From positions 9,735,875 to 9,799,874 of the forward strand of contig OZ316891.1 of the NCBI GenBank assembly GCA_973895155.1: a stretch of 64,000 bases of DNA, written 5' to 3'. The first letter of the stretch is position 1; each line of letters opens with the position of its first letter. Source of the DNA: Marsupella aquatica (taxonomy: Eukaryota > Plantae > Marchantiophyta). Positions 1-64,000 of the stretch are shown here, one piece after another. The notes below the pieces were generated by a model. That model was not told where the DNA came from and did not search any database. It saw nothing but the letters and a program-made list of their open reading frames with translations. The position numbers and the translations under genes were made by a program.

Positions 1-162
1 TTCATTTTACAAGTGAGTAGACTGTTGGTGCGAGCGATCAAAGATTCTAATTGAAAAGATTCATTTCCATGGATCCTTGCATGGGACTAAGTACTGTAGC
101 AAGTCTTTTCAATCAGTATGGACTTGAGACCTGGACGGAAAGACAAAGTAGGGCGTGTGCAG

Positions 163-396
163 TCAAAATTGATACTCTCGTTTTTCTCACAGCACAGCCC
201 ATGATGGTTTTGGCTCAAAAACCCACACTATGCAAAGGCAAAAACAGTGGAAAAGATGACATGAACAACAGCACTAATTTCAAAATTGATACTCTCGTTT
301 TCTCACAGCACAGCCCATGATGGTTTGGCTCAAAAACCCACACCATGCAAAGGAAAAACAGTGGGAAAGATGACATGAACACCAGCACTAATTGCA
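163..396. repeat. Tandem duplication, two copies of a ~117-bp unit
   Basis: tcaaaattgatactctcgtttt...atgaacaacagcactaatt begins at 163 and again at 280, with a few substitutions and small indels. Confidence 0.9.
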
Positions 397-570
397 AAAC
401 ATGTAGTTTTAATATATCTTAACGTTTGCGATGGAGGTGTTCGATACTGCAAGCAAGGAGAGTGTTGTTAGCAAGTCACTAGTGGTTTACATTTTTTTAA
501 TTTCTTTTGCTTTTTGCTGCCAAATATATATTTTTGAGTTTGTTTATGACTCCAAATGGGTACAATGAGT

Positions 571-1213
571 GAAGGAGAGTTTTGTTAGCAAGACACTAGT
601 GGTTTTTATTTATTTTGTGTTTTTTGCTGCCTTTAATATGTTTTTATTTTTTTTATGACTCCACATGGATAGTAAGCTCGCTAGCAAAAAGAAGAGTCCC
701 ACAATGTGGAGGTATTTGTTTGATCAACCCCCAAATGAAAGTTGTTATTTGATAGACCCTTTGAAGTCTATTAACGGTCCAGATCTGAGATCGAAAGGTC
801 CATCAATGGTCCAGATTGGAGGAACGTATCAAGGGGGTTGATTAAGCAAACTTTTTCGAGAAGGGGGTCTACTAAGCATATCTCTCCACAATGTGTGTTA
901 TCTACCAGTTTGTTATTAATCAGTCAGTTGGATTTAGAAAAATTTGGGGTCATGTGAGTAAAAGTTTTGTTGGTGTGAGTAAATATTTTATTTTGGTGTG
1001 GGTATAATGCCTGAAGGAGAGTTTGGTTAGCAAGACACTAGTGAATTTTTTTTTTTCTGCATATTAAAGACTTCACATGGCTAGTAAGCTCGTTAGCAAA
1101 AAGAGGAGTCCCACTATCTATGTTATCAACCAGTTTGTTATTAACCGGTCAGTTGGATATAGAAAAATTTGGGGTCATGTAAAAGTTTTGTTGGTGTGAG
1201 TAAATATTTTATT
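571..1213. repeat. Degenerate direct duplication (~571-993 and ~1013-1213); the first copy is interrupted by a MITE
   Basis: Blocks gaaggagagttt(t/g)gttagcaagacactagtg, gact(c/t)cacatgg..agtaagctcg and accagtttgttattaa..gtcagttgga...aatttggggtcatgt occur in both copies. Confidence 0.85.
708..885. mobile_element. Small Mutator-type MITE (~178 bp) with 9-10 bp TSD
   Basis: Flanked by ccacaatgt(g) at 699-707 and 886-894. Imperfect inverted ends (ggaggtat...aaccccc / ggggg...atatctct). Absent from the paralogous copy at ~1110-1125. Confidence 0.75.
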
Positions 1214-1546
1214 GTTTCCTCACAAGCTACTACGACTCCCTTTGCGATGCATTAATCAGCAACACCTGAGCTGATCTGACACGTGCTCTTCTGGACGTTG
1301 ACACGTAAGCTCCCCCGGCCAGTACAGTAGACATCGCATGATCGACGAGCACAAGTGAAGTCTGGAGTATCAAGCGAGTTTTGAGCGACGAAGAATTGGA
1401 GAGTAAATGGGTTTTTCTTTGGGTCTCTCTAGACTCTTGTTTCTGGACTGTCCTTGAAAGCTGTTGGTTTTTGGTGTGGATTAGAGCGCACTATAACTCG
1501 TGTATCCAGGATTGGAATCGATTGCGCTGGACAGAATTCTGCAATC

Positions 1547-2008
1547 ATGGAATCTGAGAAACAGGAGGGAATGCAGATCCTGCAAGAGCAAGGAGGTGAT
1601 ATCTTGAGCGCTAGTAGTTATCAAGAGCAAGAGCTTCGACATACTAACAGCATCGGAGACAAAGGACGAGATGAAAGCACGCAGGCCGGTGATTTCTTGC
1701 GGGGGAGCAGAGGAGACGAGCCATCCAGCGCTTTGATGCACATACTTCAGGATCATCATCACCACAGCCACCATGAGAAGACGCAGAGCAACTCCAAAGC
1801 GTCAGCAGCAGCGGCAGGAGACAAATCTGGCGATGCTGTAGAGACCGTGGAGGGGAAGCCCTGGGATGTTGCAGGAGATGCGGCAAACGGGAAAGGAGTC
1901 GATCAAGAAAGTTCTTCCCATCGTTTGCCTCATCAGGAGGTGCCTCAACCAGGACAGTACACTGACATGGATGCTGTGGTTGAATTTGTCGCCTTGGCAG
2001 ATGTGTAA
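1547..2008 (+). CDS. Putative hydrophilic/disordered protein (153 aa, His tract), function unknown
   Basis: ATG in good context (atcATGG). Rich in E/Q/D/S/G/A with an HHHHSHH tract. No family recognised. A possible donor (gt|gtaagg) overlaps the stop. Confidence 0.45.
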   Translation: MESEKQEGMQILQEQGGDILSASSYQEQELRHTNSIGDKGRDESTQAGDFLRGSRGDEPSSALMHILQDHHHHSHHEKTQSNSKASAAAAGDKSGDAVETVEGKPWDVAGDAANGKGVDQESSSHRLPHQEVPQPGQYTDMDAVVEFVALADV

Positions 2009-3959
2009 GGAGAACGTACTGACTCTTGGAGTTTTCTGTAAATCTAATGGAACAACGAGGCCAACACTTCCGGATCCTGAAAGAATCTCTGAGTTGCGGA
2101 TTGCGATGTCAGAGATTAATGGAGAGAGAGGAAGATTATGGAATGGATTCGAGCTTTGCGTAGGCACAGTGGACGCGATTTCACCGAAATCGGTATCGGC
2201 AGACTTTTGCAGCAGGGAGGCGAAGGACTCGTTTTCTACTTTCTGCTTAAGTGGTTACTCTCTTTCCAGATAGATGAGATTTGAGCCAGGGAAGGGATCA
2301 AGCTAAGAGATTAGTTCATGAATTGACTTTCATGTAGGGCGTAAGCAGAAAGGTAGAAACCATCGATCGCCAAAGTAGATGAAGTCCCACCACAAGGTTC
2401 GCGGTCTAGATTGAAGATGAGCACATTCGGAGTCTTTGCTACGCAAATGTTCTATTTTTTGGTAGTTTGGTTTTGCACATGGAACACGAGGAATGTGATA
2501 AATGATCTAACCGGCTAAGGGACTCTTTTTGGCTCTCGAAGCTAGTCCAGTGCTTTGTTGTAAATAAACATTTTTCTATCATCATCATCGGAAGCCTTTC
2601 AGTATGTTAATGCTTCATCATGTTCCATAATTTGTTCATCATGTACAGTCTGTTCAGTTATAGATGGTACAGAGCAGTCGTGCCATTCATCCCATTGGTT
2701 TCTGCTTGTGCTCTAGTTTCTAGCTCTTCTCAATTTGAGTGTGAAGTATTTCTCTTGACTGATCTTGGATAATCAAAATTTGAAAGCTATGGTTCTTGTT
2801 GTCTTTAACCAATTTCACCTGAAGATTTATTACATTTCTTATGAGAGATACCAAGAGGATTTGACCTCGTCGGAGAGAGGAGTAATGATGCATAGCCTTA
2901 CCGAAAGGTAAAGTAGAAATTCTATCGTTGCCCAGTGGATGGACAGAGTCACAAATGTTGTCGATACTCTAATGAAACTGGAGGATTAAAGTAGACAATT
3001 GCACTAAAGTGTGTTTCTGAAATTGCATCTCTGGAAAAATTACGTTACCCTTCAAGTGTTCAAACTTTACTCTCATCCCTTGACGATTATGGTAGAAGCG
3101 TGTTTGATGAGCAATGCATGAATGCTTTAGATCTCGCAAGATTAGATATTGTACGCCTCAAATCTCACATTTGACCCATTTAGAGCAGTGAGAAAACAAA
3201 TCACTTGACCACTCCGCAATCTACACTATTCGATTGCAGTTTCAAAGTAATCGAAAGCAACAAGACTAAAATCCAGACATTGTTTGCCCAATTCTGGATA
3301 CACATGGAGTACTAGTGAGCAGCTCCTGGTTGCTCCTTTTGCTGCATCCAGTATGTCATGCAGGGAAATCCTTAAGTGTTCAACAATCCTGGCAGAAAAG
3401 TGACACTTAAGTTGGCAAGTGCCCACACAGCCGGTTCCTTAGCTTATTCTTTATAAAGTGCAGATTGGAGTGTGCTATCATCCTCCACAAATCCCAACAT
3501 TGCTACACAAGAAATGTCTTTTGGCTTTTCTCTCCTACCCAAAAAAAGACTGCATCCACCTGGCTTAATTTCAGAGGTTTTCTTAATCTTTTTAGCCAGG
3601 AAGAAGATGCTTAGAGTACTCCTTATCTACTTTTCCCAGATTATTTACTCCCAAGGTTCTCCTTAGACTCATGTAGCTAATGAGGTATGTGACTACTGTA
3701 GATGAGAAACTGTCTAATGGAAGACGAAAAAAATAGTGGCCTTTTGCCAAAACTGACCAAGGACTTTTTAAAGGAGTGTAATCTTGCCAGATTTCTAGAC
3801 TGGGAAAAACACTGCCCGCACCCCTTTATCCCCCTCCTCTCTTTTTTCACCCCAAGCAGCATATGTCAAATCACATGGGCTGAAGGCCCCACCATCATTA
3901 AATTAATTGAACGAAATGAGTGGATGGAAAAGAAGATGAGGTGATGGCATGCCAAGTGG

Positions 3960-4715
3960 ACGTACGCCTCATCTATACCATCCTTGTCCTTGGGGCTCCC
4001 TCACAGTCGCTCACTCACTCGCGGCCTCAACTCCCCTTCGGACTGGGCAGACGGTGCCCCCATTTCGCACAGTTCATGCCTCGTAATCCTACGGCCAGAA
4101 TCCCCGCCTAAATGTCAGTTCAGGTCTAGAGGCACTGAATACCGTCAGATAAGGCGCCGTTGGCTGATTACCGGCTCCACAGTCACTTTTCACGGTCGCA
4201 ATAATGGGTTTGTCACAGGAGAGTGCCCCCGTTTTGCACAGTTCATGCCTCGTAATCCTACGGCCTAAATGTCAGGTCAGTTCTAAAGCCACTGGATACT
4301 GTCAGATAAGGCGCTGCAAAATGTGGCTCGAACTCACCGTCACATCGCAGTCGGCTGATTATCGGCCCCACAGTCAGTTTTCACCCCTCGCATGGTTTTG
4401 TCACAGGAGAGTGGAAATGGACGCCTCATCCACACTAGCCTTGTCCTTGGGGCGCCCACAGTCAGTCAGTCGCGGCCATAACTCCCCCTCGGACCAGACA
4501 GACGGTGCCCTCATTTCGCACAGTTCATGCCTCCTAATCCTACGGCCAAGATCCCCGCCTAAAAGGTCAGTTCACTTCTAAAGCCACTGGGTACCGTCAG
4601 ATAAGGCGCTGCAAAATGTGGTCCGAAGTCACCGTCACATCGCAGTTGGATGAGTATCGGCCCCACAGTCAGTCTTCTCGGACGCATGTTTTTGTCACAG
4701 GATTGTGGAAATGGA
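3960..4715. repeat. Degenerate tandem triplication immediately upstream of HPR
   Basis: cacagttcatgcctc(g/c)taatcctacggcc, gtcagataaggcgc and ttgtcacagga each recur three times (units start near 3960, 4220 and 4420). Confidence 0.85.
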
Positions 4716-4871
4716 TGACGGGCGAAGAGCACGGAGAGGAAGAAAGGAAGAGTTCGATTCCCCCTTTTGGCGAGAAGAACGGTAAATTCAATCCTGTCTC
4801 TCATTGATACTCGAAGAGTGGTTGCGACGGACGAATTCTCTCACTCTCTCTTTACTCCAGTGAAGTGCGCA

Positions 4872-7800
4872 ATGGCTGGTTATGGAGTACAAGTGTACAA
4901 TGCGGGAGGCAAGTACCGAGTCATCAGCACGAAGCCCATGCCCGGGGAGCAGTGGATCAAGGCTCTCATCAATGCCGGCTGTCGAGTTGAGGTAAGAAGT
5001 GATCCAGTGAAGTACGCGATAGGAATCCAATTCATTTCGGTCTTTTGTCGCTCGGATAATTGGTTTGATTTGAGAGGTCTTGAGCTCAATTTGCGTTTGA
5101 TGGTGTATTCCTGTTCAACTTGAGAGCAAAGCCGAGGTGAGAAACTAAGCAGAGGATTGTATAACATTTTTTCGTGAGGATCCCGGTCGCTTGTCTCGAA
5201 TCGCACTGGAAGTTTTTTCGCTGACGTAAGGCCTCGCCCGCCTGCTCCTCCTCTTTTTTCTAGCATTGGGCAGATTCTATTAGCTTGAACGCGATTGTTT
5301 CAGAAAGCAAGGTCCAAGTCGAAGGAGTTAGTACAGACATCCCGGGAGTTTGACGTTCAGCAAGACTCTGCAAGCATTTAGTTTAACTCTCGTGTGGACA
5401 AGAATTTCTGTTTTGGAGCTCAGTTAGAGGCACATCCTCTGGATGGCCTTTGTTGACATTATTTCTTAGCTCTATATATCGGCAATGCTTCATTCTGTGA
5501 AAGATTCTATCATGGCAACGGTCGAAAGAGCTTGTCAAAATTCGTCCAGATTTCTTCTGTAAAACGAACAGAGTTTTCCTCTTCCGATCTCGCTATACTT
5601 CAAATTTTAATTCCTCCTTTACAAAGATAATTATGCTGAACGTCACTTAAAAACGATCCTTACCCCTTTAAAATCTACTATTGGAGCAGCGCAGTTCGTT
5701 TGGTTCTACGTATATTCAATGAGAATTTGCTTTATGAAAGAGGATCGATATAATGTCAGAGAAATTTAACTCGTGGTGTTTTGTGGTAGATTTGCACCGA
5801 GAAGAAGACTATTCTGAGCGTTGAAGACATTGTATCCTTGATTGGGTCCCGATGTGACGGCGTCATTGGCCAGGTACTGACAGATTTGGTCAATTCTTCT
5901 CCTGTGCCTCTCGTGAATTCAGCATCGTGACATGAAGGCATTTATCATAATCCTTACGTGTGAATCCTATATGTTCTGATTTGATTTTCAGTTGACTGAA
6001 GACTGGGGCGAGACATTATTTTCAGCCTTGAAAAGAGCTGGAGGTCATGCTTACAGCAACATGGCAGTTGGTTACAATAACGTTGATGTGGACGCGGCCA
6101 CTAGAAATGGAATTTCTGTAGGCAATACTCCCGTAAGTTTCGTAACATATTTTGCCTAGATCTATCAGTTCATGTTTCCACTCGAATGTAGCCAGGTCTG
6201 TTACCAAGTTATTCAGCAGTGATATTTGTCCTATTGCCTCCCCTCCCCCCCCCCCGCCCCCCCACCACCAAGATGAAAGGAACAGTACCTGGTAAATGTA
6301 ATCTCATTGGAGTGTGATTGAAATGCTCTGTGTTAACATTAGTCCTCTGGCGACAAACAGTTTCCAGTCTAGTATTCACGACTGTGCCACACTCATTAGT
6401 CGAAACTGCTGGTAATTATCCTGATGCCTGATGAACCTCGTTGTAATCGAGGATGGTTTAAAAGTCCATAGCCATCAAGAATTTTATGATCTCACCAATT
6501 GGTAATTAAGCTTTCTTACGCAATTTCCTAGTCATCCTGAGACTGGAGAATTTAAATTCACACGGTTGAGTCGGTAAGTTGAAAGGGCAATATGCAATCA
6601 TCCTTAGGAGCTCACTCTCCGACGCTCTAAAGGGTGTATTGACAGAGACTACAGCCGAGCTAGCAGCAGCATTGACCCTTTCGGCAGCGCGTAGGGTCGT
6701 GGAAGCAGATGCCTTTATGCGTGCTGGCAAATATGATGGCTGGCTCCCAACATTGTATATCTTCTTTCCCTCATATGCCAATGGCAAATGTCTTTTGCGC
6801 ATTTTCTGCTTACTGGATCCCTTATTTGATAAATATTGCTGGTTGCCTATCAAGCTAGTCGTGACAGGCATTAGTTGCTGAATGCTGAATGTGGAGTTCA
6901 ATAAGATCGTCAATCAACTTGTTAATTTGTTGCTTACAGAAAAGCAAGAAATTTTTTATTTCTTATGTTGGTACTTGACATTTTAAAAATGAATCAAACA
7001 CAGGTTCGTAGGCAACTTGCTGAAAGGGCAAAATGTTGGTGTCATTGGTGCGGGAAGAATCGGTTCAGCCTACGCACGTATGATGGTATTTCCGTCGCAT
7101 TCTAGTTTAAGTTGAGATCTTTGATTTAATTTAGTCTGATCTAAATTGCGATTTTGGATGATGTCTGCATTATATATACAAATTCATGCAGTCAGTTCGA
7201 ATGCGAGGACCGAACTGTAACCCGATACGTTTGGTCACAGGTGGAGGGCTTCAAAATGAATGTAATCTACTATGATCTGTATCAATCGAAGTTTCTAGAA
7301 AACTTTGTAACAGGTATATGCAGATTCCTTGAAACTCTTGACACTGCGTCATCAATCCGTTCAGTCGATTTCATTTTCTTGATCAATTCCTAAAAGTTGG
7401 TGATGGTTTCCTGACCGTGACAAGTGGATGACAGCTTATGGAGCATTCCTGAAGACACAAAATGAGACTCCTGTGACGTGGAAGCGAGCTGCCTCACCTG
7501 AGGACGTATTGAGGGAAGCAGACGTGGTATGAGTTGTTACCTAGCTATTCCCTAGTCAGGGAAGTGTTTTCCATTGGTCCAGAACTTTTATCAAAACAAG
7601 CGAAGAGATCGGTTATCTTAGGGTGTATTCTCCATCCAAGCTTAACCTGGGAAAATGCAAGCAAACTTTTTGAAGTTTCATTACCAAATGTGCACAGCGG
7701 TGATTAGATTGGCTCGTGACCAAGAAACGTTAATTAAGCTTTTTAGTTGACAGCTTCAGACAGTGTCTGGGCACTGAAACTGACAGTTTATGGTTACTCG

Positions 7801-9395
7801 AATTGTAGATAAGTCTCCATCCCGTATTGGATAAGACAACTTACCATCTGATAAACAAGGAACGACTTGCAATGATGAAAAAGGTAATTTCGAGTCCATG
7901 AGAGAAATTGTATATCATTTTGATTATTTCATGTCTGCTTGAATTGGGTGCCTGCATCGTGTTTTGAGACGAATGCCACCTTTATTTGGCAAGTTGCTTC
8001 TGTAACTAAGGCAGTTCTTGTAATCTATACACACTAATCTTAACTGATTGGATGAGTAGGAAGCAGTTCTGGTGAACGCCAGCAGAGGTCCTGTCATTGA
8101 TGAAGTTGCACTCGTGGAGCACCTTAAAGCCAATCCTATGTTTCGAGTAGGCCTTGATGTGTTCGAGGTAAATCTGAGACAAAATTCTGTGCAGTAGGAA
8201 CGCAACTCACTTTGTGCATAGATTTGGTGAAAGAAGTTCGTCATTAAATGTCTAGATATGGAACTGATATGTTGTCCCTGTGGACATATGTACTACAGGA
8301 CGAGCCTTACATGAAGCCAGGACTTGCAGAGCTACCGAATGCTGTGGTGGTGCCACACATTGCATCAGCTTCAAAGGTACAAAGAGGACATCTTTCCTCC
8401 ATATCGTTTAATAATAGTGTCTGGAATTGGATTTTCAACTTGTTATCTATCCAACCTTTTTCTGTTGAAATTGGATCTGCGATGAAATGCCTGTTTAAAG
8501 ATTTGTCGACGTTAAACTCTGCCTGTGCCCTTTGATGCACGGTTATTGCATCTTACGCTCAGTTGATATAGATTTCACAGAAGTGAATTTCCTTTCTAAT
8601 TCCTTGAGCATGCGTTCCATTTTGTTCATGAGGGGTAGCGTAGGTGTGGACCACTGTTTTAAAAAAAGGATCTAACTCTTTGATTGTGCTCTGTGACTTG
8701 GTGAGAAGGTCGTTGCAGACAGAACCTTTTTGATCTTAACATTGATTGTGGGGATAATTTGTGCAGTGGACTCGCGAAGGAATGTCATTGCTTGCAGCTC
8801 TGAATGTCGCGGTGAGTAATAAATTACATCATTCCCTTTCCGGAGACCTCGTCCAGAAATGAGGAATAAGAAGGGTTAGGTTGGCTGGTCCAAGTTACTG
8901 GATGTACCTCAGGAGACCCAGTCTGGATGTCATAAACATATTGTGGGTTCCATTTGTTTTAGCTTGTCACATAAATCAAATGACAAGCCCTAGCTCTGAA
9001 TTTCAGACTGACTGCTTATGGCTAGGGGAAAGTTATGAAAGAGGTTATGCTAATTGTATCTGATGTGGCTCTAAAATCGCAGGCAAAGATACAGGGCTAC
9101 CCGGTCTGGTACAATGGCAATATGGTACTACCTTTTCTCGATGAAAGCGTGCCACCACCACGAGCAGCCCCCAGCATTGTCAATGCCAAGGCCTTGGGTA
9201 AGTAGATTACATTGCCATGGATAACTTATTCTCTAAAATAAGCCTGAAAGTGTGATTGATCTGCTGCATGGACTTCTTAGAGCCTTAAGTATGGTTCGTT
9301 TTGAAGTTGTGCTCAAAGGTGAATCTACAGTAGCTCACTAACATGTGTGAATTTGTACAGGATTGAAGACCGCTGATCCTCCGTCAAAGCTGTGA
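4872..9395 (+). CDS. HPR: Peroxisomal hydroxypyruvate reductase / glycerate dehydrogenase (13 exons)
   Basis: Exons with GT-AG boundaries and consistent phase, e.g. 4872-4991, 5790-5873, 5992-6132, 6633-6754, 7004-7085 ... 9361-9395. Peptides include YRVISTKPMPG, MAVGYNNVDV, GVLTETTAELAA, GVIGAGRIG (NAD binding), LVNASRGPVIDE and VVVPHIASAS. C-terminus DPPSKL* is a PTS1. Confidence 0.97.
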
Positions 9396-11070
9396 AAGTC
9401 AAGTCTGGTCTTGTGAATCTTGTCCACCAAAATAGAGGCAGAAACTCAGTTGTCCAAACCGTTTTCCCGTAATAAGGGTTGTAGTTTAGACGACAGAGAG
9501 CAAGTGGTGGAGGAGGTAGTAGTAATAAGTTACCAAACAAGTGGACGAAATTATTTATAATGTAGCTGAAGTGAAGTTGGCTTGCGAGCAGAACCAACGT
9601 TGTACAATTTTTTCAAAGAAATGTCAAAAGCATGTATTATACTTTCGATGGGCGTTTCTGGCACACCTGGAAGTCGAGTGCATGAGACGAGTTCTGATCA
9701 GCTGTGAGTTGGACAAAAGAATTATATCAGAGACGTGTTGTCGCCCTACAATCAGAGTGAACGCCAAGAAACTAGAGGGCATCATTCCTCCATCACTTGA
9801 CAAATCTCTGTCAAAAGAATCCAAAAAACAAAATACCTGATCGAGTGTCAACTTTTGATAGGTATATCGAACGAATGATTGGGAAGATCGGGCATCTTAA
9901 GTTGTTGCGACATTTTCGATGGGAAGTCTGAATAAAGCTATAAACAGAGCGTTCAAAGGACTTCACTCAAAACGTTAGTGGTTTGCACCCACGGAAGTCA
10001 AAAAGCCTTTGTGACCGTCATAAGATAAGTCGTATATATCGAGGAGAATTTCGAGAATGAACACGCACAGAGTTACATTCATCCCGACCAAAGCTTTGAA
10101 ACAACATAAATCTGGTGCAAATGAGTTGTACAATTTGCAAACGTGAACCGCTATTTAGATTGAGAATCGATCACCGGGATCAGCGAGCGGTACAGGCCTT
10201 GGTCAAAACTTCCAAGTTACTGGGGTACACAGTAAGCGTTGTAGACGCAACGTCCTTCATGGAACGAACGCTGGCTCATTAATTTCTAGCACTAAATCAC
10301 GCCAACAATTAAGAACTCTTTTCTACAATCTGCAAAGCTCAACTATGTTACACTTGAACTCCTGTGGCCGCTGGACGCCTTCTGGGTCCCCCTTCAGGGT
10401 CATCTGCTGAGATTACTTCACCGCACTGATACTGAATACAACGGACTGAGTGGAACTCTTCCAGAAGAATTGGAGGATTTTGAATTCAGTTTATACCCGT
10501 GTTTGTAGACTTCATTCGCCGGAATGTTTTTGTTCTTGATCTCACCCCTTCTAAGACATTGCAGCTTCCCTCAGTAGAGCAAATCTTTGTTGAATGGTAT
10601 TTCACATTTCACGTCCCACCGTTACATGCGAAAACACTGCTTCGCGCATAGTATCTATTCTGCATCAATCGAGGGTGGAATGTACATTACTCGAAGAATA
10701 GATTCGGGAAGTTTAGATACTCATGCACGTTCGACAACAGCAGCTTAGACTCCCCATTTTCACGAAAAAGTTTCCTGCAAAGACGAACCTTTTACATACG
10801 TCTAGAAAAACGTCTCTCGTAAGTCTATGCTATTAGATGATGATGACCAGGCCTAACAGTCTGAGTGCCTAGATTAGCATTTTGGTCCAGCAGTGCAACT
10901 TCTAATTTCTCCTTCAAGCCCATCAAACCAAATCACTTCTGGATGTCGAGTTGGAGTGTACCAGCAACGGGTCTTGTGCTGCTCGAGGCTGCGACGGTAT
11001 TAATGCTTCTGTAGGCATTGGGCCTTTCTGTCCTTGCATCATCATGCACAGCAAAGTCTTCGAGCTATTA

Positions 11071-14000
11071 CTAATCGTCGTCCTCGGCTGTGGGATCTTC
11101 GAAAGGCAGCGGCACAGTTTTTGTGGCTCGATACTTACCAACGTTATTCAAATGCTCATTCTCCAACCTGAACAGTCAGCCTCACAGTCTGAAAGTATCC
11201 AATAGAATCAAATTCAAAACACACATGATTTAGGGGTTTAGGACGACCAATAGTATGACCATCACAACTTGCCATCGTCTTCGCTACGAAGTATGCAGAG
11301 TGATAAATCAGCAACGGAGAGAATTTAGATGTATTGGATAAATCGTGTAGTCCGGAGACGTCGAGAAAGGTAGAGCGAGAGAGAGATACAAAGCCTGAGA
11401 TGTGACTCAGAAATCAACCACTGCCTTTCTTACCGGTAGAAATTCCAGTGGCCCCTCCTTACGACTTCCAAAGCAGCGAACCCAAAATCAGCAACCTGTT
11501 GATTCAATCCCCCGAACTTGAACCGCGTAACAGATTGCAACCACGCCAACCTCAGTACGACGTTCACTCCCTGCACATATCCATTATCGTTCAAGCTCAG
11601 AACTCACAGAAAAGAGGAGACAATGTGAAGACTTCAAAGCCTGCTATTGTGACTGTGAATCCCATCATACGACCGCAAACTGGAAAGGCAAACGGAACCT
11701 GAATTACTATTGCATAACGCAGCAAAATGAGAATCTCATCCACTTAATGCTTCAGACCCCCATATCCAATTTTGATAATTCATTCATAGCCTACACGATG
11801 GATTAAAATTCCAACACTTCAAATAGAAACCATTTTGAATTGATCTCACATAGGATTCCCTGAGAATTGTAGATATATCTGTTCGGACATAAGAAGAAGA
11901 TGTGGGCATATGACGGAAGTTGAGGTCGAAAGGCAGACAACTCCCATACCATGGATACAAAGTACACATATTTTTTCTGAGGCATAATAAGCTGGTCCCT
12001 TAGCCAAGGATTTTTAGAGTCCCTTCGGAGGAGTCCCCAATCTACAACAAGATCCCAGTACACCTGATAGAATGTTGCCACCGTTGATGAAGCAATGGAC
12101 ATTGCCCACCAGCCCTTGGAGCCATCGTTTCCATACTGTATTCTAATCGCTACCGCCACCAAGGCTGACAAATATTTCCCACCGTTTGCAATATGCGCGT
12201 TATCAAGCTCGTCGATGTATCGCCTTGCACACTGCTTGCATCAAAGTAGTATTCCAATAAGGGCATCAATTTTCATTGCGTTGCAATGAATCGTCTATTA
12301 GAGATTGGGACCTTCTTGAATTCAGGTACCTCGTTTTTGCAGAAATACAAATATAAGTGTTCATTAAGTATCACAAAACATTTTATCTACTGCAACTAAA
12401 CGACGATTAGCATCATCTTTGGTGTTGTGAGGAGGGCCCAGCATTAAAATCGAAAGGGTGATGGAAAATTTGGACTATTGACAAGATCTGGTCTTTTATA
12501 GAGAAGGGTGAGGAAAGGGAAGAAGATTTGTCAGACCTGCATGAGACGCCACCAGTATGGTAACAGTGAAATTAAATACGTCAAGCCCCTGTAACCTTCA
12601 TTTTGACTGCATTTTTGTGTGCTTCCCGTTCTAAAGAAACCTCCTAGATAGAAACACATCACATACTCCATGTTCCTCAGCATTGGCACCTGTAGTGAGA
12701 AATTGGAGCAGGGTTAAAACCAATCGATCACCCTGCCTTCCCAACATCAAGCCGAGAGTTCGAGAGTATAAACAAGACTATATCCCGTTGTTGTGTGCAA
12801 ATGCTAAGAAGCTTCCAGTGTCATGGACAAGGAATGACAATCAACCTTGGGTAGAAAACGGAAACATATTCCGAAAGCAGACGAAGTAAAGAGAAACTCT
12901 GTTCATCTGATTTCCTAACAATTCGACGCACTAGCAGTCCATTAAAATCTCAACGAAAACAACGAGTACAGGAAAGCAGTGTCCACCGAGTTCCATACCT
13001 GGCTTGTGAGCTGATCAGCCAGGAAAAAGTCTGCCAACACAACCTGCATCACCGTTTACAACCGTCAGCAACACGATGTAGGGGACTGAGAGCTTGTATA
13101 AATCTCTCGACAACATTTCAGGGTTATATAATAGTCAAGGCTTCGTGACATCTCTGTGCAAAGCGAGATTCTTCTATATCTTGTCCTCACCTCCAGGGTT
13201 ATCGTAATAAGATTTGGGGGCATATTTTACCTTGTACAAAGGAGAGCCAAAAATGTGGATCAGTGCGGCCAGTAAGAAAACTCGACTCGACCGGTAGAAA
13301 ATGTTTAGAGGACACACGAGCAGAAACACCAGCATCTGCCAGCCCGAATTTAGGCAATACCCGTCAGCTACAAGTTGGATATTAAGTCCAATAGCTGATT
13401 GTATCTCAGGTCAAATTAGAAGAGATCTTGCATTGGGTTCAAGAACATGAAGGAAAGTCTTATGCAGATACACAGCGAGCCATCAAAACGCTCAAAGAAA
13501 AGAGAAATACAGATTCATTCACAAAATCATATTTCGGGATGTCGGTAGGATTCCAACGAGACCAAGGTGAAAGAGAATTGCCAAACAAAACGTTGCCAAA
13601 TCTCAACGAGTACATTAAAGGAACGGCAGAGTGGAGGAAGAGTAACTTACCAACACTAAACAGAAAGGTATAACATCCACGAATGGTGACAGAGTTGCAG
13701 TGTGCAAAGTTAATTGCCCCACCATAGATCCAATAAGCAGGGTGGTAAGAATGGAAGTGACCATGAGAACTTCACGATGTCGAAGCTCTGTGCCAGGTTG
13801 AAACTCAAATATGAAAGGATAATTAATTCGCATTCGACGCCAGTAGAAGAGATTAGCTCCATACATGTACATATGTAGCAAAATTAGAGCTACCATGCTG
13901 CACCATCAAAATATCCCGCCCACCAAGCCTTAGATATCACATCAATATAAGATTTCCAAAAATAAATAGAAAGAAGAAATCGAGACAGGTTCTCTACACA

Positions 14001-17000
14001 GCATGATCCATGACTTAATCTATACTTCCTTCTCTTAGCACTTCTTCACCTTCTTTAGGAGGTGTAAACTACCACCCTACAACTAACTCTCTTAGAGTCA
14101 AACGGATATGCAGGCCACACTCGATGGGGACGGTAGAGCATGACGCATAGTCTTTCTTTATATCACCCAATCTCGTTACTTATGAGGTCGATACCTAAGA
14201 AGCATTTAGCACCTTACAAAGGACAAAGGTCCCTTAGATTTTGGCTTAATGCTTGCCTGTAAGGATCAGCACTGTCCTGCAGCTCATGCACGTCCATGAG
14301 ACATTCAAAATGAGTCACGGATTCAAATCTATATGTCTGATTGTTCTCAATTCTCAACTGAAGCATCTTCATCCAAGATGTCCATACGCCTGCACGACGT
14401 TAATTTAGTCATTCATTCTCTCGTAACAGTCAGTTCTGGACTCGTGAGCTGCTGTACTACTACATAGTGTACAGACCTCGTCCACAATGATCTCCTCTAT
14501 GATCTATCGTTCAGACATATCCTTTTAAGTCATTCATTTCTTCTTCATTCCGTCTGTCACTCTCAGCCTTCTCGGTAATGGTTGTTTAACCGAAGTGTGT
14601 AATAGAGGAACGGGAGACATTCTGGAACCTTCCTAATTCCAGTTGCATAAAGCGTAAGCTTGTATGGAGGGATGTTGTACAGGATGCCCTACATCTGTCC
14701 TGCTCTTGGACTGTCTGAGTGGGACTAAAGTAGTTATTAGACCTGAACGTTGGGAAGATGGTCTCGAAGTACACGCCGTTTGCTGCGAGAGTTGCCTCTT
14801 GCCCGTTCGCTTGCACTGGTCTGTACTTGGGAAGTAAATCATGCATGAGCACAGCGAAAACTGCCAACAGAGCCAACGATCCTCCACTAAACAGACCTGC
14901 CACACGCCAGATTCATGCTCAAGGTCATCGAACATGGGAAACATCGATCCATAACAAAATTGTTCTATATTTTAATCTTAATCAAACTCCCAACTACTCC
15001 GACTCTCTGTACTCTTCGTCCTCCATAATCACCGAAGAGTAACTGACAAAATCATCGATTGGCGTAAGCTATGCAAAACTGTCCGGTCGTAAGCTACTTC
15101 AAATCAAGCTCTTTCTGTGCATAATTCACAATGTAATTGTTGCCTCTAAGGCGTTATCCTACGAGTTTCACACGTTGATTGTAGGAATATAGTCGTTTAG
15201 GTTAACAGCAAATGCTGCGCCACTATGTGTTTGCTCTGGTGGTACGTGGGAGTACGACAGTTCAAGGACTAGAAACGATTCTCCTGGCGTATATGTAGTA
15301 GCCACTAGAGCACAAGATGGTAGTAAAATAAATCATAGTTTGAGACGTACCTAAGGCAAACGTGACGTGGTGGGAAGCCCTCTTCTGGCTAGGCCTCAGA
15401 CTCATCATTGCTTTCCGACGATTGTAATTTGCAAATTGTTCTGTGAACAACACCTCGACTTTATCCATGAGCTTCACAATCCTATCAGACGTGTTGAAGT
15501 AGGAAGTCTCGACAGCTTTGAGATACGCAGCTGCTGCCCTCTGTCCCGAAATCTTGTCGTATTTCTTGAGTATCTTTGCGAATGCGACCATGTTCAAGGA
15601 GCTGTATCTCTTCATCATCGCCAGTCCACGATAATACTCGATGAAGGCCGCACGCAGCATTTTTTCGGCCAGCTGGATCTTCTTCTTCGTTATGATGACA
15701 GGATCTGATGCTTTCTGATCTTTGACCTCTGGACTCCTTGAACCCCTCTGCACCTGTTTCACGACGTCCTCCCATAACGTCTGGGACAGCATGGAGATGG
15801 CCGTGCGCGGTGTTGTGATAGGAAGTCTCATTCTCATTATCTTCGGAGAAAGGGACCTCTCGTTTCTTCGCTTTTCCGAGGGGGAATCAGGCGACACGCT
15901 GATCTCACTGCTTTCTCCTTCTAAGTCATCTCTGTCAAGAAGTCCTGCAACGCCACCCTTGCTATCGAGACTAGCGTGAAAACTATTCGTAGTCTTACTA
16001 TCATCTGCCTGAGTCAGATGCAGCGACACCGTATTATCCCGACCCACCTCTAGATCTGTAATATTCATTCGAGCAAGATATTAATGATCATTCGGTTTAT
16101 GTTGGCAACGAACCAAAACATCAGCTTAGTCGTATTAAACATTGCCGAACCATCTCAATGAAACTAAAATCGGGAGTTATCTTGAAAATTTTTCAAAATA
16201 TACTTCTGACGTATATGCGGGATGCCTTTCCAGCACTTTCTAAAACACTCGTCCTAAGCGTACTACTCCTTGAGGCCAGAGGTTCCCAGGAATCTACCAT
16301 TCCCTCCGATGATTTGATTCCAACTTGGACTCAAATCCGAGAGACTAGAATACTTTGCTTGATTGCATAACTTTATCCCAGCGAAACAACAAGAACTGCG
16401 GGGCAGTGGGACTCATTGGGAAACGTACGGATCTCTTTCGCTTTTCGAATCTATATGCTTGTCTACATAAAGATTACAGGAGTTCCGTACTTCAAGATAA
16501 CCAGATTGATGCTGGAGTGACCAGCACGTTCAAAAATAGGACTCAAGTACTTCATGATCGTCCCTTTTATCGACAGCGCGGGAGTGCAAGCGTCCTACCT
16601 GTGATCGATGGATGGAAGGGATGGACAAGGAATCGAGTAGGACCGAATCGCTAGGAATTACCTACCATCTTGATTATCATCGTCACTTCCACATTCTGCA
16701 GCTGGCGAGTGTTGATACCTCTGATCGGAAAAAACTTTGCGCATCTCTAGCAAAGCGCACATTTGTTTCTCGAGAACATCTGCTTGCTCGATGAAGTCCT
16801 TCTCCTTGATTCTGTAGAACTGATTCACCTTGTTGAACTGAGAGTCCAGCCTAGCGAAAAAGGCGGCGTCCAACTCAGAAAGGTTCACTAGCTCAGTTTC
16901 ATGAATCTCCCAGGGATCATTTTCTACCTTTTTCACCTGCAAGGCAAAGAAAGATGATTGAGTCACTTCCAAATACTGTCGCGTTCATACCATGTCACGA

Positions 17001-18706
17001 ATCGTGACCACACTGATAAAATGTCTGCGACAGCTCTACGCAGGTTCGTTCCTTAGCCAACTCGATCTCCCAATTCTCCTCAAAATGTTTCACATCATCA
17101 CGGTACAGACAGCACAAGGCGTTGAATCTATCCGATAAAGCCCATCAGACATCAGCTTACACGGTTCACGGCTGTCGACTAACCATTCTCGAGGCCTGGG
17201 CTCACTTGAGAGCAGAGGAGAAATCAAAATTTTAAACGAGTACATAATTGACTATCTTTACCGATCATGAAGTTCTCACTTCATCAACCAATTGTATATG
17301 CTTCGAAATGATTTGGTTAACAAACTAGAAAGAACAACACCGGGCAGCCCTCAGGAACGATGTACACTCCCAGCACCATTTACTGGATACGACGAGTTAT
17401 GAAATACCCTGGACGGACGTACTGGCTTAATTCGAATCGTTATCACACAACCAAGTTTAACTACTTTCGTTGGACTGTGAAACCACGCTCGTGGCAACAA
17501 TTATTGCAAGGCGAAGCTTCTCGGTTGGAGACAAGACCCAGTTCAATTCACAAGCATGTCGATTCATACTCCCTGATATTGCTAGGCTAGTCAAACCTAC
17601 AAGAAGGAATTTACTTCTATTGAGATTTCCCTTGAGGATCTCTGAAGATCTGAACTCCATCGATCCGCCTCGGACTCTCCCTTCAGCGGACCCTAGGCCA
17701 TCACTAGGGTGAATTGGAATCTATCAGTAGTTGCGTAATTGACAGTTTCAAATAAAGTAACCGATGTACGGACCTCGCGAGTAAAGTCACTTGAAGCCTT
17801 GTCGATGACGGGGTCATTAATGAGCTTTCTAATTTCTACTACGGAAAGACTACAGAACCTTCTCCCTGTGGACTGTCTTATATGCAATGCATCTTGCGGC
17901 ATACTGCAAAGTTGGGCAAAATTTACTATTCATCTCCATTAGCTTTTGAGCCTTAAAGAACATTTATGTAAATTTTTCTGTCTTTCCTAACTTAATGAAA
18001 ACTTTTCAGATTCCCTCTATTCCTCAGAGATTCCACTCTGGCGTTCTCTGAACTTTCGGTCTCTAACGAGTTCACTGGCTTTTGGGAGGGTTGATGCTTT
18101 CCATATTTCGGTCCCGATCTTGATGTTTTCAAAAATTGGACTCTAAATTCAATACTCGACATTGCTCATGCAACAGATCCTCTGTGGGCCTTTTGAAACC
18201 TACCCTGCAGCATTCAACTCGTAGCACTAGCTCCTACAAGTATGCTTCAGTAAAATTTCACGAGAGTACCGGCGAGATGACGACTCCTGGAGCGGTTACG
18301 TAGGACAGTCAAAAAATTGGATGTGGATAGGCCAACAGGAGAAACACAACGCAATCTAGTTATTTGAAGGAAGAGCAAGGTAAATTGGCGAACTAGGCAA
18401 AGCCATTTTAAGCACCTGAACGATAGAGTCCCTCCGTGATCGTCGATTAAGTCTGTGTCCTCCCAAGGCCTGGCCAGTGAGAGCCACGAAAGTCCCTAAC
18501 GAATCTTGCACACGAGAGAAGTTCGACGACCTTCTACCGGACGCGTTACCCATTTGAAATGACGGCGAGCTCAGTTCCTTCGAACGCTCATCCTCTACAA
18601 CCTGCTTCATGTGTTTCAAATCTTTCTTCAGCAGTTTGTAGGTCACATAGGCAGCTCGCCATTCCGGCACAAGCTGTCCGTCCAATTGCTTCGAAAATTT
18701 CACCAT
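11071..18706 (-). CDS. PHO1: PHO1-family SPX-EXS phosphate exporter (~11 exons)
   Basis: N-terminal [23 protein letters not shown]; [16 protein letters not shown]; [18 protein letters not shown]; EXS motifs [21 protein letters not shown] and [20 protein letters not shown]. Ends with TAG TAA TAG at 11065-11073. Confidence 0.96.
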
Positions 18707-18766
18707 CGTCGGAGCAGCGGCCCGATTGTCTTCTTCGTAACCCCTCCACTTCTATTTCACTCGACC

Positions 18767-18787
18767 TCAGTTGCATGTGGACGACAT
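18767..18787 (-). promoter_or_regulatory. Candidate uORF (MSSTCN*) upstream of PHO1; a second out-of-frame uATG at 18776 opens an ORF overlapping the main start
   Basis: Minus strand reads ATG TCG TCC ACA TGC AAC TGA, starting 81 nt before the PHO1 ATG. The ATG at 18776 reads through to a stop at 18588. The TSS is not known. Confidence 0.45.
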
Positions 18788-20028
18788 GAAATTCTGTTCC
18801 GACTTGAGTAGCAGTTATTGCCAACAGAAGAGGAAGGTTTGTACGTAGTCGGATATGAATTGGCTCCTCGACGGTGTGTCTATCGACCGAGCAATGCACT
18901 TGATTTATGATATTTTTTTCCAGGCAGTGTTGCAGTCATGTGTTAACCTAGATGGAGAGGACACGAGGACAGTTGCTCGATATCTAGCGAAGTAGGTGAC
19001 GTGCCGATTCCAAGCTCAAATGAGGCATAATCACCCTTTTAAGAGGCATTGCATTTTTATTCGAGAGCACTACAGGAAATCAACATGAGACTTCGAATGC
19101 ACATTTTGTGTGGCTGGAGAGTCTAAACGGCAGCTGCAGTATTGATCGGCAGGCTGCTGGTGATAAACGGAAAAGCCACGTGACACCCTTCAATGGTTGC
19201 TGCTGCTGATCGAGCCTGTCGCTATTCCTTGCTCCAATTGGCCCTGCCTGCCTACATCAAATTGATAATAACAATCAAATGAAACCACGCCACCGAGCGT
19301 GCCAAACACGACAACAAAAAGAACGAGAGCTAGCGGGTAAGTGTGCAATTCGTTGACATGCTAAAAGCCTTCTCATACCATTTGCCTTCTATTTGTAGGA
19401 GTCCAATCTATCCCTTGTGCTCCAGTGTTGCCCATGAACTTTCGATTTCCTCTCCATTCATTGGTTCTCTGTGTCTTTTCAGAGACAAAAAGGCAAGTCG
19501 CATCGATGAGGTTGTATCCGTCACGGAACATTCAAGCAAATCTTCCTTCTGGACTTCCGTCGACGCTGATTATGTCGCTATCAGACAATTCACAGTGAGC
19601 GTCTCTAAAACTCTGGTTACTACCAAATCAATACCATTTTTTGAACTAGTTCCTCGTCAAGAAAGTACCAACACCATGCTCTCTAACTTTCACATCACCT
19701 TCCTCAATTTCGTCTAGTAGCCATGCACTAAAACCAGGCAAGAGACACGTGACGGGATTAGAATTAAGGGAGTCGAATTAAGGGAATGGCCACGCCGACC
19801 CGAATTTCCTCCGTCTCCAATTTGACGGCGTGGAATCAAGACCAGACGACCTCAGGCTTGAATCGAGAATGTACGACCAGTCTCGGGAAAAAACACCGTC
19901 GCAGCAACCGTTACGAGAAGTTCCTTGTGCACGAGGACTCAGACTCGACCAACAAGATTTCTACAACATGGAACAACCGGCGGGGAAACAACTTAGTTAC
20001 CGAAGGCATCGATTGACATGCGAGAAAG

Positions 20029-20341
20029 ATTAAGCACGATTCCAAATATCGATGCACATTAATGAGGCGAGAGGGAGCGTTTACAGGGTATTACACTCGA
20101 CACTGCCACGCTTACATCCGTTTCCTGTTGGGCAGTCCGTACTGAAATCGGGCAGCGTGTTCCTTATGGACCATTGAACTCCCGCACCTGTCCCCAAAAC
20201 TACCACTGCCCTGTCCCTATTCATCTGGGAACCCTCCCGGGCCCGCACCGGCTGTAAACTGCACCTCTCGGGTCGCGTCCCTTCTCACTCCCGGTAATGT
20301 ATCGGGCATCCAGTATGAGCAAATTACATACTGGAGGGGTA
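20029..20341 (+). repeat. Left TIR of the MULE
   Basis: attaagcacgattccaaatatcgatgcacattaatgaggcgaga...catactggagggg. Confidence 0.95.
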
Positions 20342-20645
20342 CGAGGATGCCATACCTAAGAATGCAAATGAGTCCAGAACTTTCCTTCCCGCGCGAGACT
20401 TCACTCTGCCCTATTGCATACTCTTCCAGTCCACGTTTTCGTAGACGAGAATCGAGGTGTGTTCGCATGTGGTGAGTGTTTGCATTACCAACCATTCCTT
20501 TGAGCAATTCCAATGTTGAGGCTCATTTGCGGGTGAATGGTGTGAATGGTATTGATATTCATATCGTTCCAATTTTTCAGAGAGCATAACTCCCGTTGAA
20601 GTCACATACAAAGGGTTCATAGCGCGAAGCGGTAAGACAAACTCA

Positions 20646-21479
20646 ATGTCGATGCCAACTTTGTTTGATGTGCAAGCAGCTGTGATGAGAGAGGAGACCG
20701 GGTACATAGCTCCATGTAGTGTCCATGTTTTTAATTTCATTGCCACGAATCCCTTCCCAAAAAAATTCCTGTATCGAGGTTGTACAGAGGTCCTTCCAAG
20801 AGGACCGTGTAAGATTTCAATAGAAGGTCCAAGGCAGAAGCATTGCAAGCATGATGCGTTGCAGAATGGAACATACAGCAAGTTCTTCCGTTTTGAGTTG
20901 TTGTTAACGGATGGAACACTGGAGGCTAATTACGGGAAGCCAACTTTGCGGGCCGCTGTTTGGGATGCTGTGCGAAATTTGTTGGGCCTGTCCGCGACTG
21001 CCTTAGCCTGTATGGATCCACTGGATCAGTTCCAATTTATCCATGAGGCGGTGAAGGGTGTGCCCCTTTGCAATGTTGTTTTCCGGATGAATCGTGGTAT
21101 TTTGAGTGTGAATGAGTCGGACATTGTAGCATCAAGCAGTACGTTGCCACAGTCCCGTCTCTGGACCCAAACACGAACTCCTACACAGCTTGTAACACCG
21201 CTCGCCTCCCGAGCTCCACGCAGGGCACACTCCCCACACTTACCATCAGCCAATACCTACAACGTTGTTCCAGTTGGGTTGTTAGAGGACTCCACTGCAA
21301 CAACGTCCAATACCCCATCCATGGTGACCGCCAAGTCAGCCAAGTCACCTGTAGGGAAACCGAGGCAGCGTCGTACACCACACCTACATCGAGCAGAGGA
21401 GACTCATCACAGGTGGTACAAGAGGAAGGCGACAACGCAGCAACCCAGGGCACAATGTCAACCATTGTCCGACGCCTAG
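20646..21479 (+). CDS. MULE accessory ORF: RPA1/RPA70 C-terminal-like Zn-binding OB-fold with a basic disordered tail (277 aa)
   Basis: FLYRGC...PCK...HCKH...YSKFFRFELLLTDGT...AAVWDAVRNLLGLSATAL matches the Rep_fac-A_C pattern by eye (YxxC..C..C..C/H; yr.l.l.D.T; fd...llG.sA..l). The ORF is intact and intronless. Confidence 0.65.
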   Translation: MSMPTLFDVQAAVMREETGYIAPCSVHVFNFIATNPFPKKFLYRGCTEVLPRGPCKISIEGPRQKHCKHDALQNGTYSKFFRFELLLTDGTLEANYGKPTLRAAVWDAVRNLLGLSATALACMDPLDQFQFIHEAVKGVPLCNVVFRMNRGILSVNESDIVASSSTLPQSRLWTQTRTPTQLVTPLASRAPRRAHSPHLPSANTYNVVPVGLLEDSTATTSNTPSMVTAKSAKSPVGKPRQRRTPHLHRAEETHHRWYKRKATTQQPRAQCQPLSDA

Positions 21480-21665
21480 CTGAAGTTTTCAATTCATCAT
21501 TGGATGTGTACTCTGGGCGCAACCGTTAGTCATAGAATCAGCTTAGCGTTGGACTTACTTAGTCATTTTGGAAGGAATTTCCGCATTGTGCAATGCCACT
21601 TTTATTCTCGTTTCTCTTCAATGAACACTCCGTCTTGGTGTTCCACGACTACTTGTATGCATTAT

Positions 21666-24600
21666 TGTGACACGGGTAACGTGTCACTTGACCGAACCCA
21701 GGTCGTAGATTAGGACTTATACGGTCATTAGGACCGTAGCCATAGCGTAGAATAGCACGTATAGCCGTCAAGTTGCCATTATGATTAGATTAGGAGTAGG
21801 TTAAGATAACCGAATAATTACGAGTTCAGGAAAGGGATTATTACGCACGACCGAGGTACGGTGGCGGCAGCGGAGTAAAAATCAGTTAGAAGAATCACGC
21901 TTGGACCGAGACGCCGACTTCAGCTCGTTATCAATGACCAAACGGCCTGACCTTCTCACGCTCGGGCTCGTCCAGGCACCCCCATAAGAGAGGAGCTGAT
22001 GGCACTGCGGGCCATTCGCTCACGTTTACCTTTTTGGAATTCACGGATGCTGCCATCCGCTCGCCTTTTTGATTGAATCCAGTCGACCTTTACGAGGAAA
22101 TTATCGAGGGAGAAGAGCGGAATGTGGCGAGATTTAGTCAGGACGAGCGAGGCCTCCGCGAAAAAGGACCAGCCAGGTGGGAACGTGGACGCAATGAACC
22201 GGACTACAAGGTTAGTATGACCCTCACAGCCTTGGGATTTTGGACCTTGTTTGGCGAGGTAGGTGCTAAGTTCTCCAAGACTTACTGGTACTCTTGCCCC
22301 GAGAAAGCCGTTTACGAACGAAGGTACGCAAAGCTGGTAACCAAGGTAGCACTAGTTAATTGCGACAGGACAGCCATCACCAGGGATTCTAGCTATAACG
22401 AGCTGCGAGACTACATCACCGAACTATATCTCAGCGAGGAAGGGCTTAGATCGGTAGCAGACTGAGGCAATTCTTGAGGTTCCAGCTAAGTTCTTTAAGC
22501 TGAAGGGCAACCAGCGGCTTACTCAAGCGGAGTTCGACAAGATTCCGGGGTACCTAGACCAGCAGATCGCAGCCGAAAAGCGCCAAGAAGACATCAGCAG
22601 ACAACGGGAAGCGGCGCGTAATCTCACGTTCCTCGGGGAAAGCTCCAACGCCTTCAACTGGGATATGGCTACCCCAGCGCCTCAACCGATGACCACCGGA
22701 GTACCGCCGAACCAGTCCCAAGTCCGTCCAGTAATCAACGTGGAGTGTTCTTTGGGTTCCGAGCGAGCTAGTCCGCAACTCGAACAGCGTCCTCGTAAGC
22801 GGTCAAGGACTACGACGGCCCCCGAATCAACACGGACCGATGCCGCGCCTGCACCTGCCCCGGCAAACCCCCCGACCAACCAGACCCGATGGCCCCCGGA
22901 TAACCTGAAGTCCAACTTATTACAGGTAATCCGCGTCCCCGAGGTAGTCTGGATCGCGATCAAGAAACTCGAACATGCGGACTATCTCAAGGAGCATCAG
23001 TTGGAGCGGTTTGCCCACTTACTATGGAGGCCGTGCGCCGCCGGGCCGAAGGAGATTTGTGAGTTCATCTCCAATTTCGACACTGATGCGTCAACCACCA
23101 AGGTTTCGGGGCAGACCTTATCACTCACAGAGCATCGGTTAACGCAAATTTTCGGCCTACCAACCGGGCCGGTGCCGGTGGAAATCCGAATTCGGGATAA
23201 GGAGTATACGCCGCGGCACTTCAAACCCGAGGGTAAGACGGACAACGGATACAAGCAGGGGGCGTGCACCAACTTAACCTGTATGGAGCGGCTTAACTTC
23301 ATACGGACTACCCTACACATGATTGAGCCACGATCCGAGATTTCCCTCTGCATAATCGTGCAGGTGGAACAGTACAAACGACGAAACTGGGCCCAATTCT
23401 TCTACTGAAGATTCTCAGGGGAGCTGAAGCGGGCTCAGGGGGGTATGGCTATTGGAGGGAAGACTTACTTGGGAAGTCATATCGCCATTATCCTCGCCTG
23501 GTACAAGGCACGGCGGGAGGCTAGAGGAAAGAATACGGCCACCTCAGCCCCGGGTAATGTCACCCCCGCCCCAGAGGAGGCAACCCCTACTACGCGGACT
23601 ACTGTCCCTCAGACAAACCCTGAGCCGGAAGCCCCGACTAATACTCCGCAACCGCCCCCTGTGGAAATTCCATCGCCTCCTTCCGTTGAGCCTCCGCTAC
23701 CTGCAGTACAACCACCCCCAATCCCTCCACCACCTGAAGAAACCTTCCCCTCCCCAGCACTGACTACGGAGGAGCTCATTGCCCCTGCCGAGGAACCACC
23801 GGTACCCGAGAGGATGGAGGACTACCAAGTAGCCCCGGGGACCATGGCCTACGACCTGGTCCAGAAGTTTAGCCAGACTATGTCTGGGGAGTTGGCGACA
23901 TACATCGGACAACAAGTCTCGACGTACTTTCAGCCAGCCTTCTTCATGTTAGAGCACCAACCACGGATCGTCAGCCGCTTGGAAGAAGAACTCATGGCGA
24001 AGGGGAATGAGATCGAGCGTCTCCAGATGCTGGTAGAGCACCTCGAGGAGGAGGCAACGACCCGCCGCGAGGATTTAGTGTGCATTGTCGAACAGAGGGA
24101 CGGACTAACCTAGGAGTTAAGAGGAGCGCAGGCCAAACTCAAGAAGCTGGACGACACCGTGCTTCAATTACGCTCAGAATCTTTGGCTCGGGTTACCAGC
24201 CTGACCGACCTCAACAAACAATTCCTGCAGGCAGCACAGCAGGTGGCTAGTCTCTCTGCCGAACGAGATAAATTGCTAGCGCAGGACCAGGTCCATCGCG
24301 ACGCCATCGACCAGCTCAACTTGGAGGTGGCGCGGCTCCAGACTGAAGCCGATGAAGCTGCAAACAAGGCGGAGGAAGCATTACGGGACAACAAGGCTTT
24401 GCAGGACCGCGTCACCCTGCTCGTCCTCCAGCGGGGAAAACCTGGGCCCACCTCTGATCAAGGCGGCTCGAGGTCTCGCCCCGACAAGGGGACCAGCCCT
24501 GGTCCAACCACTGCACACACGTAAGGGGTAGTTAGCGAAGGGTAGAAGCAGGCGCCGCGCGAGGCGGTTAAGTCAGCGGCATCTTTTAGTTAGGCGTAAC

Positions 24601-25507
24601 GACAGAATGACTGTCATTAGGCGCCGATTAGCGGCAGTAGGAAGAATTAGGGCCGGTCAGTTAGGATCAGCCAACGTAGGATTGAGTCCATCAACAGACT
24701 AGAGTTGGTCAGTAGGCTTGGCCGCTGCCATTCCGGTTGGCACACTCGTAGTCGACGGTCAACCGGTCAGTGCAACGCGACCAGTAGTCAGCAGTTAGTT
24801 AGTCAGTAGGTAGTACCCCGGAAGGTAGTATCCTCCGGTTCTCTTCCGCTATGGTAGTATTTAGGCTTCCCCTTCCGCGATGGGAAGGGGGAGAAGGCTT
24901 AGTTATCTCAGCAGAAGAAAGGCGAGGCACGGGGAGTCCTGGCCTGAGTAGGGTCAGAGCGTACCAAGGAGTGAGAGCCAGAGTCGAGCTTGCTGGGCAA
25001 GTGCGAGGCAGGGCCTCGTAGAGACTGGGCATCAACTGCCATTGGGCCTGCTGACCCCCTTTGAAGTCGAGTCAACCATGTAAACTGATGCTTCGCTGAG
25101 TAAATGTAGTCTTTTCCCCCTAATGTTTTTGAGCGTAACTGGTGTTGTGTGTATGCTTTGTCCGGGCAAAGGCACCATTTTAAGGGACGTACCGGGTGCG
25201 GACTAATGGTAGGGATTGCCACTCATTGCATGTCACAAGGTCCTATCACGTCGATGGCTTGAAAAGCCCCAAGTCGGGAGTTAGTCCGCGTCACTAACTG
25301 AGGGAAAATTCCAGCGGTGGAAAATAAATATACCTATGACAAGTACGAATTATGCGAGTGTTATACCAGTAAGTATAGCGACTTAGCCCGACTTAGGGCT
25401 ATTGAAGGTCACTACACACCTCCTTGCCCGAACCCTCACCCCTACTGGTGGTCGAGGTCGCACCACGACACTAACCCGGATTTAAGGCCCAGGGTAGGGG
25501 TGCGACA
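21666..25507. mobile_element. Nested 3.84-kb TG...CA element with 5-bp TSD; probable Ty3/Gypsy-type solo LTR
   Basis: Begins tgtgacacggg and ends ggggtgcgaca. attat is duplicated at 21661-21665 and 25508-25512. No internal repeat of either end, and no PBS, RT or integrase seen. Confidence 0.8.
21960..24524 (+). pseudogene. Decayed long ORF inside the nested element: plant-transposon-type domain, Pro-rich linker and coiled coil
   Basis: ORFs 22665-23408, 23445-24113 and 24159-24524 share one frame, separated by single TGA/TAG codons. The frame extends upstream to ~22464 and joins ORF 22073-22465 through a frameshift. Motif ICEFISNFD...KVSGQTLSLTEHRLTQIFGLP. Confidence 0.7.
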
Positions 25508-25837
25508 ATTATTGTACCAAACGTTTTTTTATGTCGCACACGGTGTTGTCGCTACTGTGAAATTGAAATGTTTTAATTAGTTTATCCACTCACTTTTATT
25601 GCATGCCTTACATGTAAATTGTATCGATTGGCCTCCAATTATTGAACAATGCCATGCAATTGTCCGACACCTATCCATTGGAAATGACAGTATACCAATC
25701 ATTGTTGGACGACATGAGTGCTTGAGAATCACTCCATGCAAGACTGAAAAACTGAAACTGTAACGTACATTCTTACTCACAAACATTTTACATTTTACTG
25801 AGCACGTACCTTCATATCTGTTGCAGGTGTCAGGGAA

Positions 25838-28073
25838 ATGGCGCGAACAAAGAACCAGGTAAGTCTTCAATGTCTTCACATAGTAGTTACATTTACAATG
25901 TACATGATTGAATGATGATTGCAGGATTAGGGTACTATTTGCGCTCATTTACAATATTCATGCAGGTTACTATTCTCCCATGCCTCTAATTAAGTGTCAA
26001 ACTTGCCTCAGTTTAGAGTTAGTTCAGAATGTTCTCTGTTGTTGCCCCATTATGTAACTCACTCTGTAACTCACTCTGTCATGGGTTTGTGTATTGTCAG
26101 GCTGCTAATCAAAGATTGGCTATGTGGAAGTCTCACACTCCGACCTCCCAGCCAACTGTCATGCACAGTCCCAAGTTAAATGTCCCCACCATGCCTGAAC
26201 CAACCCCTCCGGTTCTTGCTCTACCACCACCGCCCGCCCGTGAGGAAGCTTCATCTCAACCGCCCCCTATTCCTAGTGATGCACAGTGTTTGCTGACTCC
26301 CGTCCTGGCTCTACCAGCTCCATCAGCCTATGTCCCCAAGATTGTCAAGCCCCAATTGGCAATTGAAAGTGGCCCTGTTGTGCATACAATTTTAGCGCAA
26401 ACCCATGCCACTGAAGACGACGATGTGGTCATGACGGCAGTATTGCCAGGTCCCTCCATCGGTGTGGTCCCTCCGACTACCGGGAAAAAGAGAAAATCCA
26501 ACGCTGGTAAAGCAAACTTGAACACTCACACCAGGTTCACTCCACGAGCAGCAAAGGTTGGGATTCAGTATAGAGAGCACACCAGGATTGCGTCACAAGA
26601 ACCAAAGGTGCCGCGTCAATCCAGCCAACATTCAGGTTGTGGGTTGGTCAGTGAAGAACCAGACCCAAAGACAAGCATCCGCAAAGAGCGGAAGTGTCAA
26701 GTGGACACACATTCTTCCCAAATTAAGAATGTGCCAAAGCTTGCAAAGTTCTGCAGATGTGCAGCTTTACCCGAGCCATGTGCACACTGCAAACTGGTAA
26801 GAACTATTCGTGCTCCAAGTCCCTCTGCAGGTACATATATGGTGTATTTCATTCTTGAGTTATACATGGCGCTCATGTCACAAATATTCTGCCCAATTGT
26901 GAACAGGAGTCAGACATAAGAAGCCACGTCAAGGAGGGAGTTCATTTTTCTGTTTATGGGGCCGGTGCTGTTTGTAAGATGTTGCCATGCAAGAACATGG
27001 TTTTCAAAACCCAACGCACGTATGGGTGCCATGTTTTCAAGAAGCATGGCCTCATCAGCAAGGGAACCCCACCATCGTTGTACACAAATGACCCAGTTGC
27101 TCAACGGCAACGTGAAGCGCGGAACGCTGCTCGAAGGAAACAGCCTGGAGCTACAGCATCACCAAATTACGTGAATGTGAGGGGGACGTTGCGACAGCGA
27201 TGGAGCATGGCAAAGAGATGGGTGAAGTGAGTTCCTCACTGAATCATTGCTCTTCACATTGTGCAAGTCCTGCTCTTTTCTTGAACTGACTAGCTGTAAC
27301 AAAATTGTTATGTTGTTGTAGGTCAACTACTCAATGCAAGTTTGTCACTAGATTTGAGGAAAACCGAGCACGAACTCCACAACCACCAGTTGAATCTGAA
27401 ACTATATTCATAATTTTCTTCAAGTACTTCATGCCTAAACCTGGCTTCCACGCATGGGATAGTCTCATAAGTGACCGCGATTGGGCTTGCCTGCAGGCAT
27501 TGCTTCGACAATGCCCAGCCACATCGTACGTTTGTTCATGGGTGGAGCAAGCCCAAACTGACATTCGCGATGGTGCATATGCACATTTGGATGACTCTGA
27601 CATTCAGCGCCTCACCAGAACTGCTTCAGTGTTGTCAACTTTCTTTGAGCCACTTGGTGGGTCGTTTGAAGCCATCGAAGTCCATGATGCCATGGCAGCG
27701 CAACGCAGAATGCTTTGTGAAGATGCCCTACAGTGGATGCAGCAAAAACGAGACAACCTATTGTGGGATGAGGAGCATGGATGGCCACGGTATCAGATTC
27801 TGGGTGATAACGAGTACAAGCAATGGAAGGCCATGCGCAAACAAAAGGCAATTAACACTTATAAGCCAAACATTGTGGCATTGTACAAGAAAGTTAACGG
27901 ATGCACAGAAGCAGAAGCTATGAAGCAGGTATGGGTTTATTTACTCACCCTACCTCGGTTGGTCTTATTATTACATGTACCTTCTTCCCACAATAACATG
28001 TGCCACCTGGGATGTACAGGTGGAATTGGAATCAGCTTGGACGGACACATCAGACGAGGACCAGATTTCATAG
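25838..28073 (+). CDS. MULE accessory gene (5 exons, ~565 aa): H3-like N-terminus MARTKNQ, Pro-rich region, CxC..CxxC cluster and C2H2-like zinc finger
   Basis: Exons 25838-25858, 26101-26796, 26907-27226, 27322-27928 and 28020-28073 all have GT-AG boundaries with matching phases (0,0,2,0). Motifs CRC....PCAHC and CKMLPC...F....YGCHVFKKH. An acidic tail with 33-bp repeats probably once extended to 28536. Confidence 0.7.
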
Positions 28074-28243
28074 TCTGATGCTGAGGAGAAGGATTCACAA
28101 CTTTGCCTTGATGCAGATGCCGACGACATGTTTGGACATGTACAACCCATTCTCGACATTGTTTTGGACACGCCCGATGCCGTAGTGGGACATGTGTCAC
28201 CCAATGAGTTCAATGAACCAAGTCCTTTGGTGGAACCATTTGG

Positions 28244-28378
28244 ACTCTAATATGGCAGTGCCCCAAGTGGAATCAGAGTCTGACATAGCAGTGCCCCAAG
28301 TTGAATCAGAGTCTGACATAGCAGTGCCCCTTTGTGAACCAGAATCTAATATACCGGTGCCCACAGTGGAACCCGACT
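28244..28378 (+). repeat. 33-bp coding tandem repeat (~4 units, SDIAVPQVESE)
   Basis: gcagtgccccaagt(g/t)gaatcagagtctgacata is repeated, followed by two degenerate copies. Confidence 0.8.
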
Positions 28379-29131
28379 CACCTGAGGGGAATTCCAGGTG
28401 GGCTCATCCGTTGTTGGATCCACTTCCACGTAGTGCCCCTGAGTCACTCGTGGAAATCTTGGAACGAATTACATCAGCGTCAACAAAGTGCGCCGATGTT
28501 CAGAAATTGTTGGACACCTTGGACACTCCTAAGTGAGCCAGTTTTCTGAGGCATTGAGATTAGGCCCATTTTTTGCCCACAAGATACATATTATATGAAC
28601 GTCTTGGGGGGCTATCGGCACTACCTGAAGTTCACTTAAGCTTTTCCCATGCATTTTAGTGTAAGACTCAGGTTGTAATTAGTTCTGTAGCGGGCCATAG
28701 ATTTTGGTGGAGGAATGACGGTTGCCCTTCACCATATAGTACAACACATGCAATTCAGCCCCACGAGGCTTGTTGGTCCCGTGCCTGTAAGTTTGCGTGC
28801 ATAAATATAATACAAGTTTGCATTACTCAGACTCAACTTGTACACATTGGAATGAAATTTTGCCCCGCTATTTTATGATTTGTACATATATATCTCATTG
28901 CAACTACGGTGAAAGGTGGAATTAATAGTGCAGTGGGTTCTGACTGGAAAATGTAAACTTGTGACTCCAGTTGTGCGTGTTTCACGAATGCGCTATGATA
29001 TGGACATGTACTCTCTGCGTGAATTAAAAATGCATTCGAATAGTGACTGGATGCCAAAGACATTGAAGCAAAGCGAACCAATGAAACTTTTTACTTATTG
29101 GCAGAGTGAAGTGGTCATACTGGTCATATAT

Positions 29132-32100
29132 CTAGTCGTCCTTAATGGACACTACAGTTTGACTGACTTCGGCTGGTGTCCAAACGGTGGACGACACTCC
29201 TGCAGAAAAAGCCCGTAAAATTTGATCAAAATTGGGTGACATTGCCCAGGCTTGGCTTGAACCTAATTGTATATTTCCAATAATCCCCATTGTTGTCTGG
29301 CTTAGAGGGGCGTTAAGCACGCATGATTGTGAGGCATGTGTGAGAACATCTTGTAGTGGGAATGGAGCGCATGCTCGACTTTTGTTGTTCCTCCCGGCCT
29401 TGGCAGTTGTGGGGGCGATTGTTTTGTGTGTGCGCTTAGTCTGTGCGCTGGAATTGACTTTATGTCCGTCGGTGCGATCTGTCAAAGCATGGCACATGTC
29501 TGCCAGCGCGTCTATGGACTCCTTCTCGAATTTGGTCTGGAATGACACTGGTTTCTCCTTTCTCTTGGCGTGGACTTTGTCAGGTGCATTTGCTCCAGAC
29601 ACTAAATTTTGCAAATCTCCCTCTGGGTATGGAGCCTGGTTCTCTTTGTTGTTCTTGTCATTGCACCCATCAATTTGTCAACCCAGCCTCGTTTCCTGAC
29701 GATACTTCTGTCAGTACCTTCGCCTGGAGTGAGTCATGGCCCAACTGTCTCTCTAGCTTTCCTACATTTGTTGTGCCTCCCTCTTGAGAATGGATTCCAC
29801 CCAGTGTTTCAAGTCAGCCAAAGCTTGCTTAGCCAGGGTTGGGTGGTATGAGATGGAGTCATAGCAAGCCCTTACGACTACTTGGAACTCCTTGAAAGGC
29901 GGTGATACTTCGATATCCTGCGTGACATCCGGGGATCCTGCCTCCCAAATATCCTCATTGTCGTATGTGAGAGTGATATTGCCTACCTCCGTGGGCAATG
30001 TTGGATTATCTCCTTTGCTGACATTGAAGTGGTGGTCTAGGCTGCCTGAAAAAGAGCCAAATTTTGTTCCCAGCTGATGCAGAATTTCCAACTCAGACAT
30101 CTTCTGTGTAAGCAACAGAACTTTGATCTGCACATGAAACCCGAGATCCCATCGCGGATGAGAATGTGCATGGAAAGGGTGAGAAGACCAGAAGCGTGTT
30201 GTAAGTAACCAACTTATTGATTGCTACTGTATCTTACCTGATGTTTGCATGCATTTCCCTGCAGTGAGAACCTGCATGTACATGAGCAGGTGTCCTTGTC
30301 CCAGTCTATGACTACATGTTCTTTGGGTCCCACACCATAATTCTTTGATGACGTGCTCCGAACTGAGGCGCAAGAGGCCAAACCACAATGAAAAGTGGTG
30401 ACGTAGTCATCTGGGATACCCTTAGCGCGCTGTAGGGACTTGTGCACATGCCCTTAAATGGTCCTGTTCCTAATGCGGCCTTGGAATTTATCAGCACAGA
30501 TGCACCAATAGTGGTTCTCAAGCACTCTTAGTCGCCCAAGTAGCCAAGGTATGGAGCGACCTGTAATACTGTACCGACCCGCCTTCAACTCCATCTTTAG
30601 AGTGTGATGCCAGCGCTCAATACCCCCATTTGTGTTCTGGTTGGCGTGATTGTAAGCTCGTAACTTCACTGCCCAACTACACACTTTGTTGTGCCATTCT
30701 CGTTTGTAATAAACGACAAATCCTGGTTGTGTGTTTCTCCATCGATCCATGAAGGCTTCAGACTCTTCACTCAAATCTGCAGGGAACATTATGCTGTCGT
30801 TAGGTAGACAGCCATATAGACTGAGTTATAGACTTCAGGACTTGTTTGAAATGATTGTCACATGGAGGAAGAAATAATTGAGCTCACCTAGCCCGTTTGA
30901 ATACATGATAGCCCCTAAATCAGCATTAATCTGGGCTTTCGCAAATGGGCAAAAGACTTTCGAGATGATGTTCTTTGTCCAGGCCCTTCGAACGTGCCAA
31001 ATGCAAAAAGTAATATGCACGTCTAGGAATACCTGCCTGAATGAATGAACTCAAGAAGAACACATTTGATTAATTACCATGCATGTGGCAGTTTTTGTTG
31101 AGGTGCAGCGGAATTCATCACGAAAGGCTTTTGTTACACAGACAATAAGCGGGATAATATACCTGATTGCTACGTGCTCCTCATCAGCTACGTCAATTAT
31201 CCAACAGGTTGGCGTCCAAGGGAGGGTGAGATTCATTTCAGCCCTCCTGGCATTGACACGATCCTTCAGGGCATTCAAAGCTCGGCTAACATGCACAGCT
31301 TTGTACGTTTGCATCAGCGCAAAAGCAACGGGAATGGCATTCTGGAATTTGTCAAAGACAACCACCGTGTAAAAAGGAAACTGCAAAACAGAAAATCCCA
31401 CCAAAACCCCCGAATTATCAGGTGGATTCAGAGTGTCATACACGACTGCAGCAAGGTATGTGAATCTTACTTGATAGATGGTTATGCCTTACCCCGAGGT
31501 GATTCGTGCCAAACATGGCATCAAATGCTACTGGCCCCTCATGCCCAAGTTGGGCTAGCTTCTTTTGTTGCCAAGGAGACGACCACACGAGAATGAAAGG
31601 CTGGTTGTCTGCTTTCACCTGAGGCTGATACAACAGAACTTGCTCTTCATTCTGAAGGACCCAGAGTTTTGTGGCTTGTGCTTTGTCCGAGCAATAGTCG
31701 GGTTCACACCGTCGCATACAATCCCGCATAGTTTGCACATCCTTAGGAGTGAGCTGCATGTCTCTGGACATGATGACATCAGCATCCTCATCCGGGTGCT
31801 CCTTACGCCACCTAGTCAGAATTTCCTCTAGATGTGCATCCACAATTGCCCTGGCAGTCAAGCCTGCCCTCAGGTATCGTTCAATTTTGGTCCTCAGCTT
31901 CAACGAGATTCTTGGAGCAATATATATGTGCATTTGATTCAAAGGCTGTGGGGTCTTTCAGGCCATGGCAAATCTTACCACGCCTATCCAAGTGATCTTT
32001 TCGGATCCACTTGATCAATACAGCCCCAGGTCGATCCTCATATTTTGTGGAGGTAAATGAACATCTGCAGCCACGACGTACAGACATTCCTGCATGATGA

Positions 32101-32706
32101 GATCCAAGTTGAAGGTGAGTGACAGTTTCTTACTCGACTTCAAAACAGCAAAAGGTAGTAATCCCAATGCAAACATTGTAATTCTGAGCCCAGAAATAGA
32201 GGTTCACCTATTAATGTTTTCTTCTTGAGAAAGATCCTTGCTTCATGGCATTTGAGTTTGTCTGGTACCTTGGTTGATTTCCAGCCTCGATAATCCTCAA
32301 GCCCATAACAGCAGCAATATAACGTAGTTGTCTTGACCAATGGACCTATCTTATAGATGCGGCTCTCTACCATCTGTCGGGTAGTGAATTGTGTATGGAA
32401 GTAGTCCCACATATTCTCAACCCAAATGAAATCTTTCAGTCTTCCCTCTGGAATCCAAGCATAATCAAATTTTGAACCAAACCATTCAAGAGCAGTAAGT
32501 TCGAATTCACCAGGGCGCGGATTCTGTATTTTATCACATCTCAAATATTCAGAGTGGCTTTTGCGCATGGGTGGAGTAACTGGTGGCACACACTCATTGT
32601 TAACCTCATGGATAGTAAGGCCACGTAAATGCTCCAACACAACATCCAATGCATCTGGTTGCGCAAATTCCTCTCTGGAAATGTGCAGCTCCTCACTGGC
32701 GTCCAT
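29132..32706 (-). pseudogene. MULE (MuDRA-type) DDE transposase with SWIM finger, disrupted
   Basis: Spliced exons carry VAFDAMFGTN (D1), WIIDVADEE (D2), CIWHVRRAW (CxxH), TNGGIERWH (E) and CSCTCRFSLQGNACKH (SWIM). Frameshift near 31920-31930 and in-frame stops at 30454-30456 and 29762-29764. Confidence 0.92.
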
Positions 32707-33045
32707 TATGTGTATATGTTGTATGTTTGTCCTCGCATCCCTTGAGATCCTCTATTGTTCAAAAGGATCGCACATTGGCAAACGCTGGCGCTCCTTCACA
32801 CAACCAAGTGTGAGTGTTCAGAAGTTAGCACGCTGCTACCACGCGCCTCATTCATTTTGGCAGATTGCACGACATTCCTGATCATTCGTGAGTACACACT
32901 GTTGTGGCAGAGAATGAGAATGTAATAGAATGTGCAGAGTGCCTTCCAACATTCCCTCTTGGACTCGACACATGCCAGACCCCGTCCCGCTCAATTAGAA
33001 ACAATATTCCACATTTGAATGCGTACATAATGGATTTAGGTGCAT

Positions 33046-33363
33046 TACCCTCCAGTATGTAATTTGCTCATACTGGACGCCCGATACATTGTCGGGCATA
33101 AGAAGGGACGCAACCCGAGAGGTGCGGTTTACAGCCGGTGCGGGCCCGAGAGGGTTCCCAGATGAATAGGGACAGGGCAGTGGTAGTTTTGGGGACAGGT
33201 ACGTGCGGGAGTTCAATGGTCCATAAGGGACACGCTGCCCGATTTCAGTACGGACTGCCCAAAACAGGAAACGGATGTAAGCGTGGCAGTGTCGAGTGTA
33301 ATACCCTGTAAACCCTCCCTCTCGCCTCATTAATGTGCATCGATATTTGGAATCGTGCTGAAT
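33046..33363 (-). repeat. Right TIR of the MULE
   Basis: ccctccagtatgtaatttgctcatactgg...gatatttggaatcgtgctgaat. Confidence 0.95.
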
Positions 33364-34036
33364 CGAGAAAGGTCTTGACCCGCATTCCATTAAAGATCAT
33401 CATTGAACAAAGTACTTATTAGGTTATCATCATCTTGTTCACTATTTTAAACGAAGCCCCACCGGCGCAACATCATCCCTGTAAAGCACCGAGGAGCGGC
33501 ATCAGCATACACAGCACACCTACTCTGCCTATGCGCATCGCCAGTGGTTCTCCGGAGTATCCGGAGTTGTGTTTGTTTGTCATTTGTATTGGTCGTCCTT
33601 TGCTTCTTCGGCTTCTGTTCAGACAGTCGTATCGTCTTGATTGTTGTCTTCATGCCCGCACCCCCCCTGTATTCCGGTACGCTCGTGTAAATCATGCATC
33701 TCATGAGCGTGTGGGTGCTTCCTATGGGTATAACTGGTTGTTGCCTCCCTTTGATTGGGTCTTTTGCGTGTGAGATCATGTCTCTTGCCTTTCAATTTTT
33801 GGTACCAAATACTTGATTGGGTATACATATAATGGTGAGGAAAATACTTGATTGGACCCTGGAGGGAAGAAAAACCTCATGTCTATTGGTTGAAAGCGTT
33901 TTAATTTTTGGCAGAGTAGTATATAATGGTGAGAAAAAGACTTGATTGGGCCATCCTAAAGACTTGATTGGGCCATCCAAGGAATAAAAACCTGTGAATC
34001 TTTTTATGTTTCTTGGCTGTGTGATATATTTTATAA

Positions 34037-34606
34037 CAGTTTTTTATTAACCTGTCCCCCAAATCACCCAAATTTACTGACGTGCCCCTGAAACATATTT
34101 ATTTATCACCTTGACCCCCATTTTGTATGTGGGTTAACTTTTAACTCACGATCGGGTTTAGGGTGCAACATGGTGACTCGCTATAGGCTGAGCTTAACTC
34201 GCCGGGCTCTCCTTTATCCCCCCTTCCCTTCTCCCTGCCCGACACCATTGCAGGCCCGGGAGGACTTAAAATGCGACCCCACTAAAGAGTCGCCCTTCCA
34301 TGCCGTCCCAAAAATGACTCGTTGCCTCTCGAGGATCACTTGTGGAGGGGCGACCAGTTTTCGGGAGGGACGACCGGGAGGGGGAAGGCCTGCGATGGTG
34401 TTGGGCAGGGGTGAAGGGAAGGGGGGTAAAGGAAGGCCCGGCGAGTTAAGCTCGGCCTATGGCGACTCACCATGTTACACCCTAAACCCAATAGTGAGTT
34501 AAAAGTTAACCCAGATACGAAATGGGGGGCAAGGTGATAAATAAATTTGTTTTGGGGGCACGTCAGTAAATTAGGATGATTTGGGGGACAGGTTAGTAAA
34601 AAGCTG
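34037..34606. mobile_element. Foldback Mutator-type MITE, 570 bp, long TIRs (~200 bp), 10-bp TSD
   Basis: cagttttttattaacctgtcccccaaatc... is the inverse of ...gatttgggggacaggttagtaaaaagctg. tattttataa occurs at 34027-34036 and 34607-34616. Confidence 0.9.
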
Positions 34607-35239
34607 TATTTTATAATGGCAAGAAACTACTTGATTGGGCTTTACACTAAGTGATTCCTGAGGGTTGCAATTTGTACACTTGGAATGATAGCACACTCGT
34701 TTTTTACACAAACACTGCCCAATTTCAAGAGATATAGGGCCAGTAGAGAAGGGTTACACACAACGCCCTGCATGTGTGTGTGTGTGTGCAACCCAACCCC
34801 CAATGCAAGGATTTTGATGTGAGAATTGGCTTCATTTTTGGGCGGCTGCCAAAAATTGTGTCTAATGACAGATGGTCTACCATACTCTTGCTACCCAACA
34901 CTTGCAATTTCCCATCCTTCCTGCATCTAATCCTACTACTTGGTGTACACGTTGCAATACAAAGGTTTTGGAAGAGATATTCTAATGCATTTGGAGTTGT
35001 CCCATCTCTTAGCATGATTGTTTCGAATTGGATCCAATCGAGGATCCAATTAATAAAGTATGAGAATTGCTTCACTTGCTAGTGGATCACTGGTCAATTT
35101 AACTCTCTTGCTCACATGTTTTTGGCTGAGCGATTACCTTATGAATGGGATGTGCCTCACAAGCTCTAGGCTTGGCCCTAGCCCATTCTCAGGGCCACAA
35201 CAAGATATGGATTTTGTTGTTGATAATGAGGGTGATGCA

Positions 35240-36480
35240 TTTATTTTAGAGGAAGGAGAGCCTTCATCATTGCATGAGGCAAGTGTTCTAAAGAAGAAAC
35301 AAGAGTGGACTACAACAATGTAAACAAAGATGCAATCACTAATAAAAGTACAAAAAAAAACTGTCTGGGAGCTTGTGTTAAGCAGCCTAAGGATCAACAA
35401 GTGGCAAGGAAAGTTGTGAACAAAAAGTATATTTAGAAGCTGAAGGATCAATCTGTTGAGCATAGACAACAATCACAGCGACAAGCACATGACACATCCA
35501 ACGATCAAGTAGTCAACACAGAGAGATACGTGGTTCACCATCCACGGGAACAGATAAGAGCTTTCATGCACTCTAGGCCGACCGGCCATACCAAGCATCC
35601 ACAACACAAGCTCTCCCTATCTCTCAATTGGCTACGTAACAATGAGCCTAAGTTCCACTTATCCAAACAAACACCGCTTGGCATATAGTGTGGATTCTAG
35701 TTAACCTAACCATGTCTCCGACTACGATTAGCCTAACTACAATTACATATCATAACCCTAGACCTTGAGTAAATACCTAGCACAATCCACGGGAGGTGGA
35801 GTCACTTTAGAAGAGGTGATCTTCATGAGACAACTGCTAGGTTTTGTGAAGAAAGTATAGGAGGAATTGGTTATTTTGCAAATTGCTAAGATCCTTGTTT
35901 GGGTTGAAGCAATCACCAAGACTCTGGAATAAACAGTTTGACAATTGGGTCTGTGCATAAGGTTTTCACAACAGTGTGTTTGATCCTTGTGTGTATCTGA
36001 AACCGGTGAAAAATGTTGTCTATGAATTCATTGTTCTATGAATTCATTGTTCCCGGTTCTTGTACTTTATGTGGATGACATGATTATTGTAATCAAAGAT
36101 AAATCTGAGATTGTCAAGTTCAAGGGCACTACTTAGTTTAACATGAACTAAGTAGATTCAACTAGGAAGATTTTGGGTTTGAAAATCACTAGGGACTTGG
36201 AGTTTGGTAATTAAGCTATGGTTGATGCAAAGAAGGTAATTTTTAGGTTCAATATTGGGGATAACAAGCCAATAAGTACCCATTTCGCTCTACACTTCAA
36301 GTTGTCATGAGTTTTTTGTCCCATAGATGCAACAAAGAAGTGCTAATATCAAAGGATCCTTATGATACGGGAGTGGGGAGTCTCATGTATGTAATAACTT
36401 GGACTCAACCTGATCTTTTCATGGCTATGGGGAAGGTGAGCATGTACATGTCGAATCTAGGAAAGGTGCATATATTAGAG
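35240..36480 (+). mobile_element. Degraded Ty1/Copia reverse transcriptase remnants, interrupted by unrelated sequence (~35400-35970)
   Basis: EPSS..EA....EW...M...WELV at ~35250-35378; FDPCVY and LYVDDMII at ~35980-36090; PY..GVGSLMY...TQPDL..AMGKVS.YMSN.GK.H at ~36358-36472. Confidence 0.85.
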
Positions 36481-37171
36481 AGGGGAAACCCGTCTGGTTT
36501 TCATTTAAGACTTCTCATTGAGGAATCATAAAGGTTCAGGGAAAAGTAGTGATCATGCCTACATCTAGGAGGCAACACGAGCTATGGCAGGTGATGTATA
36601 GGGGTGGAAAGGGCAAGAGCCTCCAACAAATTCCTCTCAAAAGAAGGGGCTACTTTGGGGGTTTGTTACACTTGAAGGGCCCCATCAAGTCTTTTGTACA
36701 TTATTGAAAATTAAACTAGTTATTTGAGCTGGTTACACGAAAGTAGTCCCAGCTGGACATTCCCACTACTGGTGGGAGTGCTTTTAGAGGCTCATGAATA
36801 GTGCCCTTATAAGCATTTGCCAGCTAAACTCTGTCAAAAATACAGGGAAAATCCACTGGAGTAAAAGCAAATGTGTCACCCAATTGGGATCAACTTTAAT
36901 AGTGAGAGCATCTCCAACCCTTCTGGGTTTTGGTTTGGTACATTAATCCAAGTCTAACAATGTTCCTTTATGGTTTAGGGTATGTACCTATCATGGCCAA
37001 TTGAAACTCAACCACAGCCCTTAGGACAAGAGGATAATCCTTCTGAACAGTAGAAATCTACAACTAGAAGAGTGATTGAAATCTTGAAACCCCATTCCTT
37101 GAAAGTCCTACACTCTGAAAGGGTTGGATGTGACTTTCTCCATTTTGTATCTTGGGTTTTGGCAAAGTCCT

Positions 37172-39275
37172 TTACGGTAACCAAATCCACTAGGGTTGGA
37201 GATGATTAGATGGGGTGTTCAACTCATCTTGGGGATGAGTACCCTAACTTTGCAGCCACGTAGATTTGTGAGTATTTTGTTGAGATTGGTCAATATGTAT
37301 AGCAAGCTCATCGGGGAGGATGTTCAATTTTTTGGTCTTGTAGTGATTTGTAGATGATCTAATTTATTTCTGGCTATGGCATACAAGAGTCCTGCACATG
37401 CAACTATCATGGCCACGAAGAGTAAAAGTCTATAGTAAGAATTCCAAGGAAAAGTCTATGGTAAGAAGGTACCTAAGAGTTGTCCCCATAAAGTATGGAT
37501 CCTCAATTGCCTCAATGACCAACAAAGTACCGGTTAACAAACAAAAATACAAGTCGATGGTACAAATTAAGGTACTAAGAAACTGTGTACAAAAGGTAAA
37601 GATACTCACTTGCCCTAAATACACTAGTGACACTCAAATCAACCCCTAATGTTAGTAAACTAAACCATGGGGAGAAATTAAAACAAGAGGTGTCCACATT
37701 GTTTCAAATCATTTACCTCTGTCACATGAGAAAAGATCATATCTAGCAAGTGATAAAAATTCCTTGGAATCTGCTGAATGGGTTGGATGTAGCTATATCC
37801 ACCTTGTATTTTGTCTTACTAATATTGTTTTTCAATGTGTTATCGCAAGGGACATCACTTGTATGATTTAGATTTTAAGTTTTTTGGCACCCCTCTAAAT
37901 ATTTTGTATTTTGCTATCCTAGAGCTCTCCTTTCCCAACACATTTAATTAGTTTTCAATTCAGTTAATCCACCCCTGTTGCAAATTTAATGTAACTTTTG
38001 CCAATTCTAGTGAATGAGATAGAGGAATAATACTTTAGATGTGGATAACTCTTGCTTTATTTCCTCCTGGCTTGTACTTTCAATTCCTAAGTTTATGGTC
38101 TTCATCCTGGTCATAATGTGGAATGTGCATTTATTTGACATGTGCTATACTTTTCCCACTCAATCCTATGAATACTATGCAATAGTCAGTTACAAAACAT
38201 GCTATATGGGGAGCGAAGAGCTATGAGATAGCAAACATTAAAAACAATAAAAGGTGTGCCAAAACTAAACTCAAAATCTTTATAATATAAATGATGCACC
38301 TTGCCAAGGCACATTAAAATAAAAATACATATAACATAACATAACATAAACTATTAATGAGACAAAATATCTAAAGTGAATTCAGCAATGGTCAGCATAA
38401 AAATTGGGTCAATATGCCCTACAGTAACCAAACGCACTGGGTTCGAGATGCCTGATGGAGAATTCAAAACTATCTTGGGGATCGGGTACCGTGTACTCCA
38501 GACAGTGGCTTCGTAGTCACAAGGCTTTTTTGCATTTTGTTTACTATATATCACATTGCTGAAAGGAAAGTGCCAAATGGGAGACATGATCGCACTAGCA
38601 AAAAGACCCCAGAAAAGGAAGTTGACCAAAAAATCACCTTGGCTTTACCAAAAATGATTGAGTCTTTGAAACCAACCAATGGCCTCAGCTCTGCCAAAAT
38701 TGGTGAAAGTTTAGCGTTTGAAGTGCAACCAACAACCACTGCTGAAAGAAGGCCATGAGTACCAAAATAGGGGATAGACCTATGCTCAATACAAAAGAAT
38801 TGCACAACAATCCAAAGTACCAGGTCAAAAGTAGAATGGAGAGCACCAAAAATCTCAAAAAGGAAAATGGTAAAAAAGATCCCTTAGAGTAACCAAATCC
38901 ACTAGGGTTAGAGATGCCCCGATGGAGCGTTCGAAATCATCTTGGGGATGGGTACACCTAGAGTGGACACACTGCAGTAGAGCTTCGTAGCCACAGAGCC
39001 TTTTTGCACTTCATTTACTGGCTTTTGTCAATATCTCCGTTACAGTAACAAACCCCCTAGGGTTGGAGATGCCATGATGGAGCGTTTAAAATCATCTTGG
39101 GGATCTAGTACCGTAGACTAGACACAGTAGCCTAGTAGCCTCAAAGCTTTTTTGCATTTTGTTTACTAGTTTCGTCAACATGCGGTACAGGAGAGGGTCT
39201 GATGGAGAGCTCAAAATCATCGTGGGGATCGAGTAAAGTAGACTCAAGACAGTTGCCTCGTAGCCGCATAGCTTT
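37172..39275 (+). repeat. Dispersed/tandem ~130-155-bp repeat family (copies near 37172, 38420, 38888, 39040, 39195)
   Basis: Shared core gtaaccaaa.ccactagggttggagatg....gatggag.gttc.aa.tcatcttggggat...gtac. Confidence 0.8.
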
Positions 39276-39629
39276 ATAGCCCTGCCAAATGCATCACGAA
39301 TTCAAACTGACAGCCATTTACGAAAAGTTAGTGCTTGTTTTGCGTGTTTCGCCTTTCGAGTGTATGGTTTGGATGCCGATGACGCACCTGCACTACTGTA
39401 GATCAGCAGACAAGGATTGCTACTAGTCGCGTAACAGTGTGACTCACTCATCCAAGCCGCTCAAGCTGTGATTACTTTGCATGGAGCTTTGGACGGCGAC
39501 GTGGTGAAAAATAACAGGGGTAGGCGCTGAATTTAGGGCAGCAAAGACTGTACGATGGCATGCGCCTTTGGAGGCTTTCCAACTTCTCATTCCATTGTCT
39601 TTCCATCGTCTTCCAATGCTGCGCGGACA

Positions 39630-40550
39630 TGTCTTTCGAACACAACGCCAGGGTCTTTCGAACACAACGCCAGGGTAGGTCTTTCGAACACAACGCCAGG
39701 GTATTGTGTTCAAAAGTTGAAATTTTTTAGTCTTGGCAAGAAAAAGTAGTTTTAATGCAAACACAACGTCATTTTAACACCACACCCGGGCGTTGTGTTC
39801 GAAAGTTGAAATTTTTTAGTCTTGGTAAGAAAAAGTAATTTTAACTCAAACACAACGTCATTTTAACACAATGCCCAGGCGTTGTGTTCGAAAGTTGAAA
39901 TTTTTTAATCTTGGCAAGAAAAAGTAGTTTTAACTCAAACACAACATCATTTTAACACAACGCCCAGGCATTGTGTTCGAAAGTTGAAATTTTTAAGTCT
40001 TGGCAAGAAAAAGTAGTTTTAACGCAAACACAACGTCATTTTAACACCACACCCGGGCGTTGTGTTCGAAAGTTGAAATTTTTTAGTCTTGGTAAGAAAA
40101 AGTAGTTTTAACTCAAACACAACGTCATTTTAACACAATGCCCAGGCGTTGTGTTCGAAAGTTGAAATTTTTTAATCTTGGCAAGAAAAAGTAGTTTTAA
40201 CTCAAACACAACGTCATTTTAACACAACGCCCACGCATTGTGTTCGAAAGTTGAAATTTTTAAGTCTTGGTAAGAAAAAGTAGTTTTAACTCAAACACAA
40301 CGTCATTTTAACACAACGCCCGGGCGTTGTGTTCGAAAGTTGAAATTTTTTAGTCTTTGTAAGAAAAAGTAGTTTTAACTCAAACACGACATCATTTTAA
40401 CACAATGCCCGGGCGTTGTGGTCGAAAGTTGAAATTTTTTAGTCTTGGTAAGAAAAAATAGTTTTCACTCAAACACAACGTCATTTACTACAATGCCCAG
40501 GCATTGTGTTCGAATATGGTCTTGTGTTCGAATATTGCATTGTGTTTGAA
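39630..40550. repeat. 89-bp tandem array (9 units, 39703-40503) with palindromic junctions and short flanking sub-repeats
   Basis: (g/a)ttgtgttcgaaagttgaaatttt... begins at 39703, 39792, 39881, 39970, 40059, 40148, 40237, 40326 and 40415. Three ttcgaacacaacgccagg copies precede the array. Confidence 0.95.
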
Positions 40551-43500
40551 TATTCAGGGTTGTGTTTCAGTTTTTCCTAATCTTGATAGCATTGAGCACA
40601 AAAAGTGCAAGTTCATGAATTACAATCAAAGCATAAGCAAAGTAAACAAAAAGTTTTCACATCTTGACAACAATGCTAGGAGCAATATTTCACACATATT
40701 CAATTGAAATGGCACTTGAAAACTCTACAAATAGTTACATCCATGTGCATTAGAAATCAAAGAATGATTTTCTAAGCCGTTATTTTATTTTGTCTCACCA
40801 AATTTGGCCAGGGCTGGTCTAGAAGCATTAGCCTTTCATGCCTGCTTACACCCTAAATTCTATGCCTATCATTCGTGCCCTAAATTCTATGCCTATCATT
40901 CGTGCTTATACCCTAAATTCATATTCATCACAATGCCTAAATTTGAACACAACTCCACAATTCAAACACAAGGTCACAAGGTAAAAAAAATTCAAAACAT
41001 AGTGTGTAAATTCCAACACAATGCCCTGGGCGAATATAATGCCCCATGGCCCACTATTCAAATATAGTGTCTGGGCTTTGTGTTAAGGGGAAGATGGGTA
41101 GGCATGTGCACGGAAATGTTGCAAAGCGTCGATAGAATTGATCTTGACTGAGAGTCCTTCAAGTAACATCTTCCCACCCGCTTGCCCACCCGTCAACCGA
41201 CGCGGGGCCCATCTTATCCAATGCTCGTTGGAATTTTCTCAAATGGCACCTTTTGCACCGGTTTAGAATCATTGCGGTTAGAACTTGTCTTGTACATTCT
41301 TGCGCTTGCCCATTACACACTAGGCTTGAAATGCTTTTTCGTCGTAGTCATGCATTCACACCGTCACTTCTCACACATGCAAAAGATGGATCGATTAAGG
41401 TCAATAAGAAATTCCCACCAATTGAATTGATCTTTGAAATCTGAGATACTAGAGTAGTACTCGAACCTTACCGACGAACTCCTGTCTGCTTTCTCCGATC
41501 TCTCCAGTTGCATTAATTTTGTCGGAATCAAGCTCATTCGTGCGCGCTTCTAGGTATTCACATCCATGAGCTTCTCAATCGATTGATGGTACCAGACGTG
41601 TTCTCATGAACCATCCATGTGCGCGTGCAGTGTACCGATTAAGGACAGGAATTCGGTACGTTTGTACGGTGTCTTTGAAATCTCATTCCACCAGTTTCAT
41701 CAAGAAACGCGATGTTCATTCCACCAGTTTCATCAAGAAACGCGATGTACTGTACCTAGCGTTGGTGCTTGCCAAGTTGGACTGTACAGGAGTTCTATTT
41801 TCATGTGTTCTCTTCAGCTAGGAAGCTGTGGTGGTGCCCATTGACACCGATGGTACGTAGATGCATTCAAAGAGCGAGATTCAAGCCCAGCATAAAATAG
41901 ACATGTTGAGACAAGTTGTGCAGCATTTTCGAGTGTAGGATATATAAGACTGATGAATCCTAGCCACCTCAGTTATCCTAGATGTGGTTTTCGATTTTGT
42001 TGGTGCGCATTGGCACCGGTTGGTAGGTTCAGTTATTTTCTCGTTCCATCCGAAGGAGGGCCAAGCGGAGATTCAGGCCCAGCATTAATCGGCATAAGTT
42101 GGGAGAATTTGTGCAGCATTTTCGAGTTTGAACACATGAATTCCAGCCACCTCGGTGACGAAATGTATGGTCTCGATTGTGTTGGTTTCGCGTGAGGCAT
42201 AATAAATTGGCCGATCACCCAGTCACCCTAATTGTTAGTAATCCGTGGAAGCTATGATAGCTAACGACTCTAGTACTTAAGGTCCTTTCGAACAGATCAA
42301 AACTACTTTCCGGAGTTGAAGTGAATTCTGGGAGTATGGGTATGCCTGGGGCGTTCAGTTTTTGCCCTCGTTGGGTATTTTGAGACGGATTTTTGAGAAA
42401 TGTAATTTTCAGACGGATCCCTCAAGGATCTGCGTATTCGGCGCATAATCACAGTTATCTTTAGGTCTATCTGTGGAAGTCAGAACGGGCATTGACCGGA
42501 CGCACTATGGAAATCGCTGCAACTGGAGAATCCAGGAAATCGAATTCGGGCCGGCTGGGTAGAGAGGGTATGGCCGTATGGGGGACGCGGGCCATCCAGA
42601 TGAACGAGCACGGGGAAACATACTATAATAATGATCTGCTTAGTACCAACCAAGCATTAATATTGCCCGAGGAGTACGGGTTTAGAACAGAGACAATCAT
42701 CACGTACGGTACTTAACTACTTATTGCCAAAAGTTTGCTCCTATATTGGAAAGGACTGTGTTGCGTCTTAAGATTCTACTCTAATACTCTGTGAAGTCTA
42801 GCAGGCAGGTGGCGCAGGAGCATCCGCACCATCCCATATGTCCATGAATGCAGCAATTATTGTAGCATTCTTGCCGGCGTTGTTCCTGATCTCTCTAGTG
42901 ACATCCGTCAACCTTACTCAAGAATTCAGTAGGCGCGCGCAAAGTTCTTATTATTCTCGCACTAGCTTGCTGCAAATCTTTTTAGGCATGCGCGCGCGCA
43001 AACGAATAGCAACTTGCAAATTATTTAACACAATGCTGCACGTCTGGAAATTTCGTGTTACAAATTTATCTTTAAAATCGACGAAGTCGAAGTCAACTTT
43101 AGCAAGCAGTGCAAATCAAGAAGTAGCTGGCGAATGATGAAGAAAGGTACAGCGCCTCTTCCCACATTGAGAAAATTTGAGATCCAGAAGATTAAGGAAA
43201 TTAGCTACAGGAGCAATAAGTTCATGATCCACAGTAGTCGTCAATTCAACATTACCAAACATCGAAGAATCTTCAGAATCTAGAAAAATGTCTGCTGGCG
43301 CGCAGTCGTTAGTCGTTACCTGCCAGGTGGCTAAAGGCAGAAGGTTGAGGTTGGAGTGAAAGCCGCCTTCCTAACCCACTGTCTCACTCTGTTAAAATCA
43401 TGGCAGGAGAGGCGTGGAGGAGAATTTAGGAAGGATTGTATTGGTAATAACACAAAAACTTGCCATTCTGAACGATTCGAGATTCACATGTGCGGCAGTG

Positions 43501-44279
43501 TACTGTCATTGATATGTTCTTCATTTCGTAGAAAACTTGAGATCCCGCGTCAGAACAGGACATTTGGGAAATTACAACAGTTCCATCTCTGAATGAGTGA
43601 ATGCAAGGCAGCAAGCGAGGAAGCATGTTTGCTGAGAGTATTCGCTGAGACAGCGAGAGTGAGATGTTGCAGACTTACAAGTCGATTCCCTTGTCCGACC
43701 AGGTAGCAACTCGTGATGTTTTTGGCTTTCAAGAACAGGTGAAGTAGCTGGTAGAGTCAGTGACGGAACAATGGTGGCCGTCACGTAGTGAGAGCCCTGA
43801 CGGCCTGCTGGGATTCGAAGAGCGGTAGCAGGGGAGTACTGTACGTTGGGGGAATCCCATCCCTCCCGCCTAAGTGAACGGGCCAACCACGTGCGAATTG
43901 ACCGAATGAACCTGCCACACAGCGAAACTGTGGCTACGGCAGATGTGTCGCTGTGATATGACATAATCAGCACCAACCAGACCACGGCGCTTTCTCGAAA
44001 AACAGCAGTAGGAATTGGATCGAGGAATTGCTTCGTGTTTCTTCCGGGCACAGGCTTGCTCTGTCTATTTGTACTTGTCATTTCGTCAGATTTGTCTTGG
44101 ATCTTATTTCCGGCCTGAGGCTTCACTTCTCAAAACCTTTCTTCATCGAGATCCGATTTTTTCTCTTTATTCTAGTTGTCTGATTGATCCACCCTCAGAA
44201 CAAGAGGTACGATGTGAAAGGATCATTCTGTACGTGGGCACCGAGTAGATGTTGAAAGCCTGAGAAATAGATCACCCAG

Positions 44280-47200
44280 ATGGGTGTCGAAGGTCTGTCA
44301 AGCAGGCGCATCAGCAGCTGGCGATCTGGGGAGCACGTGGTAAGTATCCTCATCTGCTGATAAGTAGGGCCGAATAACTGCGTAGTGCACAGCTGCATTG
44401 GTGTTTTCCCCGGTGGCATCGGAACCTATCAACGTTAAAATCGATGAATTGATTCTATGTGCCTGCTAGGAGGAAATCGATCCTGTGTGAAATCGCATGA
44501 TCCATGTGAACGGGTTCACACATCAGCTGAGCTCCCTTGCATAACTGCTCCGCGCATTCGCAGGTGCTGGCCACTGGACCCGCGGTTTTCATTGTTGTCC
44601 TACTGACCACCGCCACCAGCACGGCCCTGAGCGATGCCAGCCACCGTCACCTCAGAGCTCGTGGGGCCTCCTACTCCAGATCAGCCTACTCCGAATTCAA
44701 CATTGGGGCGAGACCCAACCATCTCGGCAACTTCGTAGATCACGAATTTTCTCAAGTTCGCCCCAGCCGTGAGAGCATTCAGAAGCAAACGGCTCTTCTC
44801 TGGGAGCGAACCAACGCCAGCAATAATCAATCTCGTGAAGAGTTGAGAAAGGTTTGTGATTCCCCCCTCGTCCTAAAGCTCTTATAAGGTCTATGGGTTC
44901 CTTTCATTTGACTTTATGATGATTGTTTCTCTATATCTCTCTGCACTCTCAAATGTCTTCACTTCTTCGTGCATACCTTCTTTCCGGTATCTCCTTGTAA
45001 GCAACTGTTGTGAGTATGTGAACCTTCTGGTCTTTTGGTTTGTCATTGGGTTTACTGTTTTTGAGGTCCTGCTTAGAAGTTCTTTAGTGATGTCAAGCGC
45101 TATCAAGTTTTCGAAAGTCTGACTTTAAAGCATGAGAATAACTGGTGACTATTTAAATTCTCCGTCCCAACAAATAGAAATATTGGGAGTCGTTTCTGGT
45201 TGTTGGTAAGAACTCTTTGCTAAAATTCTTGTCGTTCGGTCTCATTCAAAGACACGAGTTCAAATCAAGATTGGTCAATGTAGACTCAAAATTTCAAAGG
45301 AAGCTTATTATTCCAATATCGGATTAAGGAATTTAAGTCTATTCAATTGAATCCGATTGCCGTGATTCAATGTTCAAACTACTCTCAAGTTCGTCAGTCC
45401 CAATCTCAGGAACCTTTTGGAGTTGAGAATCAAATGAAAGGAAGCTCAGGCGATGAAATCCTCCATAGACGGTGGAAACTGATTGAGGCACTGGATGCTG
45501 AAGTGCAAAAGACCAAAAGCTTTTGATCCATCAGCCCGCAAGCGGACCCTCACCCTCTTCAGGGTGCAAAGGACAGAGTGGATGGCCCGGCCCCCATCCA
45601 CTCCCAAGGGTTGAGGGTCGATCCGAAACCATAAAAAACTGTGATCTTCCCCACAGATTTTGGAAAAAGAAGGGTCAACCCTACTCCAGGGCCAATGGAA
45701 TACAGACCTAAGGGGCTGACTATGTACTCAGACCTTCAATGACAAAGTCTCTTGGATATGACAATTCGTCATCAGACTAATGCAGGCCTTTTAATTTATT
45801 GATGTGCACGGGTTTAAATGTGTAAGTTTGTTCTGTTGCTTACGTCTGTGCAGGATCAGAAGTTGGACTACTACTACCAGAGGGTATTCTATGTAAGAGA
45901 TAATGGTGCAGATCCTACGGGTGTCCAGGACAGCACAGCTGCGATTCAGAAGACCGTTAACGAGGCATTCGAGGTTGTAGATACGCAGAGTCTTGGACCA
46001 GATATTCGTGATCTTGGGGGAGTGGAGATTCATCTGGAGGGTGGTGATTATCTTATAAGTGAATCGATCCAATTCTCGTTACTCGGTGGTGGCAACCTGA
46101 GGGTACGCATGTTTGTCTCTTGCTATCATTTTCTGCAAGAGAGCTGTGCATTGTTTACCATATTTACAATGGTAGTCATAGATCTGTCTCCAAGAAATTC
46201 CTTTCTTTGAGCTCTGAGGGATGAATGATTGGATTAAGGACCACAGATCTCTAATCGCTACGTGTCAGAAGTAAGAAAAAGGAACATACCACTCAACCCG
46301 GCCAGGCAAACTAAGTCCTGAGGGAAAATATTGCCAAGAGTATCGTTGCTGGACTGAATTAGAGGGACTTCAAAATCAACTAGAAAAGAGATACGAGATC
46401 ACATCAAGAGACATCTAAACTGTGATCTGTCAGAACAAGCGGAGTGTTTCCTCTGTGTTGTGGATTATGATGCATTTATGAAACCCCACATTGTAGCATC
46501 GCTCTATCAGAAATGAGGTACACTTTTGAACGAACCTGGTAGACTCCGTCAAGGCTAGTCTTCCATATCGAGAGCAAAATTTGAATGGGTGTTGCACTGG
46601 CAGCACTCTGTTCACTTCCCCTGTCGTTCGTAAGATTGTCGATTGTGAATGTCACCGAGAAATGCTTGTGTGCAACTAACAACCCTCTGTTAGTTTATCT
46701 ACTGGCTCGCATGGAAAGCATGTACTGACTAGTCAATAACTTTGAAAGTCGTTGCCGATGTGAACCCATCGATCGAGAAATTAGGCCGAGCTCTAGTGCT
46801 TTGTCAGTTAGGTGGTGGGTGAAGGCGTCTTTACCTCCATGGTACTTGCAGGCTGGCTCCACTGAACACTCCAAATCTGGCGATATACATGTGGATGATC
46901 AACATTTTTGTCTCAGTTTTGTGCAGATTCATGGAGGCACTATTCGAGCTTCGGATGATTTTCCCGAGGACCGTTATCTTCTCGAATTATGGTCCACAGA
47001 AGGCCGCGAACGAAGATCCAATAGGACAATAGCATCACTTCGTGACAGGAAGCATCTTTCAATGGGCTGCCTGACGGAGTATTTCGTCTCCTACGAGGAC
47101 ATCACTCTCAGGGACTTGATGCTGGACTCCAACTTCAGAGGTGGGGGCCTTCTGCTCGTAGACGCAGTCCGAATCACTGTGGACAACCTTTACTTCTCTC

Positions 47201-48036
47201 AATTCTCAACTGATGGAATTCTCGTGGAAGGCAGCCACGAAGTGTACATCCAGAACTCCTTTTTGGGGCAATTCATCACCGCAAAAGCGGACTCTCGCGA
47301 CAAGGACTTCAGCGGGGTGGCAATCAACCTCATCGGTACTGGTAATGTCGTCTCAAATGTGGTGATATTCTCTGGCAATGTGGGTGTACAGATCAGCGGC
47401 AAAGGAAATCTTATGACAGGGGTCCATGCATATAACAAGGCAGCTATCCATGGTGGAATAGGAATTTACTTGCAAAAGCCAGGGTATACCCAAACGCGTA
47501 TCCTCAATTCTTACCTGGACCACACAGGAATTTTGGCTGATGATCCTGCCCAGCTAGACATCTCTCACAACTATTTCTATGGAGATGCAAACGTGGTCTT
47601 GAGGGCCACCGAGGACGGGCACTCAGTAGCAGAGGTGATGATACTGAACAACATGTTTGCAGGCTCGTGGAAGGGTATCCCCATTGTTGAGATTGATGAA
47701 AAACTGGGCACCTTTGCGTTCGTGGAACGGACCAGGGTGGATCAAAACACCGCTTATGGGATGAATATGAAGTCCACCGTGGCCCAAGCCACGATCAGTG
47801 GTTACGGGAAAAAGTTCACGGCCGATTTGTCCGAGAGATTGATCTTTCGTAATCTCATTCAGAGTGTACAGTACTCTTTATACGTGCCTGCGACCAACCA
47901 CTTCACCAGGCATGTCATAAGATCCGTGGGCGACAAGAGAGTGACAATTGAAGCCGAAACTAAAATCACAGGCACGATTAATATCTTGGTGGACCAAAGC
48001 GTTGACTTCATCTACTCAAGCACAGTCTCGTCTTGA
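44280..48036 (+). CDS. QRT3: QRT3-like polygalacturonase / Pectate_lyase_3 beta-helix protein (4 exons)
   Basis: Exons ~44280-44339, 44564-44851, 45854-46102 and 46927-48036. Motifs GADPTGVQDSTAAI, DLGGVEIHLEGGDYLIS, IHGGTIRASDDFP, YEDITLRDLMLDSNFRGGG, GVHAYNKA and TQTRILNSYLD are characteristic of QRT3. Hydrophobic N-terminal segment. The first exon is less certain. Confidence 0.88.
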
Positions 48037-50495
48037 CTCGCACGAATTAGTTCTTGTTCTCAATCTGCCTGGAGGAAATTAGGCAGCCATAGACAAACGA
48101 AATCCTCCCCAGAATTTTTACAGAAACCTAAAAGTTTTGCGAATATAATCTCGCTCGTAGATCATCTCAGCTAGACTCTCCGTTTGCCTAAAGGAATTTA
48201 GGCTAACGAAATTAGTCCTGCCCTGGAATTGTACAGAAATCTAAACCTTTTGTCAATATGATCTTGCTTGCTTGTAGATCAACGTAAAAGGACTCCTAAA
48301 TTTCAGAACTTATCTTACAACGAAATTGATGTGATAAACCGCGCGCATTCAGAGGCTCAAAGTATTGTAGCTATCGGGGTTGTTGCTTTCTGCTGGTCTC
48401 CTCAGAGTACTGGCAAAGGAAAAAAGCAGTTTATAACTGTATTAGAATGACAACTTGTCTATCAGCCTGGGTGGACCTTGCAGATCAGTCTTGGTGGACG
48501 CGCTCAAGCGAATATTTCGGACACAAATGAATCGAAGCTGCTAGTTTCGCACTATGTGAAGAGTGCGCGAACCGTCGAATTCTTGTTCTGGACTTATCGT
48601 GATCATCAATGTCAACCCCCACAGCGGGACATGTACGGACCCTGATCACTGAAATGCAGCACGAGCTTCACGGATGTAAATTTGAAAACTTTTTGTCACT
48701 CTTTCTCGTTGTAAACGGGTTTGCACCATGCCAGCTTCAGCCTTCAGTTTAAATGGGAGATCGTCACGTTCCATCTCTTCCCTCATAGATACCTCTGTCT
48801 TGAAAAGCCCAGATAAGCTCTCAACATCTCTGCAAAAGTTGTGATCTAGCTTGAAAGAGACTCGTAGGAGACTTGTTAGCATTTGACTTCAGCGCTTGTT
48901 GAAATCGGTCATTGATTGCGAACAAAAAAGACAACTCATTCACAAACACGAGCTCTTCGTCAAATTCTACTATTGGAGTAACCTATTACGGCGTTGATGT
49001 CATTGCTACGATTTCGTTATAATTTTACTTTAGACAGGGAACACAATTCTATGTGCTCGTCGCTACCTGTACCTCCACATGGCCAGATGCCGCGAATCGA
49101 ATGACAGCTGCAATGAGGATCCGGACAGGCGCATGCATTGCTGGTTTCAATGCTACGGCTTCAGTCGACGGATCTAAGAAAGCGATCTTTGGCCAAATCA
49201 TCCTCGATAGCCTAGATTTCTCCAATGAAGCATGCCATCCATCCGTATTTGTCAGTGATATGCACATTTATCTGTAATTGTACATGCGAATTGAAGACAG
49301 ATACGTGCGATTGATCGTGCTGAAGTCGTACATGTGGAGGTTCGAGGGTACTGGTGCATCTTAGTAATCACCGTGCAATCCTATGAAATTCGGCGAATAT
49401 TGTCTCCAACCAGACACATACGAGGTAGAAATAGCGAGCCCGATATCGAGACTAGAGGAATGTTCCTGCGGCAGTTCACAGCAGAAGCATGAGTGTGATG
49501 CAACTTACCCAAAGTAAAGCATGAGATCGGCTGTGCATCACGGCGGTGTACGGCATTTGTAGCGCAAGTACGAGAAGGTCCTATGGTGGCACTGTGGCAG
49601 TGTTTCGTTACTCGAGGATACGGCATGTTCTTTGCCAACAACCGTTGCCGCTGCACGAAATTGGTCGATGTTGCTACATGTCCTTTGAACGAAACTACAG
49701 TACTGCAGCTAAATAAGCATCGATGTCCAAACCAGCTAATTGTCACGCCCGGGTCCCCCACGTACGTCTAGAAGTCGATATCGGTAGAATGGCTTGCATG
49801 CGCATGGATCGAATTCATGCAATACGGCTATGGACGGCGAGTCGCCATTATTTTCACCCTTATACCTGACAAACCAGTCAGAATGCTCGTAGGTGCTATT
49901 AGTGCGCCGTCAGGCGTCTTCACGCTCTTAACTAGATTGTCTGACATTCTTTATGCTCGTGGCGTCTGAGTCACTAATGACTTGTTCGGCTTGGTTGGTT
50001 TGCGGCGGGCTGTTCTTGGGGCAACACGGTAATCCCGGTGTTTCGATGAGCGCTATCTGTGAAGGCAGTGAAGCTCGTTGTGAGTTCTTTCCCATGACAA
50101 TTGGAATCACAGTCGTCTTCCTCGAGAGAGCCAAGGTACGAATTGGAAGGAACTTCATTGTGGACAATTCCATGTGGGTTACGAGGACAAGTCTCGGTCT
50201 CTCTCGCTATGTCGATATCTTAATATGTGGTGAGAGACGGAAGCACAGTGGACTTAGGAATACAGGCATCAGTTTCAACTCGGGCGGCTGAAAACATACC
50301 TGAGATCTCCTTCTGGAACTCATTGTGCTACACAATCTCCTTTGCGACCCTGCTGCTCATTAGTCTAAATTAGTTACCTGCTACTCATTAGTCTAAATTT
50401 TCTTTACGCGCGTTTTGCGACTACGTAACGCAAGCTGTAAAGATTGTCATAGACTTCAGAGGACTAGAATTCCGATCGTTAGGGAGCAGATTTAG

Positions 50496-52370
50496 ATGGA
50501 ATTTGAACCGAAAGTGGAGTTCGAGTCAGAATATGACGAAGAGGAGGATCCAGAGGGATGGCAGCAGAGGAGGCAGATGGACCCACACGACTTGCGCCTG
50601 TACCTCATTCGGCGAACAGTGATGCAGATGCTGCGAGATCGTGGGTACCAGATAGGTGACATGGAGATCGCGATCTCCAAAGAAGATTTCTTGGAGAAAT
50701 TTGGCAGTAACATCAAGCGCAACGAGCTTGATATAGTGAGGCCAAAGAAAGCCAATCTCACAGAACAGGTCAGTAATCAACGGAAGTGAAAGATTGTCAA
50801 AGTTTTGATTACCACCTTCCATACTCGATCAGCAAACTTACTGCATTTTTTAGAAGAGAGTATTTGTTGAAAGCAAACTTTGACGTACATATGCTTAGAA
50901 GGCATCGTACATTGAAAATGCCTCGCTAGGTAATTACTTGCTTGTGGGTCGCTAAATCAACTCGCCGACAACAGGAACTAGCGAAGAATGTGCAACGTGA
51001 GCACTTTCTCTCGTTTCAAGCTATGTTGTCACACAATGGCCCTGTCCAGGCCAAGTAGAAATTGGTCTCGCAGAAGATATTTACTCAGCTTTCACCTCAA
51101 ACAATTCAATGAACAAAGATTGAGACGCAACGAGTCCGTCGACACGTCATGACTTCCTTTCTGAAGAACCTGGAGGGAACTTTCACTTTGAGTCGATGAA
51201 GTTTCGTTCGTTCTTAGTAGAAGTGAGGAATATCACGTTTCATTGACATTGAGAGGACCTTTAGTAATTGGCTATACACTCCTCACAATCATGACACTAC
51301 TAATGCATGTCCTCGATTTCTCGACAGATATTCGTATTCTTTCCGGAGGAATTGAAGGTGGGAGTGACAGTCATCAAGAGGTACGCGGAGCTTATGAAGG
51401 AACATAAAGTCAACCTTGCGATTATGGTCGTGCAGCGAAAGCTCACACTCTATGGCAAACAATCTATCAGAGAAATGTCTGGCAAATACAGAATCGAAAT
51501 CTTTCAGGTACGTCTTCCAACCATGTCGACTCAGTTCTATACAATCATATTTTTTGTGATACTAGTCGTATTACCAGTTCCAATCTCGTCTGACTCCAAC
51601 CCATGGACTCCGTTTAGTCCTGTAGCTTCTTCCCTTCCTTATGACACCCGCGGAATCCTCTTCTACTGCAGGAAACGGAGCTGCTGGTCAATGTCACGGA
51701 CAGCGTCTTGGTGCCAGAGCATCACATCCTCACAAACGACGAAAAGAAAGCAATTCTCCAGCGCTTCAGCGCGAAATCAGCGCAGGTGTGTTCCGTATAT
51801 GCTCAGAACAAGTGATTGGGTCAGCCATCCATACATGCAGTGCCAGCTTCAGCCAACCACCGTTCTCTCACTCCACTTAGCGAATCAGTGTTAGTTTTGT
51901 GTCACACTGATCACCGTGCCACCTTCCTGCCGAGAAGTGGCCTGCGGTCTGCACAGCTAAGTTGGAATATTTTCAGCAAGGAGAGGAAGAGAACATAGTC
52001 TGTTCGTATGTGTCTAGAGTCTAGACAGCTTTTTCCCTTCTCCTTGTGGCATTATCTCTACATGATTTCCTTCATCTCTTGTTCTTCGGGCGAGCTTTAC
52101 TGCCGTCTTGGCTTTTTTTGTCCCCTGCCTCCGTCGAGTATTTCTGGAATTTCAAAATTCTCGAACAGGAGTACACTTCGTTAAGAGAAATCAAATTCCG
52201 TAATCTGACGCGCCGTCCTCCATTGAAATTTCGAACAGCTGCCACGACTCCTCGAAGACGATCCCGTTGCTCGGTACTACGGGCTGAGAAAAGGGCAAAT
52301 GGTCAAAATCGTTCGTCCGGGCCAAAGCGCCACAGATGGTGATCATGTCACGTACCGAGTGCTAGTTTGA
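50496..52370 (+). CDS. RPB5: RNA polymerase subunit 5 family protein (RPB5-like), divergent, with an acidic N-terminal extension (4 exons)
   Basis: Exons 50496-50768, 51328-51507, 51672-51785 and 52239-52370. Motifs [53 protein letters not shown] and VTYR. Confidence 0.93.
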
Positions 52371-53717
52371 ATTGCATGAACTGGAATGCTGGAATGGTGT
52401 TTGGCCGCGCTCGATCGGTGAGGAAAGCGGGCTAAGCTTCCATCGATCGTTCAATTGAGAGGCCAAGGCCATTCAAACCTTTCAACGAAACATATCAGAG
52501 GCACAATTTTCAGCTGTTGTCTCCAGACAGACGATTGCCATTGCTGGCCGCCATGTCACATTCGCATGTAGAGCTTCCATAACCCTCCTGAATCCGAACG
52601 GGAAGGTTCCAAGGCTAGCCACAAAAGTTGAAAGAGTTATGACAGTGTTGTTGCTAATACTGCTCATCGCAAGTTTTCTCTCTTCGGCAAGAGTTCATCC
52701 ACTCAATTCCACGTCTCGGATAGAAGGTGCACAAGAGTTGTCCATCGAGATGCCGAAGTCCTGTGCTTCTCAAGAATGACGACTTCTGCATTTCATGTAC
52801 GTTGAAATAGAAGCCAAAAAGAACCCCAAAGGAGGTACAAGACTAACTTTCTAGAATGTACAGTTCTAATCATGATATTTCTTTCTTTCTTATGCGACCT
52901 TGTCATGAATGGTGATGTTTCTCCTTCTTGAATCGTCACATCGTTTTTAGTTGCTTGGAAAACTTGCACGGAAGGTGTACAGAATATCTAAGGGAAGACT
53001 AGTTTTGCCATTTCTTCCGAAGGCGCAATCTTTTCCGCCAGACGACTTTTAGTGAGTTGTGTCTCTTCTACGACCTTTCTTGCCAACGCATTTCATTTGC
53101 ATATACAAAATGTTAGCCTTCATGGAAAATCATGAGAACTCCTGTTCAGCAGCGATGTCATCTTATGGGATGTAAAATGTCGGAGTAACCCATTTTGAGA
53201 TCCTAGAGTTCTCCTAGGCGAAGGAAAGGATTTAAAATCCCAATTTCTCTACAATTTCCCCTGTGGTATAATTGTTGGTCACTAAGGAACTATCGTTTCC
53301 ATCCCCAACGTGATTTCTAGTGGCATCTCAAACCTTTCTCATCTCGTGAAATGTATTGAGTCTCTAAAACCTTCCTATTGCAAATGCCATACGATGCAAA
53401 TACCTCATCTCTCTCCAACAATTTCCCCTGTTATTATTTCCATTAAAACATGAATTCTGATTTCATCTCAGTTCTCTCATTTCATGAATTGTATCGTGTC
53501 ATCTAACCTTCTTCGTCAAGCAAGATCCCAAGCAAATTTAACTTCATGGAGTTCGAGCATTCATGCACACCATTGTCACTATAAAAGCTGACTTCAGACC
53601 TTAATTGATGGCCCAAGTATTGTCACTAGGTAAGCCTGCTCTTCACGATTTACTTAGAACCACTCCCAAAAAACAATGACTATGATCAAACCACACCCTC
53701 TGCAACATTTACTCTGG

Positions 53718-53925
53718 TCCATTCTAATTTTGAACTAGATAAAAAGGTCGTCGACACATGTATTCTAGTCCATTCCAATTCTGAACTGGATAAGGACGTC
53801 TACAGATAATTTATGCTAAACCACACTGATTCTAACATAGGTTAGTTTGGCCCATTCTAATTCTGAACTAGATAAGGACGTCTACAGATGATTTATTATA
53901 AACCACACTGATTCTTACATAGGTG
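53718..53925. repeat. Short tandem duplication (~82 bp x2 plus a partial copy)
   Basis: ccattc(c/t)aattctgaact(g/a)gataaggacgtctacagat...aaaccacactgattct is repeated. Confidence 0.8.
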
Positions 53926-54195
53926 AAAATGAGATTTACACCTTAGTTTGGTATAAACCTAAAACCAGACTACATCCAAACCAACACATTTCATATCAGA
54001 ATAGTTTTGCCAAAGCCAAAACCTCCTTCGGTCTGGACCATGCTTTCAAACCCAGAATACTTTCTATGTATCGTCATCGGTGTACTACTTGATGCAGAGG
54101 GAGCTCGTACTGTCGTCCAAAGGCAAGAAGGTCTATGTATTTACAACTTATTTCGTCTATTTTCAGTGTCAAGAATTGCAATGCAGGCAACACAA

Positions 54196-57100
54196 TCATT
54201 CTTCAAGCAGAGCAAGAACATTTGTAAGGACTTTAAAGCCTAGCTTGAAATCGGACAACAAAGAATACTCGTTCCTTGCATGGTATGTCGACATCAACCC
54301 TGCTCAAGGAAACGACCACACATTGTCAAGCCAGATCCAAAGAGGACCACACCGCATGAGAAACAAGCAGAAACGAGGTTCCTCATATATGAACAGCAAC
54401 GATGAACCGAATGAAGATAATAAAGGATTGGTTGACAGGACTTCTCCGTTTTTGAAGTATACAATTCATTTGAAATGTTCGAACGTCAGTATTTACCCAA
54501 ACGAGCGAGTAGCTCTATAAAATGCTTCACCGCATGAAACAGGAAGCACAGAATGAACATAGACTGAATCCGTCCTGATGTAGAAACTCATACAAACCCT
54601 TTTGCTTATAGAGAAAAAGATACTTACCGTATCCAACAGTTTGGACATCAAAACCTTCATCCTGTGCACACATCAAGCACAAAGGCCGCATCTTAGAACA
54701 TTCACGTAACTTTCTTTCTAACCAGAGGTCAAACGTGAGGCGGGTAAGTGTACTACGCTGTTCTGACAGCCTAAATCATCCAGACAGAAGTCATAATTAT
54801 TGTGGCCCCAAGTCTTTTAATTGTTCTGAACATGAATGGGAGTCACCGAAGTCGAAAACTAGGTAGCAGTATTGCTAAGGAACATACTAAAAGCCTAGGT
54901 TAAAGCAGGAAAGAGTTGCTTTGCGTAATCTCATATCAATCATGGTCATTTTGTGTTAACTGCAAAACATCTTAAGAGCAGAGCTTAAAGAGACCAGCAG
55001 TTCCAAGAAAATAAAGGTCTTCACCTGCAACTCACGAATGCATGGAAGAGAGCCAGTAATAGAATACGGCTTTACGAATCCCATGACTTTTTCGGTAGCG
55101 TTACAGAGAGCATGATATCCTGGAGAGTCAAGATTGCACGCTACCCCTGAAGTCATGATATCATCGAACTCCAGTGTCAATCTATACAACACGAGCAGTC
55201 TTGTGAGGGACATCAGAGTTGACAAAAGAGAAACAACGATCCGATCCCTCCGCTTCCACTCATTTTTATCTTTTTCATGATGGTGCACAAAATGCACATC
55301 ATTTTTTAAATCTTTTAGCCGAGGAAATGTCAACTTGCCTCGTCATATTCACGAACAACAGCCTTACATGATTTCAAAGCACTTGACAATCCTTTGTGCA
55401 GCTGGCAAAGATCTCAATGTCGTGACTAAATGATGAAATTATGGTCCATAAGTCCTTGCGACGTAGGTAAGCTGACAGTTCGCTTAGAACTCAATAACTG
55501 GGGCTAGATTTGATATCTAGCGGCGCTGTGGCTCTTACATGCAGAGAACCCAGTCTATGCCATCGAAACTTAACTTTATGCTTCAACCGCCCTGTGCATT
55601 TGTCTAGTCTCCTAATTGGAACCACAGATTTCAAAATTCACTCCTTCATTCTTTTGCATGATATTAGAGACAAAGAGCGGATATGCAATACTCCGTAGGT
55701 CATTGAGAGGACCCATATATTTCATACCTGCCTTTGATGTGCTCATCCGGCAAGTCATACTTCGAGACAGGGCCGCGGACATCAAGGGAGGTTATGTTGT
55801 CATTAATATCCTTAACATAACCCTGTATTGACTTGGCCACGTCTGCAACACTGCTCCAAGAATGAGATAACATCAACATTTATGCACAATGGGCCGCTGT
55901 TTGACAGAAGAATGCATTGCACTAGAAAACAATTGCGTAATCAACCTTAATTATTTTCTTCTATGCATCCCTGAAGAGTTGCAATTTGAAAATGCACCAT
56001 AAACATCTTGAAGACGTTTGATATCCCAAATCTTTTAAAGTCGTGAGATGTAGGACTCTTTGGGACAATATATGGTGCGTCTCTGGGTTTCAACTAAAAT
56101 CGAAATGTCATCAATACAAACCTGTAAAAGGGTGTTATCCTGATACACAAAGCAACGAATCAGAATTAGTATGATTCCATTTCTTGCTGTAACAAGCTCT
56201 GGAATCATTTGACGAGAAGTCCCACGAATTTCTATGACTGCGCACAAAAAACATGCAGACGACTTCAACTTGCAATTTTGAAATAAATGCAGAATTGACA
56301 GTCACCTGCAATCCCCAGAAATGAGACACTCCGCCGGAATCTGGTTGACACCTCCTCCGGGATCTGATATACATATGGCAAAGATTGATACTTAAGACAA
56401 GCAATGTCGGAATGCAAGAATGAATGGAAAGAATCAGAAGTACACGCCAAAACCCCCAAAATTGGAAAGCGGAATAGACTGCAAATCAGCAAAAAGCGCA
56501 AACGCAAAAACAGACTGAGCAAGCAACCCCGCTATGGTCATGCACACTCCGAATTCGATGTACTTTCAAATGTGCTCTCCCTGTGTCTCACTTAGGATTG
56601 TTCCATTTAATTACATTAAAAAACCATGGTTTTCACAGGTGAGGAGTTTCCTTTAGCAACATTGGTCGCTGAGGCGCACAAAAGTCAAAAATTCCATGAG
56701 TAATGTAATGCTTTCAATGGGTAAACAGGAAGTGAATCTTATCACAGTCTCTGGCTGACCTACTTTGAGATAATCTACATTGTTGAGAAATGCTAGGTTT
56801 CTCTTAATTTTTATTCAGATATTTGCAATCTGTGAGAGAAACCGTTCCTTTAAACCTTCAGATGATGCAGATACAAAAGTTGTAACCTAGCAATCTGGAG
56901 GGAAGGCCATCATGCATACACAGAGTACAGTGGATATTGAATCTGGGTGAGTAGATCTCACATTACCTTACTTTTCCGAGTGGAGCCTCTAAGGAACCAA
57001 AAACGAAATCCAAATGGAATATGTTTGACTGGCTCTGATGAGAGATACACTTACATGTCCATTGAGTTGGCTTCATTGTAGATGGCGTTGCAAAGCCATA

Positions 57101-59479
57101 ACGTTTTTCTTCTGAATGTGCAGGATAATCTTTGTAGAATCGAGTTTGAATCACCTTCAGTGCTTCTGAACCTAGCTCAAGTGGATTGACTGCCTGCATG
57201 GCAGATTTAACAAAAAAGGTTTCTTGTAATTAGAGATCGCTACAAAGGAAAGTGACATAATTCATTCGTTTAGTTCTGCGTTGTGCTTCTAGTGAGACAT
57301 ACAGTCTTCAAGATTTAAACCGAAAGCTCAAAATAGGAAAGGCCTTGCTATGATGCACACAAATAAGTGAGAGCACCATAACGAATCACTGTAGGAAGTT
57401 CCTAGTTCAATCATGCCCCGTGGCTTTAAGAAATGCTTATAAGTTGTTTGAAAAAGAAATTCAATCGAGAGACTAGTTAAAATCATATCACGCCATATGT
57501 GAAAAAATATGATATGACTGTATACTTTTAGTCCACCGACACTGGGGACAGAAAGTACAATGCGGCAGTAAGCCGGAGAAGTTAGTGAAGAAAATCAACG
57601 AAGAAGAGTCAGACGGAGACCTTGTGCGGAAGGCCGCTATGGAAAAGTTTTCCATATGCTCGTAGCTTCCATACTAACATGCCACCGGTACCAATGCAAG
57701 GTTGCTTGTCGGCCGTGTCTACCCAGAACCTGCTCTTAGTCATAACGAGAAACTGTTAACGACACGCCTCAAGATATTTAAAGACACAGATAATCCACTA
57801 GATAAAGACAGATGGACCTGATAAAATGCTTAGAACTAAGAATCAGCCATTATCAGCTGCTATAGTTTCTCCTAGGCAGCAGGTTAATTCTCACTGTGCT
57901 ACTTACAAGGGACCCAGCTTCAGCTTATCAAGGAGGCCATGTTTCACGAGAGCGTCCACTCCGACTCCAAGATTAGCTGACGTCTCCTCATTCGCAATGA
58001 AGACTGCAACAACAGTTCTCTCCAAAGTAGGTTTTCTCTCTGCTAGTTGGCGGAAGAGTTCAGTGACGAGAGCAACGTGACCTAGACAGTCCGTTGTGCC
58101 CCGACCTTTTAGTTTATCCCCATCAACTGTTAACTTGAATGGATCAAACTCCTACATGGAAAATAACAGAGGATATCACGCATAGCTCTTCAAGGGAAGG
58201 AAGTCCGTGAATTCAAAAATAATGAACATCCTACATACCCTGATAGGCCTTGGAGTGCAACCCCAGGAAAAATGCTCTGTGGGAAGACATGTTTCCCACC
58301 TTTCCAAGTTTAAGATTCCCACCTTTCACCTGTAATTATTGCTCATTTTGTCGGCTGGGAAGACACTCACCTCTAGTTTTGGAACCATGACAAAGCTATA
58401 ATATCTTCACAACCAAGTCAAGTTCAGGCTCAGGTTCAAATCGTTTATTATCACGAGTTAGTGACAGATGCTCGTGTAGGTAATTCACTGTAATGAAAGA
58501 AGTTGTGGCAAGGACCACTAGCTTGACTCTAGTAAATTACATCTGAAAGGATTAAACACAGATATTTGTCGTTCCTTTGCGCAAACCCAACATAGATCAT
58601 CTAGTTTGTCACAACATCACGTCAATAAGCACGAGTATAGTACTTCGGACAAACGGTCCTTCTATAACGGCAATCGCGGCCCCAGGTGCTTGTTGTTTGA
58701 ATGAAAAGAACTAGAGGGACGGGAATCATCACCTGTTGCTCTTGTGAGCCGATTCAGAGACATGTTTATCATATTCGAAAGGATTAGAAAAAGTGCCTCA
58801 GATGTATTTCCTGAGAGCGTGACAGTGACCGTTTTGATGGACTGAGGGGTCCAAAGAAGTAGCATGAGAAAAGGTGCTCGTGAATACTCTTATCAAGACG
58901 ATAATTACCACAGGCACAAACGCTATCTTGCTCACTTTCCACGTGATGGTGATTATATTTCTGCCAAGCAAAACCTGATCTACTTGTATCTGAAGAAATT
59001 AAATTAGCCACATTACTGCGACAAGAAACACAAAAGTCTATCCTTCACAAATCCAACAGAAAAAAGGCTCCCATGAAGAAACAGAAGTCACATTTCCGTC
59101 ACGAAAGAAAGACCAGAAGAATCTGGCGGGAACAAAAACTCACCCAATCGTCAGGATTGGCCGTCACAACATCCATGTGACTGCCGACAAACGAGACAAT
59201 TTTCTCCGCACCGCCCGTCCCTGGATACTCCACGATGAGGTTTCCTCTCCCCTCCACATAGCTGACATGCTTGATGACCAGAGGGCCACCTTCCTCGGTT
59301 CCGAACGATCCCAACACATCCAAAACATGCCGTACTGCTCTGTCCTCCTTCGGGATGAGCTCTGGAGGGTTGTTCTGCAGAAACTTGGCTTCTCCAATCA
59401 GCTTCCCCAGCAGAGCTACAAATTTCTCTCCATCTAATTCCAAGTCTGCCAACAACTCTTTCGGCGAATTCATTCCCAT
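54196..59479 (-). CDS. Acetylornithine deacetylase (NAOD/ArgE-like, peptidase M20 family), ~9 exons including an 18-nt microexon
   Basis: Peptides LQNNPPELIP, GRGNLIVEYPG, VGSHMDVV, GRGTTDCLGHVA, FIANEE, GKLFHSG, TPSTMKPTQW, PGGGVNQIP, PYSITGSLP and YHARNEY. Stop at 54196-54198. Confidence 0.93.
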
Positions 59480-59944
59480 CTTGCCGAGAAAACTCTCTCC
59501 ACTCGTTCTAGCAATGCCGAGAGAAAGCTCACAGGCGAAGAATGTACATACGCAGCTTCTTCTTCAGCTCTCCTTCACTTCAAGAGAGTCTTTCTTGTCA
59601 AATACTTGTAGTATTGTAAACAGTCGATTGCTGATGTTGGTCAATTGGTCCGGGAAGAAACCTTTTCACATGGAAAACGATTCCCACACGAGTGAGGCTT
59701 ACGTGAGAAAAAGAGCTTCCGTAGAGGCCTGATTCAAATCCTATAATTCAAAACAAAATTTGCTATGAATATACTCCGAGCATAGAAGAACTAATTTGTG
59801 TGTGAAATAGATCTATCGATTTATTCACTAGTACTTTTTTCGAGAGACTAATCTTTTCATTATGAAATGGAAGATAAGATAAATTAGGCAGAATAATAAT
59901 TATGAAGATGAATAACTTGAGGGATCTAGCATAATTTGGTAGCA

Positions 59945-60800
59945 CTTTTGTTTGTTTAATTTTTTGCCTCGAAAAATCCAAGTGAATGCCATTCAAATAG
60001 TCAGCGTACAAAGAGAGGGGGGTCACCAAAACGGCCACACCCAAGAGGACCAAAGGTCGATGTGCTAAAAAAATGGTGAAGCCGGTGTCAGGGGAGAAGC
60101 TGAGCCCCAGAAAGGGGCAACTAAACAAGTAATTTAGATACTACAGCGAGAGCATCACACTCCTAAGACTGGCCAATAATCAGGTCCTGGCGAGATTCCA
60201 TCCAGTGGTTTGTGAACGAAGGTAAGTTCTATCAGTCTAATCTGTAGTGCAGCTTACACACTTGTTGTAACCGAGACGTTCAGGGTGGATGGGGGGGAAC
60301 TGGTGGGATCTGCAAGACCTCCTCATGTAGGTTCCAAAGTCCAGCCCAGGTACCTTAGTCAAATGAGAAACCATTGTAAGCCTTGCCCAAGGTGGATTTC
60401 CCTGCTCTAATTCTAGTTCGGTGTCTAGCCCAATCACGCCGAAGATAGATCCCCAAACGATGCCATGATTTCTGAATAATCCCCTGGGGATTTGGCCGAG
60501 TGTGTTCAATGAAGTGCAAGCTTCTGTCCTTCCAGATAGTCCGACAGATGATTGCCTTGAGAGTGCGCCACAGTTTCTCTGGAATGTCCCACTCGTCCAA
60601 TAACGGCTCTCCAATGAGTATGTGGGCTGCATGCAATTGAATCGGGAGATTTTGAGAAAGGCAACATGCTGTAACAAGAACAATACCATTGCCATACCAC
60701 CTGGGAGCTTGGGCAGCCCCAGATGCTGTGAAAGATAATTATCTTCTTGTTGATCCAGATCGCATCGGGTGTAGCACTTTTGTTTTCGGTACAAAGTAGG
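59945..60800 (-). mobile_element. 3' remnant of an L1-type LINE (ORF2 C-terminus), frameshifted
   Basis: C..C...ED..H-like segment and LWRTLKAIICRTIWKDR (W.IW..R motif). A-rich tail-like tract at ~59945-59965 on the minus strand. Confidence 0.6.
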
Positions 60801-61944
60801 CTCGAATCCTACCGTTTCCTAAAGAGGATCCCTGCTTGTCACTTGTGTGGACTCAATCAATTAAGTGCACACAATTATCATGTACCTGTACTTACTGTTG
60901 AGAGTCAATTTTTAAAGGTTATGTTTTCTTGGCCAAGGTGGCCAATGTCACCTTGTCCAAAGGAGAAGATGCAGGATTATATACCTAATTTTTCAAAATC
61001 TAATTATGGTCATCAGGTCTCCCTAGATTTTGCAATGACCTTTGGATTCTAGCGAATGGGGTATGTGGCTAGGTGGGAAACAGGCTACTGAAAGACAAAA
61101 ATCCTAGCCACTTTTGCCGAAAGTGGCTAAGCCTTTGCAGAGAGGTCGAATCTAGCAAACTTTCACCCGTGGCCAAGGCAAACCTAAGCTCCTGGATATT
61201 TTTCAATGGAGTTTTGAAACCTGCATTGACCATTCTGAAACAAACCTTCTTGCTTTGGTAGCACCTGTCCTTTGTAGAAATGTTGAGCTTGTAGGATGCC
61301 AAAAAGTGCTTCATCCTTTTACCTACTACAATTATAAAGAATCCCACCAAAAATGGTGGGTCATCCATTGACAAACTGACTTTTGGAGGGAACACCATAT
61401 GACCATTTTTTCGGAATTCAATATGAGTCTGAATTGTACATATGACCAGTAGAGTTATACTTTGTTTTATACTAGACTTTCATTAGCCAAAAATAAATCT
61501 CCTAAACCAAAGCACACAAGACAAAGAATTTTGGTATACCACAAAGAGGGGCATGATGACATACTAGGAATGTGAGTCCCGTTGGGATTGGGCACTTGGG
61601 ACACCGTTATGAGAGGACAGGGACTAGGGAGCACTAAATTAAGTTCAAAATAGGGAGGGAAAATTAATGATGCACCAATGTACGTGTGAAGGGTACCATA
61701 TATACCCTCCCATTAGTACGCAGGGGAGGGGATACATGGGAATGAGACAAAGTGGAGAAAAGGAAGGTGAATAAAGAAAATGCATGATAGTAGGCAATGA
61801 GAAGGAAAAAAATAGGAGAAAATTTACACCCTTGCCTTTCATTGGTTGGGGGGCTTTGAAGCAAAGGGAAACCAAGAGTGAGAAAATATTAAAAAAATTG
61901 GCACACAGATAATGTCTTAACAACTACATCACAGGGCCTATGTT

Positions 61945-62340
61945 TTCTTGCCTCCCCTTGACATCTTTATCTCACCACAACATCTTTTACTCACGCTCAA
62001 CATCTTTTCTTTTCTCTACAGTTTTTTCTCACCTCAAGATAGTTTTCTCACCTTGACATATTTTTTTCACCTCGACATCTTCTTCTTGCCATCCTTTTCT
62101 CACCTTGACATCTTTGTCTCACCACGACATCTTTTTTTCACCCTTGATATATTTTCCCTCCTGGACATCTTTTTTTCACCTCAACATTGCTCTCTCACCT
62201 TTACATCCCTTTCTCACCTTGCCATCTTTTCTCTCCTCAACATCTTTTCTCCCCTTGACTTACTTTCCTCACCTCGTCATTTATTTCTCTCTTTGACATA
62301 TTTTCTCACCTCAACATCTTTTCCTCACCCCAACATCTTT
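61945..62340. repeat. Degenerate pyrimidine-rich minisatellite (~19-bp unit, tctcacct(c/t)gacatcttt)
   Basis: About 20 imperfect copies of ctcacct/ccttgacatcttt. Explains the spurious Phe/Leu/Ser-rich ORFs here. Confidence 0.85.
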
Positions 62341-64000
62341 TGTGCAATGCACAGGTATCAGTCAACTAGTTTATTATAAAAGGCCTTTCAAGGCAACAAA
62401 AAAGTGTTTGGTCCATTGGATTCGTGACATCAAATGTTTTAGTTCATCCATGCCAAGCATCAATGTCCTCCCTTACCCCCTCCTTTCTATAATTTTTGGC
62501 TGGAAGGTGTGCCAACAATCTTGAGCCGGTATAATTGTGTTTCTGGTCATACCTATAAGTATTGTGAGTCAAGGATACTAATAACAGTTGCACCAATCCT
62601 CGCACCAATCCCAGTGACCTATGCGTAAGAACTTCAAGCTTATCCTCATGCAATTATACATATAGTAAAGTTATGTTTATAGGATATTTTGGACCATATT
62701 GCCCCAAAAATGAGAGCTTCAATTTGAGTTTTGAGAGTCTAATATTGTTCATTATGCCATGCTAATTGGACCATAATACACTTAAAGGCCTATGACATTT
62801 TTCTATTAATTTTGTAAGGATCTAGGAGAATGTTTTTCAAAAATGCTCTGAAAGTTAGAAACAGAATTGGTACTTAACTCTAGCATCTGCTTAGGCTAAC
62901 TAGAGCGCAAGTTAATCATGGCTAAGGGTTGCTGAGGTTATATATACTAGTGGAGACGGCCTATATACGGTCATGGAGGCACACTTCATTGTTCTCAATC
63001 AAACTAGAGATTAGTCTTCATGAGTTGCAGACTGGGGAGAGAGCAAGGAGGATTCCCGGGAGGATTGCATCATAGAGCAGCTTGTGGCTTCTCACGCTAT
63101 GGTAGATGTACCATGTTAGTGCATAGTGGGTTTTCATTTCTCATATAGGCCGCTGACATTGCTCAAACAAGCTAGGCAAACCACATATCTTTGTGTTGGT
63201 ATCATGTTGTACATTGGTCCTATGTGATGTTGTGCTCTCCAAATTCTCCCAACCAATATTGGATGAAGAGGTTTCTACTACTTTGGAAAACGAGGAAGGC
63301 CTATTTAGTTTAGCAAACTCGTACCAGGAAGAGCTCAATGCAAGCGAGCTAGAATGCAAGTCATGGTTGGATGTTTGGGAGAGTTGTAGCTGCCAAGGAA
63401 TTGCATCCTATCTGTGTTAGCGGCCTATCTGTGTCAACTTGCCAATCAAGTCTACAAGTCACAATAGTTGCATTGGCTTGGCAAAGCCCCACCTAGGGAG
63501 GGTAGCTATTGCATGGAGTTACTATGGGTCAACAATACCACCCAATAGAGTAACTGTACAACCTTCCTATCTACTTAGGTTCCATATATTTTATTAATAC
63601 TCTTAATGCTATCCATAGCTGAATCTATACACTAGCTATCTAATTACGCAATCCCACTCTTCTTTCTCGTAGTCTGCTTACAAAATATCATTCTTGTAAT
63701 ACACCTCTAGGGTCACTTGATTATGGTGACATTCCCTCCTAACCATGAGAGAGACTCCAGGCCTAATTGGTCACTCTCCCCATAGCTCACACACTCCTTG
63801 AAATCCAATTGTTGGGCTGACTCGATGATTGCCTAATCATCTCAACAATAGTTTTGTCCAACATCACTTACATTGACAATATATTGTGGAGTGCATGCAT
63901 CTTAGGCTAGTTCTCCATCCAAAAGAAGGCTTGACCTTTGAGTGACATTGGAAGATGTATGTGATTAATTAACTCAATGATCTCTCATATAGTAAGCAGA

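Follow-up and report, generated by a model that had tools for sequence, protein, structure and literature searches.

A degenerate copy of a Mutator-like transposon, likely from a liverwort, with two putative helper genes encoding a mini-RPA70 and a zinc-finger protein with an H3-like start

The window, i.e. the whole 64,000-nucleotide stretch of DNA analysed here, carries an inactivated member of a multi-copy Mutator-like transposon (MULE) family, likely of a liverwort, that has likely kept two helper genes for a long time. Both accessory genes have been read on the plus strand in the window, in agreement with the initial annotation. The first (gene 1) would encode a mini-RPA70 and the second (gene 2) a zinc-finger protein. 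The following features have been identified:

20021..20028, no strand: left target site duplication (TSD), 8 bp, identical to 33364-33371
20029..20338, plus strand: left terminal inverted repeat (TIR), 310 bp, 298/310 aligned bases identical to the right TIR (96%), with 2 small indels
20646..21529, plus strand: gene 1, a single-exon mini-RPA70 (67 HMMER matches, conserved ligands, fold match)
Parts of gene 1, plus strand: zinc-ribbon OB domain, ~20652-21131; Ser/Thr/Pro-rich linker; C-terminal amphipathic helix, ~21455-21526
21666..25507, plus strand: nested solo-LTR-like insertion, 3,842 bp, with TG...CA ends and a 5-bp TSD, ATTAT (21661-65 and 25508-12)
25838..25858, plus strand: gene 2 exon 1, a 21-nt mini-exon (MARTKNQ) with a GT donor
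26101..26796, plus strand: gene 2 exon 2, with a Pro-rich disordered region, a basic KKRKS stretch and a CxC-x6-CxxC cluster (26749-26790)
26907..27226, plus strand: gene 2 exon 3, with a C-x4-C-x13-H-x4-H finger (26973-27047), a motif read from the sequence
27322..27928, plus strand: gene 2 exon 4, a ~200-aa domain for which no homologue was found, conserved in diverged copies
28020..28536, plus strand: gene 2 exon 5, encoding an acidic tail; contains 33-bp repeats and, in this copy, two lesions (premature stop at 28071, frameshift near 28240)
29132..32706, minus strand: Mutator-type transposase pseudogene of six exons (exon model, motifs, Pfam SWIM)
Transposase exons, minus strand: 32706-32208, 32089-31493, 31380-31163, 31036-30888, 30776-30238, 30127-29132
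Transposase motifs, minus strand: D ~31522, D ~31194, CxxH ~31005-30994, E ~30618, SWIM 30288-30238
Transposase lesions, minus strand: frameshift ~31922, stop 30456, broken tail 29764-29660
33048..33363, minus strand: right TIR, pairing with the left TIR
33364..33371, no strand: right TSD, 8 bp, identical to 20021-20028

The ends of the element have been located through alignment of the TIRs and through a test of 110 boundary pairs, in which the 8-bp TSD CGAGAAAG, present at 20021-28 and 33364-71, was the longest duplication; the boundaries lie where the initial annotation had set them on the basis of long TIRs and an 8-bp TSD. The left junction is bridged by contigs of runs X1 and X2 with zero differences. 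Once the nested insertion is subtracted, the Mutator element proper amounts to 9,488 bp, and an Rfam scan gave no match. By structure, the element is a MULE: its 310-bp, 96% identical TIRs and its 8-bp TSD agree with a group whose TIRs often reach hundreds of bp and whose TSDs range from 8 to 11 bp (PMC6446971).

The minus-strand DDE/SWIM transposase, already recognized earlier, is borne out by the exon model, in which six exons are separated by five GT-AG introns of 110-126 nt each and encode the D, D, CxxH and E motifs, followed by a SWIM finger that scores 22.3 bits in Pfam against a cut-off of 19.6. With single exons, the Pfam MULE family (E 0.025 and 0.077) and the ZSWIM1-3 RNaseH-like family both stayed below cut-off. 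The CxxH insert is a signature of MULE transposases, and the combination of a DDE transposase, this insert and a zinc finger has been found here from the exon-model motifs and the SWIM match. The hAT elements also produce an 8-bp TSD, and are characterized by short TIRs, a BED finger and a hAT dimerisation domain. A hAT identity was ruled out by the 310-bp TIRs, by the Pfam SWIM match together with the weak MULE matches, and by the lack of any hAT family among the matches. Neither the word-indexed homologue search nor the metagenome contig search returned a match to the transposase core. The protein may resemble the products of the Arabidopsis SWIM genes At1g60560 and At4g13970, whose names did not turn up in the literature search.

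None of the three genes is intact in the present copy. An autonomous element requires an intact transposase ORF, which is absent here, and the autonomy proposed in the initial annotation is false for this copy because of the transposase frameshift, stop and broken tail. Four apparent stops in this tail were considered, and two frameshifts fit better in comparison with the other copies, which hold about 31 extra letters at 29663 relative to the present one. Six of the 12 transposase variants listed are synonymous. The C-terminal helix typical of the gene 1 family sits in this copy in a second frame relative to the domain; gene 1 is therefore frameshifted here, within the linker. As for gene 2, the stop at 28071 is replaced by a sense codon in a loose end of run X3. 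Contigs of X1 and X3 omit 37 letters at 28236-28274 and keep the frame to 28536. Since other copies read past 28071 and in frame to 28536, gene 2 is broken twice in the window, by the stop and by the frameshift. The accessory ORFs had been described as better preserved than the transposase, which does not hold: they carry three lesions in ~3 kb, against about four in 3 kb of the transposase. The accessory lesions fall behind the folded domains, and one transposase frameshift precedes the catalytic core.

The 3,842-bp insertion between genes 1 and 2 had been overlooked in the earlier annotation. It is higher in G+C, has no internal direct repeat, contains a broken ORF and is a high-copy sequence, in which one variant letter is shared by as many as 46 contigs per run. 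A solo LTR inserted later, 137 nt behind gene 1, is the best reading, and the piece is outside the Mutator family.

Gene 1 gave no match in Pfam, in the PDB sequence search or in the word-indexed homologue search, and locus searches found no relatives in metagenome, viral or prokaryote contigs. HMMER then identified 67 related proteins at E<=0.001 among 1.84 billion representatives, and negatives of the word-indexed search are for that reason weak evidence. With two unrelated long proteins removed, the family consists of 65 proteins of 73-383 aa (median 215 aa; 0/65 reach 400 aa), which are stand-alone proteins, most of them beginning at the OB domain. The closest relative is ~50% identical. 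Thirty matches were looked up, 10 of which come from NCBI, and 10/10 of these belong to the liverwort Calypogeia fissa; with cluster members included, the homologues of this species comprise 15 accessions on 11 scaffolds. The alignment (A1) holds 62 of the 67 matches, P0061 and P0062 (tail rows), P0052 and P0060 (short) and P0066 having been left out, and the tree was built from 56 of its 63 rows. The Calypogeia fissa rows are spread across several branches, a scatter that would be expected of a mobile gene, and the protein of the window groups with three Calypogeia fissa proteins (support 97/89; bootstrap not fully settled).

The conserved features of this family are as follows. The putative zinc ligands C46, C55, C67 and H69 are present in 60, 57, 59 and 57 of the 63 rows, respectively, and an aromatic residue occupies 59/63 rows at the column aligned with a DNA-stacking Phe of yeast RPA1. 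The long members possess an amphipathic C-terminal helix behind a Ser/Thr/Pro-rich linker, the helix being more amphipathic than the linker (45 proteins, p 3e-6). A 555-nt paralogue of gene 1 shows 97 differences and zero gaps. Judged from these sequences, the mini-RPA70C family is solid, and it seems to be unnamed in the database records consulted.

The RPA-like protein of the initial annotation has been retained in a narrower form: the OB domain matches RPA70, and it corresponds to the zinc-ribbon DBD-C alone. The family profile, run against 177,635 PDB sequences, had a single match, the DBD-C of yeast RPA1 (E 1.2e-4). A structure model of gene 1 reached a pLDDT of 93.3 (a single-sequence fold, with a pLDDT of 32, was unusable), and its six best fold matches are all RPA70 DBD-C or Teb1 OB-C (4gnx_C, 1l1o_C and 6i52_C; 3u50_C), sharing the zinc-ribbon OB fold over 137-146 residues at Z 10.1-12.9. 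The highest scores were obtained for 4gnx_C (Z 12.9, rmsd 3.3, 139 aligned), Teb1 OB-C (Z 12.7) and 1l1o_C (Z 12.6), and the viral fold library gave no match at E<=0.001. Profile, model, fold comparison and ligands jointly predict the zinc-ribbon DBD-C OB fold of RPA70 for gene 1. There are differences from RPA70 DBD-C and Teb1 OB-C, however: gene 1 is only 10-17% identical to them and its zinc ligands are C-C-C-H instead of four Cys. In contrast to RPA70, it is devoid of the DBD-F, A and B domains, the homologues beginning at the zinc-ribbon domain, and its final helix is placed behind a long linker. DBD-C forms part of the RPA trimer core, and its affinity for ssDNA is believed to be much lower than that of A and B (PMC6303327).

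The fold matches also bear on a second reading, in which gene 1 would be a sequence-specific end binder of the POT1/TEBP/Teb1 kind, acting within the transpososome on TIR ends that are single-stranded or form hairpins. Teb1 OB-C ranks alongside RPA70, followed by POT1C (Z 9.5) and TEBP alpha (Z 8.9), and the long TIRs would suit such a protein. By sequence, however, the family profile matches RPA1 alone; Pfam assigns Rep_fac-A_C to 2/63 members and no telomere family to any, and the Atlas neighbours of family member P0002 are Rep_fac-A_C clusters (0.90). An end binder is accordingly considered quite unlikely.

Well short of even confidence, but as our working proposal, the modelled domain of gene 1 is taken to act as a repair helper that would bind ssDNA weakly, partner RPA32/RPA14, promote refilling from the sister chromatid and so provide copy gain. 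In the most confident of the three inferred steps, the right TIR would promote expression of the transposase and the left TIR that of gene 1, and the transposase would cut and paste the element, leaving the 8-bp duplication. The transposase ATG is located 342 nt inside the right TIR and the gene 1 start ~310 nt inside the left TIR. The gene 1 protein would then bind ssDNA weakly, its C-terminal helix joining host RPA32/RPA14 or itself, and the resected donor site would be refilled from the sister chromatid, whereby the element would gain a copy. In a haploid plant body there is no homologue and the sister chromatid is the sole template, and therefore a protein coating the resected ends together with host RPA32/RPA14 would raise copy gain. 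The replicative mode of MuDR-type elements works via gap repair at the donor site. These elements have been described as able to go over to a replicative mode (PMC3627910).

The same domain composition, a trimer-core domain and a C-terminal helix without DBD-A/B, would also suit an anti-silencing decoy that soaks up RPA32/RPA14 in trimers lacking A and B and thereby weakens the replication-coupled silencing of the element. Plant rpa2 mutants do lose transcriptional silencing (PMC2721414). Titration of RPA would nevertheless be genome-wide and damaging to the host, unlike the sequence-specific action of VANC (PMC5735166), and the conserved aromatic column and zinc ligands fit genuine DNA binding, so that a decoy appears unlikely.

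Gene 2 has been modelled with five exons and four GT-AG introns and is open for 565 codons; a splice donor at 26831 was rejected for breaking the frame, and donor 26797 is used instead. At the mini-exon, the match of an X2 contig runs for 24 letters to 25861, leaves out most of the intron and continues from 26053. The last two Cys of exon 2 and donor 26797 are preserved in loose ends of runs X3 and X4, and diverged copies from four runs cease matching at the intron borders 26903 and 27232. No homologue was found by the word-indexed search with exon 4, no Pfam family matches the exons, including the finger and exon 4, and no NCBIfam family exceeds its cut-off; the finger of exon 3 resembles a C2H2-type protein of the PDB only weakly (E 0.55). 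A VANC protein, related to MAIN/PMD, was likewise without a Pfam match in these exons, a comparison of sequence profiles that a remote fold likeness could escape.

Amino acids of gene 2 are kept in diverged copies. According to hand translation, the loose end at 27049 retains 7/11 amino acids, all 7 via changed codons, and that at 27504 retains 8/10, five via changed codons. Seven of 15 gene 2 variants are synonymous, compared with 22-27% expected, a borderline result (p 0.03-0.08) based on the 15 variants of exons 3-5 among 40 listed of 476.

The H3-tail-like character ascribed to this protein holds for its start. The predicted start codon opens the sequence M-A-R-T-K, and comparison with the N-terminal sequence of H3 shows agreement over ARTK and A7 alone, i.e. 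five residues, with no equivalent of K9. Basic N-termini are frequent among nuclear proteins. The start nevertheless fits the published iM-Z-R-X-K mimic rule, which applies to 48 of 20,996 human proteins and is enriched for chromatin roles (PMC8166343). The mimics of that study share this start with gene 2; they are host proteins with binding data, whereas gene 2 is transposon-borne and a predicted mimic. Gene 2 would bind the element by its finger, expose its ARTK start to proteins that read or write H3K4 marks and keep the element active. Such a finger-anchored H3K4 mimic sustaining the activity of the element is a possibility put forward with slightly less confidence than the repair role of gene 1.

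The relation of the three genes to each other has been assessed from the contigs of the runs. Contigs 80-95% similar exist for each gene. At one site in each, the diverged contigs of a run number 4-12 (20710, gene 1), 5-9 (27676, gene 2) and 2-8 (31025, transposase). The summed contig depth of X1, which serves here neither as a copy number nor to rank gene parts, is 7-11x that of the flank over the three genes and ~630x over the nested piece. Among the contigs of the runs none spans two of the three genes, the three genes between one TIR pair are seen in this copy alone, and one 4.6-kb X1 contig matches the gene 1 domain alone among the matches listed. A lineage carrying all three genes together is likely.

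Gene 1 could instead be an unhelpful passenger, i.e. an RPA70C-only gene of other elements, for example Helitrons, or of a host multigene family, that was picked up here. Helitrons use RPA (PMC9033089), the Atlas shows many stand-alone Rep_fac-A_C proteins among streptophytes, and the linkage of gene 1 to Mutator TIRs is seen in one copy. The position of its start inside the left TIR nevertheless mirrors that of the transposase ATG inside the right one, similar contigs exist for all three genes alike, and neither a Helitron-type capture scar nor near-identity to the host was found, which makes a passenger improbable. A similar origin, an ordinary Pack-MULE with recent host gene fragments under neutral drift, would agree with all three genes being broken. 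The distant closest relative of gene 1, a family with its own conserved ligands and start, and the exon-intron structure and amino acids of gene 2 preserved in diverged copies speak against it; the element, moreover, contains a transposase gene, and its cargo is conserved at the protein level. On these sequences the Pack-MULE reading appears largely refuted, with very little probability left to it. Neither accessory gene behaves as a recent, near-identical and neutrally evolving host fragment, gene 1 being distant from its relatives and gene 2 constrained, and dedicated cargo is therefore supported.

The genes mudrA and mudrB of maize MuDR are arranged convergently. MuDR likewise unites long TIRs, a DDE transposase and an additional gene in one element (PMC6446971); it has one accessory gene, whereas the present element has two, whose products are an OB protein of the RPA70C type and a C2H2 protein, and the TSD tabulated for the MUDR group is 9-10 bp (PMC6446971) compared with 8 bp here. 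Arabidopsis VANDAL21/Hiun, with vanA, vanB and vanC, is also a three-gene MULE with dedicated helpers (PMC5735166, PMC6446971, PMC13547354). In contrast to it, the present element has long TIRs and no MAIN/PMD-type Pfam match in the accessory genes. Motif arrays of the VANDAL type are absent as well: in 2 kb of non-coding DNA no 9-mer occurs more than 2 times and no 8-mer more than 4 times, and the tandem-repeat check of the element revealed no such arrays. The Helitron RPA accessory gene is a further transposon-borne RPA-like gene (PMC9033089). Helitrons, however, move by a rolling circle without TSD formation and depend directly on ssDNA binding, whereas the present element is of the cut-and-paste type and has the DBD-C piece only.

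Additional ORFs of MULEs are well established, as mudrB, mutB and vanB/vanC (PMC6446971). Arabidopsis MuDR elements contain two or three genes each, with a maximum of six (PMC13547354), and capture of Ulp1 by MULEs (PMC13317346) and accessory cassettes in algae (PMC12477816; bioRxiv 2025.02.11.637652) have been described. The yeast Mutyl element with mutB and the red-algal Mutator/Plavaka cassettes are likewise non-angiosperm MULEs with accessory genes; their cargo, mutB in yeast and methylase/SET and ParB-oxygenase in algae, differs from the present one, and the passages searched make no mention of RPA or an OB fold. In a literature search that covered mostly sources other than subscription papers, supplements and Repbase, no MULE was found to have been reported with RPA70C or a histone mimic as cargo. 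Multi-gene MULEs and Helitron RPA cargo are known.

The role that mudrB and comparable helper genes play in MULEs has long been an open question, and the copy gain of cut-and-paste elements hinges on repair of the donor site. A Mutator element with its own RPA70 trimer-core domain suggests a testable role, in ssDNA repair intermediates or in RPA-linked silencing. If the gene 2 mimic binds readers, DNA transposons would join viruses and host proteins as sources of histone mimics. It may even be, though this is doubtful, that the two genes together form a host-hijack kit of a liverwort Mutator lineage, in which the mini-RPA70 enters the host RPA trimer and is accompanied by an H3K4-mimic zinc-finger protein. 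If so, the mini-RPA70 would guide how the element is repaired or silenced, the H3K4 mimic would bring chromatin readers to the element's own DNA, and the mini-RPA family, deeply diversified in one liverwort genome, would represent a widespread, unrecognised class of transposon accessory proteins.

The first two genes of the Mutator-like element are separated by a short spacer, which is split by a nested insertion. With the insertion subtracted, the distance from the stop codon of gene 1 (the mini-RPA70 gene) to the acceptor immediately 5' of the gene 2 ATG is about 450 nt, and a splice donor is located at about 20472, 5' of gene 1. Judged from the sequence, a single alternatively spliced transcript starting in the left TIR may give rise to both genes. 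As a side observation, the second Atlas neighbour of P0002, a member of the gene 1 protein family, is the cluster of the chordate DNA damage-induced apoptosis suppressor, which likewise possesses a lone Rep_fac-A_C domain.

Features within and around the Mutator-like element
15262-18706, minus strand: SPX-domain (PHO1-like) host gene
21530-21665 and 25513-25826: spacer between gene 1 and gene 2, on both sides of the nested insertion
21666-25507: solo-LTR-like insertion of 3,842 bp, with TG...CA ends and a 5-bp TSD; internal direct repeat absent
34036-34607: MITE-like inverted repeat, arms of 221 nt, 88% complementary
39590-40601: tandem array, period 89 nt, containing inverted repeats
46729-48036: host gene, right-handed beta-helix protein
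51304-51894: host gene, RNA polymerase Rpb5 fragment

Within the nested insertion lies an ORF of roughly 690 codons (22458-24524) that is broken by two stops and preceded by a further ORF piece (22073-22465). One end of this ORF is coiled-coil-like, and no Pfam family scored over the cut-off.

MULEs show a bias for gene neighbourhoods, and the position of the element, about 1.3 kb upstream of the start codon of the SPX-domain gene, is in line with this bias. The MITE-like repeat lies 670 nt to the right of the element.

The sequencing runs of organism B match 27973-28504 with zero differences, run X3 as far as 28504 and run X4 to 28372, and the premature stop of gene 2 at 28071 is included in this match; it therefore seems that organisms A and B have this broken copy of the element in common.

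What the first reader, a model, noticed from the sequence alone, without database searches (positions are those of the whole stretch)
25838..28073. Transposon-encoded protein with histone H3 tail-like motifs (N-terminal MARTK and internal RKSNAGKA): candidate histone-mimic anti-silencing factor
Seen: a 7-codon first coding exon, ATG GCG CGA ACA AAG AAC CAG|gtaagt (MARTKNQ), is missed by the ORF track and splices in phase to 26101 (AANQRLAMWKS...). Exon 2 also contains KKRKSNAGKA (~26485-26514), matching H3 R8-K9-S10-T-G-G-K14-A at 6 of 8 positions. Downstream are a CxC..CxxC cluster, a C2H2-like finger, a helical domain and an acidic tail; no histone fold is evident. Known: H3 starts ARTKQTARKSTGGKA, a free ARTK N-terminus is what H3K4 readers and writers recognise, and H3K9me/CHG methylation silences plant TEs. 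Inference: a DNA-binding decoy that titrates or recruits H3K4/H3K9 machinery at the element, analogous in function to VANC but different in mechanism. Caveat: both motifs are short, and the second may simply be an NLS.
Basis: partly seen in the sequence, partly recalled or inferred. Interest (0 to 1): 0.85.

Follow-up and report, generated by a model that had tools for sequence, protein, structure and literature searches.

The report
Liverwort transposon protein with histone-like tip
A Mutator-type jumping gene, likely from a liverwort, carries an extra gene for an undescribed zinc-finger protein that is predicted to begin with the same four amino acids as histone H3; that tip would let it bait the host's chromatin proteins, but a chance resemblance is about as likely.

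Summary
The gene lies in a 13.3-kb Mutator-like element (310-bp TIRs, 8-bp TSD), convergent with the transposase, in the position of maize mudrB. Five in-phase GT-AG exons give 565 aa. Homologues (22-48% identical; every named one from the liverwort Calypogeia fissa) run collinear across two of the four joints. No Pfam family or solved fold matches, so this is an undescribed family, not VANC and not a histone. MARTK is likely the true start: a diverged sister family keeps the micro-exon while its upstream intron drifts, and reads a stop just before the ATG. The tip fits the published H3 N-terminal mimicry definition. Against: two near copies read Gln for Arg2; the conserved patch includes non-coding bases; prokaryote genes often start MARTK; RKSNAGKA lies outside the blocks kept in a far copy and likely is an NLS. 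No RNA was available. This copy is likely dead, and the 28073 stop likely premature. The scan has not noted this family before; it noted a like idea in a fungal gene. Mimicry about 0.4; untested.

The parts
20021..20028 (.). left target-site duplication (8 bp, CGAGAAAG)
   Evidence: identical 8-mer at 20021 and 33364
20029..20338 (+). left terminal inverted repeat of the Mutator-like element
   Evidence: 298 of 316 aligned columns match the right TIR
20556..21529 (+). gene A, a second accessory ORF region of unknown family
   Evidence: 307-codon open frame; no Pfam or PDB match of note
21666..25507 (.). 3.84-kb nested insertion with TG...CA ends and 5-bp duplication ATTAT, LTR-retrotransposon-like; ends 330 bp before the ATG of the finding
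   Evidence: junction sequences; many contigs leave the stretch at 25507 (table 7)
25827..25858 (+). 32-nt micro-exon: 11 nt likely 5' UTR, then ATG and MARTKNQ (25838-25858)
   Evidence: AG acceptor at 25825-26, GT donor at 25859; 25821-25852 kept in a diverged family whose upstream DNA is unlike
26101..26796 (+). exon 2: conserved first 16 codons, Pro-rich linker, basic cluster KKRKSNAGKA (26485-26514), conserved block 26525-26579, CxC..CxxC at its end
26907..27226 (+). exon 3: C2H2-like zinc finger and basic helix
   Evidence: 48-52% identical to P0001; beta-beta-alpha arrangement at pLDDT about 90 in the P0001 model
27322..27928 (+). exon 4: all-helical family-defining domain
   Evidence: 23 true phmmer hits; model pLDDT 87.9; no fold match
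28020..28073 (+). exon 5 to the first stop: conserved W-x-D-T-S-D-E motif; stop at 28071-73 likely premature
   Evidence: motif aligned in homologues; homologues run 90-200 aa further
28074..28536 (+). likely former acidic tail in two frames, with a 33-bp coding tandem repeat (28246-28373, 3.9 copies)
   Evidence: open frames; repeat; variants of other copies seen here
29132..32751 (-). multi-exon MULE-type transposase, convergent with the finding; in-frame stop at 30454-56 ahead of the SWIM finger
   Evidence: PF10551 E 0.025 on one exon, under the cut-off; SWIM PF04434 E 5.6e-5, over the cut-off; frames
33048..33363 (-). right terminal inverted repeat
33364..33371 (.). right target-site duplication

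Best explanation
This is the accessory gene of a Mutator-like transposon, likely of a liverwort, whose predicted zinc-finger and helical protein likely binds the element's DNA and likely uses its free ARTK tip as bait for pockets that normally hold the end of histone H3. Steps: (1) shown: gene structure, place in the element, many copies, an undescribed family with liverwort homologues; (2) inferred from a sister family: the ATG is the start, so Met removal would expose Ala-Arg-Thr-Lys; (3) inferred: finger plus basic helix tether the protein to the element, with the tip at the end of a flexible linker of about 230 residues; (4) hypothesis: the tip competes for or recruits H3K4-type readers and writers (unmethylated-tail binders such as the RBBP4/MSI1 subunit of NuRD-like and PRC2 complexes, or K4me3 readers after methylation), which blunts silencing locally. 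The internal KKRKS cluster is likely the nuclear localisation signal and not a second mimic. This copy is likely inactive.
For: Element anatomy. Exact A-R-T-K plus Ala7, about 3e-5 by composition. A diverged family keeps 25821-25852 (2 other letters, 1 gap) while its upstream DNA is unlike, in 3 of 4 runs, and its extra T behind 25835 makes the codon before the ATG a stop. One contig matches 24 letters ending at 25861, the length from the ATG to donor +3, then resumes at 26053. The first 16 codons of exon 2 form a kept block next to the tip. Coding constraint in the family: 7 of the 15 listed exon 2-5 variants are synonymous against 23% expected, p 0.035 (551 rows were not shown). The motif meets the iM-Z-R-X-K definition held by 48 of 20,996 human proteins and enriched for chromatin binders; 7 of 7 tested peptides bound K4me3 readers and some bound NuRD unmethylated (PMC8166343). 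The distant homologue P0020 starts M-A-R-K-K, which also fits. In Marchantia, Mutator TEs are among those de-repressed on loss of PRC2. That MSI1 is a plant PRC2 subunit and that RBBP4 binds the H3 tip is recalled, from no call.
Against: Two near copies read Gln for Arg2, one also Lys for Asn; both changed G's are in CpG, so decay may explain it, but the pair is shared by two copies. The two differing letters of the diverged family were not listed, so its ARTK is not read letter by letter. The kept patch includes the acceptor and 11 non-coding bases, so splicing of a 32-nt exon could explain it. 0 of 26 homologous proteins begin MARTK, though nearly all are partial models; the longest (P0014) has a PLATZ domain in front instead. 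MARTK starts are common without any mimicry: 87 of 120 prokaryote loci with a ribosome-binding site before MA[RS]TK read MARTK, 61 open for 60 or more codons; the six tested are L20, an AAA ATPase with a zinc ribbon, TetR, IS4 transposase, TIM and a hydrogenase. No repeated target motif stands out in 2,137 non-coding bases. DNA binding, expression and any effect on silencing are untested.
Confidence: 0.4

Rival explanations
1. The gene is an ordinary accessory DNA-binding factor of the element (mudrB-like helper of transposition or of its own transcription). MARTK is a short basic arm for nuclear import or DNA contact and KKRKS an NLS; both resemble H3 by chance, and the micro-exon is kept for splicing and initiation.
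For: Arg2 reads Gln in two copies; conservation covers non-coding bases; MARTK starts are frequent in prokaryotes; MEF2 factors, which fit the same motif, are DNA binders (PMC8166343); KK[KR]KS-type clusters without the GKA part occur in P0010, P0012 and P0014; very many genes are screened by the scan.
Against: Two separate H3-like matches in one protein, in H3's order, together 11 of 15 tail positions, are unlikely by the shuffles; the tip sits in the most conserved N-terminal patch.
Confidence: 0.38
2. The tip and the internal motif are the two halves of a captured histone H3 (or CENH3) tail, later split by an intron and a 129-residue Pro-rich insert, and both still act together as a decoy for K4 and K9/K27 enzymes.
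For: Residues 2-8 and 138-145 line up with H3 1-7 and 8-15 without a gap, 11 of 15 identical. MULEs capture host gene pieces (PMC6446971); plant CENH3 also begins MARTKH; fungal hAT elements captured H3 (PMC6710886 abstract).
Against: The far copy's kept blocks end at 26147 and resume at 26525, ten bases after the motif; best match in 26 homologues is 4 of 8; the AG before the internal motif has a purine context and is a poor acceptor; no histone domain.
Confidence: 0.14
3. The ATG is internal: an upstream coding exon (from gene A or the lost promoter region) splices to 25827 or 25834, so there is no free ARTK end and no tip mimicry.
For: Good acceptors at 25826 and 25833, and the frame is open for 13 codons before the ATG in this copy; P0014 shows that family members can carry a long N-terminal extension.
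Against: The diverged family has a 1-base insertion and an in-frame stop between acceptor and ATG.
Confidence: 0.06

Closest known systems
H3 N-terminal mimicry proteins (H3TMs; VRK1, BCL11B, MEF2C, PCLAF; PMC8166343, abstract, passages and one section read)
   Same: iM-Z-R-X-K at the very start, here with the exact H3 letters; zinc-finger protein, predicted nuclear
   Different: those are human cellular proteins; this is transposon-borne and plant; no binding or methylation data; motif not invariant among copies
VANC anti-silencing proteins of Arabidopsis VANDAL elements (PMC5735166, abstract and passages; PMC13547354, passages)
   Same: extra multi-exon gene in a MULE; conserved core with variable regions that hold tandem peptide repeats
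   Different: no DUF1985/DUF287 or MAIN-like Pfam match; has a C2H2-like finger; element has long TIRs; no repeated non-coding target motif found; VANC is described as dicot-specific
mudrB of maize MuDR and other MULE second ORFs (PMC6446971, passages)
   Same: second gene in a long-TIR MULE; convergent layout (for mudrB recalled)
   Different: no sequence match tested or found; mudrB is short (recalled) and has no H3-like tip that I know of
Histone H3-like genes captured by fungal hAT transposons (PMC6710886, abstract; PMC3538342, search listing)
   Same: H3-like sequence carried by a DNA transposon
   Different: those hold the H3 coding sequence; here only 4-7 tip residues match and no histone domain is found
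Internal histone mimics such as G9a ARKT and influenza NS1 (as described in PMC8166343, passages)
   Same: short R-K-S core like H3 R8-K9-S10
   Different: preceded by KK, not Ala; not kept in the far copy; no activity shown

Membership tests
Mutator-like elements (MULE) | long terminal inverted repeats | tested here: met
   about 310 bp, 298 of 316 columns alike
Mutator-like elements (MULE) | target-site duplication of 8-11 bp (PMC6446971) | tested here: met
   8 bp, identical
Mutator-like elements (MULE) | MULE DDE transposase domain | tested here: inconclusive
   PF10551 E 0.025, 15.5 bits against a cut-off of 27.6, on one exon of a domain split over several; D, D, CxxH and E motifs seen by eye
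Mutator-like elements (MULE) | C-terminal SWIM zinc finger | tested here: met
   PF04434 E 5.6e-5, 23 bits against 19.6
H3 N-terminal mimicry proteins | iM-Z1-R2-X3-K4 with small Z1 | tested here: met
   M-A-R-T-K
H3 N-terminal mimicry proteins | motif lies at the true N-terminus | tested here: inconclusive
   in-frame stop before the ATG in a sister family; frame open upstream in this copy; no RNA
H3 N-terminal mimicry proteins | R2 and K4 conserved among relatives | tested here: inconclusive
   micro-exon kept in a far family with 2 unlisted differences; R2Q in two near copies; 1 of 26 homologues fits the motif, most are partial
H3 N-terminal mimicry proteins | Met removal, K4 methylation and binding by H3-tail readers | not testable with these tools
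   needs peptides and protein
VANC | DUF1985 and DUF287 domains | tested here: not met
   no such Pfam match in the window's exons at E 0.1 or in 24 aligned members at E 0.01
VANC | MAIN/PMD-like fold | tested here: inconclusive
   no clear match for either model; best Z 5.5 (rmsd 3.3, 99 aligned) for the core domain
VANC | short target motif repeated in the element's non-coding DNA | tested here: not met
   top 6-, 7- and 8-mers (9, 5, 4 copies) within the range of 100 shuffles; TIRs and the nested insertion were left out
VANC | sequence-specific loss of methylation on cognate TEs | not testable with these tools
   needs transgenes and methylomes
Histone H3 / CENH3 or captured H3-like genes | histone domain after the tail | tested here: not met
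   no histone Pfam match in any exon or homologue; tail identity stops after Ala7 (5 of 15 without a gap)
Internal H3K9-type mimics (G9a ARKT type) | ARKS/T-like core kept in relatives | tested here: not met
   outside the blocks kept at 80% in the far copy; at most 4 of 8 in 26 homologues, few of which cover the region

The most novel reading that the evidence does not exclude
Liverwort Mutator elements encode a DNA-tethered histone H3-tail decoy: a zinc-finger protein of a new fold family whose free ARTK end captures the host's H3-tail readers or writers at the element and so counters PRC2- or H3K9-based silencing, an anti-silencing route unrelated to VANC.
Probability: 0.3. Interest if true: 0.85.

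Novelty: new variant of a known kind. Interest (0 to 1): 0.52.

Why it matters
How VANC-type and other transposon proteins undo silencing is still largely open, and histone mimicry is known from viruses and human proteins, while my searches listed no paper that, by title or abstract start, reports a transposon-encoded H3-tail mimic. A true case would show a selfish element using a viral-style trick, in a plant lineage where PRC2 helps silence Mutator elements, and the claim is cheap to test with peptides. Even without mimicry, this is an undescribed, confidently modelled accessory protein family of liverwort MULEs.

Tried and rejected
No whole genome is held for the window. No RNA holder listed, so the splice joints were not seen in transcripts. 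Word-seeded protein searches with exon 4 and exon 3 for longer proteins found none; the profile search returned 6 proteins, 5 already held. Metagenome scans with exon 4 and with the exon 3 alignment, a viral scan, and a micro-exon DNA pattern in prokaryote genomes found nothing. PDB sequence searches gave nothing under E 0.1. Fold searches gave only generic helical bundles; no histone, PMD or VANC chain was listed, which does not exclude them. The Atlas gave no hit at 0.9 or more and its own model was poor. P0011 was dropped as a repeat artefact of a bacterial protein. A by-eye likeness of the 28189-28533 tail to the end of P0005 was not confirmed (E 29); exon 2 does not align to P0014 (E 12). 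A by-eye RPA70/OB-fold reading of gene A and an HMG-box reading of the last helices were not supported by any search. The bacterial promoter scan does not apply. No complex prediction was run: a tip peptide with a reader would pass by likeness to solved H3 complexes. The paper on VANC across eudicots (PMC9016345) was not held. No supplements were read; the H3TM list (Supplementary Table S1 of PMC8166343) could bear on the base rate.

Full report
Observation. An ATG at 25838 opens seven codons (MARTKNQ) that end on CAG|gtaagt; a T-rich 242-nt intron ends at an AG at 26100 and joins in phase. Exons 25838-25858, 26101-26796, 26907-27226, 27322-27928 and 28020-28073, all GT-AG, give 565 residues without an internal stop. 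KKRKSNAGKA is at 26485-26514 and matches the quoted H3 8-mer at 6 of 8. By composition, ARTK at positions 2-5 has a chance of about 3e-5; 6 of 8 or better arose in 18 of 20,000 shuffles for that 8-mer and in 28 of 4,000 for any 8-mer of the quoted tail. These are per-protein figures and do not allow for the size of the scan.

The element. The gene lies in a DNA transposon at 20029-33363, bounded by inverted repeats of about 310 bp (298 of 316 columns alike) and an identical 8-bp duplication. On the minus strand, 29132-32751 holds a multi-exon transposase with a weak MULE match on one exon (E 0.025, under the cut-off) and a SWIM finger over the cut-off. TIR length and an 8-11 bp duplication fit Mutator-like elements, several of which carry extra ORFs (PMC6446971, passages). 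The finding is convergent with the transposase. A further ORF (gene A) and a 3.84-kb TG...CA insertion with a 5-bp duplication (21666-25507) lie upstream. This copy is likely dead: the transposase has an in-frame stop at 30454-56, the insertion ends 330 bp before the ATG, and the stop at 28071-73 is followed by acidic open frames to 28536, while homologues run 90-200 residues beyond the same motif.

The protein family. Exon 4 against 1.84 billion representatives gave 24 hits at E 0.001 or better, 22-45% identical. One (P0011) is a repeat artefact. Of the 24, 12 are unnamed products of the leafy liverwort Calypogeia fissa, 8 are unnamed Logan proteins, 1 is the artefact and 3 were not looked up. 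The host is therefore likely a liverwort. Homologues run collinear across my joints 27226^27322 and 27928^28020, which supports those two splices; the first two joints are not covered by any homologue. The shared core is a C2H2-like finger, a long basic helix, a helical domain rich in conserved Trp, and a W/F-x-D-[TS]-S-[DE]-E motif before an acidic tail. AlphaFold models are confident (P0001: mean pLDDT 77.3; core of exon 4: 87.9, pTM 0.75), but neither Pfam, PDB sequences nor fold searches (best core Z 5.5, rmsd 3.3, 99 aligned) name a relative.

Is MARTK the N-terminus? In this copy the micro-exon has acceptors at 25826 and 25833 and the frame is open for 13 codons before the ATG, so an upstream coding exon was a real rival. 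Contigs of four DNA runs from two studies show many diverged copies. In 3 of 4 runs a diverged family matches only 25821-25852 (2 other letters, 1 gap), is unlike the window upstream, and carries an extra T behind 25835, which makes the codon before the ATG a stop. The bases between acceptor and ATG are then likely UTR and the ATG the start. One contig of run X2 matches 24 letters ending at 25861 and resumes at 26053, as expected if the micro-exon is kept while intron 1 drifts. The best DNA holder may be the source of the window; the diverged copies are other loci in any case.

Is ARTK conserved? Not shown. Two near copies carry G>A at 25843 (silent) and 25845 (Arg2 to Gln); one also has Asn5 to Lys. 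Both G's are in CpG, and CpG is depleted in the gene (observed/expected 0.52), so decay is plausible, but the pair is shared by two copies. The two differing letters of the diverged family were not listed. The kept patch includes the acceptor and UTR, which splicing alone could explain. None of 26 homologous proteins begins MARTK, but nearly all are partial models; P0020 begins M-A-R-K-K directly before the finger, with an uncertain start, and P0014 has a PLATZ domain in front.

The internal motif. A far copy in run X1 keeps blocks 26095-26147, 26525-26579, 26921-27058 and 27174-27232 at 80% or more; these are residues 8-23, 149-167, 244-290 and 329-346. RKSNAGKA (residues 138-145) ends ten bases before the second block. 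Homologues reach at most 4 of 8, and three carry KK[KR]KS-type clusters without the GKA part. An NLS is the likelier reading. One oddity stands: residues 2-8 and 138-145 line up with H3 1-7 and 8-15 at 11 of 15, as if a tail had been split by a 129-residue insert.

Base rate. MARTK alone is weak evidence. Plant CENH3 peptides also begin MARTKH (PMC10264360, PMC11288735, one passage each). On the other side, the relaxed motif iM-Z-R-X-K marks 48 of 20,996 human proteins, enriched for chromatin binders; all seven peptides tested bound H3K4me3 readers when trimethylated, several bound NuRD unmethylated, and three were methylated by Set7/9 (PMC8166343: abstract, passages, section 16). So a free ARTK end would likely bind such pockets in vitro; whether selection keeps it for that is the open point.

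Mechanism. I commit, at 0.4, to a DNA-tethered bait: finger and basic helix likely hold the protein on the element, and the ARTK tip on a long flexible linker likely engages H3-tail pockets and blunts silencing locally. Nearly as likely (0.38) is a plain accessory factor with a chance basic start. A split captured tail (0.14) and an internal ATG (0.06) are less likely.

Comparison. It works, if at all, like VANC in purpose and like the H3TMs in means. It is not a VANC: no DUF1985/DUF287 match and no repeated non-coding motif above shuffles; VANC is described as dicot-specific and MAIN-derived (PMC13547354, passages). It shares with VANC a tandem peptide repeat in its variable tail. It is not a captured histone gene of the fungal hAT kind. 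Four paper searches listed no report of a transposon-encoded H3-tail mimic by title or abstract start, and one none on this family; subscription journals are mostly not covered. The scan's notes hold no look-alike of this DNA or protein, one like idea in a fungal gene, and several other elements of this genome with chromatin-related cargo; these are unchecked leads.

Verdict. Observation confirmed; a real, undescribed accessory family of liverwort Mutator-like elements with an H3-like tip at its likely N-terminus; mimicry plausible and easy to test but not shown; second motif likely an NLS. Interest 0.52.

Noticed in passing
window 21666-25507: 3.84-kb insertion with LTR-like TG...CA ends and a 5-bp duplication that holds a 2.4-kb run of reading frames (22073-24524) broken by stops, with no Pfam family; its 3' end is highly repeated in all four runs. 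A large solo LTR that carries a gene, or a truncated retroelement.
   Followed up: partly
window 20556-21529: Gene A, a second accessory gene of the same Mutator-like element, with a Cys-containing beta-rich look (RPA70-C/OB-like by eye only); no Pfam or PDB match.
   Followed up: partly
protein P0014 (Calypogeia fissa): A family member with a PLATZ transcription-factor domain (PF04640, E 4.9e-19) in front of the finger and helical domain: a fusion or capture, or a merged gene model.
   Followed up: partly
window 28038-28064: A W/F-x-D-[TS]-S-[DE]-E motif is the best-kept short motif of the family beyond the helical domain; it may be a phospho-dependent docking site and may matter more than the H3-like pieces.
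   Followed up: partly
window 26101-26147 and 26525-26579: Two short blocks of the otherwise variable exon 2 are kept in far copies; their function is unexplained.
   Followed up: partly
window 39687-40514: Array of an 89-bp unit, 9.3 copies, 91% alike, with internal inverted repeats.
   Followed up: no
window 34036-34607: 221-bp inverted repeat, 88% complementary, 130 bp apart: MITE-like.
   Followed up: no
window 11800-18750 (-), 45818-48036 (+), about 51300-51900: Host genes around the element: an SPX-domain gene (PHO1-like by eye), a beta-helix gene and an RNA polymerase Rpb5-like gene.
   Followed up: partly
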